Shown here: one piece after another, positions 1 to 64,000 of the stretch
Layout: each line of letters opens with the position of its first letter
Position numbering within the stretch: position 1 is the first letter of the stretch
Virus record (IMG/VR): IMGVR_UViG_3300032267_001484
Reading direction: 5' to 3' (one strand)
DNA length: 64,000 nucleotides
From: a virus
The notes under the pieces: model-generated
What the model was told of the DNA's origin: nothing
Databases searched by the model: none
The model's input: the letters and a program-made list of their open reading frames with translations, nothing else
Translations under genes and position numbers: made by a program

Positions 1-286
1 AAGTAAGTGTTTTAGGTGTTGGATGTTCTTGAAATATAAGCCAACTCATTACTGTAAACACAATAACACCAATTCCAAAACCAATCAAACGACCAGGCCA
101 ATTAGTATCGTAGTGTGAGTTAAACATTTTAGTTGTGTTAATTAAAATAAGAGATATAGGTAACCCCATTAACATCATTATGTATGGGTTTTCTTTTGGA
201 AACTTCCATGCCATTTGTCCTTGTAATTGAACGAATGATAACACTTGAGCTAATGTTGCTAATAATAAAGCGTATATTATTTTCAT
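1..286 (-). CDS. small multi-TM membrane protein, DMT/SMR-like (partial, runs off window start)
   Basis: Not in the ORF track. ATG at 286 overlaps the polB TGA (ATGA). Hand translation MKIIYALLLATLAQVLSFVQLQGQ...WPGRLIGFGIGVIVFTVMSWLIFQEHPTPKTLT has three hydrophobic helices and is open to base 1. Confidence 0.7.
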   Translation of the reverse strand, partial: MKIIYALLLATLAQVLSFVQLQGQMAWKFPKENPYIMMLMGLPISLILINTTKMFNSHYDTNWPGRLIGFGIGVIVFTVMSWLIFQEHPTPKTLT

Positions 287-2862
287 TGTATAAATTTAAA
301 GAATTTATTTACTTTTTCATTTAAACTGGGGAAATGCCATCCTAGGTCTTCATAAATAGATTTGAGTTTATTTAATAGTGCTGATTCAAATCCTTCTTCT
401 CTGTCAGCAAATTTATCAATTAATTCAGTGATGAATTCAGGATCATTGCCTGTAAATCCAATTACATCAATTTTATATGGATTTTCTTTTAATTGAATGT
501 ATTTCATTTTATCACCAGCAGTGAATAGAGGATATTGATTTTGTACTTGTTTGAATTTGAGTAGATCATTATAGTAAATAGCAGCTTTGGTATTAATAGG
601 ACATTTTAATTTCAATGTGCTAAATATATTACCTGCTCTAGGAGATGATTTAATATACGATTCAATTTGCTTTACTCCTGTAGGTTTAGCTATTTCCTCT
701 ATAGATAATGTTTTAACATGTTTTTTAAAATTAATTATCTTTTGATCAATTTCTAATTTAGGTTTACCAAACATAATATCTTTAATTAGATTTTCTCCAA
801 ATTCACTATACAGTGGAGTCATATTTGATTTCATCAAATCCAACCCTTTCATATCTAATTCATCAACAGTAACACCTTCTTTATTTACAATATACATTGC
901 ATAACGACGTTTACCTGCAAAGTATCCCCTTTCAATAATTACCTCTTGCTTTAATTCGAAGTAATGATCACGTTTACCTACATTAAAATAATTTCTAGTT
1001 ATACGATCAATGTTATCGTTTGCTGCTTTTTGTATTTCAGTAGTGATTTCTAATGTTGCTTTAATATATTCATCCTTGGTTTTAGTTTCAGGATAACGTT
1101 GTAATACTAAATCTTTAACTTGAATGAATAATGAATCTGTATCTGAGGTGACAACGTAGTCTTTATCTTCGGTACCTAATTGTTTATTCATCCAATCATT
1201 ACAGAATTTAATTGATTCTTGAGTTACACGCTGTCCTGTTAATGTAATGGCTTTAGATATCATTTTATGACCATCTGTATAACGCCATCCATTAATAGCA
1301 TAACAACCATAGACGTCATTCAATTTAATTTTGTAAGCATGTTGTCGTCTATTGTAGAATTCACCTTTAACAGCATCACCTGATTTATATGCTTTTTTCA
1401 TCAGGTTTTTATATTCAACACGTTTATTAAACCAATCAGTTAATACTTCACATACTACTGATGATTTATCTGTTCTAAACATAGCACCAGAAGCAGCAAT
1501 TAACCAATTATTTTCTTCGATTAGAGCAATTAATGTTCCTACTTTTACTTGTGCTTGTTGAGTAGTTTGTTTTGATGTTAGTTTTTCAATAGTAATTACT
1601 TCTTCAGGATTCATTTGTTTGAGATCCTCTAATGACCAACTATTATCGTATTTATCTTTATTTACAATACGACCAACAAATGTTTCAATACCAATATTAA
1701 GTGATCTAATAATTGAAGGATACAATGAAGTAAAATCCAAATCAATAACCCATTCATATAATCCAGGTACAGGATCTTTAAGATAACCACCAGCATATTC
1801 TTCATGTGCATCTTTAAGTGCTGGGTTTATAGTTGTAGGTTTATTTGGTGAAACTATACCTTGACGTTTTAAATAAGTAAGGATAGCTCCATCATTCAAT
1901 ACAGTTGATAAGTAAATTTGTTCATAAGGTACATGACACAAATGACAAATAGCAACTGTTAGTTCAATGAATTTAAATTTCTTCTCTAATTCAATGATAA
2001 TTTCTACGTCGCGAAGGTTATATTCGATAAATTTATTTACATCTTCTCTAAATAATCTATCCAAATTACCTTCATAATCTACTTTACCTAATTTAACGTA
2101 TTTGGTTCCTATATCACCTAACTTATAAGATGGTTCGTTTTTAGGATTATATTTTTTATACAGTAGTAGATAATCAAGATGATTAATGCCCCCAATTTCA
2201 ATTGGTTGACTTTGATCCCATTCAGTAAATTTAAATTTACGAATTGGAGATAAACGAGCAGCTTCATCTGTTCCTAATACATTACATAATCTGTAATACA
2301 AATAAGGTACATCAAAGAAACCACTATTCCATCCTGTAATGATAGTTGGATCAACAGATTCCCATAGTTCAAGGAATAGTGATAATAGTTCCTCTTCACT
2401 ACTACAAGGTACTACTTGTCTATTATCTTCCTTTATAGATTGTAATTGTTTCTTTTCATCTAATATAAGACAATAATATACTTTAGATGTAGCATCATAT
2501 AATGCTATTGATGTAATCTTTTTAGGAGCAGATTTAATATACTCTGAAGTTAAGGCTCCACCAATTTCACACTCAATATCGAAATAAACTACATTTTGCC
2601 ATTCAGGAGTATCATCAGTATCTTTGTATTTATCAATTAATACTGCTGTATAGCGATCAATATCATACTCATATAGTGAAGTATCGTTCCATTCATATTT
2701 AGTAGTTAATTTTGCTCGCTTACCATCTAATGTAGGAAGATCACCAGTATTGCTTATTTGATAACGAGGAATAGTGTATTTAAATTCACTCCATCCTGTT
2801 TTATCATCACGTAGATGGAAACTGTAATTAGGTTTACCGTCGTAAAATATTGCTTGATACAT
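283..2862 (-). CDS. polB: family B DNA polymerase (T4 gp43-like) with 3'-5' exonuclease
   Basis: ExoI FDIECE, ExoII GWNSGFFDVPYL, ExoIII YNLRDV; polymerase motifs DLDFTSLYPSII, KIKLNDVYG, SDTDS, KRRYA. Confidence 0.97.
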   Translation of the reverse strand: MYQAIFYDGKPNYSFHLRDDKTGWSEFKYTIPRYQISNTGDLPTLDGKRAKLTTKYEWNDTSLYEYDIDRYTAVLIDKYKDTDDTPEWQNVVYFDIECEIGGALTSEYIKSAPKKITSIALYDATSKVYYCLILDEKKQLQSIKEDNRQVVPCSSEEELLSLFLELWESVDPTIITGWNSGFFDVPYLYYRLCNVLGTDEAARLSPIRKFKFTEWDQSQPIEIGGINHLDYLLLYKKYNPKNEPSYKLGDIGTKYVKLGKVDYEGNLDRLFREDVNKFIEYNLRDVEIIIELEKKFKFIELTVAICHLCHVPYEQIYLSTVLNDGAILTYLKRQGIVSPNKPTTINPALKDAHEEYAGGYLKDPVPGLYEWVIDLDFTSLYPSIIRSLNIGIETFVGRIVNKDKYDNSWSLEDLKQMNPEEVITIEKLTSKQTTQQAQVKVGTLIALIEENNWLIAASGAMFRTDKSSVVCEVLTDWFNKRVEYKNLMKKAYKSGDAVKGEFYNRRQHAYKIKLNDVYGCYAINGWRYTDGHKMISKAITLTGQRVTQESIKFCNDWMNKQLGTEDKDYVVTSDTDSLFIQVKDLVLQRYPETKTKDEYIKATLEITTEIQKAANDNIDRITRNYFNVGKRDHYFELKQEVIIERGYFAGKRRYAMYIVNKEGVTVDELDMKGLDLMKSNMTPLYSEFGENLIKDIMFGKPKLEIDQKIINFKKHVKTLSIEEIAKPTGVKQIESYIKSSPRAGNIFSTLKLKCPINTKAAIYYNDLLKFKQVQNQYPLFTAGDKMKYIQLKENPYKIDVIGFTGNDPEFITELIDKFADREEGFESALLNKLKSIYEDLGWHFPSLNEKVNKFFKFIQ

Positions 2863-2897
2863 ACTTAAATGTAAGATGGGGGTTTTGACACCCCCAT
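2863..2897 (-). promoter_or_regulatory. 7-bp hairpin (ATGGGGG/CCCCCAT, 8-nt loop) overlapping a TACATTTA promoter-like box upstream of polB
   Basis: Perfect inverted repeat at 2876-2882 and 2891-2897; a T-run follows on the + strand only. Confidence 0.55.
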
Positions 2898-2900
2898 TTT

Positions 2901-3437
2901 TTATAATGAACTTCTCTGTTTATCATTTTGCCATTGCCCGTCGTACTTATCTGCAGGATCACATTCGTGGAAATAGATTTGTGCTACACGAGCATCTTTT
3001 TCGATGAAAATCGTTTCATGTACATAAAGTAAAGTACCCATATTTTGGGTTTCAAATCCAGGGTCAAAAACAGGGCTATTTATGATGGCACCATTACGGT
3101 ACAGAGAAGATCGTTGTTTAATAAATGCTACTCTATTATCGGGAATTTTACATCCTTCATTAAATGTAATATCATGTACACCTTTATAAAGTAACCATCC
3201 TTCAGCACCGTCTAAATTGATAGTATCAATAGGAGCATAAGTAGTTAATTCAGTTTTATCCTTAAGTACCTTACCTATTTTACCATCTTTAGACACATTG
3301 TAAGGATTATTCGATATGCTAATACCCACTCGTTGTACTGCTTTAAGTGATAAATCATAACCAACTTGTGCTGGTTTGCCTTTTGTGTTTTCTAGAAGGA
3401 GTAAACCTTCATCAATAATTTGTTTTGCGTTTAACAT
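2901..3437 (-). CDS. dUTPase / dCTP deaminase superfamily protein
   Basis: GYDLSL, QRSSL, VFDPGF, RVAQIYF and C-terminal YDGQWQ motifs of the trimeric dUTPase/Dcd fold. Confidence 0.85.
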   Translation of the reverse strand: MLNAKQIIDEGLLLLENTKGKPAQVGYDLSLKAVQRVGISISNNPYNVSKDGKIGKVLKDKTELTTYAPIDTINLDGAEGWLLYKGVHDITFNEGCKIPDNRVAFIKQRSSLYRNGAIINSPVFDPGFETQNMGTLLYVHETIFIEKDARVAQIYFHECDPADKYDGQWQNDKQRSSL

Positions 3438-3449
3438 AATATAAATTTA

Positions 3450-3611
3450 TTAAAATTCTTCTGCTATTCCAAGTACTTCTGCTAATATCAATAATGTACC
3501 AGTGATCACAAATTCGCCTTTAATCGTAGCAACTCCTGCTACTATTCGAAGACATGATTTAAAAAGACTAATTTTAAAATGCCAATTTGTTTTACTTTCC
3601 TTTGGTTGCAT
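3450..3611 (-). CDS. 53-aa hydrophobic hypothetical protein
   Basis: Hand translation MQPKESKTNWHFKISLFKSCLRIVAGVATIKGEFVITGTLLILAEVLGIAEEF; fills the gap between the PRTase and dUTPase genes. Confidence 0.6.
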   Translation of the reverse strand: MQPKESKTNWHFKISLFKSCLRIVAGVATIKGEFVITGTLLILAEVLGIAEEF

Positions 3612-3993
3612 AGTCTGCTATTGTTTTTGAATCTTTTTGTTCCCACGGATAAACTATCCATTTATCTTCAGGTACTAAACTATAATAAAAATCAGGTTTA
3701 GTAATAGCTGATTGTTTGTGATGAATAGTAGCTGTAAAACATTTATATTTTTGGGTTTCAAATATTGTTTTTCCACTATCACATATATCATCTACTACTA
3801 ACATACTATTATCTAGTACTCCATTAGTAACTAACGGAATGTTAAGTTTGTGAGAAAGAAGCACAGCGGGGATTAAACCCCCACGCTGTATTCCTTTGAT
3901 ATATGATGGTTTAAAACTACTAGTTCTAATTTGATGTGCTAGATTCTCAACAGCATTATCAATATCATCCCAACTTAAAAATATCTTTTCCAT
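3592..3993 (-). CDS. type I purine phosphoribosyltransferase (Gpt/Xpt-like)
   Basis: GIQRGGLIPA, PRPP-binding LVVDDICDSGKT, C-terminal WIVYPWE; start overlaps the folE stop. Confidence 0.9.
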   Translation of the reverse strand: MEKIFLSWDDIDNAVENLAHQIRTSSFKPSYIKGIQRGGLIPAVLLSHKLNIPLVTNGVLDNSMLVVDDICDSGKTIFETQKYKCFTATIHHKQSAITKPDFYYSLVPEDKWIVYPWEQKDSKTIADYATKGK

Positions 3994-4628
3994 TATCTAA
4001 ATTTAGCTCCGTTTACTTCAATTGCATGTAAAAATTCCTCACGAATTAAATTATCCTTTTCCATAAACACACCACTAAATTTATTTGTAGTCATTACAGA
4101 TGGATGTTTAATACCTCTATGTGAGCAACAAGTGTGTTTACAAGCAATACTAACTGCTACTGAGGGGCAATCCATTTTAGTAGCCAGATAATCATGAATC
4201 TGCTGTGTAAGTGATTCTTGCATTTGTGGTCTACGAGAAAACCACTCAACAATACGATTTAATTTACTCAATCCAATTACATTTTCGCCTGGTACATAAG
4301 CAACAGTTGCAAATCCAGTAAATGCAAGGTTGTGATGTGCACACATGCTAACGATAGGAATGCCTGATTGGATTACTAATCCATCATAATGATCATCATT
4401 AGGGAATACTGTGATATTAGGTTCATTAGTAATTGATCCTACAATAAGATCTTTTAACCATGCTTTAGCTACACGACGAGGTGTATCTACTGTTTGTCTA
4501 TCTGCTTGATAATCAAATCCTACTGCAGTAAGAAACTGAGCATATGCTTCAGATGCTTTTTCTATCATTTGCTCGATTTCTTCTGGTGTACGAGCGAGGC
4601 TACCGTTTGATTTCTTTAATAGTTCCAT
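3993..4628 (-). CDS. folE: GTP cyclohydrolase I
   Basis: TPRRVAKAW, SMCAHH, GLSKLNR, QESLT, HTCCSHRG. Confidence 0.95.
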   Translation of the reverse strand: MELLKKSNGSLARTPEEIEQMIEKASEAYAQFLTAVGFDYQADRQTVDTPRRVAKAWLKDLIVGSITNEPNITVFPNDDHYDGLVIQSGIPIVSMCAHHNLAFTGFATVAYVPGENVIGLSKLNRIVEWFSRRPQMQESLTQQIHDYLATKMDCPSVAVSIACKHTCCSHRGIKHPSVMTTNKFSGVFMEKDNLIREEFLHAIEVNGAKFR

Positions 4629-4631
4629 ATT

Positions 4632-4892
4632 TTATTTTTTCGATTGCCAATATAATTCTCTTACTTTGCCCCCCAACTCAAAATCATTAGGTGTATTTGC
4701 TATTATATCTTCACCTACACACACTAATTGTGTTGGTTCATAATTAACAGTTGTAGGTATATTAGTATAGCAACTATAACATAATTGTCCTGCTCCTTCA
4801 ATATAGCCTACTCTATAGTCGATGTGTGTTTCAAAATCATAAGCGGTTTCTCCACCGCACATTATACATTTATCTTTTGCCATATTATACAT
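4632..4892 (-). CDS. hypothetical protein with two CxxC pairs
   Basis: CIMC ... CYSC; tightly packed between queE and folE. Confidence 0.65.
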   Translation of the reverse strand: MYNMAKDKCIMCGGETAYDFETHIDYRVGYIEGAGQLCYSCYTNIPTTVNYEPTQLVCVGEDIIANTPNDFELGGKVRELYWQSKK

Positions 4893-5760
4893 TTAGTGTT
4901 TTATTCCAAGCAGCAATGTGCAAACGAGTTAATCCTCTAAATTTATACTTTTTAGCCATTTCAAGAACAAATTGAGTACGTTCTTCAAAGTTAGCTACAT
5001 CATCTAATCCTGGCATGCAAACCACGTTGGAAAAAGGTATGCTAAATGGTACGACAAAATCACGGAATAATTCTTGAACATCTTCTTCATTAGATATAAC
5101 AAATTTAAATTGATAAGTTCTATAACTGTTCATTATTTTCTTAATCGCTTCTGGGACAATGCGTTGTTTTTCAGTCATTCCGGAATTTGATAACTTAGGA
5201 GAGCAGTTAATCTGATCTATGTAGACTCTAAGTTCATCGGTAATTTCAATAGTTCCGTTCGTTTCTATTTCACTGTAAGCAGTAACAGCATCTGTATAGA
5301 TTAAACCTCCGGATAAAACTTTTTTAACAGAAGGATCTACTAATTTCCAATATCTAAAGAAATTAACAATTGCTTCTTGATGTCCTTTAATTGTCGGTTC
5401 ACCGCCAGTCCAAATAATGTGAATAGTACCATTTTTAATATCTTCATAGATACCTTCTTCTTTCCATCTATCAATTAGATATTGGAATTCTTTATTTTCA
5501 CCTCTCCATAGCCATTGACTTGTAGAATCACAAGTCCAGGTTGCTTTACCTTCTTTAACTAAATCACCTTCAAATATTTCTCCGTCTTCTAGTGATTGTT
5601 CTTTCATTAGTTGATTTGCAAATTGACGGCTCATTCCGCAAGTCAAGTTACAAATACCTAAACGAACAAAGTAAGAGGGCACTCCAGAGGAGATACCCTC
5701 ACCTTGGACAGAGTAGAAGTCAGAACTTATAAGTAGTTTGTTAGGATCTATTTTACTCAT
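4885..5760 (-). CDS. queE: 7-carboxy-7-deazaguanine synthase (radical SAM)
   Basis: FYSVQGEG, FVRLGICNLTC...CDS, TGGEP, IETNGT, SPKLSNS, RLHI; cluster context. Confidence 0.92.
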   Translation of the reverse strand: MSKIDPNKLLISSDFYSVQGEGISSGVPSYFVRLGICNLTCGMSRQFANQLMKEQSLEDGEIFEGDLVKEGKATWTCDSTSQWLWRGENKEFQYLIDRWKEEGIYEDIKNGTIHIIWTGGEPTIKGHQEAIVNFFRYWKLVDPSVKKVLSGGLIYTDAVTAYSEIETNGTIEITDELRVYIDQINCSPKLSNSGMTEKQRIVPEAIKKIMNSYRTYQFKFVISNEEDVQELFRDFVVPFSIPFSNVVCMPGLDDVANFEERTQFVLEMAKKYKFRGLTRLHIAAWNKTLNV

Positions 5761-5882
5761 TTTAATAATGTTTTTATGTAAGTAAATATAGGATTAAAAT
5801 TTTGCCAATCAAATATTACTGATGCAATACTTAAATGCTTTTCTCCACATAATCCTAAAATATGTTGTATTTCGTGAATCAT
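5757..5882 (-). CDS. 41-aa hypothetical protein
   Basis: MIHEIQHILGLCGEKHLSIASVIFDWQNFNPIFTYIKTLLK; ATGA overlaps at both ends (with the 5879 gene and with queE). Confidence 0.6.
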   Translation of the reverse strand: MIHEIQHILGLCGEKHLSIASVIFDWQNFNPIFTYIKTLLK

Positions 5883-6130
5883 TTTTTTCTATTTTTATAC
5901 CATACTGTACCTGCAGTTCCTAAAAAAGCACCTATAACAGCAGCTGGTACTAATGATTTGTCTTCAACATATGAAGTAGTGATAAAAGCACTTACTACAA
6001 TAATAGCTGCTGACCAAATGCCTGCTGCTATTGCTTTGTTTTCTCCTACTTTAATAAAGTAATAAGTCCAGCATATGTCAGCTATAATCATAGCTAACAT
6101 TACTAGAATAAATTGTATTGGATAAATCAT
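5879..6130 (-). CDS. small 3-TM membrane protein
   Basis: Three hydrophobic stretches and a basic C-terminus. Confidence 0.75.
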   Translation of the reverse strand: MIYPIQFILVMLAMIIADICWTYYFIKVGENKAIAAGIWSAAIIVVSAFITTSYVEDKSLVPAAVIGAFLGTAGTVWYKNRKK

Positions 6131-6142
6131 AAAATTAAATTT

Positions 6143-6181
6143 AAATTAAAATGTCCCCCTGCCATTAAGCAGAGGGACATT
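6143..6181 (-). terminator. rho-independent terminator
   Basis: 13-bp stem AATGTCCCTCTGC/GCAGGGGGACATT followed by a T-rich tract, right after the HTH gene. Confidence 0.8.
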
Positions 6182-6188
6182 GGGTGAA

Positions 6189-6425
6189 TTAACCTTTAGT
6201 CAACTCGGTGTTCTTGGTACGACGGCGAGTCAAATTGTACATTGCATTAGCAATAGTGTCAGTTACCTTTCGAGTACCACTAGTTACATTTGAAATGTGA
6301 CTTTCAGAATAACCAGTTGTTTCTGCAAGACGGGTGTTGTCACCTTGACGTCTACGAGCTTTGTAAAAGGCCAACTTTGCTGTGCGATTCAATTTGTTTG
6401 CACGAACGTTTGTTTGATAACTCAT
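6189..6425 (-). CDS. small basic HTH (XRE-like) DNA-binding protein
   Basis: TRLAETTGYSESHISNVTSG helix-turn-helix pattern. Start moved to ATG 6425 because the longer ORF overlaps the promoter box. Confidence 0.7.
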   Translation of the reverse strand: MSYQTNVRANKLNRTAKLAFYKARRRQGDNTRLAETTGYSESHISNVTSGTRKVTDTIANAMYNLTRRRTKNTELTKG

Positions 6426-6462
6426 AACTACTATATTGGGTTTTTGATTACGATTTATAGAG

Positions 6463-6488
6463 TAAATATACAATCTTTACTTTGCCAA
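6463..6488 (-). promoter_or_regulatory. putative early/middle promoter TTGGC-N13-TATATTTA
   Basis: Similar architecture upstream of queE, the SSB gene, the polA-like gene, the 34793 gene and polB. Confidence 0.55.
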
Positions 6489-6899
6489 ATAATCTTCTAT
6501 TTTAATATTTAAGTAATGGAATTCACGATGGCAATTAGAACATAAAGGGATACACTTTTTTAATTCTAATTTAGTTACATTTATTCCTCTTATTGATGTG
6601 CCTACACTAAAATCTTTTTTAGTAGGATCTAAATGATGAGCATCAATAACATAATATCTTTTATCTCCACATTTAGCACATCCTTGAGATTTCCATTCAT
6701 CAATAGCGTTTTTGCGTCTTGCTGAGTGGGTTTTACTTTGTTCTTTCCATTTGTCTTTATGTTGCTGTCTATAATTTTCTGTTCTAACAGCAGTACATTT
6801 TTTACAAACACTTAAATATCGGTTTCTGCTTTTATCAAACGGAAACTCATTTAATTCTTTATTTGATTTACAATCGATACAATGTTTTAGGGTATTCAT
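6477..6899 (-). mobile_element. free-standing HNH homing endonuclease
   Basis: CxxC zinc fingers, DAHHLDP..KDF, KCIPLCSNCHREFH. Confidence 0.85.
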
Positions 6900-6932
6900 G
6901 ATAATAAATATTATGAATACCCCAAAGACATT
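6881..6932 (-). promoter_or_regulatory. start-codon-sequestering hairpin with ATATTTAT in its loop
   Basis: Perfect 10-bp core GGGUAUUCAU/AUGAAUACCC, extendable to about 18 bp; the 3' arm starts at the HNH ATG. Confidence 0.8.
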
Positions 6933-7776
6933 ATTTATTTTTATATTCTTCTAATACTTTAGTAACATGAGCTACTACTTTATCCCATGAAGCTAAACCA
7001 TCTTCATCTTCATACTGTACTGAATCTGGGCGTCCTAGTTTAATAAATGCTTCTACACGTTCAACAGATGCTGCTGATTTATAGTCGCTATTACCTGAAG
7101 GGTATGGTTTGTAAGAAGTATTAGTATGTTTATATACTTCATTAAAATCTAAACCTAGTTTTTTACAACATTCTTCACCATCTTGAAGAATAGTAAATTT
7201 ATTACCTTCCATATAAGGAGTATAAAAATTTACTAATTCAGAATCCCAATTTCCAATTCTAAAAGCATGCATATCAGCATCACGAAATTCAGCCTTACAG
7301 TCTGGGTAAATTTGATGGTCTCCACTATGTACACCTAGCGCGATAGCTACTTCTTGACCTACAGTACAATCATCTGTAATAGGTTTAGTTGCAATTGAGA
7401 GTGCTACTGCTTGAATAAGTGAAGCAAAGATTTTATTACGATTAGGAACAACAGTATCTTTCATATTGTCTTGTTCGTAATGTCCTTCAGGAACATCCCA
7501 TCCACCTTCAACTAATGCTGAATTGAGTAATTGAGACAATCCATCTAATTTAATAATTTGGTGGGTTAAGTTACCATAAATAGGTTTACCACCACATCCA
7601 CAATTTTTTTCATTTACATAAGCAACCAATGATTGTGCTCGCTCGAGTTCTACTCGGTGTTTTTGACCATAATCAAATGAGAGAGCTGTTACATCGTAAT
7701 CATTTGCAAGGAGGTGGAGAAGTAATGTTGATGAATCCATTCCACCTGAGAGGGATAAAACTGCTTGTTTTTTCAT
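6931..7776 (-). CDS. queC: 7-cyano-7-deazaguanine synthase
   Basis: LSLSGGMDSS, FDYGQKH, TVVPNRN, GVHSGD, YPDC. Confidence 0.93.
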   Translation of the reverse strand: MKKQAVLSLSGGMDSSTLLLHLLANDYDVTALSFDYGQKHRVELERAQSLVAYVNEKNCGCGGKPIYGNLTHQIIKLDGLSQLLNSALVEGGWDVPEGHYEQDNMKDTVVPNRNKIFASLIQAVALSIATKPITDDCTVGQEVAIALGVHSGDHQIYPDCKAEFRDADMHAFRIGNWDSELVNFYTPYMEGNKFTILQDGEECCKKLGLDFNEVYKHTNTSYKPYPSGNSDYKSAASVERVEAFIKLGRPDSVQYEDEDGLASWDKVVAHVTKVLEEYKNK

Positions 7777-7793
7777 TTTTAAAACAATTAATT

Positions 7794-7838
7794 GAAACTG
7801 TATTTATTTATTAAACGCTTACGTTTCGTTCAAGCGTT
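7794..7838 (-). ncRNA. candidate H-type pseudoknot in the queC leader
   Basis: P1 AACGCUU/AAGCGUU; loop GAAAC is complementary to a downstream GUUUC after an A-rich linker. Confidence 0.4.
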
Positions 7839-8622
7839 ATTTAATATATTCTTTAAACTTTTGCACATTAAAGATAATATCTTCTTTTTGCTCGCTCAAA
7901 TCTTTTTCAAAATAATAAGCAAGTTTTTCTTTTGGTTTATAAGTTAAACCATTTTCTTGATATCTATTTCCTTCAGCTCCAACTAAAATTGGATTTGATG
8001 TATCACATGAGCGAATAAATTTCCAATCCTTATAAACCATAAATTCTTGGGGTAAGGAACAACCTAACAGATGATGGTAGTAGTTTTCATGTATAGTTCC
8101 TTTTTCAACTAATCGTCTAATAAACTCCATTCTACCATACATTTGATTCTTTAATGGATCCTCATATCCTAATTCTTGATAAGCAATACTAGAATGATTA
8201 AATGCTATGTGTTTGTAACCTAAATCAACTAGTGTTTGGTATGTAGATATTAATTCACCCATATCTCTACCTTGGCATACAGCCATTAATTCAACATCTA
8301 ATTCTTTTAGTTGTTTACTATAATTAATCATCCAATGCTTAGCACTTCTTATAGTTGTAATACTATCATTCCAAGCATCAGGAACAATGAATATATTAGG
8401 ATGTAATAATTCAATTTTTGAAAGTAAATCTTCTATTGTATGTGTTACTCCTTCAAACAATCCATTATCCATAATAATGAATCGTTTATCTTTTTTAGCT
8501 TTAGTAAAGAATAAATTATACTGTTGTGATTTATCTAATAAGTGAGGAAGACAATAATCATAATCATTCCACTCATAAGCATATTGCATTAGGCTAAGAG
8601 GTAATTCGTGTGAGATTTTCAT
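7837..8622 (-). CDS. DpdA-like / TGT-fold deazaguanine DNA transglycosylase (divergent)
   Basis: IIMDNGLFE (cf. LDSGAF), IVPD, AVCQG, HLLG, SCDTSNP (cf. SxDSS); lies between queD and queC. Confidence 0.7.
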   Translation of the reverse strand: MKISHELPLSLMQYAYEWNDYDYCLPHLLDKSQQYNLFFTKAKKDKRFIIMDNGLFEGVTHTIEDLLSKIELLHPNIFIVPDAWNDSITTIRSAKHWMINYSKQLKELDVELMAVCQGRDMGELISTYQTLVDLGYKHIAFNHSSIAYQELGYEDPLKNQMYGRMEFIRRLVEKGTIHENYYHHLLGCSLPQEFMVYKDWKFIRSCDTSNPILVGAEGNRYQENGLTYKPKEKLAYYFEKDLSEQKEDIIFNVQKFKEYIK

Positions 8623-8807
8623 TTACAATGCTTTAACTTTGACTTTAATTTATCTAATTTAATTTGTTTCCACCATTTACCCATATTACCTGATGGTTGA
8701 AAGTCTTCCCAATTTTCAAATTCATCTTCCCAATACCCTTCAGTATAAGGAGGAGCAATAATTAATTCGTGTTTTTTAAGAGGAGTTTTTTTCTTTTTAT
8801 CCTTCAT
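8619..8807 (-). CDS. hypothetical protein
   Basis: MKDKKKKTPL...; start at 8807 preferred; ATGA-coupled to the upstream remnant and overlapping the dpdA-like start. Confidence 0.5.
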   Translation of the reverse strand: MKDKKKKTPLKKHELIIAPPYTEGYWEDEFENWEDFQPSGNMGKWWKQIKLDKLKSKLKHCK

Positions 8808-8947
8808 AAATAGCAGTATTCTTTCCATTCCTTGCTTCGTCCTGTAATAAAGTTATATGGTCTGTCTTTAAGACCTAATCCAATATAAAATACTTCTCCT
8901 GTTATTGGATTAGAATGTTGGTATATACAATGCAGTGTTTTTTTCAT
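8804..8947 (-). pseudogene. truncated GIY-YIG homing endonuclease remnant overlapping the queD 3' end
   Basis: Hand translation MKKTLHCIYQHSNPITGEVFYIGLGLKDRPYNFITGRSKEWKEYCYL*: a GIY-YIG N-terminal signature that stops after 47 aa. Confidence 0.65.
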
Positions 8948-9374
8948 GTTCTCTTACTTCCACTTGTTTTATTTTAACTCTTCCATTGGAGTCACTTATA
9001 ACCCATGGATTAAGTTTACTATAAATATATTCAGCAAACTTCTCACACCCAACAGCTGGAATTATTCTTAGCTGAATGATACCTAATTGGTCCATGGTTT
9101 TAAATCCCCCCAAGCCAGGGTCATCTTCAGCTACAATTGTAGTATGATCAAACATATAATCCATCCATTCTTTAGGGCTCAATCCATCTATTTTATATTG
9201 TGAGCGCTTAGCATGTCCAAAATCCCAAACCCAATTACGTTCATCGAGTTCGCCTTCGAACCATACTCTGAATGATATTCCATAACCGTGGAGGAATCTG
9301 CAATGTGTTCCTTCTGCCTTCCATTGACGAAACACTGTACTATAACCGTCAAATAATTTAGTTGATTGAAACAT
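8910..9374 (-). CDS. queD: 6-carboxy-5,6,7,8-tetrahydropterin synthase
   Basis: HCRFLHGY, WVWDFG, FDHT, GCEKFAE, VEVREHEKN. Confidence 0.9.
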   Translation of the reverse strand: MFQSTKLFDGYSTVFRQWKAEGTHCRFLHGYGISFRVWFEGELDERNWVWDFGHAKRSQYKIDGLSPKEWMDYMFDHTTIVAEDDPGLGGFKTMDQLGIIQLRIIPAVGCEKFAEYIYSKLNPWVISDSNGRVKIKQVEVREHEKNTALYIPTF

Positions 9375-9375
9375 A

Positions 9376-9565
9376 TTAATCTTTTTTTACATTAATTGAG
9401 GGTCTAAAAAGAATTGTACAAAGGATATTTAAACCAATTGCTTGCCAAAATGTAACTTCAGATAACCCAAATAGTTCAGGCATTAACCAATTCCATAACA
9501 ACATAACCGGGTAACCCAACAACACTACTATAATGGCTATTGTTCCAAAGAAGAGTGCGATTGCT

Positions 9566-9582
<17 letters not shown>
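9376..9582 (-). CDS. small membrane protein
   Basis: Hydrophobic, LWNWLMPELFGL..TFWQAIGL. Confidence 0.7.
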
Positions 9583-11802
<2,220 letters not shown>

Positions 11803-11864
11803 TGTTTGTTTTTTAAATAAATAATTTGATAAAATTGTAGTTATAAATATAGTATATACCGTAA

Positions 11865-13241
11865 TTAGCTTTCAAGTCTAAAAAACTTCTTTTGAAGCAT
11901 TTGTCTTTCTTCAACGTCAACACTTGAAAAGTCATTTACAGGTTTACCATTAGAAGTTGTTTCAATATCATCATCATCAATCGGATTAGAATCTACTTCA
12001 ATAAATCCATTTGATGTGTTGATTTTGGTTTTAAAGGTCATTCCATCGGCTCCATATCTATTTTTCATAATATGAAAACGACCTGTGCCCTCAATTTTAT
12101 CTTTACGTTTACGAGCTAAGGATATAATAATATCACCAATCATAATTTTTTCATATGATCCAGCTGCATTATCACCTTCAATAATATCTGATTTAGCAGC
12201 ACCTCTATTTGCTTGAGATGGTGATATCAGAGGTATACCTTTTTCTTTAGCAAATGCTTTAGCAGCAACATAAACATCGTCAATTTCTTCTTTACGATCT
12301 TTTCTAGAACGTGTACGCATGTAATCCAAATAGTCTATAATGATCATATCTGGTTTAAATTCGTTTTGATGTTCTAGTTGCTGGAGGTGTGCTTCGATTG
12401 TATCGAATGATGCTCTTTTAGGTGGATATTCTTTAATAATAACCTTACCTTTTACTTTACCTACTATTTCATCTACTTCTTTACGGTGTAGATGAAGTTT
12501 ATCTACCTCAATACCAGAGAAGATAGCATCGTAGCGTTTACCAACATATCCTTCACCTAATTCAAGTGAATAATGTACTACATTATACCCTAATGCTGCT
12601 GCATAAGCACCCATTGCTGATATAGCCCATGATTTACCCCCACCTGGATTGCCAAACATAAGTACTAAATCACCTTTACCATACCCACCTTGAGTTAATT
12701 CGTTAAATGTAGCCCAAGGGAATGGAATTGTGTTTCTATCATCTTCACGGTATCTAGCTTCAATATCTAGATTGTAATCTAGACCTACAGTTTTGTCTTC
12801 ACCCGACTTTACTGCTTTACTAATTAATTGAAGGATACTATCAAAATCGTTTACTTCGAGTAGTTGTACTGAATTTAGAATTGCTGTTTTAACTTGTTGG
12901 TTACGACAGAATGAACTAAATTCGGCTTCAACCCACTCAATATCACGCTGATCAGCCATTTTATAGGCATCTTTAAGTGCTTCTACGATTGATATCCTTA
13001 ATACTTCATTTTCAATCTTTTTCACCTCAATAGACATTGTTTCTACTGTTGGTGTAGTATGATATTCTGAGAAGTATTTTTGAATGTATTCAACAACCCA
13101 TTTATGTGCTGATGATTCAAAATATTCTGAGTCTAGTGAATCAATAATATTGATTAGAAACTGTCGTTGTGTTAGGAGAGCACCCAATACTTTAATTTGG
13201 AATGCTGACCCGTATTGATTTAATTTACTTAATGTTGTGAT
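11865..13241 (-). CDS. DnaB-like replicative helicase (T4 gp41-like); probable ATC start at 13241
   Basis: Walker A GNPGGGKS, IIIDYLD, SQANR, KNRYG. The frame is open 18 codons upstream of the TTG at 13187, to an ATC 4 nt after AAAGGAGGT. Confidence 0.93.
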   Translation of the reverse strand: MTTLSKLNQYGSAFQIKVLGALLTQRQFLINIIDSLDSEYFESSAHKWVVEYIQKYFSEYHTTPTVETMSIEVKKIENEVLRISIVEALKDAYKMADQRDIEWVEAEFSSFCRNQQVKTAILNSVQLLEVNDFDSILQLISKAVKSGEDKTVGLDYNLDIEARYREDDRNTIPFPWATFNELTQGGYGKGDLVLMFGNPGGGKSWAISAMGAYAAALGYNVVHYSLELGEGYVGKRYDAIFSGIEVDKLHLHRKEVDEIVGKVKGKVIIKEYPPKRASFDTIEAHLQQLEHQNEFKPDMIIIDYLDYMRTRSRKDRKEEIDDVYVAAKAFAKEKGIPLISPSQANRGAAKSDIIEGDNAAGSYEKIMIGDIIISLARKRKDKIEGTGRFHIMKNRYGADGMTFKTKINTSNGFIEVDSNPIDDDDIETTSNGKPVNDFSSVDVEERQMLQKKFFRLES

Positions 13242-13245
13242 AGGT

Positions 13246-13254
13246 ACCTCCTTT
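13246..13254 (-). promoter_or_regulatory. strong Shine-Dalgarno AAAGGAGGT
   Basis: Only such leader noticed in the window; precedes the in-frame ATC of the helicase. Confidence 0.7.
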
Positions 13255-13268
13255 ATTTTATAACCTTA

Positions 13269-13949
13269 TTAATTGTATTTCCACATAAATCCACCTGCTG
13301 TCTTTGCTAGTCCTGTTACTACGTTTTTGATTCCTTTTATACCAGTTTCATTTCTAGCTTCAGTAATAGATTTATATTCTTTTAATATATTGTTGTTTTT
13401 ATCTAATTGTATTACAGGTTTAGATTTAACTTCAATACATTTTTGTCTATTATTTTTAATATTCAAACACCAATCTAAATTATGTTTTTTGCCTATCCTA
13501 ACTAAAGATATATTCTTTCTATGTTGTTCACTTTTAGGTTTATTATAATTTCCATGCTCACTTCCTTGTTTATAATTTAATGATGTTAAACCAATTCTAC
13601 CTTTACTAATTTTATCACCGTGATTTAAAGCAATACCTTTTTTAGCTTTGCTTATTTTTTCTTTTGTTTCTTCAGATAATCCTGAATTTCCAAAGGGTTT
13701 ATTTGTTTTATTATAGAAATTAGGATTATTTTCAACATCATAATAATTTAACCAGTATGTTTCTCGTTCTATAAGATGATTAATACTATCACAGTGTTCA
13801 ATTATTTCTTTTTTAAAACTATGTTTACCATATTCTTTAATAGCAATCTTTAAATCAGCACCAGAACCAATATAATTAGGATCATTATTTTTGTCTTTAC
13901 CTATATACTGTTTACCAGTAATTAGATTTGTTGTTTTATATATTACCAT
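13269..13949 (-). mobile_element. free-standing GIY-YIG homing endonuclease (Seg/I-TevI-like, NUMOD3 + NUMOD1)
   Basis: VIYKTTNLITGKQYIGK..YIGSG, LSEETKEKISKAKKG, KSEQHRKNIS, YKSITEARNETGI..KTAGGFMW. Confidence 0.92.
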
Positions 13950-14000
13950 AATATTATTTATAATAAATATATGACAATACTAGATAAATTAAATCCTATA

Positions 14001-14225
14001 TTATTCTTTGTTATAAGTTTCGTTATAATATTGTTCTGCTTCTGATATTCTTGATTCTAGGCTAAAATGAGGGGTTTTTTGTCCATTTATATTAGCATTA
14101 GTTATCTGCTCTTTTTCCATTGCTTTGGCTTGTTGAATAGCATTATATGTTGTTGCGTCATATTTAGCCATTGCTTTTGGTATTAGTTGTTCAACTAACC
14201 AATCTACTGCTGTTTGTTGTACCAT
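14001..14225 (-). CDS. hypothetical protein
   Basis: QTAVDWLVEQL...QAKAMEKEQI small phage protein. Confidence 0.65.
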   Translation of the reverse strand: MVQQTAVDWLVEQLIPKAMAKYDATTYNAIQQAKAMEKEQITNANINGQKTPHFSLESRISEAEQYYNETYNKE

Positions 14226-14252
14226 ATTTTATTTAATTTTTATAACCTAAAT

Positions 14253-15284
14253 TTATTTGAAAGAATTTGGATAACCAAATAGTTGAGTTAACCACGATTG
14301 TACATTAGGAATACTTTCTCCTAATTTATCATTATGATATAATTGCAAAAATATAGGTATATTTAATTCATAAGAATTAGTAAATGCTTGTTTAACTAAC
14401 TGTTTGTTATCCGGTGATAAAAAATCTCCATCCAAAGACATCAGCCTTCTATTAATTTCTAGTTGATGTCTTCTTTCTACAACAGATAGATATAATTTAT
14501 TTTCATTGATTAGTTCAGCGGATTTTTCTATTATACTCTCTAAAGTAACCCTATTACCTGTTAACTCAGGAAACAGCTTGATTATTTTTTTAGGACCTAA
14601 ACCACTAATACCAGGAACATTATCAGATTGATCACCTAACAATATTTTGTAGTTGATAAAATTATTACAACTAACACCATATTCTTCTTTTACTTCTTTA
14701 GGTGTGTATGTTTTCTTTTTAGTAGGAGAATAACAATGAACTTTATTACTTACTAATTGTAAGAAGTCCTTATCAGCAGACATAATAGTTACTTTTTGAG
14801 TTTCTTCATGTGGCTCAAATTTAGTAGCTACATATCCAATAATATCATCTGCTTCTAGTCCATCAATACTAATTACAGTTACAGGTAGGCATTTTAAATA
14901 TTGAACCAATCTTTCCATTTGGTTACTGATGCTTTCCTGTTCTTCATCCTTAGAACTAAAAATATCATAATTAGTAATACGGCTCGTATTACGATTTGTT
15001 TTATAATCAGGGAATAAGTTACGTCTAGCATTTGAACCTCCTACGCCATCAAATACAATGACAATTTTAGTTGGGTCTACCATTCTGATAGCATAACCAA
15101 CTGATTTTAAAAACCCGGTAAGACCACCTATGTGGTGGCCATCCGGGTTTATGTGGTTTACCATAGTGAAGTTTCTCAAAAAGGTATTGAGACCGTCTAT
15201 GATTAAAATTGAATTGAGTTCTTTGCGTATATCAGGTTGGATGTTAGAGAGTAATTCTTGGTATTTACTCGACATCAGCTTCAA
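14253..15284 (-). CDS. 5'-3' exonuclease / flap endonuclease (PolI N-terminal or T4 RNase H-like)
   Basis: LIIDGLN, VFDG, YKTNR, EADDIIG, SADKDFLQL, GDQSDNVPGISGLGPK. Confidence 0.93.
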   Translation of the reverse strand: MKLMSSKYQELLSNIQPDIRKELNSILIIDGLNTFLRNFTMVNHINPDGHHIGGLTGFLKSVGYAIRMVDPTKIVIVFDGVGGSNARRNLFPDYKTNRNTSRITNYDIFSSKDEEQESISNQMERLVQYLKCLPVTVISIDGLEADDIIGYVATKFEPHEETQKVTIMSADKDFLQLVSNKVHCYSPTKKKTYTPKEVKEEYGVSCNNFINYKILLGDQSDNVPGISGLGPKKIIKLFPELTGNRVTLESIIEKSAELINENKLYLSVVERRHQLEINRRLMSLDGDFLSPDNKQLVKQAFTNSYELNIPIFLQLYHNDKLGESIPNVQSWLTQLFGYPNSFK

Positions 15285-16344
15285 TTACGTCTTTAATATT
15301 TTCGTTCATTTCATCTTCTTCAACAATATCAAAGTCAGTTGAACCAAGAATTTGGAGCCAATTACTAGAATTAGCCTTTTTATACTCGTCAATTGCTTTT
15401 TTATCATCTTCAATAAATCCGTGAACGGTCATTACTGTTGTACCTTTTGTTTGCACTCCGGTAATGTGATTCTTGTCTACTGAGATTTTGGTGCGTTTAG
15501 CAAACTCAACATCTTTACCATTCTTAGTTGCTTTGATTTTACTTGTACCACTATTGGTTACATTACCAAATGTTACTACAAGTGATGAATCAAAGAACAT
15601 AGTATCACCGCCTTTATTTTTAATTTTAGGCATTTCCATTGGTACTGATGGTTTAGCTACCCATACTTTATTTACAGCAATAAACGTATTCGTATACGGT
15701 TTATTTTCTTTACGTGATAGCGTAATTTGCTGATTGATAAAATTACCAAATGTTTGAGACATTGCTCCAGCGTTCCATTCGTTGTTATTGCTAGATTTTT
15801 CAACACTTAATCTACATGGAATAGATCCAACTGAGTCCCATAGGAAGCAGATATCATATGGTAGTTTGCCTTTGGCTTGTTCATTTAGTAAATCAGCCAT
15901 AAACGCACCTACATCTTCAATTGTGTTAAGTGAGCCTCTGTCTACATAAATAAAGAATCCTTTATAATCTGTAATTTCACCTGTTTCTTCATTAACTACA
16001 GGTTGCATTTCAAATCCCATTGTTTGAGCATGTTCCCAATTCCATTTCATTTCAGTAACAATAAACACAGGCAATATACCCATCTTTTGTGCTGCTACTG
16101 CTGCTTCAAGCATGGCTGTTGTTTTGCCGGTATCCGAGTGACCACGTAACAAAGTTATGTGGCCCATCGGAATGCCAGGCAATGACAGTACATCTTGGAA
16201 TGCTTTAGAAAGCGGAATCCAGCGTTGTGGTTTGAACTTAACAGACTGATCTAGAAATTTGGATTTTTTAAACGAGTCAATGTCGAATGACTTTTTAAGT
16301 GACTCAGATACCACTGACGTTAAACTGTCTTTACTTTTTGCCAT
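15265..16344 (-). CDS. RecA/UvsX-like recombinase
   Basis: Walker A GHSDTGKTT, Walker B FLWDSVG, KGG. Confidence 0.88.
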   Translation of the reverse strand: MAKSKDSLTSVVSESLKKSFDIDSFKKSKFLDQSVKFKPQRWIPLSKAFQDVLSLPGIPMGHITLLRGHSDTGKTTAMLEAAVAAQKMGILPVFIVTEMKWNWEHAQTMGFEMQPVVNEETGEITDYKGFFIYVDRGSLNTIEDVGAFMADLLNEQAKGKLPYDICFLWDSVGSIPCRLSVEKSSNNNEWNAGAMSQTFGNFINQQITLSRKENKPYTNTFIAVNKVWVAKPSVPMEMPKIKNKGGDTMFFDSSLVVTFGNVTNSGTSKIKATKNGKDVEFAKRTKISVDKNHITGVQTKGTTVMTVHGFIEDDKKAIDEYKKANSSNWLQILGSTDFDIVEEDEMNENIKDVIEADVE

Positions 16345-16346
16345 TA

Positions 16347-17171
16347 TTAGTCGTTAAATAGGTCATTAAATTTATCTGCATTGCTTGTTTTAGCAGGTGC
16401 TGTTTCGAGTGAATAAGCAGGTGTTACTGATTTATTCATCTCAGCAATAAAATCATCACTACTTTCTACTTTAGGTGCAGATGGGGTTTCAGATGTTGAT
16501 TCATCTTCAGGATTTAACCACTTAGTCAACACTTCTTTAAGTTGATCATAAGAATATTTACGATTAATAGCAAGGATATCAGGTTGTTCTTCAAGTGCTT
16601 TTTCTACCAAGGTAGCATCTTCAGAAATTGGAGTTGATTTTACTTTAGGACGAAGAGTACATTTAATACCTTTCCTACCAGCAACCATATCTTCAGTTGC
16701 TTCGATTGTAAAATCACGACCATCAGTGATGTCTGTAAAATCACCATAATCATCATCAGCAGCGATGCCAAGAAGTTGATCATGAGTCAATTTACCAAAT
16801 TCCCACAAACGAGCACCCAAATGTTCTTCACCACGTACTAGTACAGCTGCAAAGAAACGAGATTTAGGACTAATTTTGTTTGCCAATTGCCAATCTTCTT
16901 TATCAGATGACTTACGAAGATTTTTAGCGAAATCAGCAATTGGATCAGCTTCTTGCCAATTGGTAAGAGCCAAAATTGGTCCTTTAGCAAACCCATAATG
17001 GAATTGTACTTCGCGGATAGGCCATGACTTATCATACTTGTTAGGTAGGATACGTACTTGATACTTACCGGCTTTTGGTTTAAAGAAAATTTTACTGTAA
17101 TCAATTTTTTCACGTTGTTGCCCTTTGTTTTGAGCAGCGGCTAACTTCTGCTTTACCAGATTAAGATCCAT
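16347..17171 (-). CDS. single-stranded DNA-binding protein (T4 gp32-like)
   Basis: FFKP..G..QVRILP, LWEFGK, DFTDITDGRDF, acidic tail KFNDLFND; adjacent to the recombinase. Confidence 0.85.
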   Translation of the reverse strand: MDLNLVKQKLAAAQNKGQQREKIDYSKIFFKPKAGKYQVRILPNKYDKSWPIREVQFHYGFAKGPILALTNWQEADPIADFAKNLRKSSDKEDWQLANKISPKSRFFAAVLVRGEEHLGARLWEFGKLTHDQLLGIAADDDYGDFTDITDGRDFTIEATEDMVAGRKGIKCTLRPKVKSTPISEDATLVEKALEEQPDILAINRKYSYDQLKEVLTKWLNPEDESTSETPSAPKVESSDDFIAEMNKSVTPAYSLETAPAKTSNADKFNDLFND

Positions 17172-17190
17172 AACTATTATAATTTAGAAT

Positions 17191-17222
17191 TAAATATAAG
17201 ATTTTTTGTTTGGACAACCAAA
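17191..17222 (-). promoter_or_regulatory. Bacteroidota-type promoter TTTG-N20-TATATTTA
   Basis: TTTGGTTGTC-N14-TATATTTA; the same architecture occurs at 34820-34851. Confidence 0.6.
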
Positions 17223-17226
17223 CTTC

Positions 17227-17961
17227 TTAAGACTGAGCAGCCATTTTTACTTTATCTGCTTTGGAGCCAATTATTTCCCCTGCATCTTTTCTATCGTCTA
17301 TTGCAATATTGAATAGGGAATTAGTGTCTGTATTTCCTTGCCTAATTTCTCTCTTTATAGAGTTGGCGAATTTTCTAAACCATCCTGGTCCATTCCATGT
17401 AGCATAAGCGAAATGGAAGAACAATCTAGGATCAGATTTAATTATTTGTTGTTCTTTGGGACTGAAGTGTACTTTAAAAAGTCTTTCAAATTCAGGTTCC
17501 ATCATCTGGGAGGCTAGGTCTTGTAATTGTCCTTTTATTTCACCTCCGTCATAATATCTTGTCCATTTTTCAGGATTTTTCTTTTTATTAGCATCGATTA
17601 ACTCCCAAAACTTCCTACCAGCATCCGATGTATTTAATTTACCACCTGTTTTTCTATCAATGCCAAACATAGTTTCGCCTGATTTGCTAAATACTCGTTT
17701 TTCACGTTTGTTAGTTAATTGAGATGGATTAACATATGCTCCTTCTAGACTATCGATAACGCTTTTAGTAGCTTTATTAAATTCAGATTGAACACTTACT
17801 ATTTTTTCATCAGGAGCTTTATCACGATTTAAATAAGTTAAACCTCCAGCGGCAGCAGCTGCTGCAAACATAGGAGCCATAATTTTTGATTTCCAATTTG
17901 CTTCATCAACTTGTTGTTGCTCTTCTAAAACTTGATTAGCTATGTCTAGTAGTTTGATCAT
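17227..17961 (-). CDS. GH108-like lysozyme with an N-terminal hydrophobic segment
   Basis: LEGAY...SGETMFGID resembles the GH108 EGGY..GGETxxGI motif. Confidence 0.65.
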   Translation of the reverse strand: MIKLLDIANQVLEEQQQVDEANWKSKIMAPMFAAAAAAGGLTYLNRDKAPDEKIVSVQSEFNKATKSVIDSLEGAYVNPSQLTNKREKRVFSKSGETMFGIDRKTGGKLNTSDAGRKFWELIDANKKKNPEKWTRYYDGGEIKGQLQDLASQMMEPEFERLFKVHFSPKEQQIIKSDPRLFFHFAYATWNGPGWFRKFANSIKREIRQGNTDTNSLFNIAIDDRKDAGEIIGSKADKVKMAAQS

Positions 17962-18311
17962 TAAGAAATTGTTAAATTAAAATTACCAGTTCCTTTTAAA
18001 TAGTATGTAGTTCCAATAACATTAGACGTTGGAGTAAATGTTAAAGATGAAACACCAACAGGAATAATAACAGAAGCAATATATGGAGATGAAACAAATT
18101 CCATAGAAGCAGGTACAACCCAAGCCCCTTCAGTATTTTTTGGAGAAGAACCACTAACATAAAACCCATCAGGATTAGGTATTGTTTCTATAGTAAAATA
18201 GTTAACAGTATTTCCTGAATTGGTGAAGGTAAATGTTTTTAATCCTGCTGCTGTGAAATTTTCACCTAATGTTCCTTGTCCAGATAGTTGTGCTGCTGTA
18301 TAAGTTGCCAT
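17961..18311 (-). CDS. hypothetical beta-rich (virion?) protein
   Basis: Thr/Ser-rich; coupled to both neighbours. Confidence 0.65.
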   Translation of the reverse strand: MATYTAAQLSGQGTLGENFTAAGLKTFTFTNSGNTVNYFTIETIPNPDGFYVSGSSPKNTEGAWVVPASMEFVSSPYIASVIIPVGVSSLTFTPTSNVIGTTYYLKGTGNFNLTIS

Positions 18312-18727
18312 TATTTATTAAGGTCTATAATTTTATAAATAGCAGTGTCTAATTTACGCAATTCAGGGCCAGTATTAAGTAATATACAGTTTTTATAATC
18401 AGCCCAATTAATAATATATTTGGTATCTAGTATACCACCATTTAATTGTCTAATCAATGCATTGAGTGCATTAATAGTATATAGTGTATTACTTTCCTTT
18501 TTACGATGCAATAGAATAGTATTAGGCAATGGATCTTCAGATACATTACCTGTATCGATGTTATAAGTACACATCAATTCCTTACTTTGAGGTGATTCAA
18601 GAATGAATACCTTGTTGTAAAGTATTGTATAGCGACGATTTATATTGCTAACTGTTGCTTCTAGCTCGTCTTGTGTAGTAAAGGTGCAGAATAATTTATT
18701 CATTAAAAGATCTGAGTTGAATAGCAT
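18311..18727 (-). CDS. hypothetical phage protein (start uncertain: 18781, 18727 or 18703)
   Basis: NKLFCTFT...HRKKESNTLYTINALN; the ATATTTAT at 18738-18745 favours a downstream start. Confidence 0.75.
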   Translation of the reverse strand: MLFNSDLLMNKLFCTFTTQDELEATVSNINRRYTILYNKVFILESPQSKELMCTYNIDTGNVSEDPLPNTILLHRKKESNTLYTINALNALIRQLNGGILDTKYIINWADYKNCILLNTGPELRKLDTAIYKIIDLNK

Positions 18728-18735
18728 CTCATTAC

Positions 18736-19431
18736 TTATAAATATGTCTGGAGTAAGGATAAATGATGTTTTTTGATCCATTGTATTGTTTCGTTTAGGT
18801 ATGTTTTATTAATGTTAAATTTTATATATTTATTTTTTACTTTTCTGTTTTCTTCTTTAGATAATGGATACAAGTTTCTTAAATCATTTATTATAGAGGG
18901 GGGAGTGTTTGGTTCAAACCAACTTACAGGTATATTGTGATGTACTTCCCACTCTCCTATATTATTCCAGTTCATCCAAGATTCAAATAATGATTCTATG
19001 TGGTTTTTTAAATCATTACTTGTATAATCTACTCTATCATCGTTAATGTCATTCAAACATCGTCTCTTAATATTCAAACATATTAAAACATGAGGATTAT
19101 CTCTATAATATTGCTTTTTGTATGCTTTTTGATATTGTTTATAATAGTCTTCATTTTCGTATACCCATTCCTTTATATATTTAGCTTGTTTTAATTTTAT
19201 TTCTGGTTTGTTTCTATATTGTTTTAGTTTGGGTAATATTATGTTTTTATTGTTATGGTAATAGTTATTTACTTGTTGTTTTATATTTTCATTATTATCA
19301 ATGTATATCTTTTTATTATTGTCACTAACACATTGTTTGCACCATACATGATAACCATCTACTTTATTTTTATTTTTATTAAATTCAGTTAGTGGTTTAA
19401 TAATATTGCACTTATTACATATTCTATCCAT
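18736..19431 (-). mobile_element. free-standing HNH-like homing endonuclease
   Basis: N-terminal CNKC/WCKQC zinc finger, LKNHIESLFESWMNWNN.GEWEVHHNIP, NLYPL..EN. Confidence 0.85.
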
Positions 19432-19462
19432 GCGTATAAATATATGAAGGGTGCAGAAGAAC

Positions 19463-20767
19463 TTATATCCTTTCTAAGCCGTGATATGATTTGCCTTGCT
19501 TTATACTTACAGGATATTCTAGGATTTTGGTTAGGTCGGATATTATATTACCGTCTTCTTTACTATAGTCGAATAAAAATGCATCATATGTGTATAATAC
19601 TAATTTGGTTTTTTTATTTTCTAAATATAAATAGTCTAATACTGATCTGAGTAACTGTACATTAGTTGATGTTTCATAACTTTGAACGATATAATTAAAC
19701 AATTTATTGCGAGCAACATTTTCATTACCACGTATAAATATCTTATTAGCAGTTGTATATGAGTTGCCATATTGATAGGTATCCCATATATTATCAATAA
19801 ACATATTTACTTGTTTGAAGAATGGTTTATCTTGATATTCATTCCAAACACCACCATATAACTGTTTAAATGTTAATTCTTTAGCTTCTTGTTTAGATAC
19901 ACCTAATATTTCACCAAGATATTCATATGTGTTTTTATCTTTAGGAAACTCAAAATCAACCATTTCACCAATCAGTCGTGGATGATATCCTTGAAAATCG
20001 ATTTCAATGAATGCATCATTCTCTGGTTTGTAGCATGTACGCTCGCCATTATCTTTATTTAATGCTGCAAAGTTGATATTATTAAATGTATTAGATGGGC
20101 GCGAAGTGGTTGTGTATAAATTATATTGAGTATATATTCTGCCCTTACTAATATTAAATTCGGGATGGTCAATCTTATCTTTATAGTGTTCTATAAAGCA
20201 GTTTTTATCTAATTTAATGCCGTTTTTTTCAATTTCATGAAATATCTCTGTGGTGTTATTATTTTGAAATTCAAACTGTAGAGTAATGGGATTATTTTTA
20301 ATTACAGGCAATGTGGCTTCAAATATTTTTTCACATTCCTCAAAATGTTTACTAATTGGAATTAGGCAACTTATATTAGGTAAATTCCTATGATGCATAT
20401 AATAAAAATCAAGACACGGAGAATCAGATAATGCATCAGTTAAATCAACAAACTCAAGTAAGTGAGCATCAAACAATTTATGTCTGATAGGATAAATCCA
20501 ATGCATAGCTGCTTTTTTATCTAACAACCATAATCTACCGTTATTAGATAACCATTTTACAACATCAATTTGATTTAACTTAAATGCTTCGTTGTGATCA
20601 ATACACAGCATGTATCCTTTTCTTCCATCAAGTGGTCTAATATAGACTAGACTTAGTTGGGTGAGCGAAGGATGGAAATTACTGTTACATGGAATAAGAT
20701 GAATGAAGCAATCTTCAAACGGACCTAATTTATCTAATTGGTCTTTACGTTCAATAATATAAAACAT
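19463..20767 (-). CDS. compact family A DNA polymerase-like protein with divergent motifs
   Basis: TTSRPSN, motif A IDFQGYHPR, motif B AKELTFKQLYGG, NYIVQS, motif C YTYDAFLFD. Confidence 0.8.
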   Translation of the reverse strand: MFYIIERKDQLDKLGPFEDCFIHLIPCNSNFHPSLTQLSLVYIRPLDGRKGYMLCIDHNEAFKLNQIDVVKWLSNNGRLWLLDKKAAMHWIYPIRHKLFDAHLLEFVDLTDALSDSPCLDFYYMHHRNLPNISCLIPISKHFEECEKIFEATLPVIKNNPITLQFEFQNNNTTEIFHEIEKNGIKLDKNCFIEHYKDKIDHPEFNISKGRIYTQYNLYTTTSRPSNTFNNINFAALNKDNGERTCYKPENDAFIEIDFQGYHPRLIGEMVDFEFPKDKNTYEYLGEILGVSKQEAKELTFKQLYGGVWNEYQDKPFFKQVNMFIDNIWDTYQYGNSYTTANKIFIRGNENVARNKLFNYIVQSYETSTNVQLLRSVLDYLYLENKKTKLVLYTYDAFLFDYSKEDGNIISDLTKILEYPVSIKQGKSYHGLERI

Positions 20768-20786
20768 ATTTCATAACCTTTAAGCC

Positions 20787-20812
20787 TAAATATAATAAGA
20801 AAATTTAGCCTA
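20787..20812 (-). promoter_or_regulatory. putative promoter TAGGC-N13-TATATTTA
   Basis: Same spacing as the motifs upstream of the HTH gene and queE. Confidence 0.5.
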
Positions 20813-20821
20813 ATAAAATCT

Positions 20822-21331
20822 TTAATCTGGAGGGAGTTCTGATAATATGAAGGTTTTTATTCCTGGCATTTGCTTTTCAGCATCGTCTAAAGTTTTCTGG
20901 TTTGCAAAGTAACCACCTTCAGGAAAGTCTATACTTATAGTTTGATAAATAGGATTATTTTGTAATTCACTAAATGTATCTTTATTAATTTCTCTTATTA
21001 GTATAGGATTGTTATTAATTTTTTTAGTAAAATATCTTGTTTTAGCGTAAATATCTCCTTTACTGATGACTGAAGGGAAAGAGATATTATTTATTTTAGT
21101 ATTAGATAATTTCCCAAATATATAAGTTGCTGCTCTTGTTAGTAAAGTATTAGTTTTATTAGTTTCTATCCTTATTAATTCAGAAGAATTTGTTTTAAAT
21201 ATTTTCCCAGCAAAAAATTTACCGTTTATTTCATAATAATATCCTTGATATTCTTTATATGAAATAGCATACATATACTCTTTACCTATAGTATATTTAT
21301 TTTCTTTTATTATATTAGAAGGTACTCTCAT
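20822..21331 (-). CDS. hypothetical protein
   Basis: Packed ORF downstream of the hub gene. Confidence 0.7.
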   Translation of the reverse strand: MRVPSNIIKENKYTIGKEYMYAISYKEYQGYYYEINGKFFAGKIFKTNSSELIRIETNKTNTLLTRAATYIFGKLSNTKINNISFPSVISKGDIYAKTRYFTKKINNNPILIREINKDTFSELQNNPIYQTISIDFPEGGYFANQKTLDDAEKQMPGIKTFILSELPPD

Positions 21332-21334
21332 ATT

Positions 21335-24300
21335 TTAAAAAGGTGCGTCTGCTACTTGAAAGTGCATCCAGTCATAATTTAATTCTCTTCCAAAACTTTT
21401 CCACCCATGCTTATACCAAATATTAATAAAAGGTATATATTCTGGTTTTGAGAATAGGGCGCTTCCTGTTTTTTGTTTATAAGCATTTTCAGAAGCGCAT
21501 AAATCTATTGCTATTCCCCAAGAGTGGATTGATGGTTCCCCAGGACAACATCTTTTATCTCTAGCATTATATAATCCTGAGTATCGGTTTAGCCTTAATG
21601 TTTTGATTTTTTCTAGGCCATAAGTTGCCAATATTTCTTTAAATATTTGTTCTAGACTATCTTTAGCTAATCTATGGACTTTGATAGAATTAATTGGAGC
21701 TGTTCCGTAATATAAAGTATATGGTAAATTGAGAGTAACTAATTGACTTGTATCTCCGGGTTCTCCATATTTGGCAACTACAGCAGACTGGCTTGTTTTT
21801 GCTTTTATATTTGATTTTTTCTTTTCAGTTTCTTCAGGATTAGGAGTTGGTGTTGTTGATTTTTTATCTTCTTTTTTTATCAAATCACTATATTTTAATT
21901 CTTCTCCTGAGGGGTCATCTAATGGAATAGTTTGAGCATCTATGTTAGTAGTCCAATCATTATTAGAAACTGAGTGGCCTATGCCTGTTACTGTATATCC
22001 TAGTTTGGAGCCAAGTGTTTCTCCTTTATATCCTTTAGGCAGTAATTCTTCAGGTATTTTAAACATATGTCCTATAACTAAACCACCTATGCCATCCATA
22101 GTAATAGACAATTTAGTAGGAATAATAGATCTATTTTTTACATCAGATTTAGTTAGGTTTTTATAGAAATTAATCAAATCTTTTAAAGCATTTTTATAAC
22201 TATCTGCTTTATCTGTATTATAATCTGAGTCTTCTACAAAACTCCACCAGGTGTTAAGTCTTTCAAAAAACCCATAGAATATATCTAAAATTGAGGCTAA
22301 ATTTGATAATTGTTCAGTAGTATTATTAGTTTTATTTGGGTTGGTTAAAGGATCTATTTTTTTAGGTATAATTCTATCTTCTAATCCTTTATTAAAATCC
22401 AACATTGTATTATTATCAGTAGCCATAGCACCTCCTCCTACTTGAGCCCCAATAGCTATTATAGAAGATTGGTCTGGGAATATTTGGGATTCTAATTTAT
22501 AAGACCTAACTGTAGATTTAGTATTATGCATCTCTAATTGGAAGAGATTTTTAAATACATCTTTTCTTGATTGGGTATCTACATAATTAATGTCTACCAT
22601 CCTTATAACACTATCAATAGGATCAACATGCAAATCAAAATTATTTACACGACCAATAGCGGATGATATTTCAGATAATATTCTTTTTAAGAAATCATAT
22701 AAGTTTATATCATTTTTCTCTTTTGTATCTGTAGATTGTAAATTATTATCTAAAGATAATCTATATAAAAAATTTACATTAACATATATATTTCCTATGA
22801 TTCCTATTTCTGTAGTAGGATCATTTTTGTAAAAATATGGATTTAATTTTTTTAAATAGGAAGAACTACTAGCTTCTTTAATGGTTTTTTCTTGTTGTTT
22901 TACTGCTTCTTTCTTTTTTTCCTCTAATTTTTCTTTTTCTACTATTGATGGATCTTTTCTTAAAAAATCAACATTATTTTTTCCTACAGCTCGCTCTATT
23001 TCCCCAGAAGTAAGACCTTTATCTAAATAACCATATAAATTTTTTCCTCCTCTTGCATGCCATATACGAGATAATTCTTTTACTTCGTTTGCATCCCCAT
23101 TTAATTTAGATGATAATTCTTTTATTAATGCTTCTTCATCTGTAAAAGTAGCTTCTATTTCTTTTTTTATATATTCAATTAATTTATTATATACAGAAAC
23201 GTTTGTGTTAGTGTAACGTACTACATTTGTATCTGCGGGGGAATTTAGTTCTTTTACTACATCTGGGGAAGGTATTGTCCCATCAGCCCAAGTAGGGCTA
23301 TTAATAAGACAAACAGAAGGATCCATGGATATTTGTAAAGGATGACCTAAACACAATAAATATCCTCCTTCTCCTGTATTAGGGTCGGGGGTGTTAGGGC
23401 TAGATTTATCATATTCTCTATCAAATACAGAACAAGTTACATAAGCTGAGTTGCTGTTGGAATCTTTAAATATGACATAGTTATTAATTAGGCTGCTTAG
23501 ACTTTCTAATGTAATATAAACTTGTACATCACTTGCTCCTACATCTCCTTCACTATTTGATTCCCCTACTCCCCCATGTATATTGATTTTTTTTCTAAAA
23601 GCATGATATTTAGTATTTTTTCCTTTATCCTCAATATCAAAAGCAGTTTCATCACCTTTTTCTTTTCCTAAATACCACAATTCATAAAATAAACCAGCTA
23701 AAATATTTTTAGAATATTGGTCTTTTAAATCATCTTCATCAGCACCGGACTGTAGTAACCCTCCATTACCTATTACTTGATCTATATTGTTAAGAGGAGA
23801 ATAATTTACTTTTAAAGATTCCATTATTTCCCCTACTGAGATAATTGTGGTAGTACAATCATATCCTCCATCTTCTCTAGCAGCCCAGCTATAATTTTTT
23901 ACATATCCAAATAAAGCATCATAATTACCGTTGTATTTTTTAACAGCAGTATCGTATAAGTCTTTAAATATTTGTTCTTTTGTTGGAGTTTTATTTATTA
24001 TATCGTAAAAATCAACAAATGTTTTTAATTTTTCATCATTTCCTAAATAAGGTGCCCATCCCCATTCAACTAATACTGTGTATCCGGGGCGCATATAGAG
24101 AAGCTCTAAATCTTCAAGTTGCTTAATATCCCAGGCATTAAAATTAACTGTTACTTCTTTTAAAGAACCATATGCTGATTTGGATTTAACCTCAATATTA
24201 GTAATACCAGGCATAGGGCGCATACCCAATCTATTGTATTTATTTCCAGGAGAAAGTAAACTATATGCTTGTCCTTCAACCCCTACTCCTGAGCGTACTG

Positions 24301-24529
24301 TGTTATTGGGGTATAATGTTCCTCCTTGTAAGATATATTGGGAAGCTAAGGTATTTGTTGGTTCTTGGTCAGGTCCTTCTTTAACATTAACAGCAGAACT
24401 CATTCTAACCCAAGCATTGCGAGCATTAAAATATTGAATTGCATCAGGAGTGCGTTCAAATATAGCTTTTTGCCTTGCTTCTAATTGCCTTGCTATCTCA
24501 GGTTTGAATGTATCTTTAAATATTGACAT
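21335..24529 (-). CDS. baseplate hub-like protein with a C-terminal M15 peptidoglycan peptidase
   Basis: RPMPGIT..YMRPGYTVLVEWGW hub-type N-terminus; SIHSWGIAIDL...DWMHFQ M15 zinc motif. Confidence 0.8.
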   Translation of the reverse strand: MSIFKDTFKPEIARQLEARQKAIFERTPDAIQYFNARNAWVRMSSAVNVKEGPDQEPTNTLASQYILQGGTLYPNNTVRSGVGVEGQAYSLLSPGNKYNRLGMRPMPGITNIEVKSKSAYGSLKEVTVNFNAWDIKQLEDLELLYMRPGYTVLVEWGWAPYLGNDEKLKTFVDFYDIINKTPTKEQIFKDLYDTAVKKYNGNYDALFGYVKNYSWAAREDGGYDCTTTIISVGEIMESLKVNYSPLNNIDQVIGNGGLLQSGADEDDLKDQYSKNILAGLFYELWYLGKEKGDETAFDIEDKGKNTKYHAFRKKINIHGGVGESNSEGDVGASDVQVYITLESLSSLINNYVIFKDSNSNSAYVTCSVFDREYDKSSPNTPDPNTGEGGYLLCLGHPLQISMDPSVCLINSPTWADGTIPSPDVVKELNSPADTNVVRYTNTNVSVYNKLIEYIKKEIEATFTDEEALIKELSSKLNGDANEVKELSRIWHARGGKNLYGYLDKGLTSGEIERAVGKNNVDFLRKDPSIVEKEKLEEKKKEAVKQQEKTIKEASSSSYLKKLNPYFYKNDPTTEIGIIGNIYVNVNFLYRLSLDNNLQSTDTKEKNDINLYDFLKRILSEISSAIGRVNNFDLHVDPIDSVIRMVDINYVDTQSRKDVFKNLFQLEMHNTKSTVRSYKLESQIFPDQSSIIAIGAQVGGGAMATDNNTMLDFNKGLEDRIIPKKIDPLTNPNKTNNTTEQLSNLASILDIFYGFFERLNTWWSFVEDSDYNTDKADSYKNALKDLINFYKNLTKSDVKNRSIIPTKLSITMDGIGGLVIGHMFKIPEELLPKGYKGETLGSKLGYTVTGIGHSVSNNDWTTNIDAQTIPLDDPSGEELKYSDLIKKEDKKSTTPTPNPEETEKKKSNIKAKTSQSAVVAKYGEPGDTSQLVTLNLPYTLYYGTAPINSIKVHRLAKDSLEQIFKEILATYGLEKIKTLRLNRYSGLYNARDKRCCPGEPSIHSWGIAIDLCASENAYKQKTGSALFSKPEYIPFINIWYKHGWKSFGRELNYDWMHFQVADAPF

Positions 24530-24534
24530 AACAT

Positions 24535-24837
24535 TTATCTTGCTTTATTGAATTGATCAAATAATTTCAAAACAGTTCCTAAATCAGTTGGTATTCTTAA
24601 TTGAGTACCAGGTGTTGGGTATAATGCTCCTTTAGTAGCATTATTATTAGCCATTGATATTACCCACCATAAAGTAGCATCTTGATAATAACTATATGCT
24701 AATGAATCTAATCTGTCACCTACAGTAGTAATAACATATACATCACTTTCTGATAAAGGTATATTCGGATAGAATTTACTTTTATAGTAAGGTCTATAGT
24801 TTCTTGTTAATATAGGAGTATTATCGTATCGATTCAT
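24535..24837 (-). CDS. LysM-like baseplate wedge protein (gp53/tail X-like)
   Basis: GDRLDSLAYSYYQDATLWWVISMAN..PGTQLRIP. Confidence 0.85.
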   Translation of the reverse strand: MNRYDNTPILTRNYRPYYKSKFYPNIPLSESDVYVITTVGDRLDSLAYSYYQDATLWWVISMANNNATKGALYPTPGTQLRIPTDLGTVLKLFDQFNKAR

Positions 24838-27143
24838 TATTGACGACTATTTTTATTGAAAAAATCTCTAAGTGCTTGATCCTGTTCTTTAGTAAATGGT
24901 TTAGCACCACCTTTTTTCTTTTCTAAAGCATCTGCTCTCATTTTAACTTTATCCCTATCAGTAGCCGCAGTATATGATGTATCTTTTCTATCCGGTGGTA
25001 TATCATTTATAGTTTTTACCACTGGTTTTGGATCAGGTTGTTTTGGTTTTGGTGGTAGCTCTGGTTTGGGGTCAGGTTGTGGTGGAACTGGATCTGGTGT
25101 TTTGGTTCTAAATCCACAATCGTAGTGTTGAGGTAAGAAATTATGAATTAGAGTAAACCCAAATGTTACTTTTATATAGAATGCTATACCTTCATCTAAG
25201 TCCCAAGATGAATCTTGTATAGGAGTAAAAGTTAAGTTATTTATAATTCCTGGTTGGTAGTCAACATAGCCTCCTATTTTTAGTTTGGTTATAATTCCAC
25301 CTAATAATAGATTATTTTGGTATTTTCCAGCTAAAGTAGAAGCTAGTTCACTTAAAGTGCAATGTTTGCTTATTAATTCTTCTTTATTAAAACAAGGAAT
25401 ATTAAATCCTACATTTAATGAACGTTTGAAACTATTAAATATATAAAAATTTTCTGCTCTACCTACATATTTTACATCACTCCATCCACTATCATATGCT
25501 TCAGAATAATCTGTTAAATAACCTAAAAATTTTAATTCTTTTAAAGAAAGACCAGTAAATGGATCTAATGGATTAAATATTAAAGCCAACTTATCTTCAC
25601 TAACAGCAGTATCATTAGTTCTCTCAAATTTATTTTCTAATTCAGCTTTTACATAATTAAAATCTTTATCACTTCTATTTACATTAACTGTTACTACACT
25701 TTTACTAGTATCTTTAGATGAATTGTAATTAGGAAAAAGTTGTACTTTATTTTGATTAGTATTTCTACTTAATGCTGTAAGGCCATCATAAGATGAAGTC
25801 ATTTCATTTACCCTAACAGGATTAGGTAAATTATAATCATCTACTGGATTAATGATTTCAAGCAGATCAGAAGCGTTACCTGAAGGGCTAATTCCTGGTT
25901 TGTCTGTATATAATTTATATTTATTGTTTCTTTTATCAACTGTTTCTTTTATTCTACTGTATATAGCTTGGGGGCTATTATCTGTGGGAGAATATTTGAC
26001 AGCTGTTTTAAGAGGATGATTAACTAATTTTAATAGTTCTGGGGATAATTTTGATATTTCTAGATCAGCCTCTTTATTTACCTTTTTAGGTCCAGTTGAT
26101 GGAGTCCATGTAACTTTTCCAGAATAAGTTTCTGCTTTAGTAATTTCATTTGTTCCATTACTAGGAGAAGATATAGAACCATAAGAAACAGCTGATGTAA
26201 AAGTAGAGGTAGAATAAAGAGAGGCTTCTCTAAACCCACCATTACGAACTTTTTCATCAATTGTGGGGATATGTTGTTCGTTATATTTTTTATTTTTGGC
26301 AGCCTCTATTCTAAGGTTATCATTGGTGTGTTCTGGTATTCTTTTAATTAGGGTTCTTCCTATTCCATAGACTGAATTAGGACCTCCTATATAGTCAGCA
26401 ATTCTGCTACTTTGAATATCATTATAAACAGAGTTAGCAAAAGGTATTCCACCTTCAAAGGTAGCGGCAATAACACTTAAAGTTTTTTGTTCTTTTTTTC
26501 TTAATTTAATATTACCTTTATAAAGATCATAATTAATACCTAAACCAAATCTATTTCTTAAACCTTCTAATTTATTATTAGGAGCTCCTTCTCCTTCATT
26601 ATTATTTTGAGCAACTGCTAAGTACTTAGTTTGATCATCTTGAACAGGTAATAAACCATGTCTGTTGAAATGTTGACCAAAAGCATTAACAGGTACTTGT
26701 GCTAATGTATTAATTCCTAAATTATAAATACGAGTAGGACCTACAGCATTTACTATTTTATTTGCTGTGTTTAGAATAAAATTGCCTACATTTCGCAATA
26801 ATCCATTACCCCTAGTAGGTGAATCTGTTTTAAGTTTTTTAGTTTCTAATTGGGGATTAGATAGTTGTAACCCTACTTGTTTAACAATAAACAATGGACC
26901 TTTTGGGAAATCCTTAAGAAATTTCCCTATACGAAGTGTATCAACAATTGAAGCATTAGCAGCACCTACAGCACCCCCTCTAACTAACCCATCATCAAAT
27001 TTGGTTAATCTAAATTGGTTAAAACCACTATCAACTTTATTTATATCTACTTGTTGATAAGGTTGTCCGCTATTACCTCCACCAGGTTGATCTTGTCCGT
27101 ACTTAAGTGATTTTAAGTTTGTTTTTAGATCTAGTAGGGCCAT
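24837..27143 (-). CDS. baseplate / tail-tube initiator-like protein
   Basis: C-terminal WSDVKYVGRAENFYIFNSFKRS..PGIINNL..SWD tube-like domain; position between tape measure and wedge genes. Confidence 0.65.
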   Translation of the reverse strand: MALLDLKTNLKSLKYGQDQPGGGNSGQPYQQVDINKVDSGFNQFRLTKFDDGLVRGGAVGAANASIVDTLRIGKFLKDFPKGPLFIVKQVGLQLSNPQLETKKLKTDSPTRGNGLLRNVGNFILNTANKIVNAVGPTRIYNLGINTLAQVPVNAFGQHFNRHGLLPVQDDQTKYLAVAQNNNEGEGAPNNKLEGLRNRFGLGINYDLYKGNIKLRKKEQKTLSVIAATFEGGIPFANSVYNDIQSSRIADYIGGPNSVYGIGRTLIKRIPEHTNDNLRIEAAKNKKYNEQHIPTIDEKVRNGGFREASLYSTSTFTSAVSYGSISSPSNGTNEITKAETYSGKVTWTPSTGPKKVNKEADLEISKLSPELLKLVNHPLKTAVKYSPTDNSPQAIYSRIKETVDKRNNKYKLYTDKPGISPSGNASDLLEIINPVDDYNLPNPVRVNEMTSSYDGLTALSRNTNQNKVQLFPNYNSSKDTSKSVVTVNVNRSDKDFNYVKAELENKFERTNDTAVSEDKLALIFNPLDPFTGLSLKELKFLGYLTDYSEAYDSGWSDVKYVGRAENFYIFNSFKRSLNVGFNIPCFNKEELISKHCTLSELASTLAGKYQNNLLLGGIITKLKIGGYVDYQPGIINNLTFTPIQDSSWDLDEGIAFYIKVTFGFTLIHNFLPQHYDCGFRTKTPDPVPPQPDPKPELPPKPKQPDPKPVVKTINDIPPDRKDTSYTAATDRDKVKMRADALEKKKGGAKPFTKEQDQALRDFFNKNSRQ

Positions 27144-27153
27144 TTATATTATA

Positions 27154-27450
27154 TTAATAACGTCCTCCGTCAGGTCCTAAATCCTTATATTGACGTCCTG
27201 TTTTAGATTTATATACTTGTGATACAACTCCAACTGGACTTAGGTTTGGGGCTTGAGGGTCTAACTCATCCATTCTAGATGGTCTAGGAATAATTCCTGC
27301 ATTTCCATTGCTTGATATCCATCTTACGTTTGGAGTACCATCAATTGAATAAACATTGTGAAGAGCAGTTGCAGGGCTAACATCAAATGTTGCTGGTCTA
27401 ATACCTTTTAAACCTAGAGGGCTGTTTGGTAATTTTTCTAATAATGCCAT
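27154..27450 (-). CDS. hypothetical virion protein
   Basis: Has its own ATATTTAT motif; lies in the tail module. Confidence 0.65.
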   Translation of the reverse strand: MALLEKLPNSPLGLKGIRPATFDVSPATALHNVYSIDGTPNVRWISSNGNAGIIPRPSRMDELDPQAPNLSPVGVVSQVYKSKTGRQYKDLGPDGGRY

Positions 27451-27484
27451 GGTTCTATTGTTTTATACGAATAAATATTTAAAA

Positions 27485-30313
27485 TTATCGTGGTTTGTAT
27501 GAATTTTGTACTAATGTAGTGCCTACTTTTGTACCATCCATATTGATAGATGTATCTTTATTATATAACCTGTCAATAGCTGTTTTAACTTCATTAATTG
27601 CTGTTACCATAGGGGTAAGATCTAATGATAGAGTTGCATTGCTAATTGCTGCTGCTATTAAGTTAGAATCTAATGCCGGAGCTGAGTTGATATTTGGAGA
27701 AACAGCTAATCCATCACCTTTTTTAGTGACAGCCATCTTTCCAAATTTATCTTCAATTTTAAAAGGTCCAGAATTTGAAAATGCAACTCCATCTTCTACT
27801 TCTTGTACTTCTTCATTTTCATTATCAGATAGTAATGATCCTAAACCTCCTATTAATCCACCAACACCTGCTCCAATTGCTGTACCAATACCTGGGATTA
27901 TGCTTCCTATCATTGCTCCTATTCCTGCTCCACTTAAAGCGCCACTACCTACTCCTAATGTTTTTGCTAAATTTTTATTTCCAGCTTCTGCTGCTTTTTC
28001 AGCTCCATAATCTAAAGCCATACCTCCTAATATGCCACCAACAGAGGCTTTTCCTAAAAACCTACCAGCACCTTTAGCTATTCCTTTAATTCCAGGTTTA
28101 ACCATTCTTGATAATGATTTACCAGCACCTTTTACTCCACCTCCTTGATAAGCTTGTTTTAATCTTCCAAAAATACCACCTCTACTTTTAGTTACACTTC
28201 CTTCTTTTCCACCTAATAAATCTCCTAAACCACCACCCCCACCAGCAGCACTAATATCTCTTGTAACCATTGGGTTTAAAATAGTACCTTTAGTCATTGA
28301 TTTGGCAACCAATGCTATTAAAGTACCAATTGTAGCTACAGAAGCAATTCCACCTAATAATCCTCCTAATCCAGGAATACTTTTAATAAAAGACCCTATC
28401 TTACCAAAATAACCAAATATTTTGGCTACATAATTTAAACCATCAGATAATGAATCTACAAATGATCCAAGAGGCCCTGCTAATAAATTACCAACTATGC
28501 TTTGTAGTTTAAGCATAGCAGCGTTAAACTTATCTTGTATATTTTGTCTTTCAAGTGCTTTTATTCTTTCTTCTTCAGTAACTTGAGCTAATGATTTACC
28601 ACTAGCTAAAGCTTCTTCTCTTTTCCTTAATGTATTTGCAAGTTCATCAGCTGTCATTCCAACAGCTTCAGCTAATGCTTTCTGTTGTAATACATTCATT
28701 TTAGAAAAATCAGCTGCTGTACCTACATTTTTGGCTAACTCTTCAGCTAATGCTATTTGATCACCAGCCAAAGCAGCTGCTCTAGCTCTTTCTAAGTTAA
28801 GTTGTTTACCAGTTAATAACTCAGCTTTTAATTCATTTTCAATTGATGATTCAAAGTTAAGAAGAGACTCACCTGCTTTAGCAACCTGATCTAAAGTCAT
28901 TCCAAATGCTTTAGCAGTAACAATAGCTTTAGCTATACGTTCTGGGTTGAATCCTAGATTGGCTGCTAGCTGTCCGGATACTTTTACTGCTTCTGCTAAT
29001 GTGGCTTTAAAATTAATTCCAACTTTAAGTTGATTAGCAGTTGCATTTAATCCTTTAACAAAGGATTTATATGTTTGTTCTGAGGTTTTCCCATTTAAAA
29101 CAGCAAAACGTTGTATTTGTGCTGCTTCATCTGCTTGTAACCCAACTTGTTTAGTTAATTTAATTTGAGTTTCAAGTTGATCAGCAGTAAATTCATATGA
29201 AAAACCTATTGCTTCAGATAGTTGTCCAAATGCTTCTACTAAATTAGCAGTATTAACATTTAAATTATTTGAAACACTTTCTATTTGTACTAAACTCTCT
29301 CTAAAAGCATCTGCTCTTTCAGCTCCATATCCTAAAGATTTTCCTAATTCTACGGATTGAGCATTTGCATTTAATGCTGATTTAAAGAAGAAATTGGCAA
29401 GCTTTAACATTATTCCCAATTGAGTAACTGGGTCTTTGAGTGCTTCCCCTATTCCTTTAAATATGCCTTTAGTTGCTGTAGATACAACAGCCCATTTATC
29501 CCCAGACTTAGCAGCTTCTTTCATATCATCTTTGAGATCTTCAAAGAAACCACTACTAATTCCTAATTTACCTAGAGAACCTACAATTCCATCTATTATC
29601 TGCCCAGTAAATCCTAAAGTTTTTTGAATTTTCTTTTCAGTATTTAATCTTTCTTCAGTAAGTTGTTCTATTTTTCTAATACCATATTCTTCATCTTCTA
29701 ATAAACCTTTTACTTCATTGTTTGCTTGAATTATTTTTCTTGCTAAACTTTCTTCTTTAGCTATTGAATTTATTATTTCATCTATTCTTTTTTGTTGTTC
29801 TTTAGTAAGATTACCATTTTGTCTTTCTAAAGCAACATATCTATCATATTCCTCATTTAACTTTTGTTGAATTTCTAATGATGCTCTAAGTGATTCTTCA
29901 TTTAATTCTAAAGCTTTAGTTAATTCAGTACGCTGAATATTGGTTTTTTTCTTAATAGTTTCCAGCTCTTTTTTAGATAAGTCTGATATTCCATCTTGAT
30001 CATATTTTAGTTTATTAGCTATTGATGATAATTTGGAATAAGAACTGGTTATATCTTTATTAAAGGATTTTTGTCCTTTTAATTCTGCTGTAACTCGTTT
30101 TAAAGATTCATAAAAGTAGTTAGTATCCGTGTCCAAACCATCCATTTCTTTTCTAATGGATTTTAAAGCAGATTCTGCTCCTCTAACCCCACCACCAAAA
30201 CTAGCTATAGCTTGATCTACATCTTTAAAAAATTGTCCACCTAACGAAGCAACACGCTGGTTAAGGTCATCTATTTGTTTTCTAAGTTGTTCTAATTGTT
30301 CTTTTGGATCCAT
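27485..30313 (-). CDS. tail tape measure protein
   Basis: Long helical Ala/Leu/Lys-rich protein with a Gly-rich hydrophobic C-terminal region; downstream of the tube and chaperone genes. Confidence 0.85.
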   Translation of the reverse strand: MDPKEQLEQLRKQIDDLNQRVASLGGQFFKDVDQAIASFGGGVRGAESALKSIRKEMDGLDTDTNYFYESLKRVTAELKGQKSFNKDITSSYSKLSSIANKLKYDQDGISDLSKKELETIKKKTNIQRTELTKALELNEESLRASLEIQQKLNEEYDRYVALERQNGNLTKEQQKRIDEIINSIAKEESLARKIIQANNEVKGLLEDEEYGIRKIEQLTEERLNTEKKIQKTLGFTGQIIDGIVGSLGKLGISSGFFEDLKDDMKEAAKSGDKWAVVSTATKGIFKGIGEALKDPVTQLGIMLKLANFFFKSALNANAQSVELGKSLGYGAERADAFRESLVQIESVSNNLNVNTANLVEAFGQLSEAIGFSYEFTADQLETQIKLTKQVGLQADEAAQIQRFAVLNGKTSEQTYKSFVKGLNATANQLKVGINFKATLAEAVKVSGQLAANLGFNPERIAKAIVTAKAFGMTLDQVAKAGESLLNFESSIENELKAELLTGKQLNLERARAAALAGDQIALAEELAKNVGTAADFSKMNVLQQKALAEAVGMTADELANTLRKREEALASGKSLAQVTEEERIKALERQNIQDKFNAAMLKLQSIVGNLLAGPLGSFVDSLSDGLNYVAKIFGYFGKIGSFIKSIPGLGGLLGGIASVATIGTLIALVAKSMTKGTILNPMVTRDISAAGGGGGLGDLLGGKEGSVTKSRGGIFGRLKQAYQGGGVKGAGKSLSRMVKPGIKGIAKGAGRFLGKASVGGILGGMALDYGAEKAAEAGNKNLAKTLGVGSGALSGAGIGAMIGSIIPGIGTAIGAGVGGLIGGLGSLLSDNENEEVQEVEDGVAFSNSGPFKIEDKFGKMAVTKKGDGLAVSPNINSAPALDSNLIAAAISNATLSLDLTPMVTAINEVKTAIDRLYNKDTSINMDGTKVGTTLVQNSYKPR

Positions 30314-30340
30314 AAGTAAATAATACTACATATAAATATT

Positions 30341-30367
30341 AAAGCGCCCTATTTCTTGGGCGCTTTA
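30341..30367 (-). terminator. hairpin / terminator immediately before a promoter motif
   Basis: Perfect 9-bp stem AAAGCGCCC/GGGCGCTTT. Confidence 0.65.
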
Positions 30368-30624
30368 GCTACATATGTGGGCTTTTTAGGAGCTATATTT
30401 GGTCGTGATAATTCCTTATTAGATGTATTGTTTCTTAATAGATTTTGTTGTTTTTCTGCTTCTTCTTTTTGTTTTTCAAAATATTCCTTTAATGTTTCAA
30501 ACGTAAATCTACGTAACCATATAGGCATATTATATATAGTATCCCAATCATATCCACCATTACCATGGAATACTATTTGATGTATTTGAGAAAATAATTG
30601 AAGTCTATAACTAGGCGTCAGGCC
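30349..30624 (-). CDS. frameshift extension of the tail assembly chaperone (gpGT-like)
   Basis: Not in the ORF track. 91-codon open frame GLTPSYRLQLFSQIHQIVFHGNGGYDWDTIYNMPIWLRRF...; begins right after the T7 run. Confidence 0.7.
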   Translation of the reverse strand, partial: GLTPSYRLQLFSQIHQIVFHGNGGYDWDTIYNMPIWLRRFTFETLKEYFEKQKEEAEKQQNLLRNNTSNKELSRPNIAPKKPTYVAKAPKK

Positions 30625-31348
30625 AAAAAAAGTTAATAGATACTGGAATATCTATACCCTCCTTTGTATAGTCATCTCCTTCAGGGTAATAAATTGTATC
30701 TATATCTGGGGTTATTTCGTTATAATATTTACGTAATGCTCTTGAATCTTGAGCTAATAAATAATTGTCAACAAAATCACGAATATCTTTTTGTTCACGT
30801 TTACCCTCAACTGAAGTAACCATATATTTTAGTCGAGTAGTAAGATCTGATGATGAATTAGGGTTAATTTTTTGTAATCCCCTAATTTCAGCTTCTATTT
30901 TTTGTTCATCACCGTGAGTTAATAATTTAAAAGTAACAACATTTCCTGATTGAGGCAATGTAAATAAGAATTCATTTACTCCTCTTTTATATAATGAATA
31001 ATCAACTTTTTTATCTTCTAATTTAGATAAATCAGCAGTATATTCTTTTCCTCCATTATTAAATTTATAATCCTTACCATAACCTAAAACACGAGCAGCA
31101 ATAATAATTGCATTTTTGTCACCAATTAATAATTCATTATAATCAATAGGTGTAACAATTAACGATTGAAGCAATTTATCAATTACTGTACCTTGACGAA
31201 TGTAGTTAGCATTAGTAAGAATATCTTCTTCCCTTGCTGTCATATACTTCATTTCAATTTCACCTTTAGCTAGTGGTGATGTTTCGGGATACAATAAACC
31301 TTTTGAAGGAAGCGAAACTGTTTCTGTTGGAATTTTTAATTCAGCCAT
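30611..31348 (-). CDS. tail assembly chaperone / T4 gp26-like baseplate assembly protein
   Basis: VSLPSKG..Y, MTAREEDIL, ARVLGYG, ends FFWPDA; lies between the tube and tape measure genes. Confidence 0.8.
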   Translation of the reverse strand: MAELKIPTETVSLPSKGLLYPETSPLAKGEIEMKYMTAREEDILTNANYIRQGTVIDKLLQSLIVTPIDYNELLIGDKNAIIIAARVLGYGKDYKFNNGGKEYTADLSKLEDKKVDYSLYKRGVNEFLFTLPQSGNVVTFKLLTHGDEQKIEAEIRGLQKINPNSSSDLTTRLKYMVTSVEGKREQKDIRDFVDNYLLAQDSRALRKYYNEITPDIDTIYYPEGDDYTKEGIDIPVSINFFWPDA

Positions 31349-31383
31349 ATAACGTTTTATTTATTTTATATATATAAATATAC

Positions 31384-31420
31384 AAAAAGAAAAGACGTTT
31401 GCCGAAGCAAACGCCTTTTT
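31384..31420 (-). terminator. rho-independent terminator with a cUUCGg tetraloop
   Basis: AGGCGTTTGC-TTCG-GCAAACGTCT followed by TTTCTTTTT, after the tube gene. Confidence 0.85.
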
Positions 31421-31441
31421 TAAGAGGAATATAGGGAATGG

Positions 31442-31927
31442 TTAGAAATTCAATACACAGTAATCCATAGCGATTGTTACAGCTAAACTAACTGCAGCAT
31501 CTGCACTCCAATCATAATCTCCAAAAGTAGCTGTTTTTACATAAGCTCCTTTTACAATCCACTCACCTACGATATCACCTACAGGGCCTAAGATATTCAA
31601 TGCTAAATCTTTCTTATAGAAATCAGAATAACCATCACGACCAGTTACTGATTCGTGTGCTAAACGAGCCCATTCCATTACGGCTTGTCCACCGGATGGG
31701 GTTACAGGATCGTATAATTCTAAAGTCATATCATTCCACTTAACTTTACCTTTTACTTTACGGTAAACGTTAATGTGGTCTAATATAATTTCACCAGCGT
31801 CAAATCCAGGAGCAGATGCTTTTTTAATCAAGTATGCAGGAATACCATCAATATACATGATAAAGCGATTCTGAACTTTAGGTTCAAATGCTGTGAACAT
31901 TATTTCGTTTGCGTCTAATACTGCCAT
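31442..31927 (-). CDS. tail tube protein (T4 gp19-like)
   Basis: FEPKVQNRF, KGKVKW..LYDP, YKKD..L.LGPVG..W; follows the sheath gene. Confidence 0.9.
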   Translation of the reverse strand: MAVLDANEIMFTAFEPKVQNRFIMYIDGIPAYLIKKASAPGFDAGEIILDHINVYRKVKGKVKWNDMTLELYDPVTPSGGQAVMEWARLAHESVTGRDGYSDFYKKDLALNILGPVGDIVGEWIVKGAYVKTATFGDYDWSADAAVSLAVTIAMDYCVLNF

Positions 31928-31975
31928 TTTATTTTAATTTTATTGCTATTAATAAATATTAGCAACTACATTCCC

Positions 31976-33670
31976 CTATCCAGGGAATGTAGCGCCGGTT
32001 GGTTGAACGTTGAAATTCAATATAATAAATTCAGCAGTTTTAGTTGGTTGGATATAAATCTGACCTACTAACTGATTTCTATCAATTACATCAGGTGTAT
32101 TATTTGATTCATCCATTACTACCTTGTAAGCATATAAACCTTGACGTTGTACTACTGATTCAAGATATGGATTAACTTGAGACAAGAAGCGATTGCGAGT
32201 TACATTTGTATTTTGTTCAAATACTAAATTATTTCCTACTTGGCCAATATAATCTTTCAATGCAATCAACAAACGACGAACATTTACACGATCAAGAGCT
32301 GTTGCTTTGCGTTGTAATGTTTTCTGGCCAAATACTACAACACCTTCACCAGGGAATGTAGCTAATGGGTTAACATTTGCAGTGTATAATGTATCACGAT
32401 CGGATTGAGATAATCTACGTTCAGCACGTAATACTGAAGGAACACCACCGCGGTTTAAACCTGCAGGAGCAAACCATTCAGCACCAACTTGGTCATTAAA
32501 TGCAAACACACCAGCCATTACTGTTGATGGAGGACACCATACTGCTTTACCTAAGTTGGTTGAGTATAATTGAACCCAAGGATAATAACAAGCAGCATAA
32601 TTGCTTGATTGACCAGCAGCGGCATTAGCAGCAGCTGTTATTGAAGAACCATATACACCAGCACCTAAAATTGCTATTGCATCACCACGATTTTCAACTG
32701 TTGAAATCATTGTTGAAGCAGCACTACAATCTAAACCAACACCCGGAGCAATCAATACATTAAATTTATAATCATCACTATTATTTAAAATATTAAATGC
32801 AGTAGTATAATCAGTTACTGCAAATCCTTGAATATTGGTTGCAGTAATAGCTTCATTCATTAATTGAATAGTAGCTGTGGCTGCAGCTCCACCACCAAAT
32901 GAACCACTTCCTAAAGTAGGTAAAGAAGCAGCGTATGATGAAGATTTAAACAATCCATTATTATCAATAGAATCTACTTGTGGGGTATTTATTGATTTAA
33001 CACGTATGTATTGTGAAGCATTAGCATAAGATCCAGTATATGTTACAATATTGTTTGTAGCATCATATACTGGTTTAAGATCACCGATTACGCGTGAAAT
33101 AAAGTTAGGTAACATTGGGTCTAGAGACAAATTAGCCCAACTTTCTAAATAGTTCTTTTGTGCATTATTATCATTACCTGCACGAACAGTTATATTAAAT
33201 ACACCGCTACTTGTGTTTACATTAGTAACTTCCCAACGAACGTTAGTTGCACTACCACTAGATAAAGCACCACTAATTTCAGGACTTACACTATTCATTT
33301 GGTCACCCCAAGCTATAGTTTCAAGTACAAATGAAGTTCCAGAAAAAGCAGCTACACTAGAACTAGCATAAGTGCTAAGATTAGATGTTCCACTAATGAT
33401 ACGAGTTACTAGTAATGTTTGTCCACCGTTTTGAAAGAAATCTTTAGCAGCTAAAGATGTAAGATATTCATAATAATAACTACTACTTTTGAATGTTTCT
33501 CCGAACTTTGATACATATTCACTATATGAAGTAACATAAGTAGGAACATATGGTTGACCCATTACGGTAGGACCAACAATAGCGGTTGCAGTACCTTGTA
33601 TGCCTCTCTGAACCAGTGATTGGTCAGATTCATTTTGGAATACACCAGGAGATAAAATTTTTTCGCCCAT
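31976..33670 (-). CDS. tail sheath protein
   Basis: SPGVF..E.D, YYPWV, WFAPAGLNRG, GQKTLQ..ALDRVNVRRL, PTKTAEFI. Confidence 0.96.
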   Translation of the reverse strand: MGEKILSPGVFQNESDQSLVQRGIQGTATAIVGPTVMGQPYVPTYVTSYSEYVSKFGETFKSSSYYYEYLTSLAAKDFFQNGGQTLLVTRIISGTSNLSTYASSSVAAFSGTSFVLETIAWGDQMNSVSPEISGALSSGSATNVRWEVTNVNTSSGVFNITVRAGNDNNAQKNYLESWANLSLDPMLPNFISRVIGDLKPVYDATNNIVTYTGSYANASQYIRVKSINTPQVDSIDNNGLFKSSSYAASLPTLGSGSFGGGAAATATIQLMNEAITATNIQGFAVTDYTTAFNILNNSDDYKFNVLIAPGVGLDCSAASTMISTVENRGDAIAILGAGVYGSSITAAANAAAGQSSNYAACYYPWVQLYSTNLGKAVWCPPSTVMAGVFAFNDQVGAEWFAPAGLNRGGVPSVLRAERRLSQSDRDTLYTANVNPLATFPGEGVVVFGQKTLQRKATALDRVNVRRLLIALKDYIGQVGNNLVFEQNTNVTRNRFLSQVNPYLESVVQRQGLYAYKVVMDESNNTPDVIDRNQLVGQIYIQPTKTAEFIILNFNVQPTGATFPG

Positions 33671-33745
33671 TTTTATATTGTTTTTGAAATTTAATTAGGA
33701 TTAACCTAGCAATAAATATCCAAAAACCACTATAAAACGCAGGAC

Positions 33746-34015
33746 CTATTGTTGGATAGGTGTAATTTCTCCCGTTTCTGGGTTGATAGAGCCAACTCCG
33801 TATTTGTCTTGTAATGATTTCATTAAATCATTTTCTTTTTGCTCAATAGATTCAAGGTCTTTTAGTAGTCCTTTTTTATCATTTTCAAGCTTTTCAGTTT
33901 GACCTAATAAGGCAAGACGTTGAGCCTCAGCTACACCTATTTCAAATAGTGTTTGATTGTACTTAGATTGAAGATCCCTAATTGATTGTAATTCTTCTTG
34001 TGTTAATTGTGCCAT
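33746..34015 (-). CDS. coiled-coil hypothetical protein (paralogue of 34240-34497)
   Basis: LTQEEL...KYGVGSINPETGEI. Confidence 0.75.
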   Translation of the reverse strand: MAQLTQEELQSIRDLQSKYNQTLFEIGVAEAQRLALLGQTEKLENDKKGLLKDLESIEQKENDLMKSLQDKYGVGSINPETGEITPIQQ

Positions 34016-34022
34016 AACGTTA

Positions 34023-34256
34023 TTATTTTTCCCATTTAGCTAATGGGCAAGCTTTTGGTCCTGGTTTAGGACTGAATACTTTTTTATTTAAAGGACATCC
34101 ACATTCACCACAAATGAATGTATTAATGGCTTTGACATATTCTTTTTTAGAACATGAATCACAAACACCAGCTCGATATTGAGCCAGTGCTTGTTCTTCA
34201 GGTGTTGGATTAGCAGCTGCTACCCATGATTTAAATATTTCAGAGATCTTGTTCAT
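34023..34256 (-). CDS. small zinc-binding Cys-rich protein
   Basis: CDSC..CGECGCPL..CPLAKW. Confidence 0.75.
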   Translation of the reverse strand: MNKISEIFKSWVAAANPTPEEQALAQYRAGVCDSCSKKEYVKAINTFICGECGCPLNKKVFSPKPGPKACPLAKWEK

Positions 34257-34497
34257 TAGGTTGTGATTCTAATGGCTTAATTTCTCCTGTATTTAAGTCA
34301 AGACTACCATCTCCATATTTAATAGAGAGTTTACTATAAAATTCTTGCTCTTGAGTTGCAATAGTGCGATAAGTAGCAAGTATGTTTTCTTTTTGAATAC
34401 GATTTTCTCCTAAAGCAAAAGTAATTTGACTCTTTTGCGTTTTAAAACCATTAATTTGTTTTAATTCTTCTTCGGTGAGGAATTTAGATTCAGCCAT
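34240..34497 (-). CDS. coiled-coil hypothetical protein (paralogue of 33746-34015)
   Basis: LTEEEL...KYGDGSLDLNTGEI. Confidence 0.75.
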   Translation of the reverse strand: MAESKFLTEEELKQINGFKTQKSQITFALGENRIQKENILATYRTIATQEQEFYSKLSIKYGDGSLDLNTGEIKPLESQPNEQDL

Positions 34498-34793
34498 TAT
34501 TTGTTCTTTTTAATAATTTGTTTCGAAACATGTTGTTTTGTTGCTGATTGTTTAGGAACAGCAGCTTGCTTTGCAGCTTGTTTCTTAGCCTTAGCTTTTT
34601 TTACTTCTTCAGCAATTTCCTGAACTGCTTCTACAATTTCAGCTACTTTTTCTTCTTTTGTAGTTGCTTGTTTAATTTCGTTAAACGCTTCATGTACTTC
34701 CTTTGCTACAGGAACTACTACTTCGGCTACGTTTTCTACTTTTTCTTTAGTTTTAGGACTAAATAGATTTTTTAAAAGACTGATGAATGACAT
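34497..34793 (-). CDS. hypothetical Lys/Glu/Ala-rich protein
   Basis: Has its own promoter motif; coupled to the next gene. Confidence 0.65.
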   Translation of the reverse strand: MSFISLLKNLFSPKTKEKVENVAEVVVPVAKEVHEAFNEIKQATTKEEKVAEIVEAVQEIAEEVKKAKAKKQAAKQAAVPKQSATKQHVSKQIIKKNK

Positions 34794-34856
34794 AAAATTT
34801 ATTTTTTATTTGATGTATATAAATATATAGTATTTTTAGAAGACAACCAAATTTTT

Positions 34857-35048
34857 TTATATACTTTGTTCTTGACTATAAAGTGCTACTTTATATTGTC
34901 TACCTGAAGGATCATTATTTTGCAATATCAGTGCCTGATTTATTGCTTCTTCTTCTGTTGGGTAGATGTATTCTGGATCTTCTGGATCTAGTTTTGCAAC
35001 CCAAATTTGGTCATTTCCGGGGATGAATTGTTTTAATACAATGTACAT
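34857..35048 (-). CDS. small acidic hypothetical protein
   Basis: Packed ORF at the end of the fibre operon. Confidence 0.6.
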   Translation of the reverse strand: MYIVLKQFIPGNDQIWVAKLDPEDPEYIYPTEEEAINQALILQNNDPSGRQYKVALYSQEQSI

Positions 35049-35075
35049 TTGTTTTTATTTGAAAGATTAAAAAAA

Positions 35076-35453
35076 TTAAGTATTAGAAGCACTTGCAGTT
35101 ACTTCATATGTTTTAGCAGGATTTCCAACCCATTGATAAGTAAACCCAGTACCTACTGTAGTAAATCCTGTAGGTCCTTGAGTAGACAAAGTTGTATTAT
35201 CAGTAATGTTTTTAACTATTAAAGTCATAGTTACTGTTTTAGTTGGAATTGATTGAACAGCTATTGATACGCTTGCTGTCAAAGGGCTAGGACTATTAAT
35301 AACATCAGTATCAGTACTAGTACTACTAAAATTAGTTAATGTTGTTACTCCTGATTTTAATGTAAATGGAACAACAGGAGGTGTTGTACCTGTTTTAGTA
35401 TATGTTTGTCTAATAGTAATAGGAGAGGAGAATACCCAAATTTTATATGGCAT
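35076..35453 (-). CDS. Thr-rich beta-sandwich-like hypothetical protein
   Basis: Composition and position. Confidence 0.6.
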   Translation of the reverse strand: MPYKIWVFSSPITIRQTYTKTGTTPPVVPFTLKSGVTTLTNFSSTSTDTDVINSPSPLTASVSIAVQSIPTKTVTMTLIVKNITDNTTLSTQGPTGFTTVGTGFTYQWVGNPAKTYEVTASASNT

Positions 35454-35470
35454 ATAATATTATATTAATT

Positions 35471-36064
35471 TTAAGAAGGAATAAAATAACCATTTGCTAA
35501 TATGCAATATAATTTACTTCCACTAGCAGCATTGTATACATAATTATAATTAAATGATGTGTTAACAGTACCTAATCCAAATCCATTATAGACAATTTTA
35601 TCTGAGTTTATTAGATCATATCCCCCATCAACTTTCCAAGGTCTTCCATATATTATAAAAACATTCTCATTATTTTCGGAACTTCCAGATATATTAATGG
35701 AATAAGTTGTGTTAGTTGTTCCTAACTCTATAACTATCATACTTGAAGGATAGTTTTTATATAAAACATTAGCATGTTGATATAAAGATCCAGTTATTGC
35801 TGTGGGTATTTCTGCTGAATGGTTATATTGGTACCAAGCAGACATAGATAAATTTAGTAAAGGTAGTCTGGAGCTTTCATTAAATATACTTCCAGAAGAT
35901 AAAATATTTATAGGAGCATACCCGGTATATGATAATCCACCACAACTAAAAATACTGGCTTCACCCCAAGTCCAGCCTCCCATTGCATAATTAATCATAG
36001 AACTTTGAGAAGTCTCAGTTCTAATCATACTCATTGATAAGGGTCCTGATCCTGGTAAGGCCAT
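35471..36064 (-). CDS. putative fibre-tip adhesin
   Basis: N-terminal MALPGSGPLSMSMIRTE..LSMSAWY resembles the attachment modules found downstream of chaperone-bearing fibres. Confidence 0.5.
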   Translation of the reverse strand: MALPGSGPLSMSMIRTETSQSSMINYAMGGWTWGEASIFSCGGLSYTGYAPINILSSGSIFNESSRLPLLNLSMSAWYQYNHSAEIPTAITGSLYQHANVLYKNYPSSMIVIELGTTNTTYSINISGSSENNENVFIIYGRPWKVDGGYDLINSDKIVYNGFGLGTVNTSFNYNYVYNAASGSKLYCILANGYFIPS

Positions 36065-36769
36065 TTATTTTTTTATGTTTATAAGATGTTTCATAAAATT
36101 ACCAGAGTATTCATGCCATCCTAAATGATTAGCATTTACTTCTGGGTGGACTAGTAATTGGCCTCCTAATTTTTTCCATAATAAACAGAATTGCCAGCTA
36201 CCACTTTCATAAAAGCCGTCATTATTTATTCCGACTCTAAATAAATCATAAAAATCACCATCACCATATCCATCAACATAATTTTTATATTTTAGTTCAG
36301 GGTGATTGTCTATTATTTTTTGTATGACTTCTCTCTTTATAAGTAAAAATCCAGGAGGGACATATTCTGCGTCTAAATATTTATCTTCCGTAATTTTAAT
36401 ACTTCCCCCTGAGGTAAAATTAACATATTCTTGAGTAGGATCTTGTTTTATTCTATCCCAACAAATATACTTTTTAGGATATGCTCCACTTATCACCTCT
36501 TTTTCTGATTCAATTAGTTTAAGTATATCATGTGGTTCAAAAGATAAATCTGCATCTAAAAACAAAAGATGAGTATTATTTGGGTCTTGCATAAAAAAAG
36601 ACACAGCTGAATTTCTAGCCCTACCTACAGATGGATCAGAAAATATAGGATAGAATGATAAATCTAAATTACAGTCTTTTGCAAAACTAACTAGTTTTAT
36701 CATAGACACCATGTATTCTGAATAACATGTGTGGTTATAACATATTAAAGGAATAAATATTTTTTTCAT
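36065..36769 (-). CDS. GT-A fold glycosyltransferase-like protein
   Basis: GRARN, THLLFLDADLSF (DxD), GAYPKK, GFLLIKR, H.G. Confidence 0.8.
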   Translation of the reverse strand: MKKIFIPLICYNHTCYSEYMVSMIKLVSFAKDCNLDLSFYPIFSDPSVGRARNSAVSFFMQDPNNTHLLFLDADLSFEPHDILKLIESEKEVISGAYPKKYICWDRIKQDPTQEYVNFTSGGSIKITEDKYLDAEYVPPGFLLIKREVIQKIIDNHPELKYKNYVDGYGDGDFYDLFRVGINNDGFYESGSWQFCLLWKKLGGQLLVHPEVNANHLGWHEYSGNFMKHLINIKK

Positions 36770-36788
36770 AACTAATTAGTATAAATTA

Positions 36789-37172
36789 TTATTCAGTAAC
36801 AGGAGAATCTGGTGTTGGTGTTGGTATATTAAGCCATGGAGCTTGTTGTATTAGTATTGGTGGATTGATTTGGTTTTCAATCTGCTGTTCTAATGAAGCA
36901 TATATTCTATCAACAAAGCCAGGATTTTGCTCTTCCATAGAAGTAGTTACCCAATTATATACTATATCATAGGTAAGGTCTTGGAAGGGAATAAATGGGG
37001 TTGATCCATCATAAGGTGCTACGTTTTGAGTACCGATATTAGATGCTGTATAAGACCCAGTGCTAGCATATAACTGCCAGTGTACTAAGAATACAACATC
37101 TGTTTCTCCAGATGCAGTAGGATAAGATTCTAAAGGGTTAAAGCTCCATGTATAAGTAATATCTAATGCCAT
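36789..37172 (-). CDS. small acidic fibre-associated protein
   Basis: YTWSF..VVFLVHW..FIPFQDLT..WV; directly follows the S74-bearing fibre. Confidence 0.65.
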   Translation of the reverse strand: MALDITYTWSFNPLESYPTASGETDVVFLVHWQLYASTGSYTASNIGTQNVAPYDGSTPFIPFQDLTYDIVYNWVTTSMEEQNPGFVDRIYASLEQQIENQINPPILIQQAPWLNIPTPTPDSPVTE

Positions 37173-37176
37173 TTCA

Positions 37177-40100
37177 CTATGTTTTATTTTGTAATAAATA
37201 TTTTAATTCGTCTATCTGTTTTTGTTGTTCTTTTATAGCCTCAATTAATAGTGGTACTATTTTTTCATATTGTACTGTCAAATAATTTTCACCACTTATT
37301 GATTTATTATTTCCATCATTATCAAATGGAGCTAATTTAACAGCTTCAGGTAATACTGCTTGAACGTCTTGAGCAAATACACCTACTAACAACTCTTCTG
37401 TATCGTAGTTAGCTACTTCTTTTGCTTTTTCATTCCAATTATAAGTAAATCCAGTTAGTTTATTTATTTTTTCTAATGGCTTATCTAATATTTGTACATT
37501 ATTTTTTAAACGTTTATCTGAAGCGTATGCTATGATGTCGGCTAAGGCTGATATAGTTCCATCAACTGCATTAGGAACAACACCAACTCCAAGAGCCCCT
37601 GTATTAATTCTAGCATCTCCAATAACATCAAGTGGATAAGATGGGGTTGCATTAGCTATACCAACATTTCCTCCTGTAAAATAAAATACAGCTGCTGAAT
37701 CTGAACCAAACACGTATTTTCCTGCATTATCTAAACCCGTATAAAATCTTCTAGTTCCAGCCCATGAATATCCTATATAACTCCAGCTACTATCTGTTGC
37801 ATCTAGAGTTAACATTTGATCAGCGGTTCCACTAAATACACAAGATCCTCCTGATACATGTAATTTTACTGTTGGTGTTGTAGTACCTATACCAACATTG
37901 CCTCCACTAACAGTTATAGTCTCACTATTATTAGAATATAAGTGTAATTTACTTCCAACTCCACTTTGATAGCCTATGTACATATCTTTATCACTGCCAT
38001 TTAAAGAGTTTCTAATGACTCTTAAGTTAGCATATTGATCTGCTGTGGCTAAGTCAAGACCTTCTTGTGTTGCTGTTCCACCAATTACTAATTTAGCAGT
38101 TGTAGGAGATGTATTAGCTATACCTACATTACCATTATTATCTATTCTAACTTTTTCTCCTGATGTACTTCCGGCAGGATAAAAAGCTAAGACTGCAGAT
38201 GATCCTGATGCTCCAGTGATTGTAGGTACTCCGGCTCCATATGTGTTTCCCCAAGTGAGATTATATGTATCTCTTAAAATTATACTTCCAACAACATCTA
38301 GTGTATCTCTTGGAGTTGATGTACCTATACCTACATTTCCTCGAGTATAATATACGTCACTACTATTTCTAACAAAACTATTAACTTGATTATTTGTATT
38401 AGTTTGTGTTATATTTTTATCAGCAAATGTACTACTTTCAAATCCAACACTCCAAGATCCTGTCCAAGAAGGATTTAATCCAGAATAGCCTAAACTAACG
38501 TCATTTATATGAACTTGAGGATATGACCAAGTATCAGCTAATTCTCCTATAAAAACTACTATTTTAGATCCATCATAACCAAATCTAACAGTGTAATTTG
38601 TATCTATTTGAGAATTTGATTCTATATAAGCAAAAGTATTATACCATGCACCAGATGAGGGATCTACAGGATAGTAGTTATATCCTCCAAAATTAACTGT
38701 AAATGAACTATTAGTTATATATTCATAAACAGTAATTTTAACACTATGCATTGTGTTAGTCCATCCTACAGGATACGTAATTTTAATTGCACCTGTAACT
38801 GTAGCAGTTGTAGTATTATAATACCCTCCAAGAGGTTTTAATATTCTATAAAAATTTTGGTCTGTTATAGAATTATCATTAGTGATAACATTACTTCCTA
38901 ATAAGGATAATGATGATGTATAGTATAATTTACCCGTTGATGGGTCTACTGTCATTACATTGTTTTGGGTAGTATTACTTAACCCAGTTAAATAAACATC
39001 ATTATTTCCTCTAATTGCTCCATTTACATCTAAGGTATATGATGGAGATGTAGAATTTACTCCTAGTCTACCATTATCATTATCCCATGTAAATTGATTA
39101 CTTCCTGTTACATTTGATGTACTAGTCCAATAAGCTACTCTACTATTAGCACCAGTACCAGTTACAGTACCTGCTGAACCACCAGTAGCAGTTAGTGTTC
39201 CTCCTGATAATGATAGTCCAGATCCTACATTTATAGATGATAATTGGCCTGTTGAAGATGCTCCTACTATTCTATCTCCAGAACCTGCTAGTTTAGACAA
39301 AGTTATATTTCCATCTGTGGCTATAGCAAAACTAGAAGTCATTGATAAATCACTTCCTGCTGCAGTATTAACAGATGCTCTTGTGTGTAAGAATGTTAAT
39401 GTTCCTCCTCCTATATTTAATATACTTCTATCAGCAGAAAAATTATCAAATGTTGAAACATATCCTGCAGCTCCTGTTTTGCCTACAGCTCCATAGCCTA
39501 AAGTCATAGCACCAGTCGAATATTCTGATCCTAAAACATTAACATAGTCATTATTAGCTCCATCATAAGTTCTATATAAGAAAGGTCCACCGTTAGTAGA
39601 CGCGCCAGATCCTGCTTCTATAGCACCTACAACTGTTAATCTTTGATATGGTGTAGTTGAATTTATACCAACATTTCCACTAGCTGTAATGAATAATCTA
39701 GTAGAAGAATTAGTTAGTAAGTATATATTACCATTAGTTGATTCATTAGTTATATAAAAATCTGTAGATCCAACAGAAGGAAACCCTAAGTATGCCAATC
39801 TTCCAGCAGAGGCTGTTGGATACCATTGCATATAAGCATGGTTATTACCATATATGTTGAGGACTCCTGCATTGTGCTGTAAAGTTGTAGCCCCACCATT
39901 TACATTTAATCTTGCACTTGGTGATGTGGTACCTATACCAACATTACCACTAGTATCAATAAATAAAGATGAACTTTGAACATAATATGGTTTATTATTT
40001 GTTGTTGCATCATATCCTATTTGGTATCCACTAGTAGAACCACCATTATAAGCCATACCAGCAAACCATCTAATATTAGAATCTGCAGTAGTCATATTAA

Positions 40101-43100
40101 TACCCCTAGCTCTAACATCAGTATTTGATTTTAGTTCTATAAGAACAGCAGTAGCAGATGAAATTCCTGCTTTATTTCCCTCTATATAAACTACAGGAGT
40201 TGTATCAGAATTATCTTGAGACTCTATTCTTAACATTGAGTTGGTAGAGCCTGAAATATGGAGTTTTGATGTTGGGATTGTAGTACCTATACCAACATTA
40301 CCAGCACTTTGATACATTACACTACTGCTTAAAGTAGTAGCTCCAGTCCATAATGGAATATAGTTTGTTGCACCACCTAAGACACTACCTGCACTTGGAG
40401 CAAAGGATGCACTTAAAGCATAACTTGAACTAATAGCTACTGATGCACTCTGTGCCCAGCTAGCAGTTCCAAATAAAGAACTAGTTATACCAGCTCCAGT
40501 AACATTTAAACTACCAGTTATACTTACTGAACCTGTAAATTGATGTGTATTAGTCAATAAACTACCAAAACGAGAGGACCCAGTAACAAAATTAACAGAA
40601 GATGTTACTGTTTGTACTATAAGAGTTTGTGCAGTAATAGTACCTGTTGATAATATATTAGAAGCAGTTACAGCAGATGCTGATATATTTCCTGCTACTT
40701 CTAATTTTGCAGATGATGGAGTTACCCCTATACCTAAATTACCATTATTATCCAAAATCATCTTTTGGGTAAGAGTAGCTTGACCACCAACAGCAACTGT
40801 TTGTGAAGCACCAGTGAACCATCTAAAAGTATCACTCATTGCAAAAGCAGATCTTCCAATTGCTATTGTTGTTGATGATTGGAAAGTATCAGCAGATGAT
40901 GAAGGGGCAACAGCATATCCAAGAACAGGACCACCACTAGACTGATTTGTACCAAAATTAGTTAAATGTCCTGAAGTATATTGATCTTGTAATATTATTG
41001 ATCCATTAACTGCTTGGGCATTACCTGCAAAAATAGTTCCACTAACATCTAATCTTGCTGCAGGGGATATAGTACCTATGCCAATGTTACTTGCGCTTTG
41101 GTACATTACGCTACTGCTTAAAGTAGTAGCACTATTCCATAATGGAATATAGTTTGTTGCTCCTCCTGAAACTCCGCTAGCGCTAAGAGCATTATTAGCC
41201 CAAGATGCTGTACCTTGTAGTGATCCTGTATATCCTAAAGTTGCTATTGAACTACCGGTTATAACTTCATTACCTATTATATTTAATTCAACTGCTGCTG
41301 AACTAGATAAGGTAAGTGAACCTGTTATTATTTGATTACCTACAAATATATTTGAACCAGTTGTTGCAAAAACAGAAGATGCGGTTCCATTAAGTAAACC
41401 TGCATTAAATGCATAAGAAGCAGTTAATGCAAATGATGAACTTAATGCAAATGATGAACTCAACGTATAGCTACTACTTAATGCAAATGATGAACTTATT
41501 GCTCTAGATGAGCTTTCAGCCCAGCTAGCTGTACCAATTAATGAACCACTAAATGATCCAGTAAATGAATGTGCCCATACTCCACCACTAACATGTAATC
41601 TACCTAAAGAAGGTGTTGTAGTACCTATGCCAACTCTACCTACATTATCAATAGTAAAGAAGGCATATGATTGAGAAGCAACAGTATTACTTTCAGATCC
41701 AGTTAATCTTGCTACAACAAATTTGTCTGGGGATGGTTGGGTGCCGTATGGGTTTCCAAAAAACCAGTTAAAACTTTGAGCAGAGGTGTATGTGTGAATG
41801 CCATTACCACGAGCGTGGTCAACACCTCTCATCAATATTCTAGTAGCTAGATAATCAACATTAGTACTAGTTGCTTCTAAAACTAATGTTGTGTTATTGG
41901 ATTGATTTTTATAAATATGAAAATCACCTGATGGTGTTAGTGTACCTACGCCAATATTGCTTGCACTTTGGTACATTACACTACTGCTTAAAGTAGTAGC
42001 GCTATTCCATAATGGAATATAGTTTGTTGCACCACCTTGGATATTAGATGCAGTTAATGCATTTCGAGCCCAAGAGGCAGTACCAAATAATGAACCAGTT
42101 AAATTATTAATAGTAGCAGGACCATCCATATTTAATGATCCTGTTATAGTAACAGATCCTGTTATTTGATGGGTATTAGTTGATAAACTACCATGTACTG
42201 TAGATCCTGTAATCTGTTCAGTAATAGATATGATAGTTGTTGCAACAATATTAGTTGCAGTTATTGTACCACTAACACTAAAATTGCCTGATATAAAGGT
42301 AGGGGCCCATGAAGCAGACAAGGCAAATGAAGCACTTGTAGCTATTGATGAAGAAAGAGCATAGCTACTACTTACAGCAAATGAAGCACTCTTAACACTA
42401 TCAAACCCATAAGGACCAAATACACGAGATGAAGTTATCCAAGATGCACTTAAAGCATTATTAGCCCAAGATGCAGTACCTTGTAATGACCCTGTTATTG
42501 ATCCTGAAAGTACAATTAGATTACCTATTATGGTTTCACTACCTGATATATTTAGTGATCCTGTAATGGATTGTACTCCAATAACAACATTGGAGCCAGT
42601 AGTCATAAAAGCAGATGATGCGGTTCCATTAAGTAATCCTGCGTTAAAGGCATAGGCAGAAGTAACAGCAAATGAAGCACTTTTAACACTATCAAGTCCA
42701 TAAGGACCAAATACATTTGATGAGCTTACCCACGATGCTGTTCTAGCATTAATTGCATTAGATGCAGATTCCGCGTATAAAGCGTATGATGCTGTTGCTA
42801 CAGAACCAGATTGGGATACAACTACATTGAATGTACTTCCATCACCTTTAGTAAAAGTAATTGTTGTGTTTACAGCAGATGCTGTTATTATACCTCGTAA
42901 AGGTAATGAAGATGTTTCGGCATATGATGCACTAGAGGCATAACTTGAACTAATAGCCACTGATGCACTCTGTGCCCAAGATGCTGTACCAAATAAAGAT
43001 CCAGTTATGCTTCCACTAACTAATAAAGAACCAGTAACAGTTAAAGAACCAGAAATAAGAGCGTTTCCTGTAAAAGGAAAACCAGATCCGGATGAGCCAG

Positions 43101-43251
43101 GTGATCCAGAAATATTTGTGCTATAGTAAAATCTACCTTCACTATCAGCTACTACAACTCTATTTAATGAAGAACTTTCGGTAAGTGCTACTTGCAGTGT
43201 ATTAAATCTAGCATTACCATCCATTCTAGGGATGTCGATGTATTGGGCCAT
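37177..43251 (-). CDS. 2024-aa long tail fibre with a C-terminal S74 intramolecular chaperone
   Basis: Many GNVGIGTTTP repeats; C-terminal SDKRLK..GVFAQDVQAVLPEAV..YEKIVPLLIEAIKEQQ. Confidence 0.9.
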   Translation of the reverse strand: MAQYIDIPRMDGNARFNTLQVALTESSSLNRVVVADSEGRFYYSTNISGSPGSSGSGFPFTGNALISGSLTVTGSLLVSGSITGSLFGTASWAQSASVAISSSYASSASYAETSSLPLRGIITASAVNTTITFTKGDGSTFNVVVSQSGSVATASYALYAESASNAINARTASWVSSSNVFGPYGLDSVKSASFAVTSAYAFNAGLLNGTASSAFMTTGSNVVIGVQSITGSLNISGSETIIGNLIVLSGSITGSLQGTASWANNALSASWITSSRVFGPYGFDSVKSASFAVSSSYALSSSIATSASFALSASWAPTFISGNFSVSGTITATNIVATTIISITEQITGSTVHGSLSTNTHQITGSVTITGSLNMDGPATINNLTGSLFGTASWARNALTASNIQGGATNYIPLWNSATTLSSSVMYQSASNIGVGTLTPSGDFHIYKNQSNNTTLVLEATSTNVDYLATRILMRGVDHARGNGIHTYTSAQSFNWFFGNPYGTQPSPDKFVVARLTGSESNTVASQSYAFFTIDNVGRVGIGTTTPSLGRLHVSGGVWAHSFTGSFSGSLIGTASWAESSSRAISSSFALSSSYTLSSSFALSSSFALTASYAFNAGLLNGTASSVFATTGSNIFVGNQIITGSLTLSSSAAVELNIIGNEVITGSSIATLGYTGSLQGTASWANNALSASGVSGGATNYIPLWNSATTLSSSVMYQSASNIGIGTISPAARLDVSGTIFAGNAQAVNGSIILQDQYTSGHLTNFGTNQSSGGPVLGYAVAPSSSADTFQSSTTIAIGRSAFAMSDTFRWFTGASQTVAVGGQATLTQKMILDNNGNLGIGVTPSSAKLEVAGNISASAVTASNILSTGTITAQTLIVQTVTSSVNFVTGSSRFGSLLTNTHQFTGSVSITGSLNVTGAGITSSLFGTASWAQSASVAISSSYALSASFAPSAGSVLGGATNYIPLWTGATTLSSSVMYQSAGNVGIGTTIPTSKLHISGSTNSMLRIESQDNSDTTPVVYIEGNKAGISSATAVLIELKSNTDVRARGINMTTADSNIRWFAGMAYNGGSTSGYQIGYDATTNNKPYYVQSSSLFIDTSGNVGIGTTSPSARLNVNGGATTLQHNAGVLNIYGNNHAYMQWYPTASAGRLAYLGFPSVGSTDFYITNESTNGNIYLLTNSSTRLFITASGNVGINSTTPYQRLTVVGAIEAGSGASTNGGPFLYRTYDGANNDYVNVLGSEYSTGAMTLGYGAVGKTGAAGYVSTFDNFSADRSILNIGGGTLTFLHTRASVNTAAGSDLSMTSSFAIATDGNITLSKLAGSGDRIVGASSTGQLSSINVGSGLSLSGGTLTATGGSAGTVTGTGANSRVAYWTSTSNVTGSNQFTWDNDNGRLGVNSTSPSYTLDVNGAIRGNNDVYLTGLSNTTQNNVMTVDPSTGKLYYTSSLSLLGSNVITNDNSITDQNFYRILKPLGGYYNTTTATVTGAIKITYPVGWTNTMHSVKITVYEYITNSSFTVNFGGYNYYPVDPSSGAWYNTFAYIESNSQIDTNYTVRFGYDGSKIVVFIGELADTWSYPQVHINDVSLGYSGLNPSWTGSWSVGFESSTFADKNITQTNTNNQVNSFVRNSSDVYYTRGNVGIGTSTPRDTLDVVGSIILRDTYNLTWGNTYGAGVPTITGASGSSAVLAFYPAGSTSGEKVRIDNNGNVGIANTSPTTAKLVIGGTATQEGLDLATADQYANLRVIRNSLNGSDKDMYIGYQSGVGSKLHLYSNNSETITVSGGNVGIGTTTPTVKLHVSGGSCVFSGTADQMLTLDATDSSWSYIGYSWAGTRRFYTGLDNAGKYVFGSDSAAVFYFTGGNVGIANATPSYPLDVIGDARINTGALGVGVVPNAVDGTISALADIIAYASDKRLKNNVQILDKPLEKINKLTGFTYNWNEKAKEVANYDTEELLVGVFAQDVQAVLPEAVKLAPFDNDGNNKSISGENYLTVQYEKIVPLLIEAIKEQQKQIDELKYLLQNKT
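40285..42036 (-). repeat. three dispersed copies of an approximately 90-bp module (GGATNYIPLW.SATTLSSSVMYQSA.N.GIGT)
   Basis: Near-identical DNA at about 40285-40376, 41075-41166 and 41945-42036. Confidence 0.85.
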
Positions 43252-43303
43252 GTTTAACCTTTAGTTCTCGTATAAATATACTATAAAAAAAACAATGATT
43301 AAA

Positions 43304-44113
43304 CTATACTCCATATCTACCTCTTAATATATTAAAGTTTTGTGTAATTTCAGCTTGAGTGAGGGCGCGGTTATATACTATAAGAACACTAGCACTTCCT
43401 GCCATATAATCAGCTCCTGATGTTCCTGTTGTACCAAAAAGAGCAAAACTAATACGATCAGCAATTGTATCTAATCCATGGGTTCCAGTTCCCACAACAT
43501 TGACTACTGTATTAGTGTTTTGAACTCCATTAACATATATTTTAACATCGTTTCCTGAATTAGGATATGTTCCGGTGTATGTTACTGTTAGGTTTGTCCA
43601 TGATTCTACTGGTACATCATTTCTAGTAATGTAATATCTAAGGTTTGAGCCGTTAGAAACTGCACTAAATCCAAATCCATTTTGGCCAGTTCCGTTTATA
43701 TTATTTCCATATTCAATAAACCAACCTCTAGTTGAGTTATTATCACTTTTATACCAAATAATACATTGCTCATTTGCAGGAAATTTTAACCACATATCAA
43801 CAGATAATGCACTTAATCCAGTAAGACTTGCTGATGAATTGAATAACATATAGTCATTTGTTCCATCAAAATTAATACTACTAAGAGCTCCAGCATTTGT
43901 ATATGCAGGACCATTTATTAAGCTACCAGTAACACTTCCTGTTAGACTAAGCCAGTTAGTACCTGAGCCTGAGTAGCTAAGAGTATTTGCAGCGTCTAGA
44001 TATAGTAAAGATCCACTTGTTACTATTCCTATTGGGGGAGGTGGATTATATACTTGTAATCCACTACCTTGAAATTGTCTATAAGAAGCAGGATTAAATA
44101 TTGTAACAGGCAT
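43304..44113 (-). CDS. LamG/ConA-like lectin-domain protein (paralogue 7)
   Basis: LYLDAA..SYSGSGTNW, FDGTNDY, YNRALTQAEITQNFN. Confidence 0.85.
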   Translation of the reverse strand: MPVTIFNPASYRQFQGSGLQVYNPPPPIGIVTSGSLLYLDAANTLSYSGSGTNWLSLTGSVTGSLINGPAYTNAGALSSINFDGTNDYMLFNSSASLTGLSALSVDMWLKFPANEQCIIWYKSDNNSTRGWFIEYGNNINGTGQNGFGFSAVSNGSNLRYYITRNDVPVESWTNLTVTYTGTYPNSGNDVKIYVNGVQNTNTVVNVVGTGTHGLDTIADRISFALFGTTGTSGADYMAGSASVLIVYNRALTQAEITQNFNILRGRYGV

Positions 44114-44125
44114 AAATTTATTTTA

Positions 44126-45655
44126 TTATCCTCTTGTTATATCGTATTGATGTGCTAGAAAATCTACTGAATGTAGCCTGGCTGTAGTTCCTATCATTTT
44201 TCCTATATGTGCTCCAAATCCTAAAGTAGAGCCTGATCTAGGAAGAGTGCCTGATATTTCAGTTGCTATAACCCAAGTAACACTATCTGTAGAGTAAAAA
44301 TAAGTTGCTCTATCCCATGTTGAATTTACATATGTTCCTAACCATATATAGTTAGTATCAACTAATGGGCCTGTTGAAGACGATGTATAAGTAGAAGCAG
44401 AAATAGCAACTGCTGTCCAGTTAGGACCACTAAATCCTCTAGAACCAGCTACTGATCCACTATGATATTGCCAAGCAATAGCATTTGAAGCAGATGGAGC
44501 TGATGTTGAGTCGTGCCAACCAGAGTATATGTGATAAGCCTCTGCACCTGTAGATAAATTTGTTTGTGGTGCTATTCTACTTAAGCATATAGCTTGACCT
44601 CGTTGTGGGATTATGCTAGCGTCGGTTGCACCTATATTTCCACGACCGGTAGCAGTAGTACCTGTTGATATTTGAACAGCACCTAATGGTCTTTCTGTAG
44701 TATTAACTAAATATGTACTTACTGCTGGTGTTGCGCCAGTACCTGAAAAAGTAGCTGTCCATACACCTGCTTGAATACCAGTAGTTGTGTTTGGGGAACC
44801 ACCTAAAAAATCATCAAATTGGTCAAAGAATCCATTAAATCCAATATTACCTGATGATCCTAAAGGTTCCCATCTAGAGGAAATACTATCATACATTAAA
44901 TGAATAGAGTCATTAGGTACTAAAAACACAACATTTCTAAAATCAAACCTATTTGCTGCTAAAGAAGATGTTGATTGGTCTTCTAGTATAATTAGCCTAT
45001 CAGGAGAAGAATTTCTTAAAATAGCTATTCTACCACTAGTACCACCAGCTAATCCTGTTATTTTGATTGATCTACTTCCAGTTATATCTAATGTAGTTGC
45101 TTTACTTGGATCAGTATTATTCCATCCTGTAGGTGAGAAATCGTTTTGGTCTGTAGTTACAGATGCTGTTATAACACTAAGTATAAATTGGTTTGTTTGT
45201 ATATTTGCTACAACAGAACCACTTACTAATAAACTTGAGGTGGTAAAATTGTATACAGTAACACTACCAGAGGATATAGTAGCAATAGTACCACTAGAAC
45301 CAGTAACATCCGTTACCCTAAATAATTCACTTCGTGAGCCAGAAATACTAAAACTACCAGTAACCCTAAAAGAACCAGTAAATTCCATCACATCACCACT
45401 AAATTCTAACACATCACCTGCTATATCTAATACACTTCCTGAGGTATTAAATATACTTAATGATCCTGTTAATGTAACACTACCTGAATTTGCAGCTCCC
45501 GTTGTTATAGTGGATTGAATAGTGTCTGAGCCGCTGCCTGATTTGCGGAAAAATATCCTTCCATCAGGTATATTCATGGCTAGTTCCCCTATTACTAATG
45601 AAGCAGTAGTAGGGATTGAACCAGATGTTAAACTTCTTTTTTGTCTTATTGGCAT
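44126..45655 (-). CDS. fibre-like protein with an Mtd_N-like N-terminal module
   Basis: IRQKRS..G..P....L.IGELAMN..DGRIF; rich in SGS/TGS. Confidence 0.7.
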   Translation of the reverse strand: MPIRQKRSLTSGSIPTTASLVIGELAMNIPDGRIFFRKSGSGSDTIQSTITTGAANSGSVTLTGSLSIFNTSGSVLDIAGDVLEFSGDVMEFTGSFRVTGSFSISGSRSELFRVTDVTGSSGTIATISSGSVTVYNFTTSSLLVSGSVVANIQTNQFILSVITASVTTDQNDFSPTGWNNTDPSKATTLDITGSRSIKITGLAGGTSGRIAILRNSSPDRLIILEDQSTSSLAANRFDFRNVVFLVPNDSIHLMYDSISSRWEPLGSSGNIGFNGFFDQFDDFLGGSPNTTTGIQAGVWTATFSGTGATPAVSTYLVNTTERPLGAVQISTGTTATGRGNIGATDASIIPQRGQAICLSRIAPQTNLSTGAEAYHIYSGWHDSTSAPSASNAIAWQYHSGSVAGSRGFSGPNWTAVAISASTYTSSSTGPLVDTNYIWLGTYVNSTWDRATYFYSTDSVTWVIATEISGTLPRSGSTLGFGAHIGKMIGTTARLHSVDFLAHQYDITRG

Positions 45656-45677
45656 ATCCTATATAAATATTAGTTTA

Positions 45678-45926
45678 TTATATTGGTTGATCGGGAAACC
45701 ATCCATTATCGTTCATATACTGTTGATCTTTTAATTCTAGTATTTCTTGTTCTGTTAATAATGCTTCTTGTCCTTCCGGTATTTGCATTGCTCCTTCTTC
45801 TGTTGTTGGATGTTCAGTACATCCAAACCAATAAGTAGTTGTATCACCAGTACACCCTTGTGATACACATATTTCTTGTGATCTATTTAAGGCTAACTGC
45901 ATTGTTGGGAATATTAAATATTTCAT
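45678..45926 (-). CDS. small acidic partner protein
   Basis: 82 aa; directly follows the AbfB-like lectin gene. Confidence 0.65.
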   Translation of the reverse strand: MKYLIFPTMQLALNRSQEICVSQGCTGDTTTYWFGCTEHPTTEEGAMQIPEGQEALLTEQEILELKDQQYMNDNGWFPDQPI

Positions 45927-45928
45927 AA

Positions 45929-46909
45929 TTAATATATTGTATAAAATGAATTTATATTCGTTTGTATTCCAGAACGATTCGAAAACTGATTAGAGCCGTA
46001 TATTATAAGTTCACTTAAATATCCTTCATACACTTCTGAGTTATTTGTTCTAGTTCCTATTATCAATGGTGTTCCTGTATTATTTGTAGATACATTTCCT
46101 TGTGTTCTTTCTCTATAGGCCGCCTCTACATTATTAACATAATAACTTGTATTTGCACTTCCTATGAATATAGACGTTAAAGCATATATATTATTATAAA
46201 CACTTCCACTTGTATTTATCGCAGGAACTAATCCTACACTAGCACCTGAACCCCAAACCAAAGCCTCCCCTGCTTTCCAATTATAAAAATCAGAATTCGC
46301 TCTTAGTACAATTGCATAGAAATTAGGCCCTACAATATCTGACCCTATAGTAGTTATGAATTTATAAGTACTGGTAGTTTGATCCATTTTAGTAACAATG
46401 AATGTACTCATATAAGAATTTGGTGTAATATTGGTTGTTGTTACCAAACGGCTGTTTGAAGAAGTTACAAACAACATTGACGGTTTTCCTCCTTGACTGT
46501 CTATAGTTCCTGCATTTACTATTCTTGGTTGGTTTCCAGCGGTTGCTTGAGATGCAGTTACATTATTGCCTGATTGGTCATACCATCTTGTGATAAAAGC
46601 ACTATTAGAAGATACAAAAGAACTTAAAGAAGCTGTATCTAATTGATTATTAACAAATCCAATATCTTGTTCAGCATTATCGTTAGATCGTCTTACTCTA
46701 ATTGCGTTACCTGAGTATGCTGATCTTAATTTGCGTAATGAGAAGGCAACAGCAGCATCTGTATATGTGTCTAAAAGGAAGGTTTCACCACCGCCGCCAC
46801 CACCACTGCTTCCAGATGTTGTATAAATTGAAGTGAAAGTTCCACCTAGCCCTAAACTAGTAAACCTTATTTTTCCTCCTTGTCCTGTATTTCTAATTGT
46901 TATTCCCAT
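45929..46909 (-). CDS. AbfB(GH54)-catalytic-like / LamG-fold carbohydrate-binding protein
   Basis: AFSLRKLRSAYSGNAIRVRRSNDNAEQDIGF, WYDQSGN, SELIIY. Confidence 0.7.
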   Translation of the reverse strand: MGITIRNTGQGGKIRFTSLGLGGTFTSIYTTSGSSGGGGGGETFLLDTYTDAAVAFSLRKLRSAYSGNAIRVRRSNDNAEQDIGFVNNQLDTASLSSFVSSNSAFITRWYDQSGNNVTASQATAGNQPRIVNAGTIDSQGGKPSMLFVTSSNSRLVTTTNITPNSYMSTFIVTKMDQTTSTYKFITTIGSDIVGPNFYAIVLRANSDFYNWKAGEALVWGSGASVGLVPAINTSGSVYNNIYALTSIFIGSANTSYYVNNVEAAYRERTQGNVSTNNTGTPLIIGTRTNNSEVYEGYLSELIIYGSNQFSNRSGIQTNINSFYTIY

Positions 46910-49101
46910 TAATAAAACCCTCCATCTATGTCTAAAGTAAATGATGATGTTGTTGAAAATGATGCTGTTCCTAATAGCGAACCAGTAAATGAACCAGTAA
47001 ACGAACCAGTTGCTCTTAATGTAGTACCATCATACGTTAATGTTGGTACACCTCCAAAAGCTCCTGCATTATTATATTGTATTTGTGTAGTTGAACCACC
47101 AGGTGTGCCACCACCGCCACCACCAGTAGAACCAGAAGCAGCAGTTGTAATTACATTACCACTTGAGTCTACTGCTAATACAGCAGCTACTGTTCCAGGA
47201 AATGATGATGTTGATGTGTATCTATAGAAAGCCAATTGGCCTGTATCTGATATTCTTACTCTTTCAGCTATACCAATAGCAGAACCAGAAGCTACTGTTT
47301 GTGATGCTGTTGTATAAAAAGATATTCTATCTTCTAATATAATAGCACTACGCCCAGCAGGAGAAGAAAAGGTAGATGTAAAATTATTAGTAGTAACAGT
47401 GCTAGGTACACAAGCATATGATATTACAGGACCACCACTAGAACGATTAGTTCCAAAATTAGTTAAGTTACCTGCTGTATAATAGTCTTGAAGTATAACT
47501 GTTCCTTCAGTTGCTGTATTTGATCCAGCTTTAATAGAACCAGCATTTATGTCTAAAGCTACAGTTGGTGCTGTTGTTCCTATACCAACTTTACCTCTTA
47601 ATATTGTTCTTATAATACTACTATTACCTAAAGTAACTGTATTTGAACCATGACCCACATTACTAGCACCTATTACAATTTCGTTTTGTCCATTACTTTG
47701 AGAGGCATAAGCTGAAACTCCTATATAAATGCTATTATCAGCTGTAGTATTTGCTGTGAGTCCGTCACCTAAAGTGTCTCCTGCATACCACCCAACAGCC
47801 ACATTAGAACCACCATCTGTATTACTTGCTAAGGAATTATATCCAACAGATGTATTTGCTTGACCTGAGGTATTAGAAAATAATGCTCCTTCACCTAATG
47901 CTGTGTTTTGAGTTCCAGTAAGATTATTTCTCATAGCAAGAGCACCCACAGCAGTATTGCTAGCTGCACCAGCAGCATTACTTGCTGACAGGGCATTCCA
48001 CCCTATAGCAGTATTTCTAGTAGCTGTTGTATTTCTAGCTAAGGCTTGGAAACCAAAGGCAATATTTTCAACAGCATTTCCTGCACCTCTTCCTATAGTA
48101 AAAGTATTTACATTTATATCAGTACTACTTGTTATACTACCTGTTACTCTAAGAGAACCTGTAATATCTTGGTCTCCTCTTACTACTAATTCAGTACCAG
48201 CAGATCCTGATAGTGTTAGGCTACCTGTTATTGTTTGGTTACCAACAAATGTGTTTGAACCAGTAGTTGCAAATACTGTGCTGTCTAACCCATCTAACAA
48301 ATTAGCATTACTTGCAAATGATGCTGTTGATACAAATGATGCTGTTTGGGCGGTAACTACAAATGAAGCTGTATTAGCTGTTTGAGCTAATGTTGCAAAC
48401 GAAGCAGACACTGCTTGAAGTACATATGATGCTGTTTGAGCAGTTGTAACGAATGATGCTGTTTGAGCGGTTGTTACAAAAGATGCAGTAGCAGCTGTGC
48501 CTAATAAGGATCCGGTAAAGTTAGAAGCAGATACTGCTCCAACTACAGTTAATGACCCTGTTATCCCTACACTACCTGTAAATTGGTGTGTATTAGATAT
48601 TAAACTGCCGAAGCGAGTAGAACCAGTAACAAAATTAACAGATGATGTTATTGTTTGTACTACTATTGTAGTAGCAGTTAATGTATTTCTAACAGTAAAA
48701 TTATCAGCAGATGATGCTGTTGATGCAAACGAAGAGGATATTGCATTCAAAACATAAGAAGCAGTAATAGCTTGAGAGGCACTAGTTGCAAAAGATGCTG
48801 TTCCTAACAATGAACCAGTTATACTACCTGTTACTATTAGACTACCGGATATTTTTACATTTTTAGACGAGTCAACAGCAAGTATATCAATACTACCTGT
48901 CGATACTGAAAATAAATTTGTATTTGATGCTGTTACATCTGTAATAGAAAATACACTACCAGCACTTCCAGACACACTAAGTATAGTAGAACCGCTTCCA
49001 ATAAGTCGTAATGCAGTAGCATTTGATGATGCAGACATTATAGTACTGCCCGTTACGGATAGCGAATTAAAACTTGCTGTATCTGTATAAAATATTGGCA
49101 T
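46909..49101 (-). CDS. fibre protein with YadA-head-like (NTAxG) repeats
   Basis: NTAIGWNAL/NTAVGALA/NTALGEGAL repeats, shared TAS and QTITSS modules, C-terminal IDGGFY. Confidence 0.8.
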   Translation of the reverse strand: MPIFYTDTASFNSLSVTGSTIMSASSNATALRLIGSGSTILSVSGSAGSVFSITDVTASNTNLFSVSTGSIDILAVDSSKNVKISGSLIVTGSITGSLLGTASFATSASQAITASYVLNAISSSFASTASSADNFTVRNTLTATTIVVQTITSSVNFVTGSTRFGSLISNTHQFTGSVGITGSLTVVGAVSASNFTGSLLGTAATASFVTTAQTASFVTTAQTASYVLQAVSASFATLAQTANTASFVVTAQTASFVSTASFASNANLLDGLDSTVFATTGSNTFVGNQTITGSLTLSGSAGTELVVRGDQDITGSLRVTGSITSSTDINVNTFTIGRGAGNAVENIAFGFQALARNTTATRNTAIGWNALSASNAAGAASNTAVGALAMRNNLTGTQNTALGEGALFSNTSGQANTSVGYNSLASNTDGGSNVAVGWYAGDTLGDGLTANTTADNSIYIGVSAYASQSNGQNEIVIGASNVGHGSNTVTLGNSSIIRTILRGKVGIGTTAPTVALDINAGSIKAGSNTATEGTVILQDYYTAGNLTNFGTNRSSGGPVISYACVPSTVTTNNFTSTFSSPAGRSAIILEDRISFYTTASQTVASGSAIGIAERVRISDTGQLAFYRYTSTSSFPGTVAAVLAVDSSGNVITTAASGSTGGGGGGTPGGSTTQIQYNNAGAFGGVPTLTYDGTTLRATGSFTGSFTGSLLGTASFSTTSSFTLDIDGGFY

Positions 49102-49140
49102 ATATTAATAAATATTTATTTTGTTATTTATATTATAATA

Positions 49141-49596
49141 CTAACAAGATCCACTAGTAACTGTTATTGGTGCTGGGTCTAAGGTTCCATAAAATACCCA
49201 TTGGGTTTCTAAATAAGGATTCGATGGTGCAGGAAAGGTAAGACCTTCATATAGCTCAATTCTTTCTCCTGAGATACTGCATATTATATATGTGCCATTA
49301 GCGGTTGAATTATCTATACTATAAAAGAAAGGCCCAGGGGATTGATAGACTGGACTAGTATACCCATTAAATGTTTGGTAACCAATAAAAGTGTATGTTT
49401 CATTTGCGGCTGCAACTCCACTAACACATATCGGTCCAGTATATGGAGTTAAAGGTTGAGGAAATGTAGGATCAGTATTTATATTAATACTTCCATTTCT
49501 ATTTACTCTACAATATGTGTTTATAGTTATTGCAGTAGTAGTATCAGTTTTATTTACACTACTATTATTAAGACTACCATTTATTATAACTCCCAT
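49141..49596 (-). CDS. hypothetical protein
   Basis: Packed ORF after the 49604 fibre. Confidence 0.6.
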   Translation of the reverse strand: MGVIINGSLNNSSVNKTDTTTAITINTYCRVNRNGSININTDPTFPQPLTPYTGPICVSGVAAANETYTFIGYQTFNGYTSPVYQSPGPFFYSIDNSTANGTYIICSISGERIELYEGLTFPAPSNPYLETQWVFYGTLDPAPITVTSGSC

Positions 49597-49603
49597 ATAT
49601 TAA

Positions 49604-51523
49604 TTAATTAAATGCTGTTGCAATCCAATACACAGGTCCTGTTAATGCAACTGATGAATTTGAATTTATTGTAAAACTTCCTGATGTTTTATTTTGTATT
49701 GTCCATGATCTTGCATCTTCTCCTGTTACTGTTACTGCGTATAAGTTGTTAGAAAATGCACTTCCAAATGTTATTGATGATGTTCTCGGTGTTCCTGTAA
49801 ATGAAGCAGCTGATCCTGATCCTGCTTTTGCACTAGTGCCTCCACCAGGTGCCCACGATGCAGATGTAGCAAATGAGGCAGATACTGCCTGTAAAACATA
49901 CGAAGCAGTTTGAGCAGTTGTAACAAACGATGCAGTTTGAGCGGTTGTAACAAAGGATGCTGTATTGGCTGTTTGAGCTAAGGTTGCAAAAGAAGCAGAT
50001 ACAGCTTGAAGTACATATGATGCTGTAGAAGCAAAAGAAGCAGATACTGCTTGAAGAATGTATGATGATGTTACTGCGTTTGATGCCCAAGAAGCAGTAC
50101 CAAACAATGACCCAGTATAGCCTAAAGTTGCTGTTGAACTACCAGTTATAATTTCATTACCTATTACAGTTAATGATCCTGTCACTAAAACACTACCTGT
50201 TATTGTTTGGTTACCCCTAAAGGTATTTGAACCAGTTGTTGCAAATGAACTAGTTTGCGCGTTTGTTACGAACGAAGATGTTTGTGAGTTAAGCACATAA
50301 GGTGCTAACATTGATGCGGTTGCACTTGTAAGTACATAAGCTGGGGCTAGAGCAGCTGTAGCAGCAAATGATGCACTCAACACCGTCATTGACGATGTCT
50401 GTGCATTAGTTACAAACGAGGATGTCTGGTTTGATAATACTGCACTGCTTCCATTAACTGTTAAGCTACCAGTTATATCTACACTACCAGTGAATTGGTG
50501 TGTGCTAGTAGCTATGTTACTGCCAAAACGAGTAGAACCAGTAACAAAATCAATACTTGAGGTAATGGTTTGTACTACAATTGTTTGTGCTGTTAAAGTA
50601 CCTCTAACAGTAAAATTATCAGCAGAAGATGCTGTAGAGGCAAATGATGCACTTAGTACAGACATTGACGATGTTGCACTAGTAAGTACGTAGTTGGGTG
50701 CTAAGGCTGCTGTAGCGGCAAATGATGCACTTACTGCATTTAATATATAAGAAGCAGTAACAGCTTGAGAGGCATTGGTGGCAAACGATGCTGTTCCTAG
50801 TAATGAACCTGTAAATGAAGTAGCAGACACATTTCCAGACACACTAAGACCAGAATTCATTATGAATCCTGATGTATTTGTAGCTTCAAAGGTAGTAGTA
50901 GCTGATGTAGAAATTATTCTAAATCTTCTAGCAGATAGTGATTGTAATTCTAAAGCTACAGTTGCACTTCCGCCAGCATTTAAAACAGCAGGAGTTGAAG
51001 AAACAGTTGTTGTTACTGTAAGACCATTAGCACTATTTATTAATGTATCACCAGAAATTCGGCTTGTGCCATTTACATCTAATTTATAGATAGGTATATT
51101 AGTTCCGATTCCTATATTGCCAGATGAAGATACATAAAGTATATTATCAGCAACATTGCTATCTATTTCAAGTAATCCTCCAGTACTTCCTGAGATGTGT
51201 AGTAATGTTGTGGGATTTTCTAATCCAATACCAATTCTAGATTGAGAGACAAAAAGTGCTCGTTGTCCATATTGACCAATACGGACTGTATTGTCAGAAA
51301 ATGCTTCTATTATGGGTAAACCAGCAGCAGTATTAACAGAAAATAATGATCCAGAAAGTGAATCATCAACGGAAAATAAACGGCCTGATGTGCCGTCAAC
51401 AGTAAATACACTAGATCCTGAGGCATTAATTGCTAAAGCTCCAGAAATAGCGGATGAGCCACTTATATTGGCTCCACCTTGGTCTACTAATAGACCATTT
51501 TTGACTTTAAATTCGTTTGGCAT
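49604..51523 (-). CDS. fibre protein (MPNEF type)
   Basis: N-terminal MPNEF and LFSVDDSLSGSLFSV..GLPIIEAFSD module shared with the 53924 gene. Confidence 0.8.
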   Translation of the reverse strand: MPNEFKVKNGLLVDQGGANISGSSAISGALAINASGSSVFTVDGTSGRLFSVDDSLSGSLFSVNTAAGLPIIEAFSDNTVRIGQYGQRALFVSQSRIGIGLENPTTLLHISGSTGGLLEIDSNVADNILYVSSSGNIGIGTNIPIYKLDVNGTSRISGDTLINSANGLTVTTTVSSTPAVLNAGGSATVALELQSLSARRFRIISTSATTTFEATNTSGFIMNSGLSVSGNVSATSFTGSLLGTASFATNASQAVTASYILNAVSASFAATAALAPNYVLTSATSSMSVLSASFASTASSADNFTVRGTLTAQTIVVQTITSSIDFVTGSTRFGSNIATSTHQFTGSVDITGSLTVNGSSAVLSNQTSSFVTNAQTSSMTVLSASFAATAALAPAYVLTSATASMLAPYVLNSQTSSFVTNAQTSSFATTGSNTFRGNQTITGSVLVTGSLTVIGNEIITGSSTATLGYTGSLFGTASWASNAVTSSYILQAVSASFASTASYVLQAVSASFATLAQTANTASFVTTAQTASFVTTAQTASYVLQAVSASFATSASWAPGGGTSAKAGSGSAASFTGTPRTSSITFGSAFSNNLYAVTVTGEDARSWTIQNKTSGSFTINSNSSVALTGPVYWIATAFN

Positions 51524-51531
51524 GTGTATTT

Positions 51532-51553
51532 ACTGTTTTCACTTTCCGACAGC
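51532..51553 (-). promoter_or_regulatory. 5'-UTR hairpin with a GGAAAGUGAA loop
   Basis: GCUGUC-GGAAAGUGAA-AACAGU, ending 8 nt before the ATG. Confidence 0.6.
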
Positions 51554-51565
51554 TACGAATAAATA

Positions 51566-51829
51566 TTAAGACATCATACTACCTGACGGGTTAGTCCATT
51601 CTTCTGTAGCTAATATTGTTAATATTTGATCGTAAGTATAGGGTCCTTCTTTAGTTGTTAATACTTCTATTGATGATGGGATTGTTTCTCCATCCCATTT
51701 TACAAATGTTTTTGTTTCGTCTACTGATTTTCTTACTGTATCAATAGATGTTTCTAATACTTGAGTAAAGTCAACGTTTGGTAGTTCTGATACGTTGAAG
51801 ATCATGAATTCTCTGTTTTCGTATGACAT
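51566..51829 (-). CDS. small acidic partner protein (paralogue of 58938-59198)
   Basis: YENREFMIFNVSEL..DFTQVLETSIDTVRKSVD.TKTFVKWDG. Confidence 0.8.
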   Translation of the reverse strand: MSYENREFMIFNVSELPNVDFTQVLETSIDTVRKSVDETKTFVKWDGETIPSSIEVLTTKEGPYTYDQILTILATEEWTNPSGSMMS

Positions 51830-51832
51830 AGT

Positions 51833-52495
51833 TTATAAATTAAAGCGTGATTTTTGTGCGTTATAATTTTGTAGGACTTCTTGAGCTGAGAGTGCTCTGT
51901 TGTATATTTGGACAGGTCCAATATTTCCATTTATTGTATTTGTGTTGGCACCTCCAATACTAAAACCACTCCAAGCTAGTGGAGTTGTCATATTTTTACT
52001 AATTAAAAATGTGCCATTTTTATAAAATGAACCTACTCCTGATCCATAGGTAAAACAAAAAGATTGGTACACTCCGGTAAATACTATTTGACTAGTTAAA
52101 TCAGATGGAGTAATTCTTGTAGGTATATCTATTCCTACATATACTCGACCAGTAGTTGTTGTATGAAAAACAAAAAATCCCCATCCATTTGTGGCTCCTA
52201 TAAATTGATTATAATCAGTTGAAGTATTTGGTTTAATTATCCAAAATAAAGTAAATGAAGATGGTGTCCATGTAATACTAGGTATACTAACATAATCATC
52301 TACACCATCAAACACAATATTTCCTCCATTAGCACTATTATAAGTAGGTCCATTTATTAATGATCCACTATTGTTATTTCCGCTTACATCACTCCAAGTA
52401 GTTCCACTACCAGGATAAGAATTTCTATCAGCAGCATCTAATGCTAATACTAATCCGTCTGTTACTATTTTACCAAATGCGTATTGTGTTGCCAT
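51833..52495 (-). CDS. LamG/ConA-like lectin-domain protein (paralogue 6)
   Basis: GLVLALDAADRNSYPGSGTTW...FDGVDDY...IYNRALSAQEVLQNYNA. Confidence 0.88.
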   Translation of the reverse strand: MATQYAFGKIVTDGLVLALDAADRNSYPGSGTTWSDVSGNNNSGSLINGPTYNSANGGNIVFDGVDDYVSIPSITWTPSSFTLFWIIKPNTSTDYNQFIGATNGWGFFVFHTTTTGRVYVGIDIPTRITPSDLTSQIVFTGVYQSFCFTYGSGVGSFYKNGTFLISKNMTTPLAWSGFSIGGANTNTINGNIGPVQIYNRALSAQEVLQNYNAQKSRFNL

Positions 52496-52499
52496 AACT

Positions 52500-53252
52500 T
52501 TATAGATTGAATCTTGATTTTTGTGCGTTGTAATTTTGTAGGATTTCTGATGCTGAGAGGGCCCGGTTGTAGATTTGAACTATAGAAATATTAGCCTCTA
52601 TAGGATATGGAGAGATAGAAACGTCGGATTCTGATGCTATACATAAAGTTCTAGCATTACTGACATTTCCCACAGTCGCAAAAGATGCAGCTCCTACATA
52701 AGACTGTAAAGTTTGGGTAACAGCGTTTAGATAAATAGAAACATTAGATTGTGTTCTAATTCCAACAACTGTAGCCATTTGCCATAATCCATTTCTAATA
52801 TTTGCGCCTGAGGTTTGTATTGAATATGATCCATTTGCACCCCAACTACCATTTACACTAGCTATACCGAATCCTAAATTAGTTCCATTAGATCCATTAT
52901 TAACTAACCATCCATAATCAGAAGTAGGATTATCACCTATTGATTTTGCTATGAATGTACTTGGAAATGTTGGTTCTGTTGTTTTAAAAAAAAAGTTAAT
53001 AGTAAAATCTGATGTTCCGAAATTACCTACTGTGTTATTTATACTAGCATAATCATCAACTCCATCAAACACAATGCTACCACCATTAGTAGAGCTGAAT
53101 GTAGGTCCATTAGTTAAAGTTCCATTGTTATTATTAGCAGTTAAATCTGTCCAAGTAGTACCACTACCAGGATAGCTATTCCTATCAGCAGCATCCAGCT
53201 CTAATACTAAGCTACTATCTCTTACTATATATGGTCCACCTGATACTCCCAT
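52500..53252 (-). CDS. LamG/ConA-like lectin-domain protein (paralogue 5)
   Basis: Same conserved termini as the other paralogues. Confidence 0.88.
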   Translation of the reverse strand: MGVSGGPYIVRDSSLVLELDAADRNSYPGSGTTWTDLTANNNNGTLTNGPTFSSTNGGSIVFDGVDDYASINNTVGNFGTSDFTINFFFKTTEPTFPSTFIAKSIGDNPTSDYGWLVNNGSNGTNLGFGIASVNGSWGANGSYSIQTSGANIRNGLWQMATVVGIRTQSNVSIYLNAVTQTLQSYVGAASFATVGNVSNARTLCIASESDVSISPYPIEANISIVQIYNRALSASEILQNYNAQKSRFNL

Positions 53253-53254
53253 AG

Positions 53255-53914
53255 TTATAAGCCGAATCTTGTTTTAGTTGCGTTGTAATTTTGTAGGACT
53301 TCCTGTGGTGATAAAGCACGGTTGTATATTTGAACATTGGCTATATTACCAAGAAAAAAAGAATTTATCACTGGGGAGTTTCCTATATAGACGTCGTTAC
53401 TATCTATTCCAACAGTGCTTCCTGCAGTTGTGGAATTTATAATTCCATTAAAGTATACATTTTTTGAAGTACTATTTATAGTTCCTACTATATTGCACCA
53501 TATAGGATCTCCAATTGTAGGTATTGTTGTTGAAAGTAATTGACTTCCATTTGTCCAAAAAGCAAACTGTTTAACGTTAGGAGCAATATTCATGTAGTAT
53601 GAAGATATATAACTTTTTCCTATTACAATTTGATTTAGATTTGTTGTTGTACGAATCCATGCTGATAGTGTAAGAGTTGTTAAGTCTAAAGAAGCCGGCT
53701 TACCTAGATTAACAATATCATCAACACCATCAAACACAATACTACCCAAATTAGCACTACTAAAAGTAGGTCCATTAGTTAAACTACCACTATTGTTATT
53801 TCCAGATACATCAAACCAAGTAGTTCCACTACCAGGATAAGAATTTCTATCAGCAGCATCTAAAGATAATACTAACCCATTAGTAACTATTCTAGGTCCA
53901 TTCCCAAATCCCAT
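53255..53914 (-). CDS. LamG/ConA-like lectin-domain protein (paralogue 4)
   Basis: Same conserved termini as the other paralogues. Confidence 0.88.
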   Translation of the reverse strand: MGFGNGPRIVTNGLVLSLDAADRNSYPGSGTTWFDVSGNNNSGSLTNGPTFSSANLGSIVFDGVDDIVNLGKPASLDLTTLTLSAWIRTTTNLNQIVIGKSYISSYYMNIAPNVKQFAFWTNGSQLLSTTIPTIGDPIWCNIVGTINSTSKNVYFNGIINSTTAGSTVGIDSNDVYIGNSPVINSFFLGNIANVQIYNRALSPQEVLQNYNATKTRFGL

Positions 53915-53923
53915 ATAACAATT

Positions 53924-56900
53924 TTATAATAAATTAGCAATAGATTTTACTGTCCATGAACCAGGAGCTGTAAAGTTAAGGTTTACATTTGCTCCTGATA
54001 ATACTACAGCAAATGAAGCTGTAGCTGTATTTCCTATATCTGTAGTTGTTACTTCAGTATATCTAACTGTTGTTCCGTTCCATACAGACATTACTTGACC
54101 TGATCTTGCATTTGAAGCGGAAGCAATTGTATAGTTGTAGAAACAAGATGTATATGATCCTGTTGCTAATGACGATACAGTTGTTGTACCGGCTGCTGTT
54201 ACAGATGAGGTATTATTGAATTGAGATGAGCCAATTGTGAATTGATTCGCATATGAAGCGGTTGCAGCATACGATGCACTTACTGCATTTAGTACATATG
54301 ATGCTGTGGCTACAGACATAGATCCTGTCTGATTACTCAACACTACTGCACTTCCATTAACAACTAGGCTACCACTTACACTTACACTTCCTGTAAATTG
54401 ATGTGTGTTTGTAATTATACTGCCAAAACGGGTAGAACCAGTAACAAAATCAACACTTGAAGTAATGGTTTGTACTACAATTGTTTGTGCTGTAAGTGTT
54501 CCTGCTACCGTAAAGTTATCAGCATATGATGCTGTTACAGCAGATTTTACAGACATAGATGATGTCTGTGATGTTAGCACGTATGGAGCCAACATTGATG
54601 ATGTTACACTAGTTAACACATATGGTTGTAACATTGATCCTGTAGCACTAGTCAAAACATAGTTAGGTGCTAATGCAGCAGTTGCTGCAAATGAAGCACT
54701 TAATACAGACATTGAAGATGTCTGTGAAGTTAATACATACGGTGCTAACATTGATGATGTTGCACTTGTAAGTACATATAAAGGAGCAAACGAAGCTGTA
54801 GAAGCAAGTGAAGCGGTTCCAGTTAAGTTTGCAACTACATTTGATGATACATTTAATGTTCCTGAAATTGAATAGTTACCAACTAGTGTTTTAGAGTTAA
54901 TCCATTGTGATCCATTATAATATAATAAATCACCTGCTACTCTACCTGCTGCATCTACATCAGATAAACCCTCTAATGTAATTGGTACTGGAGCAGTGCC
55001 TGATGATCCTACACCACCCACAGATCTGAATAATCCTCCTGGGATGATTGTTGTTTCATCGGCATTTAATAAGTCTCTTCCACTACCACCTTCAATAATA
55101 ATATATCCTAAGAATATAGCGTTTATTGCTGTATTTGGAGCCTCTACAAATGGTTCAGAATCTTTAGCATTTACAGCGTTTAATAGAGTAGAATACTTAG
55201 CATTGCCGTAGTAAACTATAAATGCGTTTGTCGGTGAGTTTGGAATCCAGAATACTCTTTGAATACTCCAGTTACTATTACCTACAGTAGCTAAATTACC
55301 TGTTGTTGTATTAACATATTGAGTATTATCAATAGTTGTATAACCAGCAGCACTAACACCAGTATCAATTACTGGGGTAGATCCTGAAATATAATAGCGA
55401 TATATTTTAGATGTATTAATAGCATTTTCTACTGTTGTAGAAGGATGGTTTGCATTAAAACGATAGTTAGCACCTTCTTTATAAGCAGTACCACCTGTTT
55501 TAATAATACTTAATGTTGGTGAGCTACCACTAGGTGATAAAACATGTCCTGATATTTTTAATGGTCCGAATGCTCTAAAGAAGTCATCTGCTTTTTGTGG
55601 TTGACCATATGATATTTGAGGAGCACTAAATACACCTGTAGATACACTACCTGATAAGTGTAATACAACACCTAAATTAATTTGAGTATCAAATTGATTA
55701 ATATCAGTAGAACCCCAAGGTACTGTTTGTTGAACAGGTGTTCCTGTATTATCTATACCAACATAAGTTAATTTAGCTGACCCGGAATTGGTAATTGGAA
55801 TGTTTGTTAAATTATCCCAAGTTACATATTGTACTGTTGGATAGGGACTGCTTGATGTAGAGGCATTTTGTGTTACAATAATACCACTACCAGAACTAAT
55901 ATTCCATGTAGTTGATCCTATGGATGATGATATCACACCACCGTTTAATATACCTGTATATAAACCGGATTCTAACCAACGTAAACGAGTTGTATTTGCA
56001 TACCCGGATCCATTTTGGGAGAAATATAAGTCATTTGTAGATCCACTTACATAAATGTAAGATGCAGATATTGAAGTATCTATAGTTCTACCTATAGGAT
56101 TAAATCTAGTAACACCCGTAAATTGAGTATCTCCATAAATTTGAATAGTTGGAGTTGATGGATTTTCTGATCCTGACATTATAATACTGCCTGTTAATAC
56201 AGTATTACCAATTAAAGTATTATTACCAATTTGAGTAGTAGAACCAGTAATTAATAATGATCCTGTAATTGTAGTTGATGTATTACGGAAAATTGTTGTA
56301 CCAAATATAGTAGTAGACCCACTAATATTAACACTACCACTTAAAACAGTATTTCCTGTTAATGTATTATTGCCTGTTTGGGTAGTAGAACCAGAAACTA
56401 ATAAACTACCAGTTATTGTTACTACTTGACATAATGGATTTACATATGAAGCTGTTTGAGAATTAATTGCATTAGAGGCATTTGATGCAGATTCTGCGTA
56501 TAATGCATAAGAAGCAGTAGCAACAGAACCGGATTGAGATACAGTTACGTTAAATGTACTTCCATCACCTTTAGTGAAGGTGATTGTTGTATTTACAGCG
56601 GATGCTGTTACTAAAAATGAACCCGTATTTACTGTTGCTCCACCAGCATTTAGTGCATAAGAGGCAGTTATTGCATATGATGCACTTAATACAGACATTG
56701 AAGATGTCTGTGAAGTAAGTACATATGGTTGCAACATTGAGCTAGTTGTACTTGTAAGTACATATAATGGTGCCAATGCAGCAGTTGCTGCAAAAGATGC
56801 ACTTACTGCATTAAGAATATAAGATGATGTTAATGCGTTTTGTGCCCAAGACGCAGTGCCAAATAGTGATCCTGTTATTACAGGAGCATTAAGAGAACCA

Positions 56901-58228
56901 GTTATACTTACACTACCAGTAACAGTCATATTACCAGCAAATCTGCTAGATCCAGATACTTGAAGACGTTCACCAGAATCAGATGTTGAGCCTATTGCAA
57001 GATTGCCTGTTGAGAATAGCCGCATTCTTGAATTTGCAGTAATAGCAAAATCTATTGTATTAAGATTTAGAGTATCTATTCCTGTTGGAGTTAACACCAA
57101 AATAGAATTACCACCTGTTGGACTTTGAATCCACATGCCACTATTGCTATATATATGCAAAGGTCTTTGTGGTGCATTAGTACCAATACCTAAACTACCA
57201 GATAAGAAGTTTGGAGCCGTACCAGAACCATATAATCCCCAAGATGCGGATGGTGATGTTGCGGCATTGTTTGACCATTCAATACTTCTCCAATCAGCAG
57301 CAGCGGTTAAGGTAGGATTAACGTACAATCCACGGGTAATGCCTGTAGCTCCAGAAGATTGACTAATAATCGGAGATAGTAATAATTGAGTATTAGTGGC
57401 GCTTCCTCCAACAGGATTAAACGTTTGATTTATAGTAGCAACTGTACTAGATATTACATTTATTGCCGGAAGAAAACTAAAAGTTATTCCACCACCAGTA
57501 CCTTGAGGGTGGTTGAAAATAAAACCTCCAACATTTGCTGAGCTCCAAGATCCTAATATTTGCGCTGCTTGATATTCATCTACATTTTGATATCTTAATA
57601 ACGATACTGATGAGCCGTTATTTGTTCCACCTATTCTTTGTTGAATAGTAATAACTGGTGTAGTCTGCGATGCAACAACACTCATTAACTGAGTACCATC
57701 AATGGTCAAACTCCCAGTTATACCTACACTACCTGTAAATTGATGGGTATTTGATAATAAGCTTCCAAAACGTGTAGATCCAGTTACGAAATCAGTAGAT
57801 GATGTAATTGTTTGAGCTACAATCGTTTGAGCAGTTAATGTACCTCTTACAGTAAAGTTATCTGCTGAAGAGGCAGTTGCAGCATATGAGGCACTAACTA
57901 CAGAGCCAAGTAAAGTTTGAGCTGTTAAAGCATAAGATGATGTTACTGCATTATTTGCCCAACTTGCAGTACCTAATAGACTTCCTGTAATTCGGGCAAA
58001 GCTTCCAGAGACTTTAATAGCCTCTGCATTAAACGTTCCTATGTTTACGGTATCGTCTGAGAAAGCCTCCATTACGGGGATACCTGAAATATCTTTTACT
58101 GAAAAAAGAGAACCTGACAAAGAGTCTGTTATTGAAAACAATTGTCCTTGGGAACCTTGTACGTCAAGTATTACTGAGCCAGAACCATTTACAATGAGTT
58201 TTTTTCTAACTCTGAATTCGTTTGCCAT
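53924..58228 (-). CDS. 1434-aa mosaic fibre protein (MANEF type)
   Basis: Shared fibre modules; C-terminal domain homologous to that of the 60608 gene. Confidence 0.82.
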   Translation of the reverse strand: MANEFRVRKKLIVNGSGSVILDVQGSQGQLFSITDSLSGSLFSVKDISGIPVMEAFSDDTVNIGTFNAEAIKVSGSFARITGSLLGTASWANNAVTSSYALTAQTLLGSVVSASYAATASSADNFTVRGTLTAQTIVAQTITSSTDFVTGSTRFGSLLSNTHQFTGSVGITGSLTIDGTQLMSVVASQTTPVITIQQRIGGTNNGSSVSLLRYQNVDEYQAAQILGSWSSANVGGFIFNHPQGTGGGITFSFLPAINVISSTVATINQTFNPVGGSATNTQLLLSPIISQSSGATGITRGLYVNPTLTAAADWRSIEWSNNAATSPSASWGLYGSGTAPNFLSGSLGIGTNAPQRPLHIYSNSGMWIQSPTGGNSILVLTPTGIDTLNLNTIDFAITANSRMRLFSTGNLAIGSTSDSGERLQVSGSSRFAGNMTVTGSVSITGSLNAPVITGSLFGTASWAQNALTSSYILNAVSASFAATAALAPLYVLTSTTSSMLQPYVLTSQTSSMSVLSASYAITASYALNAGGATVNTGSFLVTASAVNTTITFTKGDGSTFNVTVSQSGSVATASYALYAESASNASNAINSQTASYVNPLCQVVTITGSLLVSGSTTQTGNNTLTGNTVLSGSVNISGSTTIFGTTIFRNTSTTITGSLLITGSTTQIGNNTLIGNTVLTGSIIMSGSENPSTPTIQIYGDTQFTGVTRFNPIGRTIDTSISASYIYVSGSTNDLYFSQNGSGYANTTRLRWLESGLYTGILNGGVISSSIGSTTWNISSGSGIIVTQNASTSSSPYPTVQYVTWDNLTNIPITNSGSAKLTYVGIDNTGTPVQQTVPWGSTDINQFDTQINLGVVLHLSGSVSTGVFSAPQISYGQPQKADDFFRAFGPLKISGHVLSPSGSSPTLSIIKTGGTAYKEGANYRFNANHPSTTVENAINTSKIYRYYISGSTPVIDTGVSAAGYTTIDNTQYVNTTTGNLATVGNSNWSIQRVFWIPNSPTNAFIVYYGNAKYSTLLNAVNAKDSEPFVEAPNTAINAIFLGYIIIEGGSGRDLLNADETTIIPGGLFRSVGGVGSSGTAPVPITLEGLSDVDAAGRVAGDLLYYNGSQWINSKTLVGNYSISGTLNVSSNVVANLTGTASLASTASFAPLYVLTSATSSMLAPYVLTSQTSSMSVLSASFAATAALAPNYVLTSATGSMLQPYVLTSVTSSMLAPYVLTSQTSSMSVKSAVTASYADNFTVAGTLTAQTIVVQTITSSVDFVTGSTRFGSIITNTHQFTGSVSVSGSLVVNGSAVVLSNQTGSMSVATASYVLNAVSASYAATASYANQFTIGSSQFNNTSSVTAAGTTTVSSLATGSYTSCFYNYTIASASNARSGQVMSVWNGTTVRYTEVTTTDIGNTATASFAVVLSGANVNLNFTAPGSWTVKSIANLL
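56952..57192 (-). repeat. 241-bp near-identical repeat, copy 1 (copy 2 at 62826-63066)
   Basis: Ungapped match; about a dozen differences, almost all synonymous. Confidence 0.9.
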
Positions 58229-58236
58229 AATTTTAT

Positions 58237-58258
58237 CCTTTTTTCATGTTCCAAAAGG
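58237..58258 (-). promoter_or_regulatory. 5'-UTR hairpin with a GGAACAUGAA loop
   Basis: CCUUUU-GGAACAUGAA-AAAAGG, ending 8 nt before the ATG. Confidence 0.65.
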
Positions 58259-58264
58259 TCGACA

Positions 58265-58272
58265 ATAAATAT
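58265..58272 (-). promoter_or_regulatory. putative late promoter core ATATTTAT (representative of about 16 copies)
   Basis: Also at 6904, 11843, 13963, 18738, 19436, 27471, 30332, 31374, 31952, 33712, 34819, 43272, 45663, 49108 and 51559, each just upstream of a start codon. Confidence 0.75.
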
Positions 58273-58284
58273 GTACATATCAAG

Positions 58285-58938
58285 CTATAGTCCGTATCTT
58301 GATTTTAAGGCTTCGTAGTTTTGTAGGACTTCTGTTGCTGGTAGGACTCGATTGTATACTTTTAAACAGTATAAATTTCCTGTAAGTTGTTCATTAAATC
58401 CATTAACATCACTTCCTATTCTAAAATTAATATTTGATGGAATATTCCCTGTTAGAGTACCAGTATTATTTAATAGTCCATTTATATATAATCTAACATT
58501 TCCTGATCCATCCCTTGTTGCTGCCATATGATATGTTCCTAGTGGTAATGGTGCGTTTACTACATATACGGCACCATTTATCCAAATACCATATCGTCCA
58601 GCAAACCAAACTCCTAAACCATATCCGTTTCCATAATTTGTAAAAATAGCTCCGTTTGAAGCTCCTGTCGTTTTATAAAAAGACTCAATAGTAAAAGGAT
58701 TTGTGCCTGCTATTATATTATTACTGTTTAAATCAGCGTAGTCATTAGTTCCATCAAAGACTATACTGCCACCATTAGCAGAATCAAAAGTAGGTCCATT
58801 CACTAATGATCCGCTATTTCTATTCCCGCTAACATCATTCCAAATAGTGGATCCAGGAACATAAGACCTTCTATTAGCTGCGTCTAAAGCTAAGACTAGT
58901 CCGTTGGTTATTATATTTGATCCTCCTATCGTAGCCAT
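58285..58938 (-). CDS. LamG/ConA-like lectin-domain protein (paralogue 3)
   Basis: Same conserved termini as the other paralogues. Confidence 0.88.
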   Translation of the reverse strand: MATIGGSNIITNGLVLALDAANRRSYVPGSTIWNDVSGNRNSGSLVNGPTFDSANGGSIVFDGTNDYADLNSNNIIAGTNPFTIESFYKTTGASNGAIFTNYGNGYGLGVWFAGRYGIWINGAVYVVNAPLPLGTYHMAATRDGSGNVRLYINGLLNNTGTLTGNIPSNINFRIGSDVNGFNEQLTGNLYCLKVYNRVLPATEVLQNYEALKSRYGL

Positions 58939-59198
58939 TAGGGCATCATTGGGTTTGGATCAGTCCATTCTGGTGTAGCTAGTATTGCTAGGATCTCATC
59001 ATAAGTGTAAGGTCCTTCTTTTGTAGTTAGTCCTTGTACTGATGATGGGATTTCTTGTCCATCCCACTTTACGAAGGTCTTGGTTTGATCTACTGATTTG
59101 CGAACAGTATCAATAGACGTTTCTAATACTTGAGTAAAATCGATCTGATCTAGTTCAGATACGTTAAAGATCATGAATTCTCTGTTTTCGTATATCAT
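58938..59198 (-). CDS. small acidic partner protein (paralogue of 51566-51829)
   Basis: Start at 59198 (MIYENREF) by alignment with its paralogue; roughly three-quarters identical. Confidence 0.8.
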   Translation of the reverse strand: MIYENREFMIFNVSELDQIDFTQVLETSIDTVRKSVDQTKTFVKWDGQEIPSSVQGLTTKEGPYTYDEILAILATPEWTDPNPMMP

Positions 59199-59199
59199 A

Positions 59200-59910
59200 T
59201 TATTCTGGGTTATATCGTGATTTTTGTCCTTCGTAGTTTTGGAAGATTTCTGTTGCTGAGAGTGCTCTATTATATATTTGAAAATTATATATATTACCAT
59301 CCATAATATCTGCTCCAGCTCTATATCCTATTTGAGTATTTCCCACATCATATGCTAAACTAACGTTTCCATCTGTTTGACCAGCATAAGATACTTCTAA
59401 TCCATTATAGTATAATTTTATGTTGCTGTCTCCAGCATTAACTGTTGCAGTTATCATAAAAATTCTGTTTGCTGTTATGTATCCTGTTGTTGATATTGCA
59501 AATTTTTGATCATTCCCAAGTGATATAAAAAAATCAGATCCATTATTCCCGGATGCAGTTATAAAAAATCCTTTACCGGCACTGTAAGGATAACAATTAC
59601 TTATTAGTGTTATTCTATTACCAAAACTTGTCGGTTGAGGAGTTGTTTTATTTAATCTAATCCAAGCATTTACTGTAAATCTGTTAGATACATTTACATT
59701 TAAAGCAGTAACTACAAAATCATCGACTCCATCAAACACAATACTCCCTAAATTAGCAGAATTAAATGTAGGTCCATTAATTAAAGTACCATTATTCCTA
59801 TTTCCGCTTAAATCTCTCCACGTTGTAGAACCATTAACGTATGATTTTACATTAGCAGCATCTAATGATAGTACTAATCCATTTGTTATTGTATTGGGTC
59901 CTGTAAACAT
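59200..59910 (-). CDS. LamG/ConA-like lectin-domain protein (paralogue 2)
   Basis: Same conserved termini as the other paralogues. Confidence 0.88.
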   Translation of the reverse strand: MFTGPNTITNGLVLSLDAANVKSYVNGSTTWRDLSGNRNNGTLINGPTFNSANLGSIVFDGVDDFVVTALNVNVSNRFTVNAWIRLNKTTPQPTSFGNRITLISNCYPYSAGKGFFITASGNNGSDFFISLGNDQKFAISTTGYITANRIFMITATVNAGDSNIKLYYNGLEVSYAGQTDGNVSLAYDVGNTQIGYRAGADIMDGNIYNFQIYNRALSATEIFQNYEGQKSRYNPE

Positions 59911-59913
59911 TTA

Positions 59914-60606
59914 TTATAAGTTAAAGCGTCCTTTTAGTGCGTTATAGTTTTGTAGTATTTCTGATGCTGATAGGGCACGATTATATACTTGAGCAACTGC
60001 ATTATACCCACTTGTAAAAAGGGAAGTACTTATACTTCCTATCCACCATCCATTTGTTGATGTTCTTAAACTTGTACCAGATGTTAATACTGTTCCGTCA
60101 AGAACTCCATTTACATAACATTGAATTGATGAGCCTGCTATCCAAACACCAGTAATATAATACCATGTATTAAGTGCTAATGTAATTGTACCTGTTGTTC
60201 CTAATCCAACAACTGATGGCACTGTAGGTACAACTGCAGCTTGAGCAATTCCACCAGTAGTGATACTTAATTGTAAGCTCCATCCACTACCGGCACCATC
60301 TCTACCCCTTCCTAAAATATATTTTACTTCAGAATAATTATCATTATTAAACCAAGCAGAAAAAGTATAACTATCTGCTGCTGAACCTGAATAAGGTGTA
60401 GATATCCAATCATCAGTTCCATCAGTAAATATACTTCCTCCATTGGCACTATTAAATGTAGGTCCATTAGTTAATGTTCCTATAATATTATTTCCACTCA
60501 AATCTCTCCAAGTAGTTCCACTACCCGGATAAGATTTAGTATTAGCTGCGTCTAAAGCTAAAACAAGTCCATTTGTAACTATATTTGGTCCTCTTTGAAA
60601 CGCCAT
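59914..60606 (-). CDS. LamG/ConA-like lectin-domain protein (paralogue 1)
   Basis: Same conserved termini as the other paralogues. Confidence 0.88.
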   Translation of the reverse strand: MAFQRGPNIVTNGLVLALDAANTKSYPGSGTTWRDLSGNNIIGTLTNGPTFNSANGGSIFTDGTDDWISTPYSGSAADSYTFSAWFNNDNYSEVKYILGRGRDGAGSGWSLQLSITTGGIAQAAVVPTVPSVVGLGTTGTITLALNTWYYITGVWIAGSSIQCYVNGVLDGTVLTSGTSLRTSTNGWWIGSISTSLFTSGYNAVAQVYNRALSASEILQNYNALKGRFNL

Positions 60607-60607
60607 A

Positions 60608-63600
60608 TTATAACATTCTTACTAGTGATCGAATAGTCCAAGCGTTATTTGATGCTGTCGCTTGTAATTGTATGTTACTTCCGCTAATTGCGGCTTGTAA
60701 AGTTACTCCAGCAGTTGATCCACCAACATCTCCTGTGTAGTTCTCATAGTATTCTGCGTAAGAAGCACTCCAAACAGAATAAATTGTTCCTGCTCTAGCG
60801 ATTGAGCCGCTAAACATTACGTAATCGAAGAAGGCAGCTCTATAAGAAGCAGTAGGTTCTGAAGAAATTACTCTCCATGATCCTGAAGTTACATTGGTGT
60901 TTTCTTGAAACTCTATATTAGTATTTCCTACATTTAAACTTCCACTTACATAGAAATTAGTAGCATATGAGGCGGTTGCTGCGTAAGAAGCACTAACAAC
61001 AGATCCAAGTAAGGTTTGAGCTGTTGTAGCGTATGAAGCTGTTACTGCGTTTTGAGCCCAACTTGCAGTGCCAAATAAAGAACCAGTAAACCCTAAAGTA
61101 GATGTTGTAGATCCAGTTATTACTAAACTACCAGTAATTAAAGCAGAACCAGTAAATGGAAAAGAAGCGCCTCCACCTCCTGTGGCGTTGATAGTAACAG
61201 ATCCTGTTCCACTTGTAGGAGATATAGTTACATTTGTACCTGCTATAATTTGAGTAACGCCACCATTTAAAGCATAAGATGCTGTTATTACATTAGTAGC
61301 CCAACTTGCAGTACCGAAGAGAGAACCTGTGAAGTTAGTTGCAGTTATAGAACCAGATATGGATTGAGAGCCAGAATTAGTTAATACTTCTTGCCAACCT
61401 GGAGTGGAACCAGAATTGTACATCCATAGACCTTCTGTTGCTGAGTCTATGTCGTATACTAGTAAACCTCTGGCAGGAGTTCCTATAGCAGTTCTTTGTG
61501 CTGCAGTCATCCTTGGAGCAAGGAAACCTTGATCAGTAGAATCAACTTGCAGCATTGAACTTGTGTGCATGTTAAGTGCATTAGCAGTAGCTGTAATTAA
61601 TGCTCTATTTGATAATAAACCTAATGATACGTTACCTCCAGAAGCTCCACCGGCTGCATATATTGAAGCACCTTGATTGTTATTATTACTAACACCTAAA
61701 CTACTATATGCTTTTATACCTACTGCTGATGTGACTTGTATACCAGTTGCACCATTATGGCCTGTATTTAATACTACCATTGTAGTACCACCAACAGTAT
61801 ACCTATCTACATAGAATGTACTATCTCCATTTAATATTCTACCATCATTTCTAGCTATAAGTGTTGATACTAAGTTACTATTTACTATATTTAATCCATT
61901 AGTACCACTAGTAGCTCCACTACCAGTAATAACCATATCACCCGCAAATCGACTAGATCCTGATACATCTAGTCTAAATGATGGTGATGCTGTACCTATA
62001 CCAACATTGCCAGAACCGCTTACATAAAATACACTTCCAGCAGTTGAGGAATTTATTAAAAATAAAGAATTATCAGAACCAGATACATGAAGTCTAGCAG
62101 AAATAGTCTGATCATTTCCCCCAATGCGTACTCCAGCTGATGTCATGTGCATATATTGGGTTGCACTAGAGTACGCTGTAAGCGTTATTCCTGAGTTATT
62201 TCTAATAATAAGCCTGTTTCCTGTTCCGTAGGTATCTATAAAAGAATCCGATCCTCCAGGAGTAAGAGACATATTTGTTGCTCCAGTATTATAAAACCCA
62301 GTTAGAGTTATTGTAGAGTTAGCACTTGAAGTCATTCCTATACTTCCTGTACCTAAAGAATTAGTTATTAATACTGTACCTTGATTTGATAAACTACCAG
62401 TTATACTTACTGAGCCAGTAAACTGATGTGTATTAGTTGATAAGGAGCCGAATCTTGTTGATCCAGTTACAAAATCAGTAGACGATGTAATAGTTTGAGC
62501 TACAATTGTTTGTGCTGTAAGGGTACCCCTAACTAAGAAGTTATCGGCACTAGATGCTGTTGCAGCAAATGATGCACTTATTGCATTAAGAATATAAGAT
62601 GATGTTAATGCATTTTGAGCCCAACTTGCAGTTCCAAACAATGATCCTGTAAAGTTAGTTGCATTTACGCTTCCACTAATACTGAGTGAGCCTGTTACAG
62701 TATGAGTATCAGTGATTGTATTACCTATAGTTACACCTGTGTTTGTAACTTGAAACTCAACTGAACTACCGGTGATGACTGTTAGTGAGCCTGTAATGGC
62801 TGTATTTCCTGATAGTTTTGTTGAGCCAGATACTTGTAGACGTTCACCAGAATCAGAAGTTGAGCCTATTGCAAGATTGCCTGTTGAGAATAAGCGCATC
62901 TTTGAATTTGCAGTAATAGCAAAATCTATTGTATTAAGATTCAGAGTATCTATTCCTGTTGGTGTTAATACTAAAATAGAATTACCACCTGTTGGACTTT
63001 GAATCCACATGCCACTATTGCTATATATATGCAAAGGTCTTTGTGGTGCATTAGTTCCAATACCTACATTACCAGATGAGGATACATATAATATGTTGGC
63101 TAATGTATTACTATCTATTTCAAATAGACCTCCAGTAGTTCCTGATACATGTAGTAAAGCTGTAGGAGATAAATGTCCTATTGCTACTCTATCACTTGCA
63201 ACTACAAAAGGATAACTAGTTGCAGTATTACCTAAAAGTACTGCGGAACTTCCTCTCATTCCTACATTTACTCCACTAAAACCAGCATAATATAATGCCC
63301 CAATATATTCTGCGTAACTATAAGCTAACTGCCCACCAACAGCACCATTCAATGTAAAATTTGTACCACTTCCTATTGTAAATGCAGATGTTCCAGACAC
63401 TCCAACACCAGCTGTAATAGTAGCACTGCCAGTAATAACCATATTACCAGCAAACTTACTAGAACCAGATACTTGAAGACGATCGCCTGAGTCTGTAAAA
63501 GTGCCTCCGTCTTGTATTAAAACATTACCATTTCTAAATATTCTTAACTTTTCAGATACAGTTGAAACATTTCGTGTAAAAAATCCTAATCCAACACTAT

Positions 63601-64000
63601 AAGATGATTGGTCAACAGTTGTTATAGACGCGCCACTCGCAGCATCTGATGCTCCAAAAAATCTCAATGAAGTTTCAACAGCAGTACCCGCAGCACCATT
63701 CGGTCTTACTATTATGTTTCCTGCTAATGTTATTACACCCAAATTACTTGGCGTATTAGTCCCTATCCCCAATCTCTTATTAGTATTATCCCAAAAGAAA
63801 TTAGTGTTATCTTCTGCAATATTATCTGTAGCTCCAGCAAACAATACACTTCCAGTAGATAAATAAGGAAGAGTTAAACTTCCAGTAATACTAACAGAGC
63901 CAGTAAACTGATGAGTATTACTTAATGAACTACCAAATCTAGTTGATCCAGTAACAAAATCAGTACTTGAGGTTATAGTTTGAGCTACAATTGTTTGAGC
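60608..64000 (-). CDS. mosaic fibre protein (5' end lies beyond the window)
   Basis: Frame is open to base 64000 (AQTIVAQTITSSTDFVTGSTRFG...); GFLAPRMTAAQRTAI..PARGLLVYD module. Confidence 0.82.
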   Translation of the reverse strand, partial: AQTIVAQTITSSTDFVTGSTRFGSSLSNTHQFTGSVSITGSLTLPYLSTGSVLFAGATDNIAEDNTNFFWDNTNKRLGIGTNTPSNLGVITLAGNIIVRPNGAAGTAVETSLRFFGASDAASGASITTVDQSSYSVGLGFFTRNVSTVSEKLRIFRNGNVLIQDGGTFTDSGDRLQVSGSSKFAGNMVITGSATITAGVGVSGTSAFTIGSGTNFTLNGAVGGQLAYSYAEYIGALYYAGFSGVNVGMRGSSAVLLGNTATSYPFVVASDRVAIGHLSPTALLHVSGTTGGLFEIDSNTLANILYVSSSGNVGIGTNAPQRPLHIYSNSGMWIQSPTGGNSILVLTPTGIDTLNLNTIDFAITANSKMRLFSTGNLAIGSTSDSGERLQVSGSTKLSGNTAITGSLTVITGSSVEFQVTNTGVTIGNTITDTHTVTGSLSISGSVNATNFTGSLFGTASWAQNALTSSYILNAISASFAATASSADNFLVRGTLTAQTIVAQTITSSTDFVTGSTRFGSLSTNTHQFTGSVSITGSLSNQGTVLITNSLGTGSIGMTSSANSTITLTGFYNTGATNMSLTPGGSDSFIDTYGTGNRLIIRNNSGITLTAYSSATQYMHMTSAGVRIGGNDQTISARLHVSGSDNSLFLINSSTAGSVFYVSGSGNVGIGTASPSFRLDVSGSSRFAGDMVITGSGATSGTNGLNIVNSNLVSTLIARNDGRILNGDSTFYVDRYTVGGTTMVVLNTGHNGATGIQVTSAVGIKAYSSLGVSNNNNQGASIYAAGGASGGNVSLGLLSNRALITATANALNMHTSSMLQVDSTDQGFLAPRMTAAQRTAIGTPARGLLVYDIDSATEGLWMYNSGSTPGWQEVLTNSGSQSISGSITATNFTGSLFGTASWATNVITASYALNGGVTQIIAGTNVTISPTSGTGSVTINATGGGGASFPFTGSALITGSLVITGSTTSTLGFTGSLFGTASWAQNAVTASYATTAQTLLGSVVSASYAATASYATNFYVSGSLNVGNTNIEFQENTNVTSGSWRVISSEPTASYRAAFFDYVMFSGSIARAGTIYSVWSASYAEYYENYTGDVGGSTAGVTLQAAISGSNIQLQATASNNAWTIRSLVRML
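62826..63066 (-). repeat. 241-bp near-identical repeat, copy 2
   Basis: Matches 56952-57192. Confidence 0.9.

Follow-up and report, generated by a model that had tools for sequence, protein, structure and literature searches.

A covarying hairpin with a fixed loop in the leaders of M(A/P)NEF putative tail-fibre genes of phages: a candidate translational operator

The tail-fibre locus and its leaders

The window, a 64,000-nucleotide stretch of viral DNA (IMG/VR record IMGVR_UViG_3300032267_001484), carries on its minus strand three paralogous putative tail-fibre genes. The N-terminus of the 1434-aa product is 53 % identical to gp047 of Flavobacterium phage immuto, annotated as ‘tail fiber protein’. 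This product has its N-terminal 95 aa (44 % identity) and repeat modules in common with the 639-aa product, and a TAQTIVAQTITSSTDFVTGSTRFGS module connects both with the third paralogue. Genes beside the fibre genes match tail-fibre and tail-spike PHROGs. Homology to an annotated fibre and location in the tail module thus point to tail fibres, but the label stays ‘putative’ because the M(A/P)NEF genes themselves match nothing in Pfam or PHROG. The features of the locus, with motifs, linkers and hairpins read directly from the sequence, are:

49604..51523, minus strand: MPNEF-type putative tail-fibre gene, 639 aa (open reading frame, paralogue of the 1434-aa gene), ATG at 51523
51524..51531, minus strand: spacer from hairpin 1 to AUG, AAAUACAC (DNA AAATACAC), 8 nt
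51532..51553, minus strand: hairpin 1, stem GCUGU(C)/(A)ACAGU with closing C-A mismatch, loop GGAAAGUGAA; in DNA, GCTGTC 51553-51548, loop GGAAAGTGAA 51547-51538, AACAGT 51537-51532
minus strand, between hairpin 1 and its upstream motif: linker TCGTA, 5 nt
51559..51566, minus strand: ATATTTAT of the MPNEF gene, late-promoter-like (promoter role putative)
53924..58228, minus strand: MANEF-type putative tail-fibre gene, 1434 aa (open reading frame, N-terminus like immuto gp047), ATG at 58228
58229..58236, minus strand: spacer from hairpin 2 to AUG, AUAAAAUU (DNA ATAAAATT), 8 nt, A/U-rich
58237..58258, minus strand: hairpin 2, stem CCUUUU/AAAAGG, loop GGAACAUGAA; in DNA, CCTTTT 58258-58253, loop GGAACATGAA 58252-58243, AAAAGG 58242-58237
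minus strand, between hairpin 2 and its upstream motif: linker TGTCGA, 6 nt
58265..58272, minus strand: ATATTTAT of the MANEF gene, late-promoter-like (promoter role putative)
60608..64000, minus strand: third paralogous fibre gene, open to the window edge, 5' end and leader beyond the window

Re-reading of the minus strand bears out the arrangement described in the initial annotation: both leaders consist of ATATTTAT, 5 or 6 nt, a 6-bp stem, a 10-nt loop, an equal distance of 8 nt and ATG. The two loops are identical at 8 of 10 positions, the C-A mismatch at the loop-closing pair of hairpin 1 is indeed present, and the hairpin is absent, as had been claimed, from the other fibre-like genes of the window (starts 49101, 45655 and 43251). 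The C-A variant also occurs in the close relatives L090, L095 and L252; most relatives have GCUGUU/AACAGU.

In the window about 16 genes of the minus strand have the motif ATATTTAT, which differs from the T4-type late promoter TATAAATA, 3-40 nt before their starts, and it is also enriched in front of the tail genes of immuto (9 copies vs 3 expected). It is a putative late promoter. As for the translation setting, an SD-like leader precedes only 5 of the 56 window genes, and the leaders are A-rich (0.47 vs 0.36). The nearest cultured relative and the composition of the leaders are the only pointers to the host, presumably a member of the Bacteroidota; the tail sheath resembles that of a Microcystis phage just as closely. 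In F. johnsoniae, according to the account of Baez 2019 given in PMC7797042, initiation benefits from low structure and from A at positions -3, -6, -12 and -13.

Conservation of loop and stem

The two window copies alone are not beyond chance. Words of the GGANNTGAA type occur 5 times in the window where 2.3 are expected, which gives no significance, and single-sequence folding yields energies between -2.9 and -5.6 kcal/mol (z-scores from 0.8 down to -0.9), shuffles doing as well. Since two copies and weak fold energies prove nothing, it is the homologues that settle the question, and by comparison with them the hairpin is far beyond chance.

Among distinct M(A/P)NEF-type leaders from IMG/VR, 51 of 53 contain a GGA-N4-GAA loop, directly flanked in 47 of the 51 by a stem of at least 3 bp. 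Metagenomes supplied 8 further loop-bearing leaders with new stems such as GCUUUGG/CCAAAGC and ACUUUAG/CUAAAGU. For the leader of the third paralogue, an exact 37-mer had no match in viral contigs, and a metagenome scan gave only a 94 % relative, whose gene starts with MPNEF and is preceded by the same hairpin. By these comparisons the window phage shares the hairpin with at least 50 contigs of related phages.

An alignment of 41 sequences from which the window sequences were left out (A2) has invariant loop bases G10, G11, A12, G17, A18 and A19, with A14 above 90 %. Its six stem pairs are 94 % paired and both-side changes occur at every pair. The covariation score is 0.886, compared with at most 0.27 for slid partners, a value reached by 0 of 500 shuffles, and RNAalifold gives the same helix. 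The stems of the family are 4-10 bp long and of arbitrary sequence. The covariation that had been proposed from two copies is thereby borne out, since homologous leaders contain more than 12 different stem sequences with compensatory changes at all six pairs. The proposed GGAA-NN-UGAA loop is also conserved in homologues, but its consensus has to be widened to GGA-N-A-N-N-GAA, and some lineages have C or G in place of the U of UGAA. Even an 11-nt loop variant keeps GGA and GAA next to the stem.

The spacer between hairpin and ATG measures 0-12 nt across the family (median 7) and 5-10 nt in 40 of 47 leaders. What accompanies the hairpin across classes is no more than the first ~13 residues (MANEFxxxxGxxx), and not a whole N-terminal domain; hairpin and first ~13 codons together thus form the conserved unit.

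Specificity and novelty

The family (R2) was defined by a stem of at least 3 bp that directly flanks GGA-N4-GAA and by a location 0-12 nt in front of an M(A/P)NEF start, and both window sites fit this definition. The corresponding covariance model, built from other phages only, finds exactly two significant sites in 64 kb, hairpin 1 with 32.1 bits (E 1.2e-5) and hairpin 2 with 29.5 bits (E 5.7e-5), the third-best match having an E of 0.19. On 888 kb of other phage contigs it gives 12 matches, all in M(A/P)NEF-type leaders; related genomes have 1-2 copies each. The nearest isolate, immuto, has neither a MANEF start nor a hairpin copy, no cultured phage in the searched collection carries the motif, and megablast of the region against cultured phages gave no match.

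With respect to known families, cmscan (Rfam 15), run on both strands of positions 44000-64000 with E up to 10, placed no family at either hairpin and returned four chance-level matches, all away from 51532-51553 and 58237-58258. A description of the hairpin was not found in a full-text literature search. Within these searches the suspicion that the motif is undescribed holds, and the hairpin is apparently new as a control element. Covariance, prevalence and the specificity of R2 together uphold the view of a structured, covarying cis-regulatory RNA motif specific to M(A/P)NEF leaders: as far as comparative sequence evidence goes, the hairpin is real, selected as a structure with a fixed loop, specific to one gene class and constrained in its distance from AUG.

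A possible translational operator

The conserved loop argues for something that reads the hairpin. The initial annotation proposed a protein, perhaps the fibre N-terminus or a chaperone, that would set fibre stoichiometry; for the N-terminus the candidate part would be narrowed to the ~13 residues shared across classes. The best explanation, to which we give a rough probability of 45 %, is that of a translational operator whose weak stem would be clamped by a putative factor reading the loop. Such an operator would be gene-specific, located in the 5' leader of the late transcripts that encode M(A/P)NEF-anchored tail fibres. As the hairpin ends a median of 7 nt before AUG, its 3' arm covers about -8 to -14; this purine- and A-rich arm would occupy the unstructured A-rich region needed for SD-independent initiation, and the hairpin thus covers the stretch apparently used by SD-independent (Bacteroidia-type) ribosomes. 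Three leaders leave only 0-2 nt between the 3' arm and AUG, so that the stem must melt for initiation.

With a median energy of -3.1 kcal/mol the stem alone is only marginally stable. The GGA and GAA bases may stack on it as G-A pairs, and a trans-acting factor, most likely a phage protein made late, would recognise these invariant elements. Once clamped, the hairpin would lower or time the translation of large, low-copy fibres, which otherwise share the probable strong ATATTTAT late signal of abundant virion genes. The action on translation, repression as its sign, and the existence and nature of the factor are what we infer here. No homologue of CsrA or bS21 was found in four related genomes. 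The RegA model (PF01818) matched none of these four phage genomes (two of them complete), a result that carries no information because it matched none of 14 control genomes either.

Alternative explanations

A hairpin acting purely in cis, without any factor, is unlikely: the hairpin alone would dampen initiation by pairing the A-rich region, with purine-purine pairs between GGA and GAA extending and stabilising the weak stem. The weakness of the Watson-Crick stems agrees with such an attenuator, as do the purine-rich 3' arms and the stem-proximal position that GGA and GAA keep even in the 11-nt loop variant. However, any stable tetraloop would serve this purpose, and six invariant loop bases plus A14, maintained across fully turned-over stems, are typical of a recognition site.

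A positive role through ribosome docking would leave the same comparative signature. The hairpin, placed where the SD helix would be and at a tight distance from AUG, would dock on the 30S platform or a ribosomal protein, recruiting SD-blind ribosomes as an SD surrogate or standby site, which would suit host-type leaders lacking an SD and a loop containing GGA and mostly also UGA. We consider this quite unlikely. The loop pairs with the 16S 3' tail at a mean of -5.8 kcal/mol vs -5.45 for shuffled loops, 38 % of the shuffles being as good, and GGA lies ~20 nt from AUG instead of 5-10 nt, for which reasons a Shine-Dalgarno element proper was rejected. Moreover, the loop variants GCGAA and GGGAA have no UGA, and a stem abutting AUG, as in the three leaders mentioned above, would block the mRNA channel.

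The hairpin could also lie at the 5' end of the transcript and act on mRNA stability instead. Late transcripts would start a few nt after ATATTTAT, and the hairpin would cap the 5' end of the long fibre mRNAs against 5'-end-dependent decay or mark an RNase site. The stem does start 5-7 nt after TATTTAT in 17 of 38 leaders, including both window copies, which by analogy with T4 late promoters is roughly where transcription would begin. However, the distance from motif to stem varies from 3 to 18 nt and is thus looser than that from hairpin to AUG, and 9 of 47 leaders have no such motif within 60 nt. An invariant 10-nt loop is not needed for such a stabiliser or processing determinant, and the other long late genes of the window have no hairpin, which makes this role rather improbable.

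More speculatively, and with a low probability, the hairpin might be the RNA half of a switch coupled to assembly or to the state of the ribosome in phages of SD-blind Bacteroidia. Either the baseplate partner on which the MANEF anchor peptide docks would also bind the loop, so that all fibre species sharing this socket are translated only while sockets are free, or the loop would engage the 30S platform and replace the SD helix.

Far less probable is that the loop acts as a start codon, its NUG (AUG, GUG or UUG) opening a tiny ORF that brings ribosomes to the fibre AUG. In the main class, loop position 6 is A, G or U and never C, several mini-ORFs end a few nt from the fibre AUG, and initiation regions of Bacteroidetes otherwise avoid additional AUGs (PMC7797042). 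This reading was rejected on the loop variants with GCG and GGG, no start codon being present in GGAAAGCGAA, GGAUAGGGAA and GGAAAGGGAA; length, frame and stop position of the mini-ORFs vary as well, and the invariant GGA and the stem covariation would go unexplained.

It is just as improbable that the hairpin has no RNA function and owes its likeness to gene duplication and module exchange, or that it is a DNA site (a recombination junction, a homing-endonuclease target or a DNA-hairpin promoter). The two window genes are paralogous, hairpin and first ~13 codons move as one module, and in L034 a GIY-YIG-like gene is inserted directly 3' of the hairpin, but compensation at all six pairs, more than 12 stems and a fixed asymmetric loop are unexpected from descent or duplex DNA. 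A 10-nt loop on an A-T-rich stem of 4-6 bp would also not extrude from duplex DNA, which counts against a DNA site.

Several further candidates were discarded. Pairing of the loop UGAA with the Phe codon fails since this codon is UUU in 33 of 50 genes. A K-turn has a 3-nt bulge followed by tandem G-A and A-G pairs, which would call for GA at loop positions 4-5 and again before the 3' arm; positions 4-5 are here NA (A, C, U or G, then A) and not GA, so that neither a K-turn nor a K-loop fits. An intrinsic terminator would have a G+C-rich stem and a U run, whereas these stems are A-U-rich and followed by A-rich spacers (AUAAAAUU, AAAUACAC). A link to the MPNWKK leader through the word GGAAGUG is superficial, as the word there spans the linker between two hairpins.

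Significance

In Bacteroidota, ribosomes initiate without regard to Shine-Dalgarno sequences, and very little is known of how the translation of particular genes is controlled in these bacteria and their phages. The putative operator is a compact element of ~26 nt, strongly supported by comparison, with a fixed recognition loop, placed where initiation is decided and attached to genes that decide host range. It could serve as a bait for an RNA-binding regulator, as a marker by which one class of fibre cassettes can be traced in viromes from fresh and sea water, and possibly as a part for expression tuning in Bacteroidota. The ‘head’ of these cassettes, conserved and exchangeable, goes beyond protein sequence and is made of putative promoter, hairpin and 13-residue anchor. 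The assembly- or ribosome-coupled switch, if true, would add a new kind of translational control to a phylum for which almost none is known.

Comparison with known systems

Candidate structured RNAs that entered Rfam from comparative surveys (for example Weinberg et al. 2017, PMC5737381) are backed by evidence of a like kind, a conserved and covarying structure in front of a single gene class in DNA of metagenomes or phages, but no Rfam 15 family fits either window copy at E up to 10. The hairpins of T4 e, soc and I-TevI, next to a late promoter, control late-gene translation; there, however, the promoter lies inside the hairpin and late transcripts lack the 5' arm, whereas here the entire hairpin, with its conserved loop, is located 3-18 nt downstream of ATATTTAT. 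A short variable stem and a conserved purine-rich loop are also seen in boxB hairpins of the lambda type, which a phage protein reads. Its loop is a 5-nt GNRA-like one acting on transcription elongation far from start codons, in contrast to a 10-nt loop tied to AUG. The geometry of the present hairpin fits neither boxB nor the T4 ‘promoter inside hairpin’ design.

CsrA/RsmA hairpins resemble it in the invariant loop GGA near the start codon, and some 3' arms contain a second GGA (AAAAGGA). However, the A(N)GGA context is lacking, GGA being preceded by a stem U, C or G, the loop has 10 nt and not 5-6, and the second GGA is absent in whole classes (AACAGU and ACUAAU stems). A CsrA/RsmA target was therefore rejected, the more so as the search of the four related genomes that found no CsrA did match its controls. 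CsrA is, to our knowledge, not typical of Bacteroidota.

In coat-protein operators of the MS2/PP7 type, the hairpin loop carries the specificity. The T4 RegA and gp32 operators are alike in that a sequence-specific protein at or next to the start region lowers translation (PMC3014915). The loop and stem architecture of all these operators is different, and they include the AUG itself.

Phage operator hairpins that combine a conserved loop with a variable stem are known from gp43 of T4 and RB69 (PMC3014915). The gp43 operator has a UAAC-type loop of 4-8 nt, ~40 nt upstream of AUG, and belongs to an early/middle replication gene with an SD, whereas the present hairpin has a 10-nt GGA..GAA loop, 0-12 nt from AUG, in front of late fibre genes without SD. 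Since the loop is GGA-N4-GAA and not of the UAAC/CAAC type, and the gene encodes a putative fibre and not a polymerase, a gp43-type autogenous operator was rejected. What the two have in common is a small hairpin of a phage mRNA leader, near the ribosome-binding region, whose loop is conserved between phages while its stem differs; in the case of gp43, a phage protein reads this hairpin and thereby represses translation (PMC3014915).

Two hairpin-led fibre genes

Both leaders lie on the minus strand, the coding strand of all genes in the region, where direct reading confirms the layouts of the initial annotation.

51566-51523, minus strand: site 1, before a 639-aa MPNEF gene; ATATTTAT (51566-51559), TCGTA, GCTGTC, GGAAAGTGAA, AACAGT, AAATACAC, ATG (51523)
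58272-58228, minus strand: site 2, before a 1434-aa MANEF gene; ATATTTAT (58272-58265), TGTCGA, CCTTTT, GGAACATGAA, AAAAGG, ATAAAATT, ATG (58228)
60608 to beyond 64000, minus strand: third paralogous fibre gene, open at the window edge

The 639- and 1434-aa proteins are paralogues, with 44 % identity over the first 95 residues and common serine/threonine-rich repeat modules. By themselves the two copies are not convincing evidence for an element, since the predicted stem energies (-2.9 and -5.6 kcal/mol) do not improve on those of shuffled sequence and the window contains 5 occurrences of the loop word where 2.3 would be expected. Downstream of each hairpin-led fibre gene lies at least one Laminin_G_3 (concanavalin-like lectin) gene (51833-60606), and in many relatives the gene immediately upstream of the MANEF-class hairpin ends in ...YGL/FGL; the order of the fibre and lectin cassette is therefore conserved.

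Conservation and covariation

Homologous leaders confirm the observation and put it on much firmer ground. A protein-guided search of IMG/VR, queried with residues 1-100 encoded by each fibre gene, returned 121 loci, and further leaders came from a pattern scan and from one metagenome scan, which supplied 8 in addition to the 53 counted below. The set comprises every distinct leader of genes starting M(A/P)NEF with a fibre-like continuation, the leader sequence itself not being a criterion. GGA-N4(5)-GAA lies inside the last 40 nt in 51 of 53, 47 leaders have 3 or more stem base pairs immediately flanking the loop, and three more, close relatives of site 1 among them, have the closing C-A mismatch of that site.

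Lineages differ completely in stem sequence (CCUUUU/AAAAGG, CUUUUU/AAAAAG, ACCU/AGGU, CCC/GGG, GCUGUU/AACAGU, GUCUCAG/CUGAGGC, CCUUAG/CUAAGG, AUUAGU/ACUAAU, AUCUU/AAGAU, AUUACU/AGUAAU, CCAUUUU/AAAAUGG, UUUACUUUU/AAAAGUAAA, GCUUUGG/CCAAAGC, ACUUUAG/CUAAAGU). Loop conservation and stem covariation, which the initial annotation proposed as a check, are both found in a gap-free alignment of 41 distinct sequences, none from the window phage: G10, G11, A12, G17, A18 and A19 are invariant, A14 exceeds 90 %, and pairing holds in 94 % of cells over the six stem pairs, with both-side changes at every pair. The covariation score is 0.886; sliding the partners by 1-3 columns brings it down to 0.27 or less, and 0 of 500 shuffles reached it. 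The shuffles ignore phylogeny, a weakness addressed by the slid partners and by how many unrelated stems there are. Run on an alignment containing both window copies, RNAalifold arrives at this helix as well.

Some lineages depart from this form. An 11-nt-loop lineage (GGATATGTGAA) occurs in phage records L133 (~1790-1845), with a tandem duplication of the loop and 3' arm, and L218 (2704). Two MANEFIARKG genes (L218:570-628, L226:515-573) have, in place of the GGA..GAA hairpin, CCC-CGGU/CGUU-GGG followed by AGAACCGU, abutting the ATG; each of these contigs also has a second MANEF gene with a normal hairpin.

What the protein classes have in common is limited to the first ~13 residues, M-[AP]-N-E-F-x-x-[KR]-[NK]-G-x-x-x, identity dropping to about 20 % in the rest of the N-terminal region; the conserved module is thus promoter motif, hairpin and short anchor peptide. 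In 37 of 50 distinct M(A/P)NEF genes the third codon, for Asn, is AAC (window 58220-58222, 51515-51517), against a 74 % share of AAT among Asn codons further inside these genes, and in 41 of 50 the second codon has A as its last base; this bias may reflect a constraint that acts on the RNA of the first codons. In L034 (2289-3011), a 240-aa GIY-YIG-like ORF (MEKGIIYKITS...YIGKT) is inserted between hairpin/spacer and fibre ORF and thereby acquires the hairpin leader; the MNEF start of the fibre lies at 2998, so that this gene overlaps the 3' end of the insertion.

Specificity and novelty

A covariance model built from the 41-sequence alignment, hence blind to the window, was searched against both strands of the 64 kb and reports the two sites and nothing else of significance (E 1.2e-5 and 5.7e-5; next match E 0.19). 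Over 888 kb of phage contigs, most of them unrelated, 12 of 12 matches with E up to 1 are M(A/P)NEF gene leaders. Seven related phage records were scanned in full: six have a single clear copy and one has none; two of the six show a weak extra match, and the L251 instance looks like chance on inspection. Flavobacterium phage immuto has neither a hairpin copy nor a MANEF start. No Rfam 15 family matches and no description was found in the literature searched; the proposal of an undescribed cis-regulatory RNA motif is supported.

A different conserved leader precedes another fibre class: it stands about 75 nt upstream of MPNWKK starts in L041, L044, L045 and L065, and is also present in immuto (L001:3969-4046, gp052). 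Its order is ATATTTAT, hairpin CCC-tetraloop-GGG, AAGU, second hairpin GG-N-stem/stem-NNN-CC and AACC; the inner stem of the second hairpin co-varies (CUG/CAG, CUGA/UCAG, CAC/GUG, CCGG/CCGG), and this leader looks like another candidate structured RNA.

Phage, putative late signal and host

The window derives from a large contractile-tailed phage, encoding a tail sheath, a tail-fibre-like 2024-aa protein, a family-B DNA polymerase, a helicase and a ribonucleotide reductase. Nucleotide search against cultured phages gave no match; the closest tail sheaths come from immuto, at 49.5 % identity across 99 % of the protein, and from a Microcystis phage, at 50 % across 68 %. The octamer ATATTTAT lies 3-40 nt 5' of ~16 gene starts.

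6911, 11850, 13970, 19443, 27478, 30339, 31381, 31959, 33719, 34826, 37201, 43279, 45670, 49115, 51566, 58272, minus strand: first bases of ATATTTAT

Because of this recurrence and its enrichment before immuto tail genes (9 copies against 3 expected), the octamer appears to behave like a late promoter signal of the lineage. At 49115, 45670, 19443 and 6911 the distance to the ATG shrinks to 4-7 nt, a spacing that suggests late mRNAs with no leader or almost none. A Shine-Dalgarno (SD)-like word occurs in 5 of 56 gene leaders of the window, the A fraction of leaders is 0.47 versus 0.36 overall, and G+C is 33 %; these features point to a putative Bacteroidota host with ribosomes that do not use SD pairing (background in PMC7797042, PMC9976891).

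Anatomy and proposed function of the hairpin

The hairpin ends 0-12 nt from the ATG (median 7; 5-10 nt in 40 of 47). TATTTAT lies 3-18 nt from the stem and is absent within 60 nt in 9 of 47 leaders, so that the element is tied more tightly to the start codon than to the promoter. Watson-Crick stems are weak (median -3.1 kcal/mol for stem plus 10-nt loop). The 3' arm, purine/A-rich in essentially all stem types, spans about -8 to -14 and takes in positions -12 and -13, at which an unpaired A promotes initiation in F. johnsoniae, low structure being the other determinant in the summary of Baez 2019 in PMC7797042. In L036, L079 and L030 only 0-2 nt separate the arm from the AUG, and initiation therefore requires the stem to melt. 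The invariant loop bases form two triplets next to the stem, one on each side, also in the 11-nt variant GGAUAUGUGAA, an arrangement that would allow G-A/G-A/A-G stacking on the stem. Only the M(A/P)NEF-[IV]-A-R-N-G class (L035, L037, L039, L099, L137, L313, L317, L326) has an AAACCCC-like box between promoter motif and hairpin, 5-10 nt 5' of the stem.

The fixed asymmetric loop, free stem, tight AUG distance, marginal stability and masked A-rich initiation region favour, with a probability of roughly 0.45, a translational operator: the hairpin would mask the A-rich region upstream of the AUG, and a trans factor would clamp the marginally stable stem shut. An attenuator working without any factor is an unlikely alternative. 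An enhancer that docks the ribosome seems rather improbable, as loop complementarity to the 16S tail equals that of shuffled loops and some stems abut the AUG; stabilisation of the mRNA 5' terminus is equally doubtful given the loose or missing promoter motif and the conserved loop. Very improbable are a mini-ORF initiated in the loop, contradicted by GCG and GGG loops, and a DNA-level or hitch-hiking origin, contradicted by the compensatory stem changes.

For the translational operator, the protein partner and the role in fibre stoichiometry advanced in the initial annotation stand as hypotheses. In four related genomes no CsrA or bS21 gene was found, and a RegA model had no match there, nor in any of the control genomes, which makes its negative uninformative. 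Since all MANEF-anchor fibres share the putative operator, they may be co-regulated as competitors for one docking site, in line with the stoichiometry idea of the initial annotation. The hairpin is of interest for its SD-independent translation setting and as a marker of the exchangeable head of fibre cassettes. It is a new family of a known general kind, with phage leader operator as its candidate function: in the T4/RB69 gp43 operator, too, conserved loop bases sit on a variable stem (PMC3014915), and the fibre-leader hairpin would follow the same logic.
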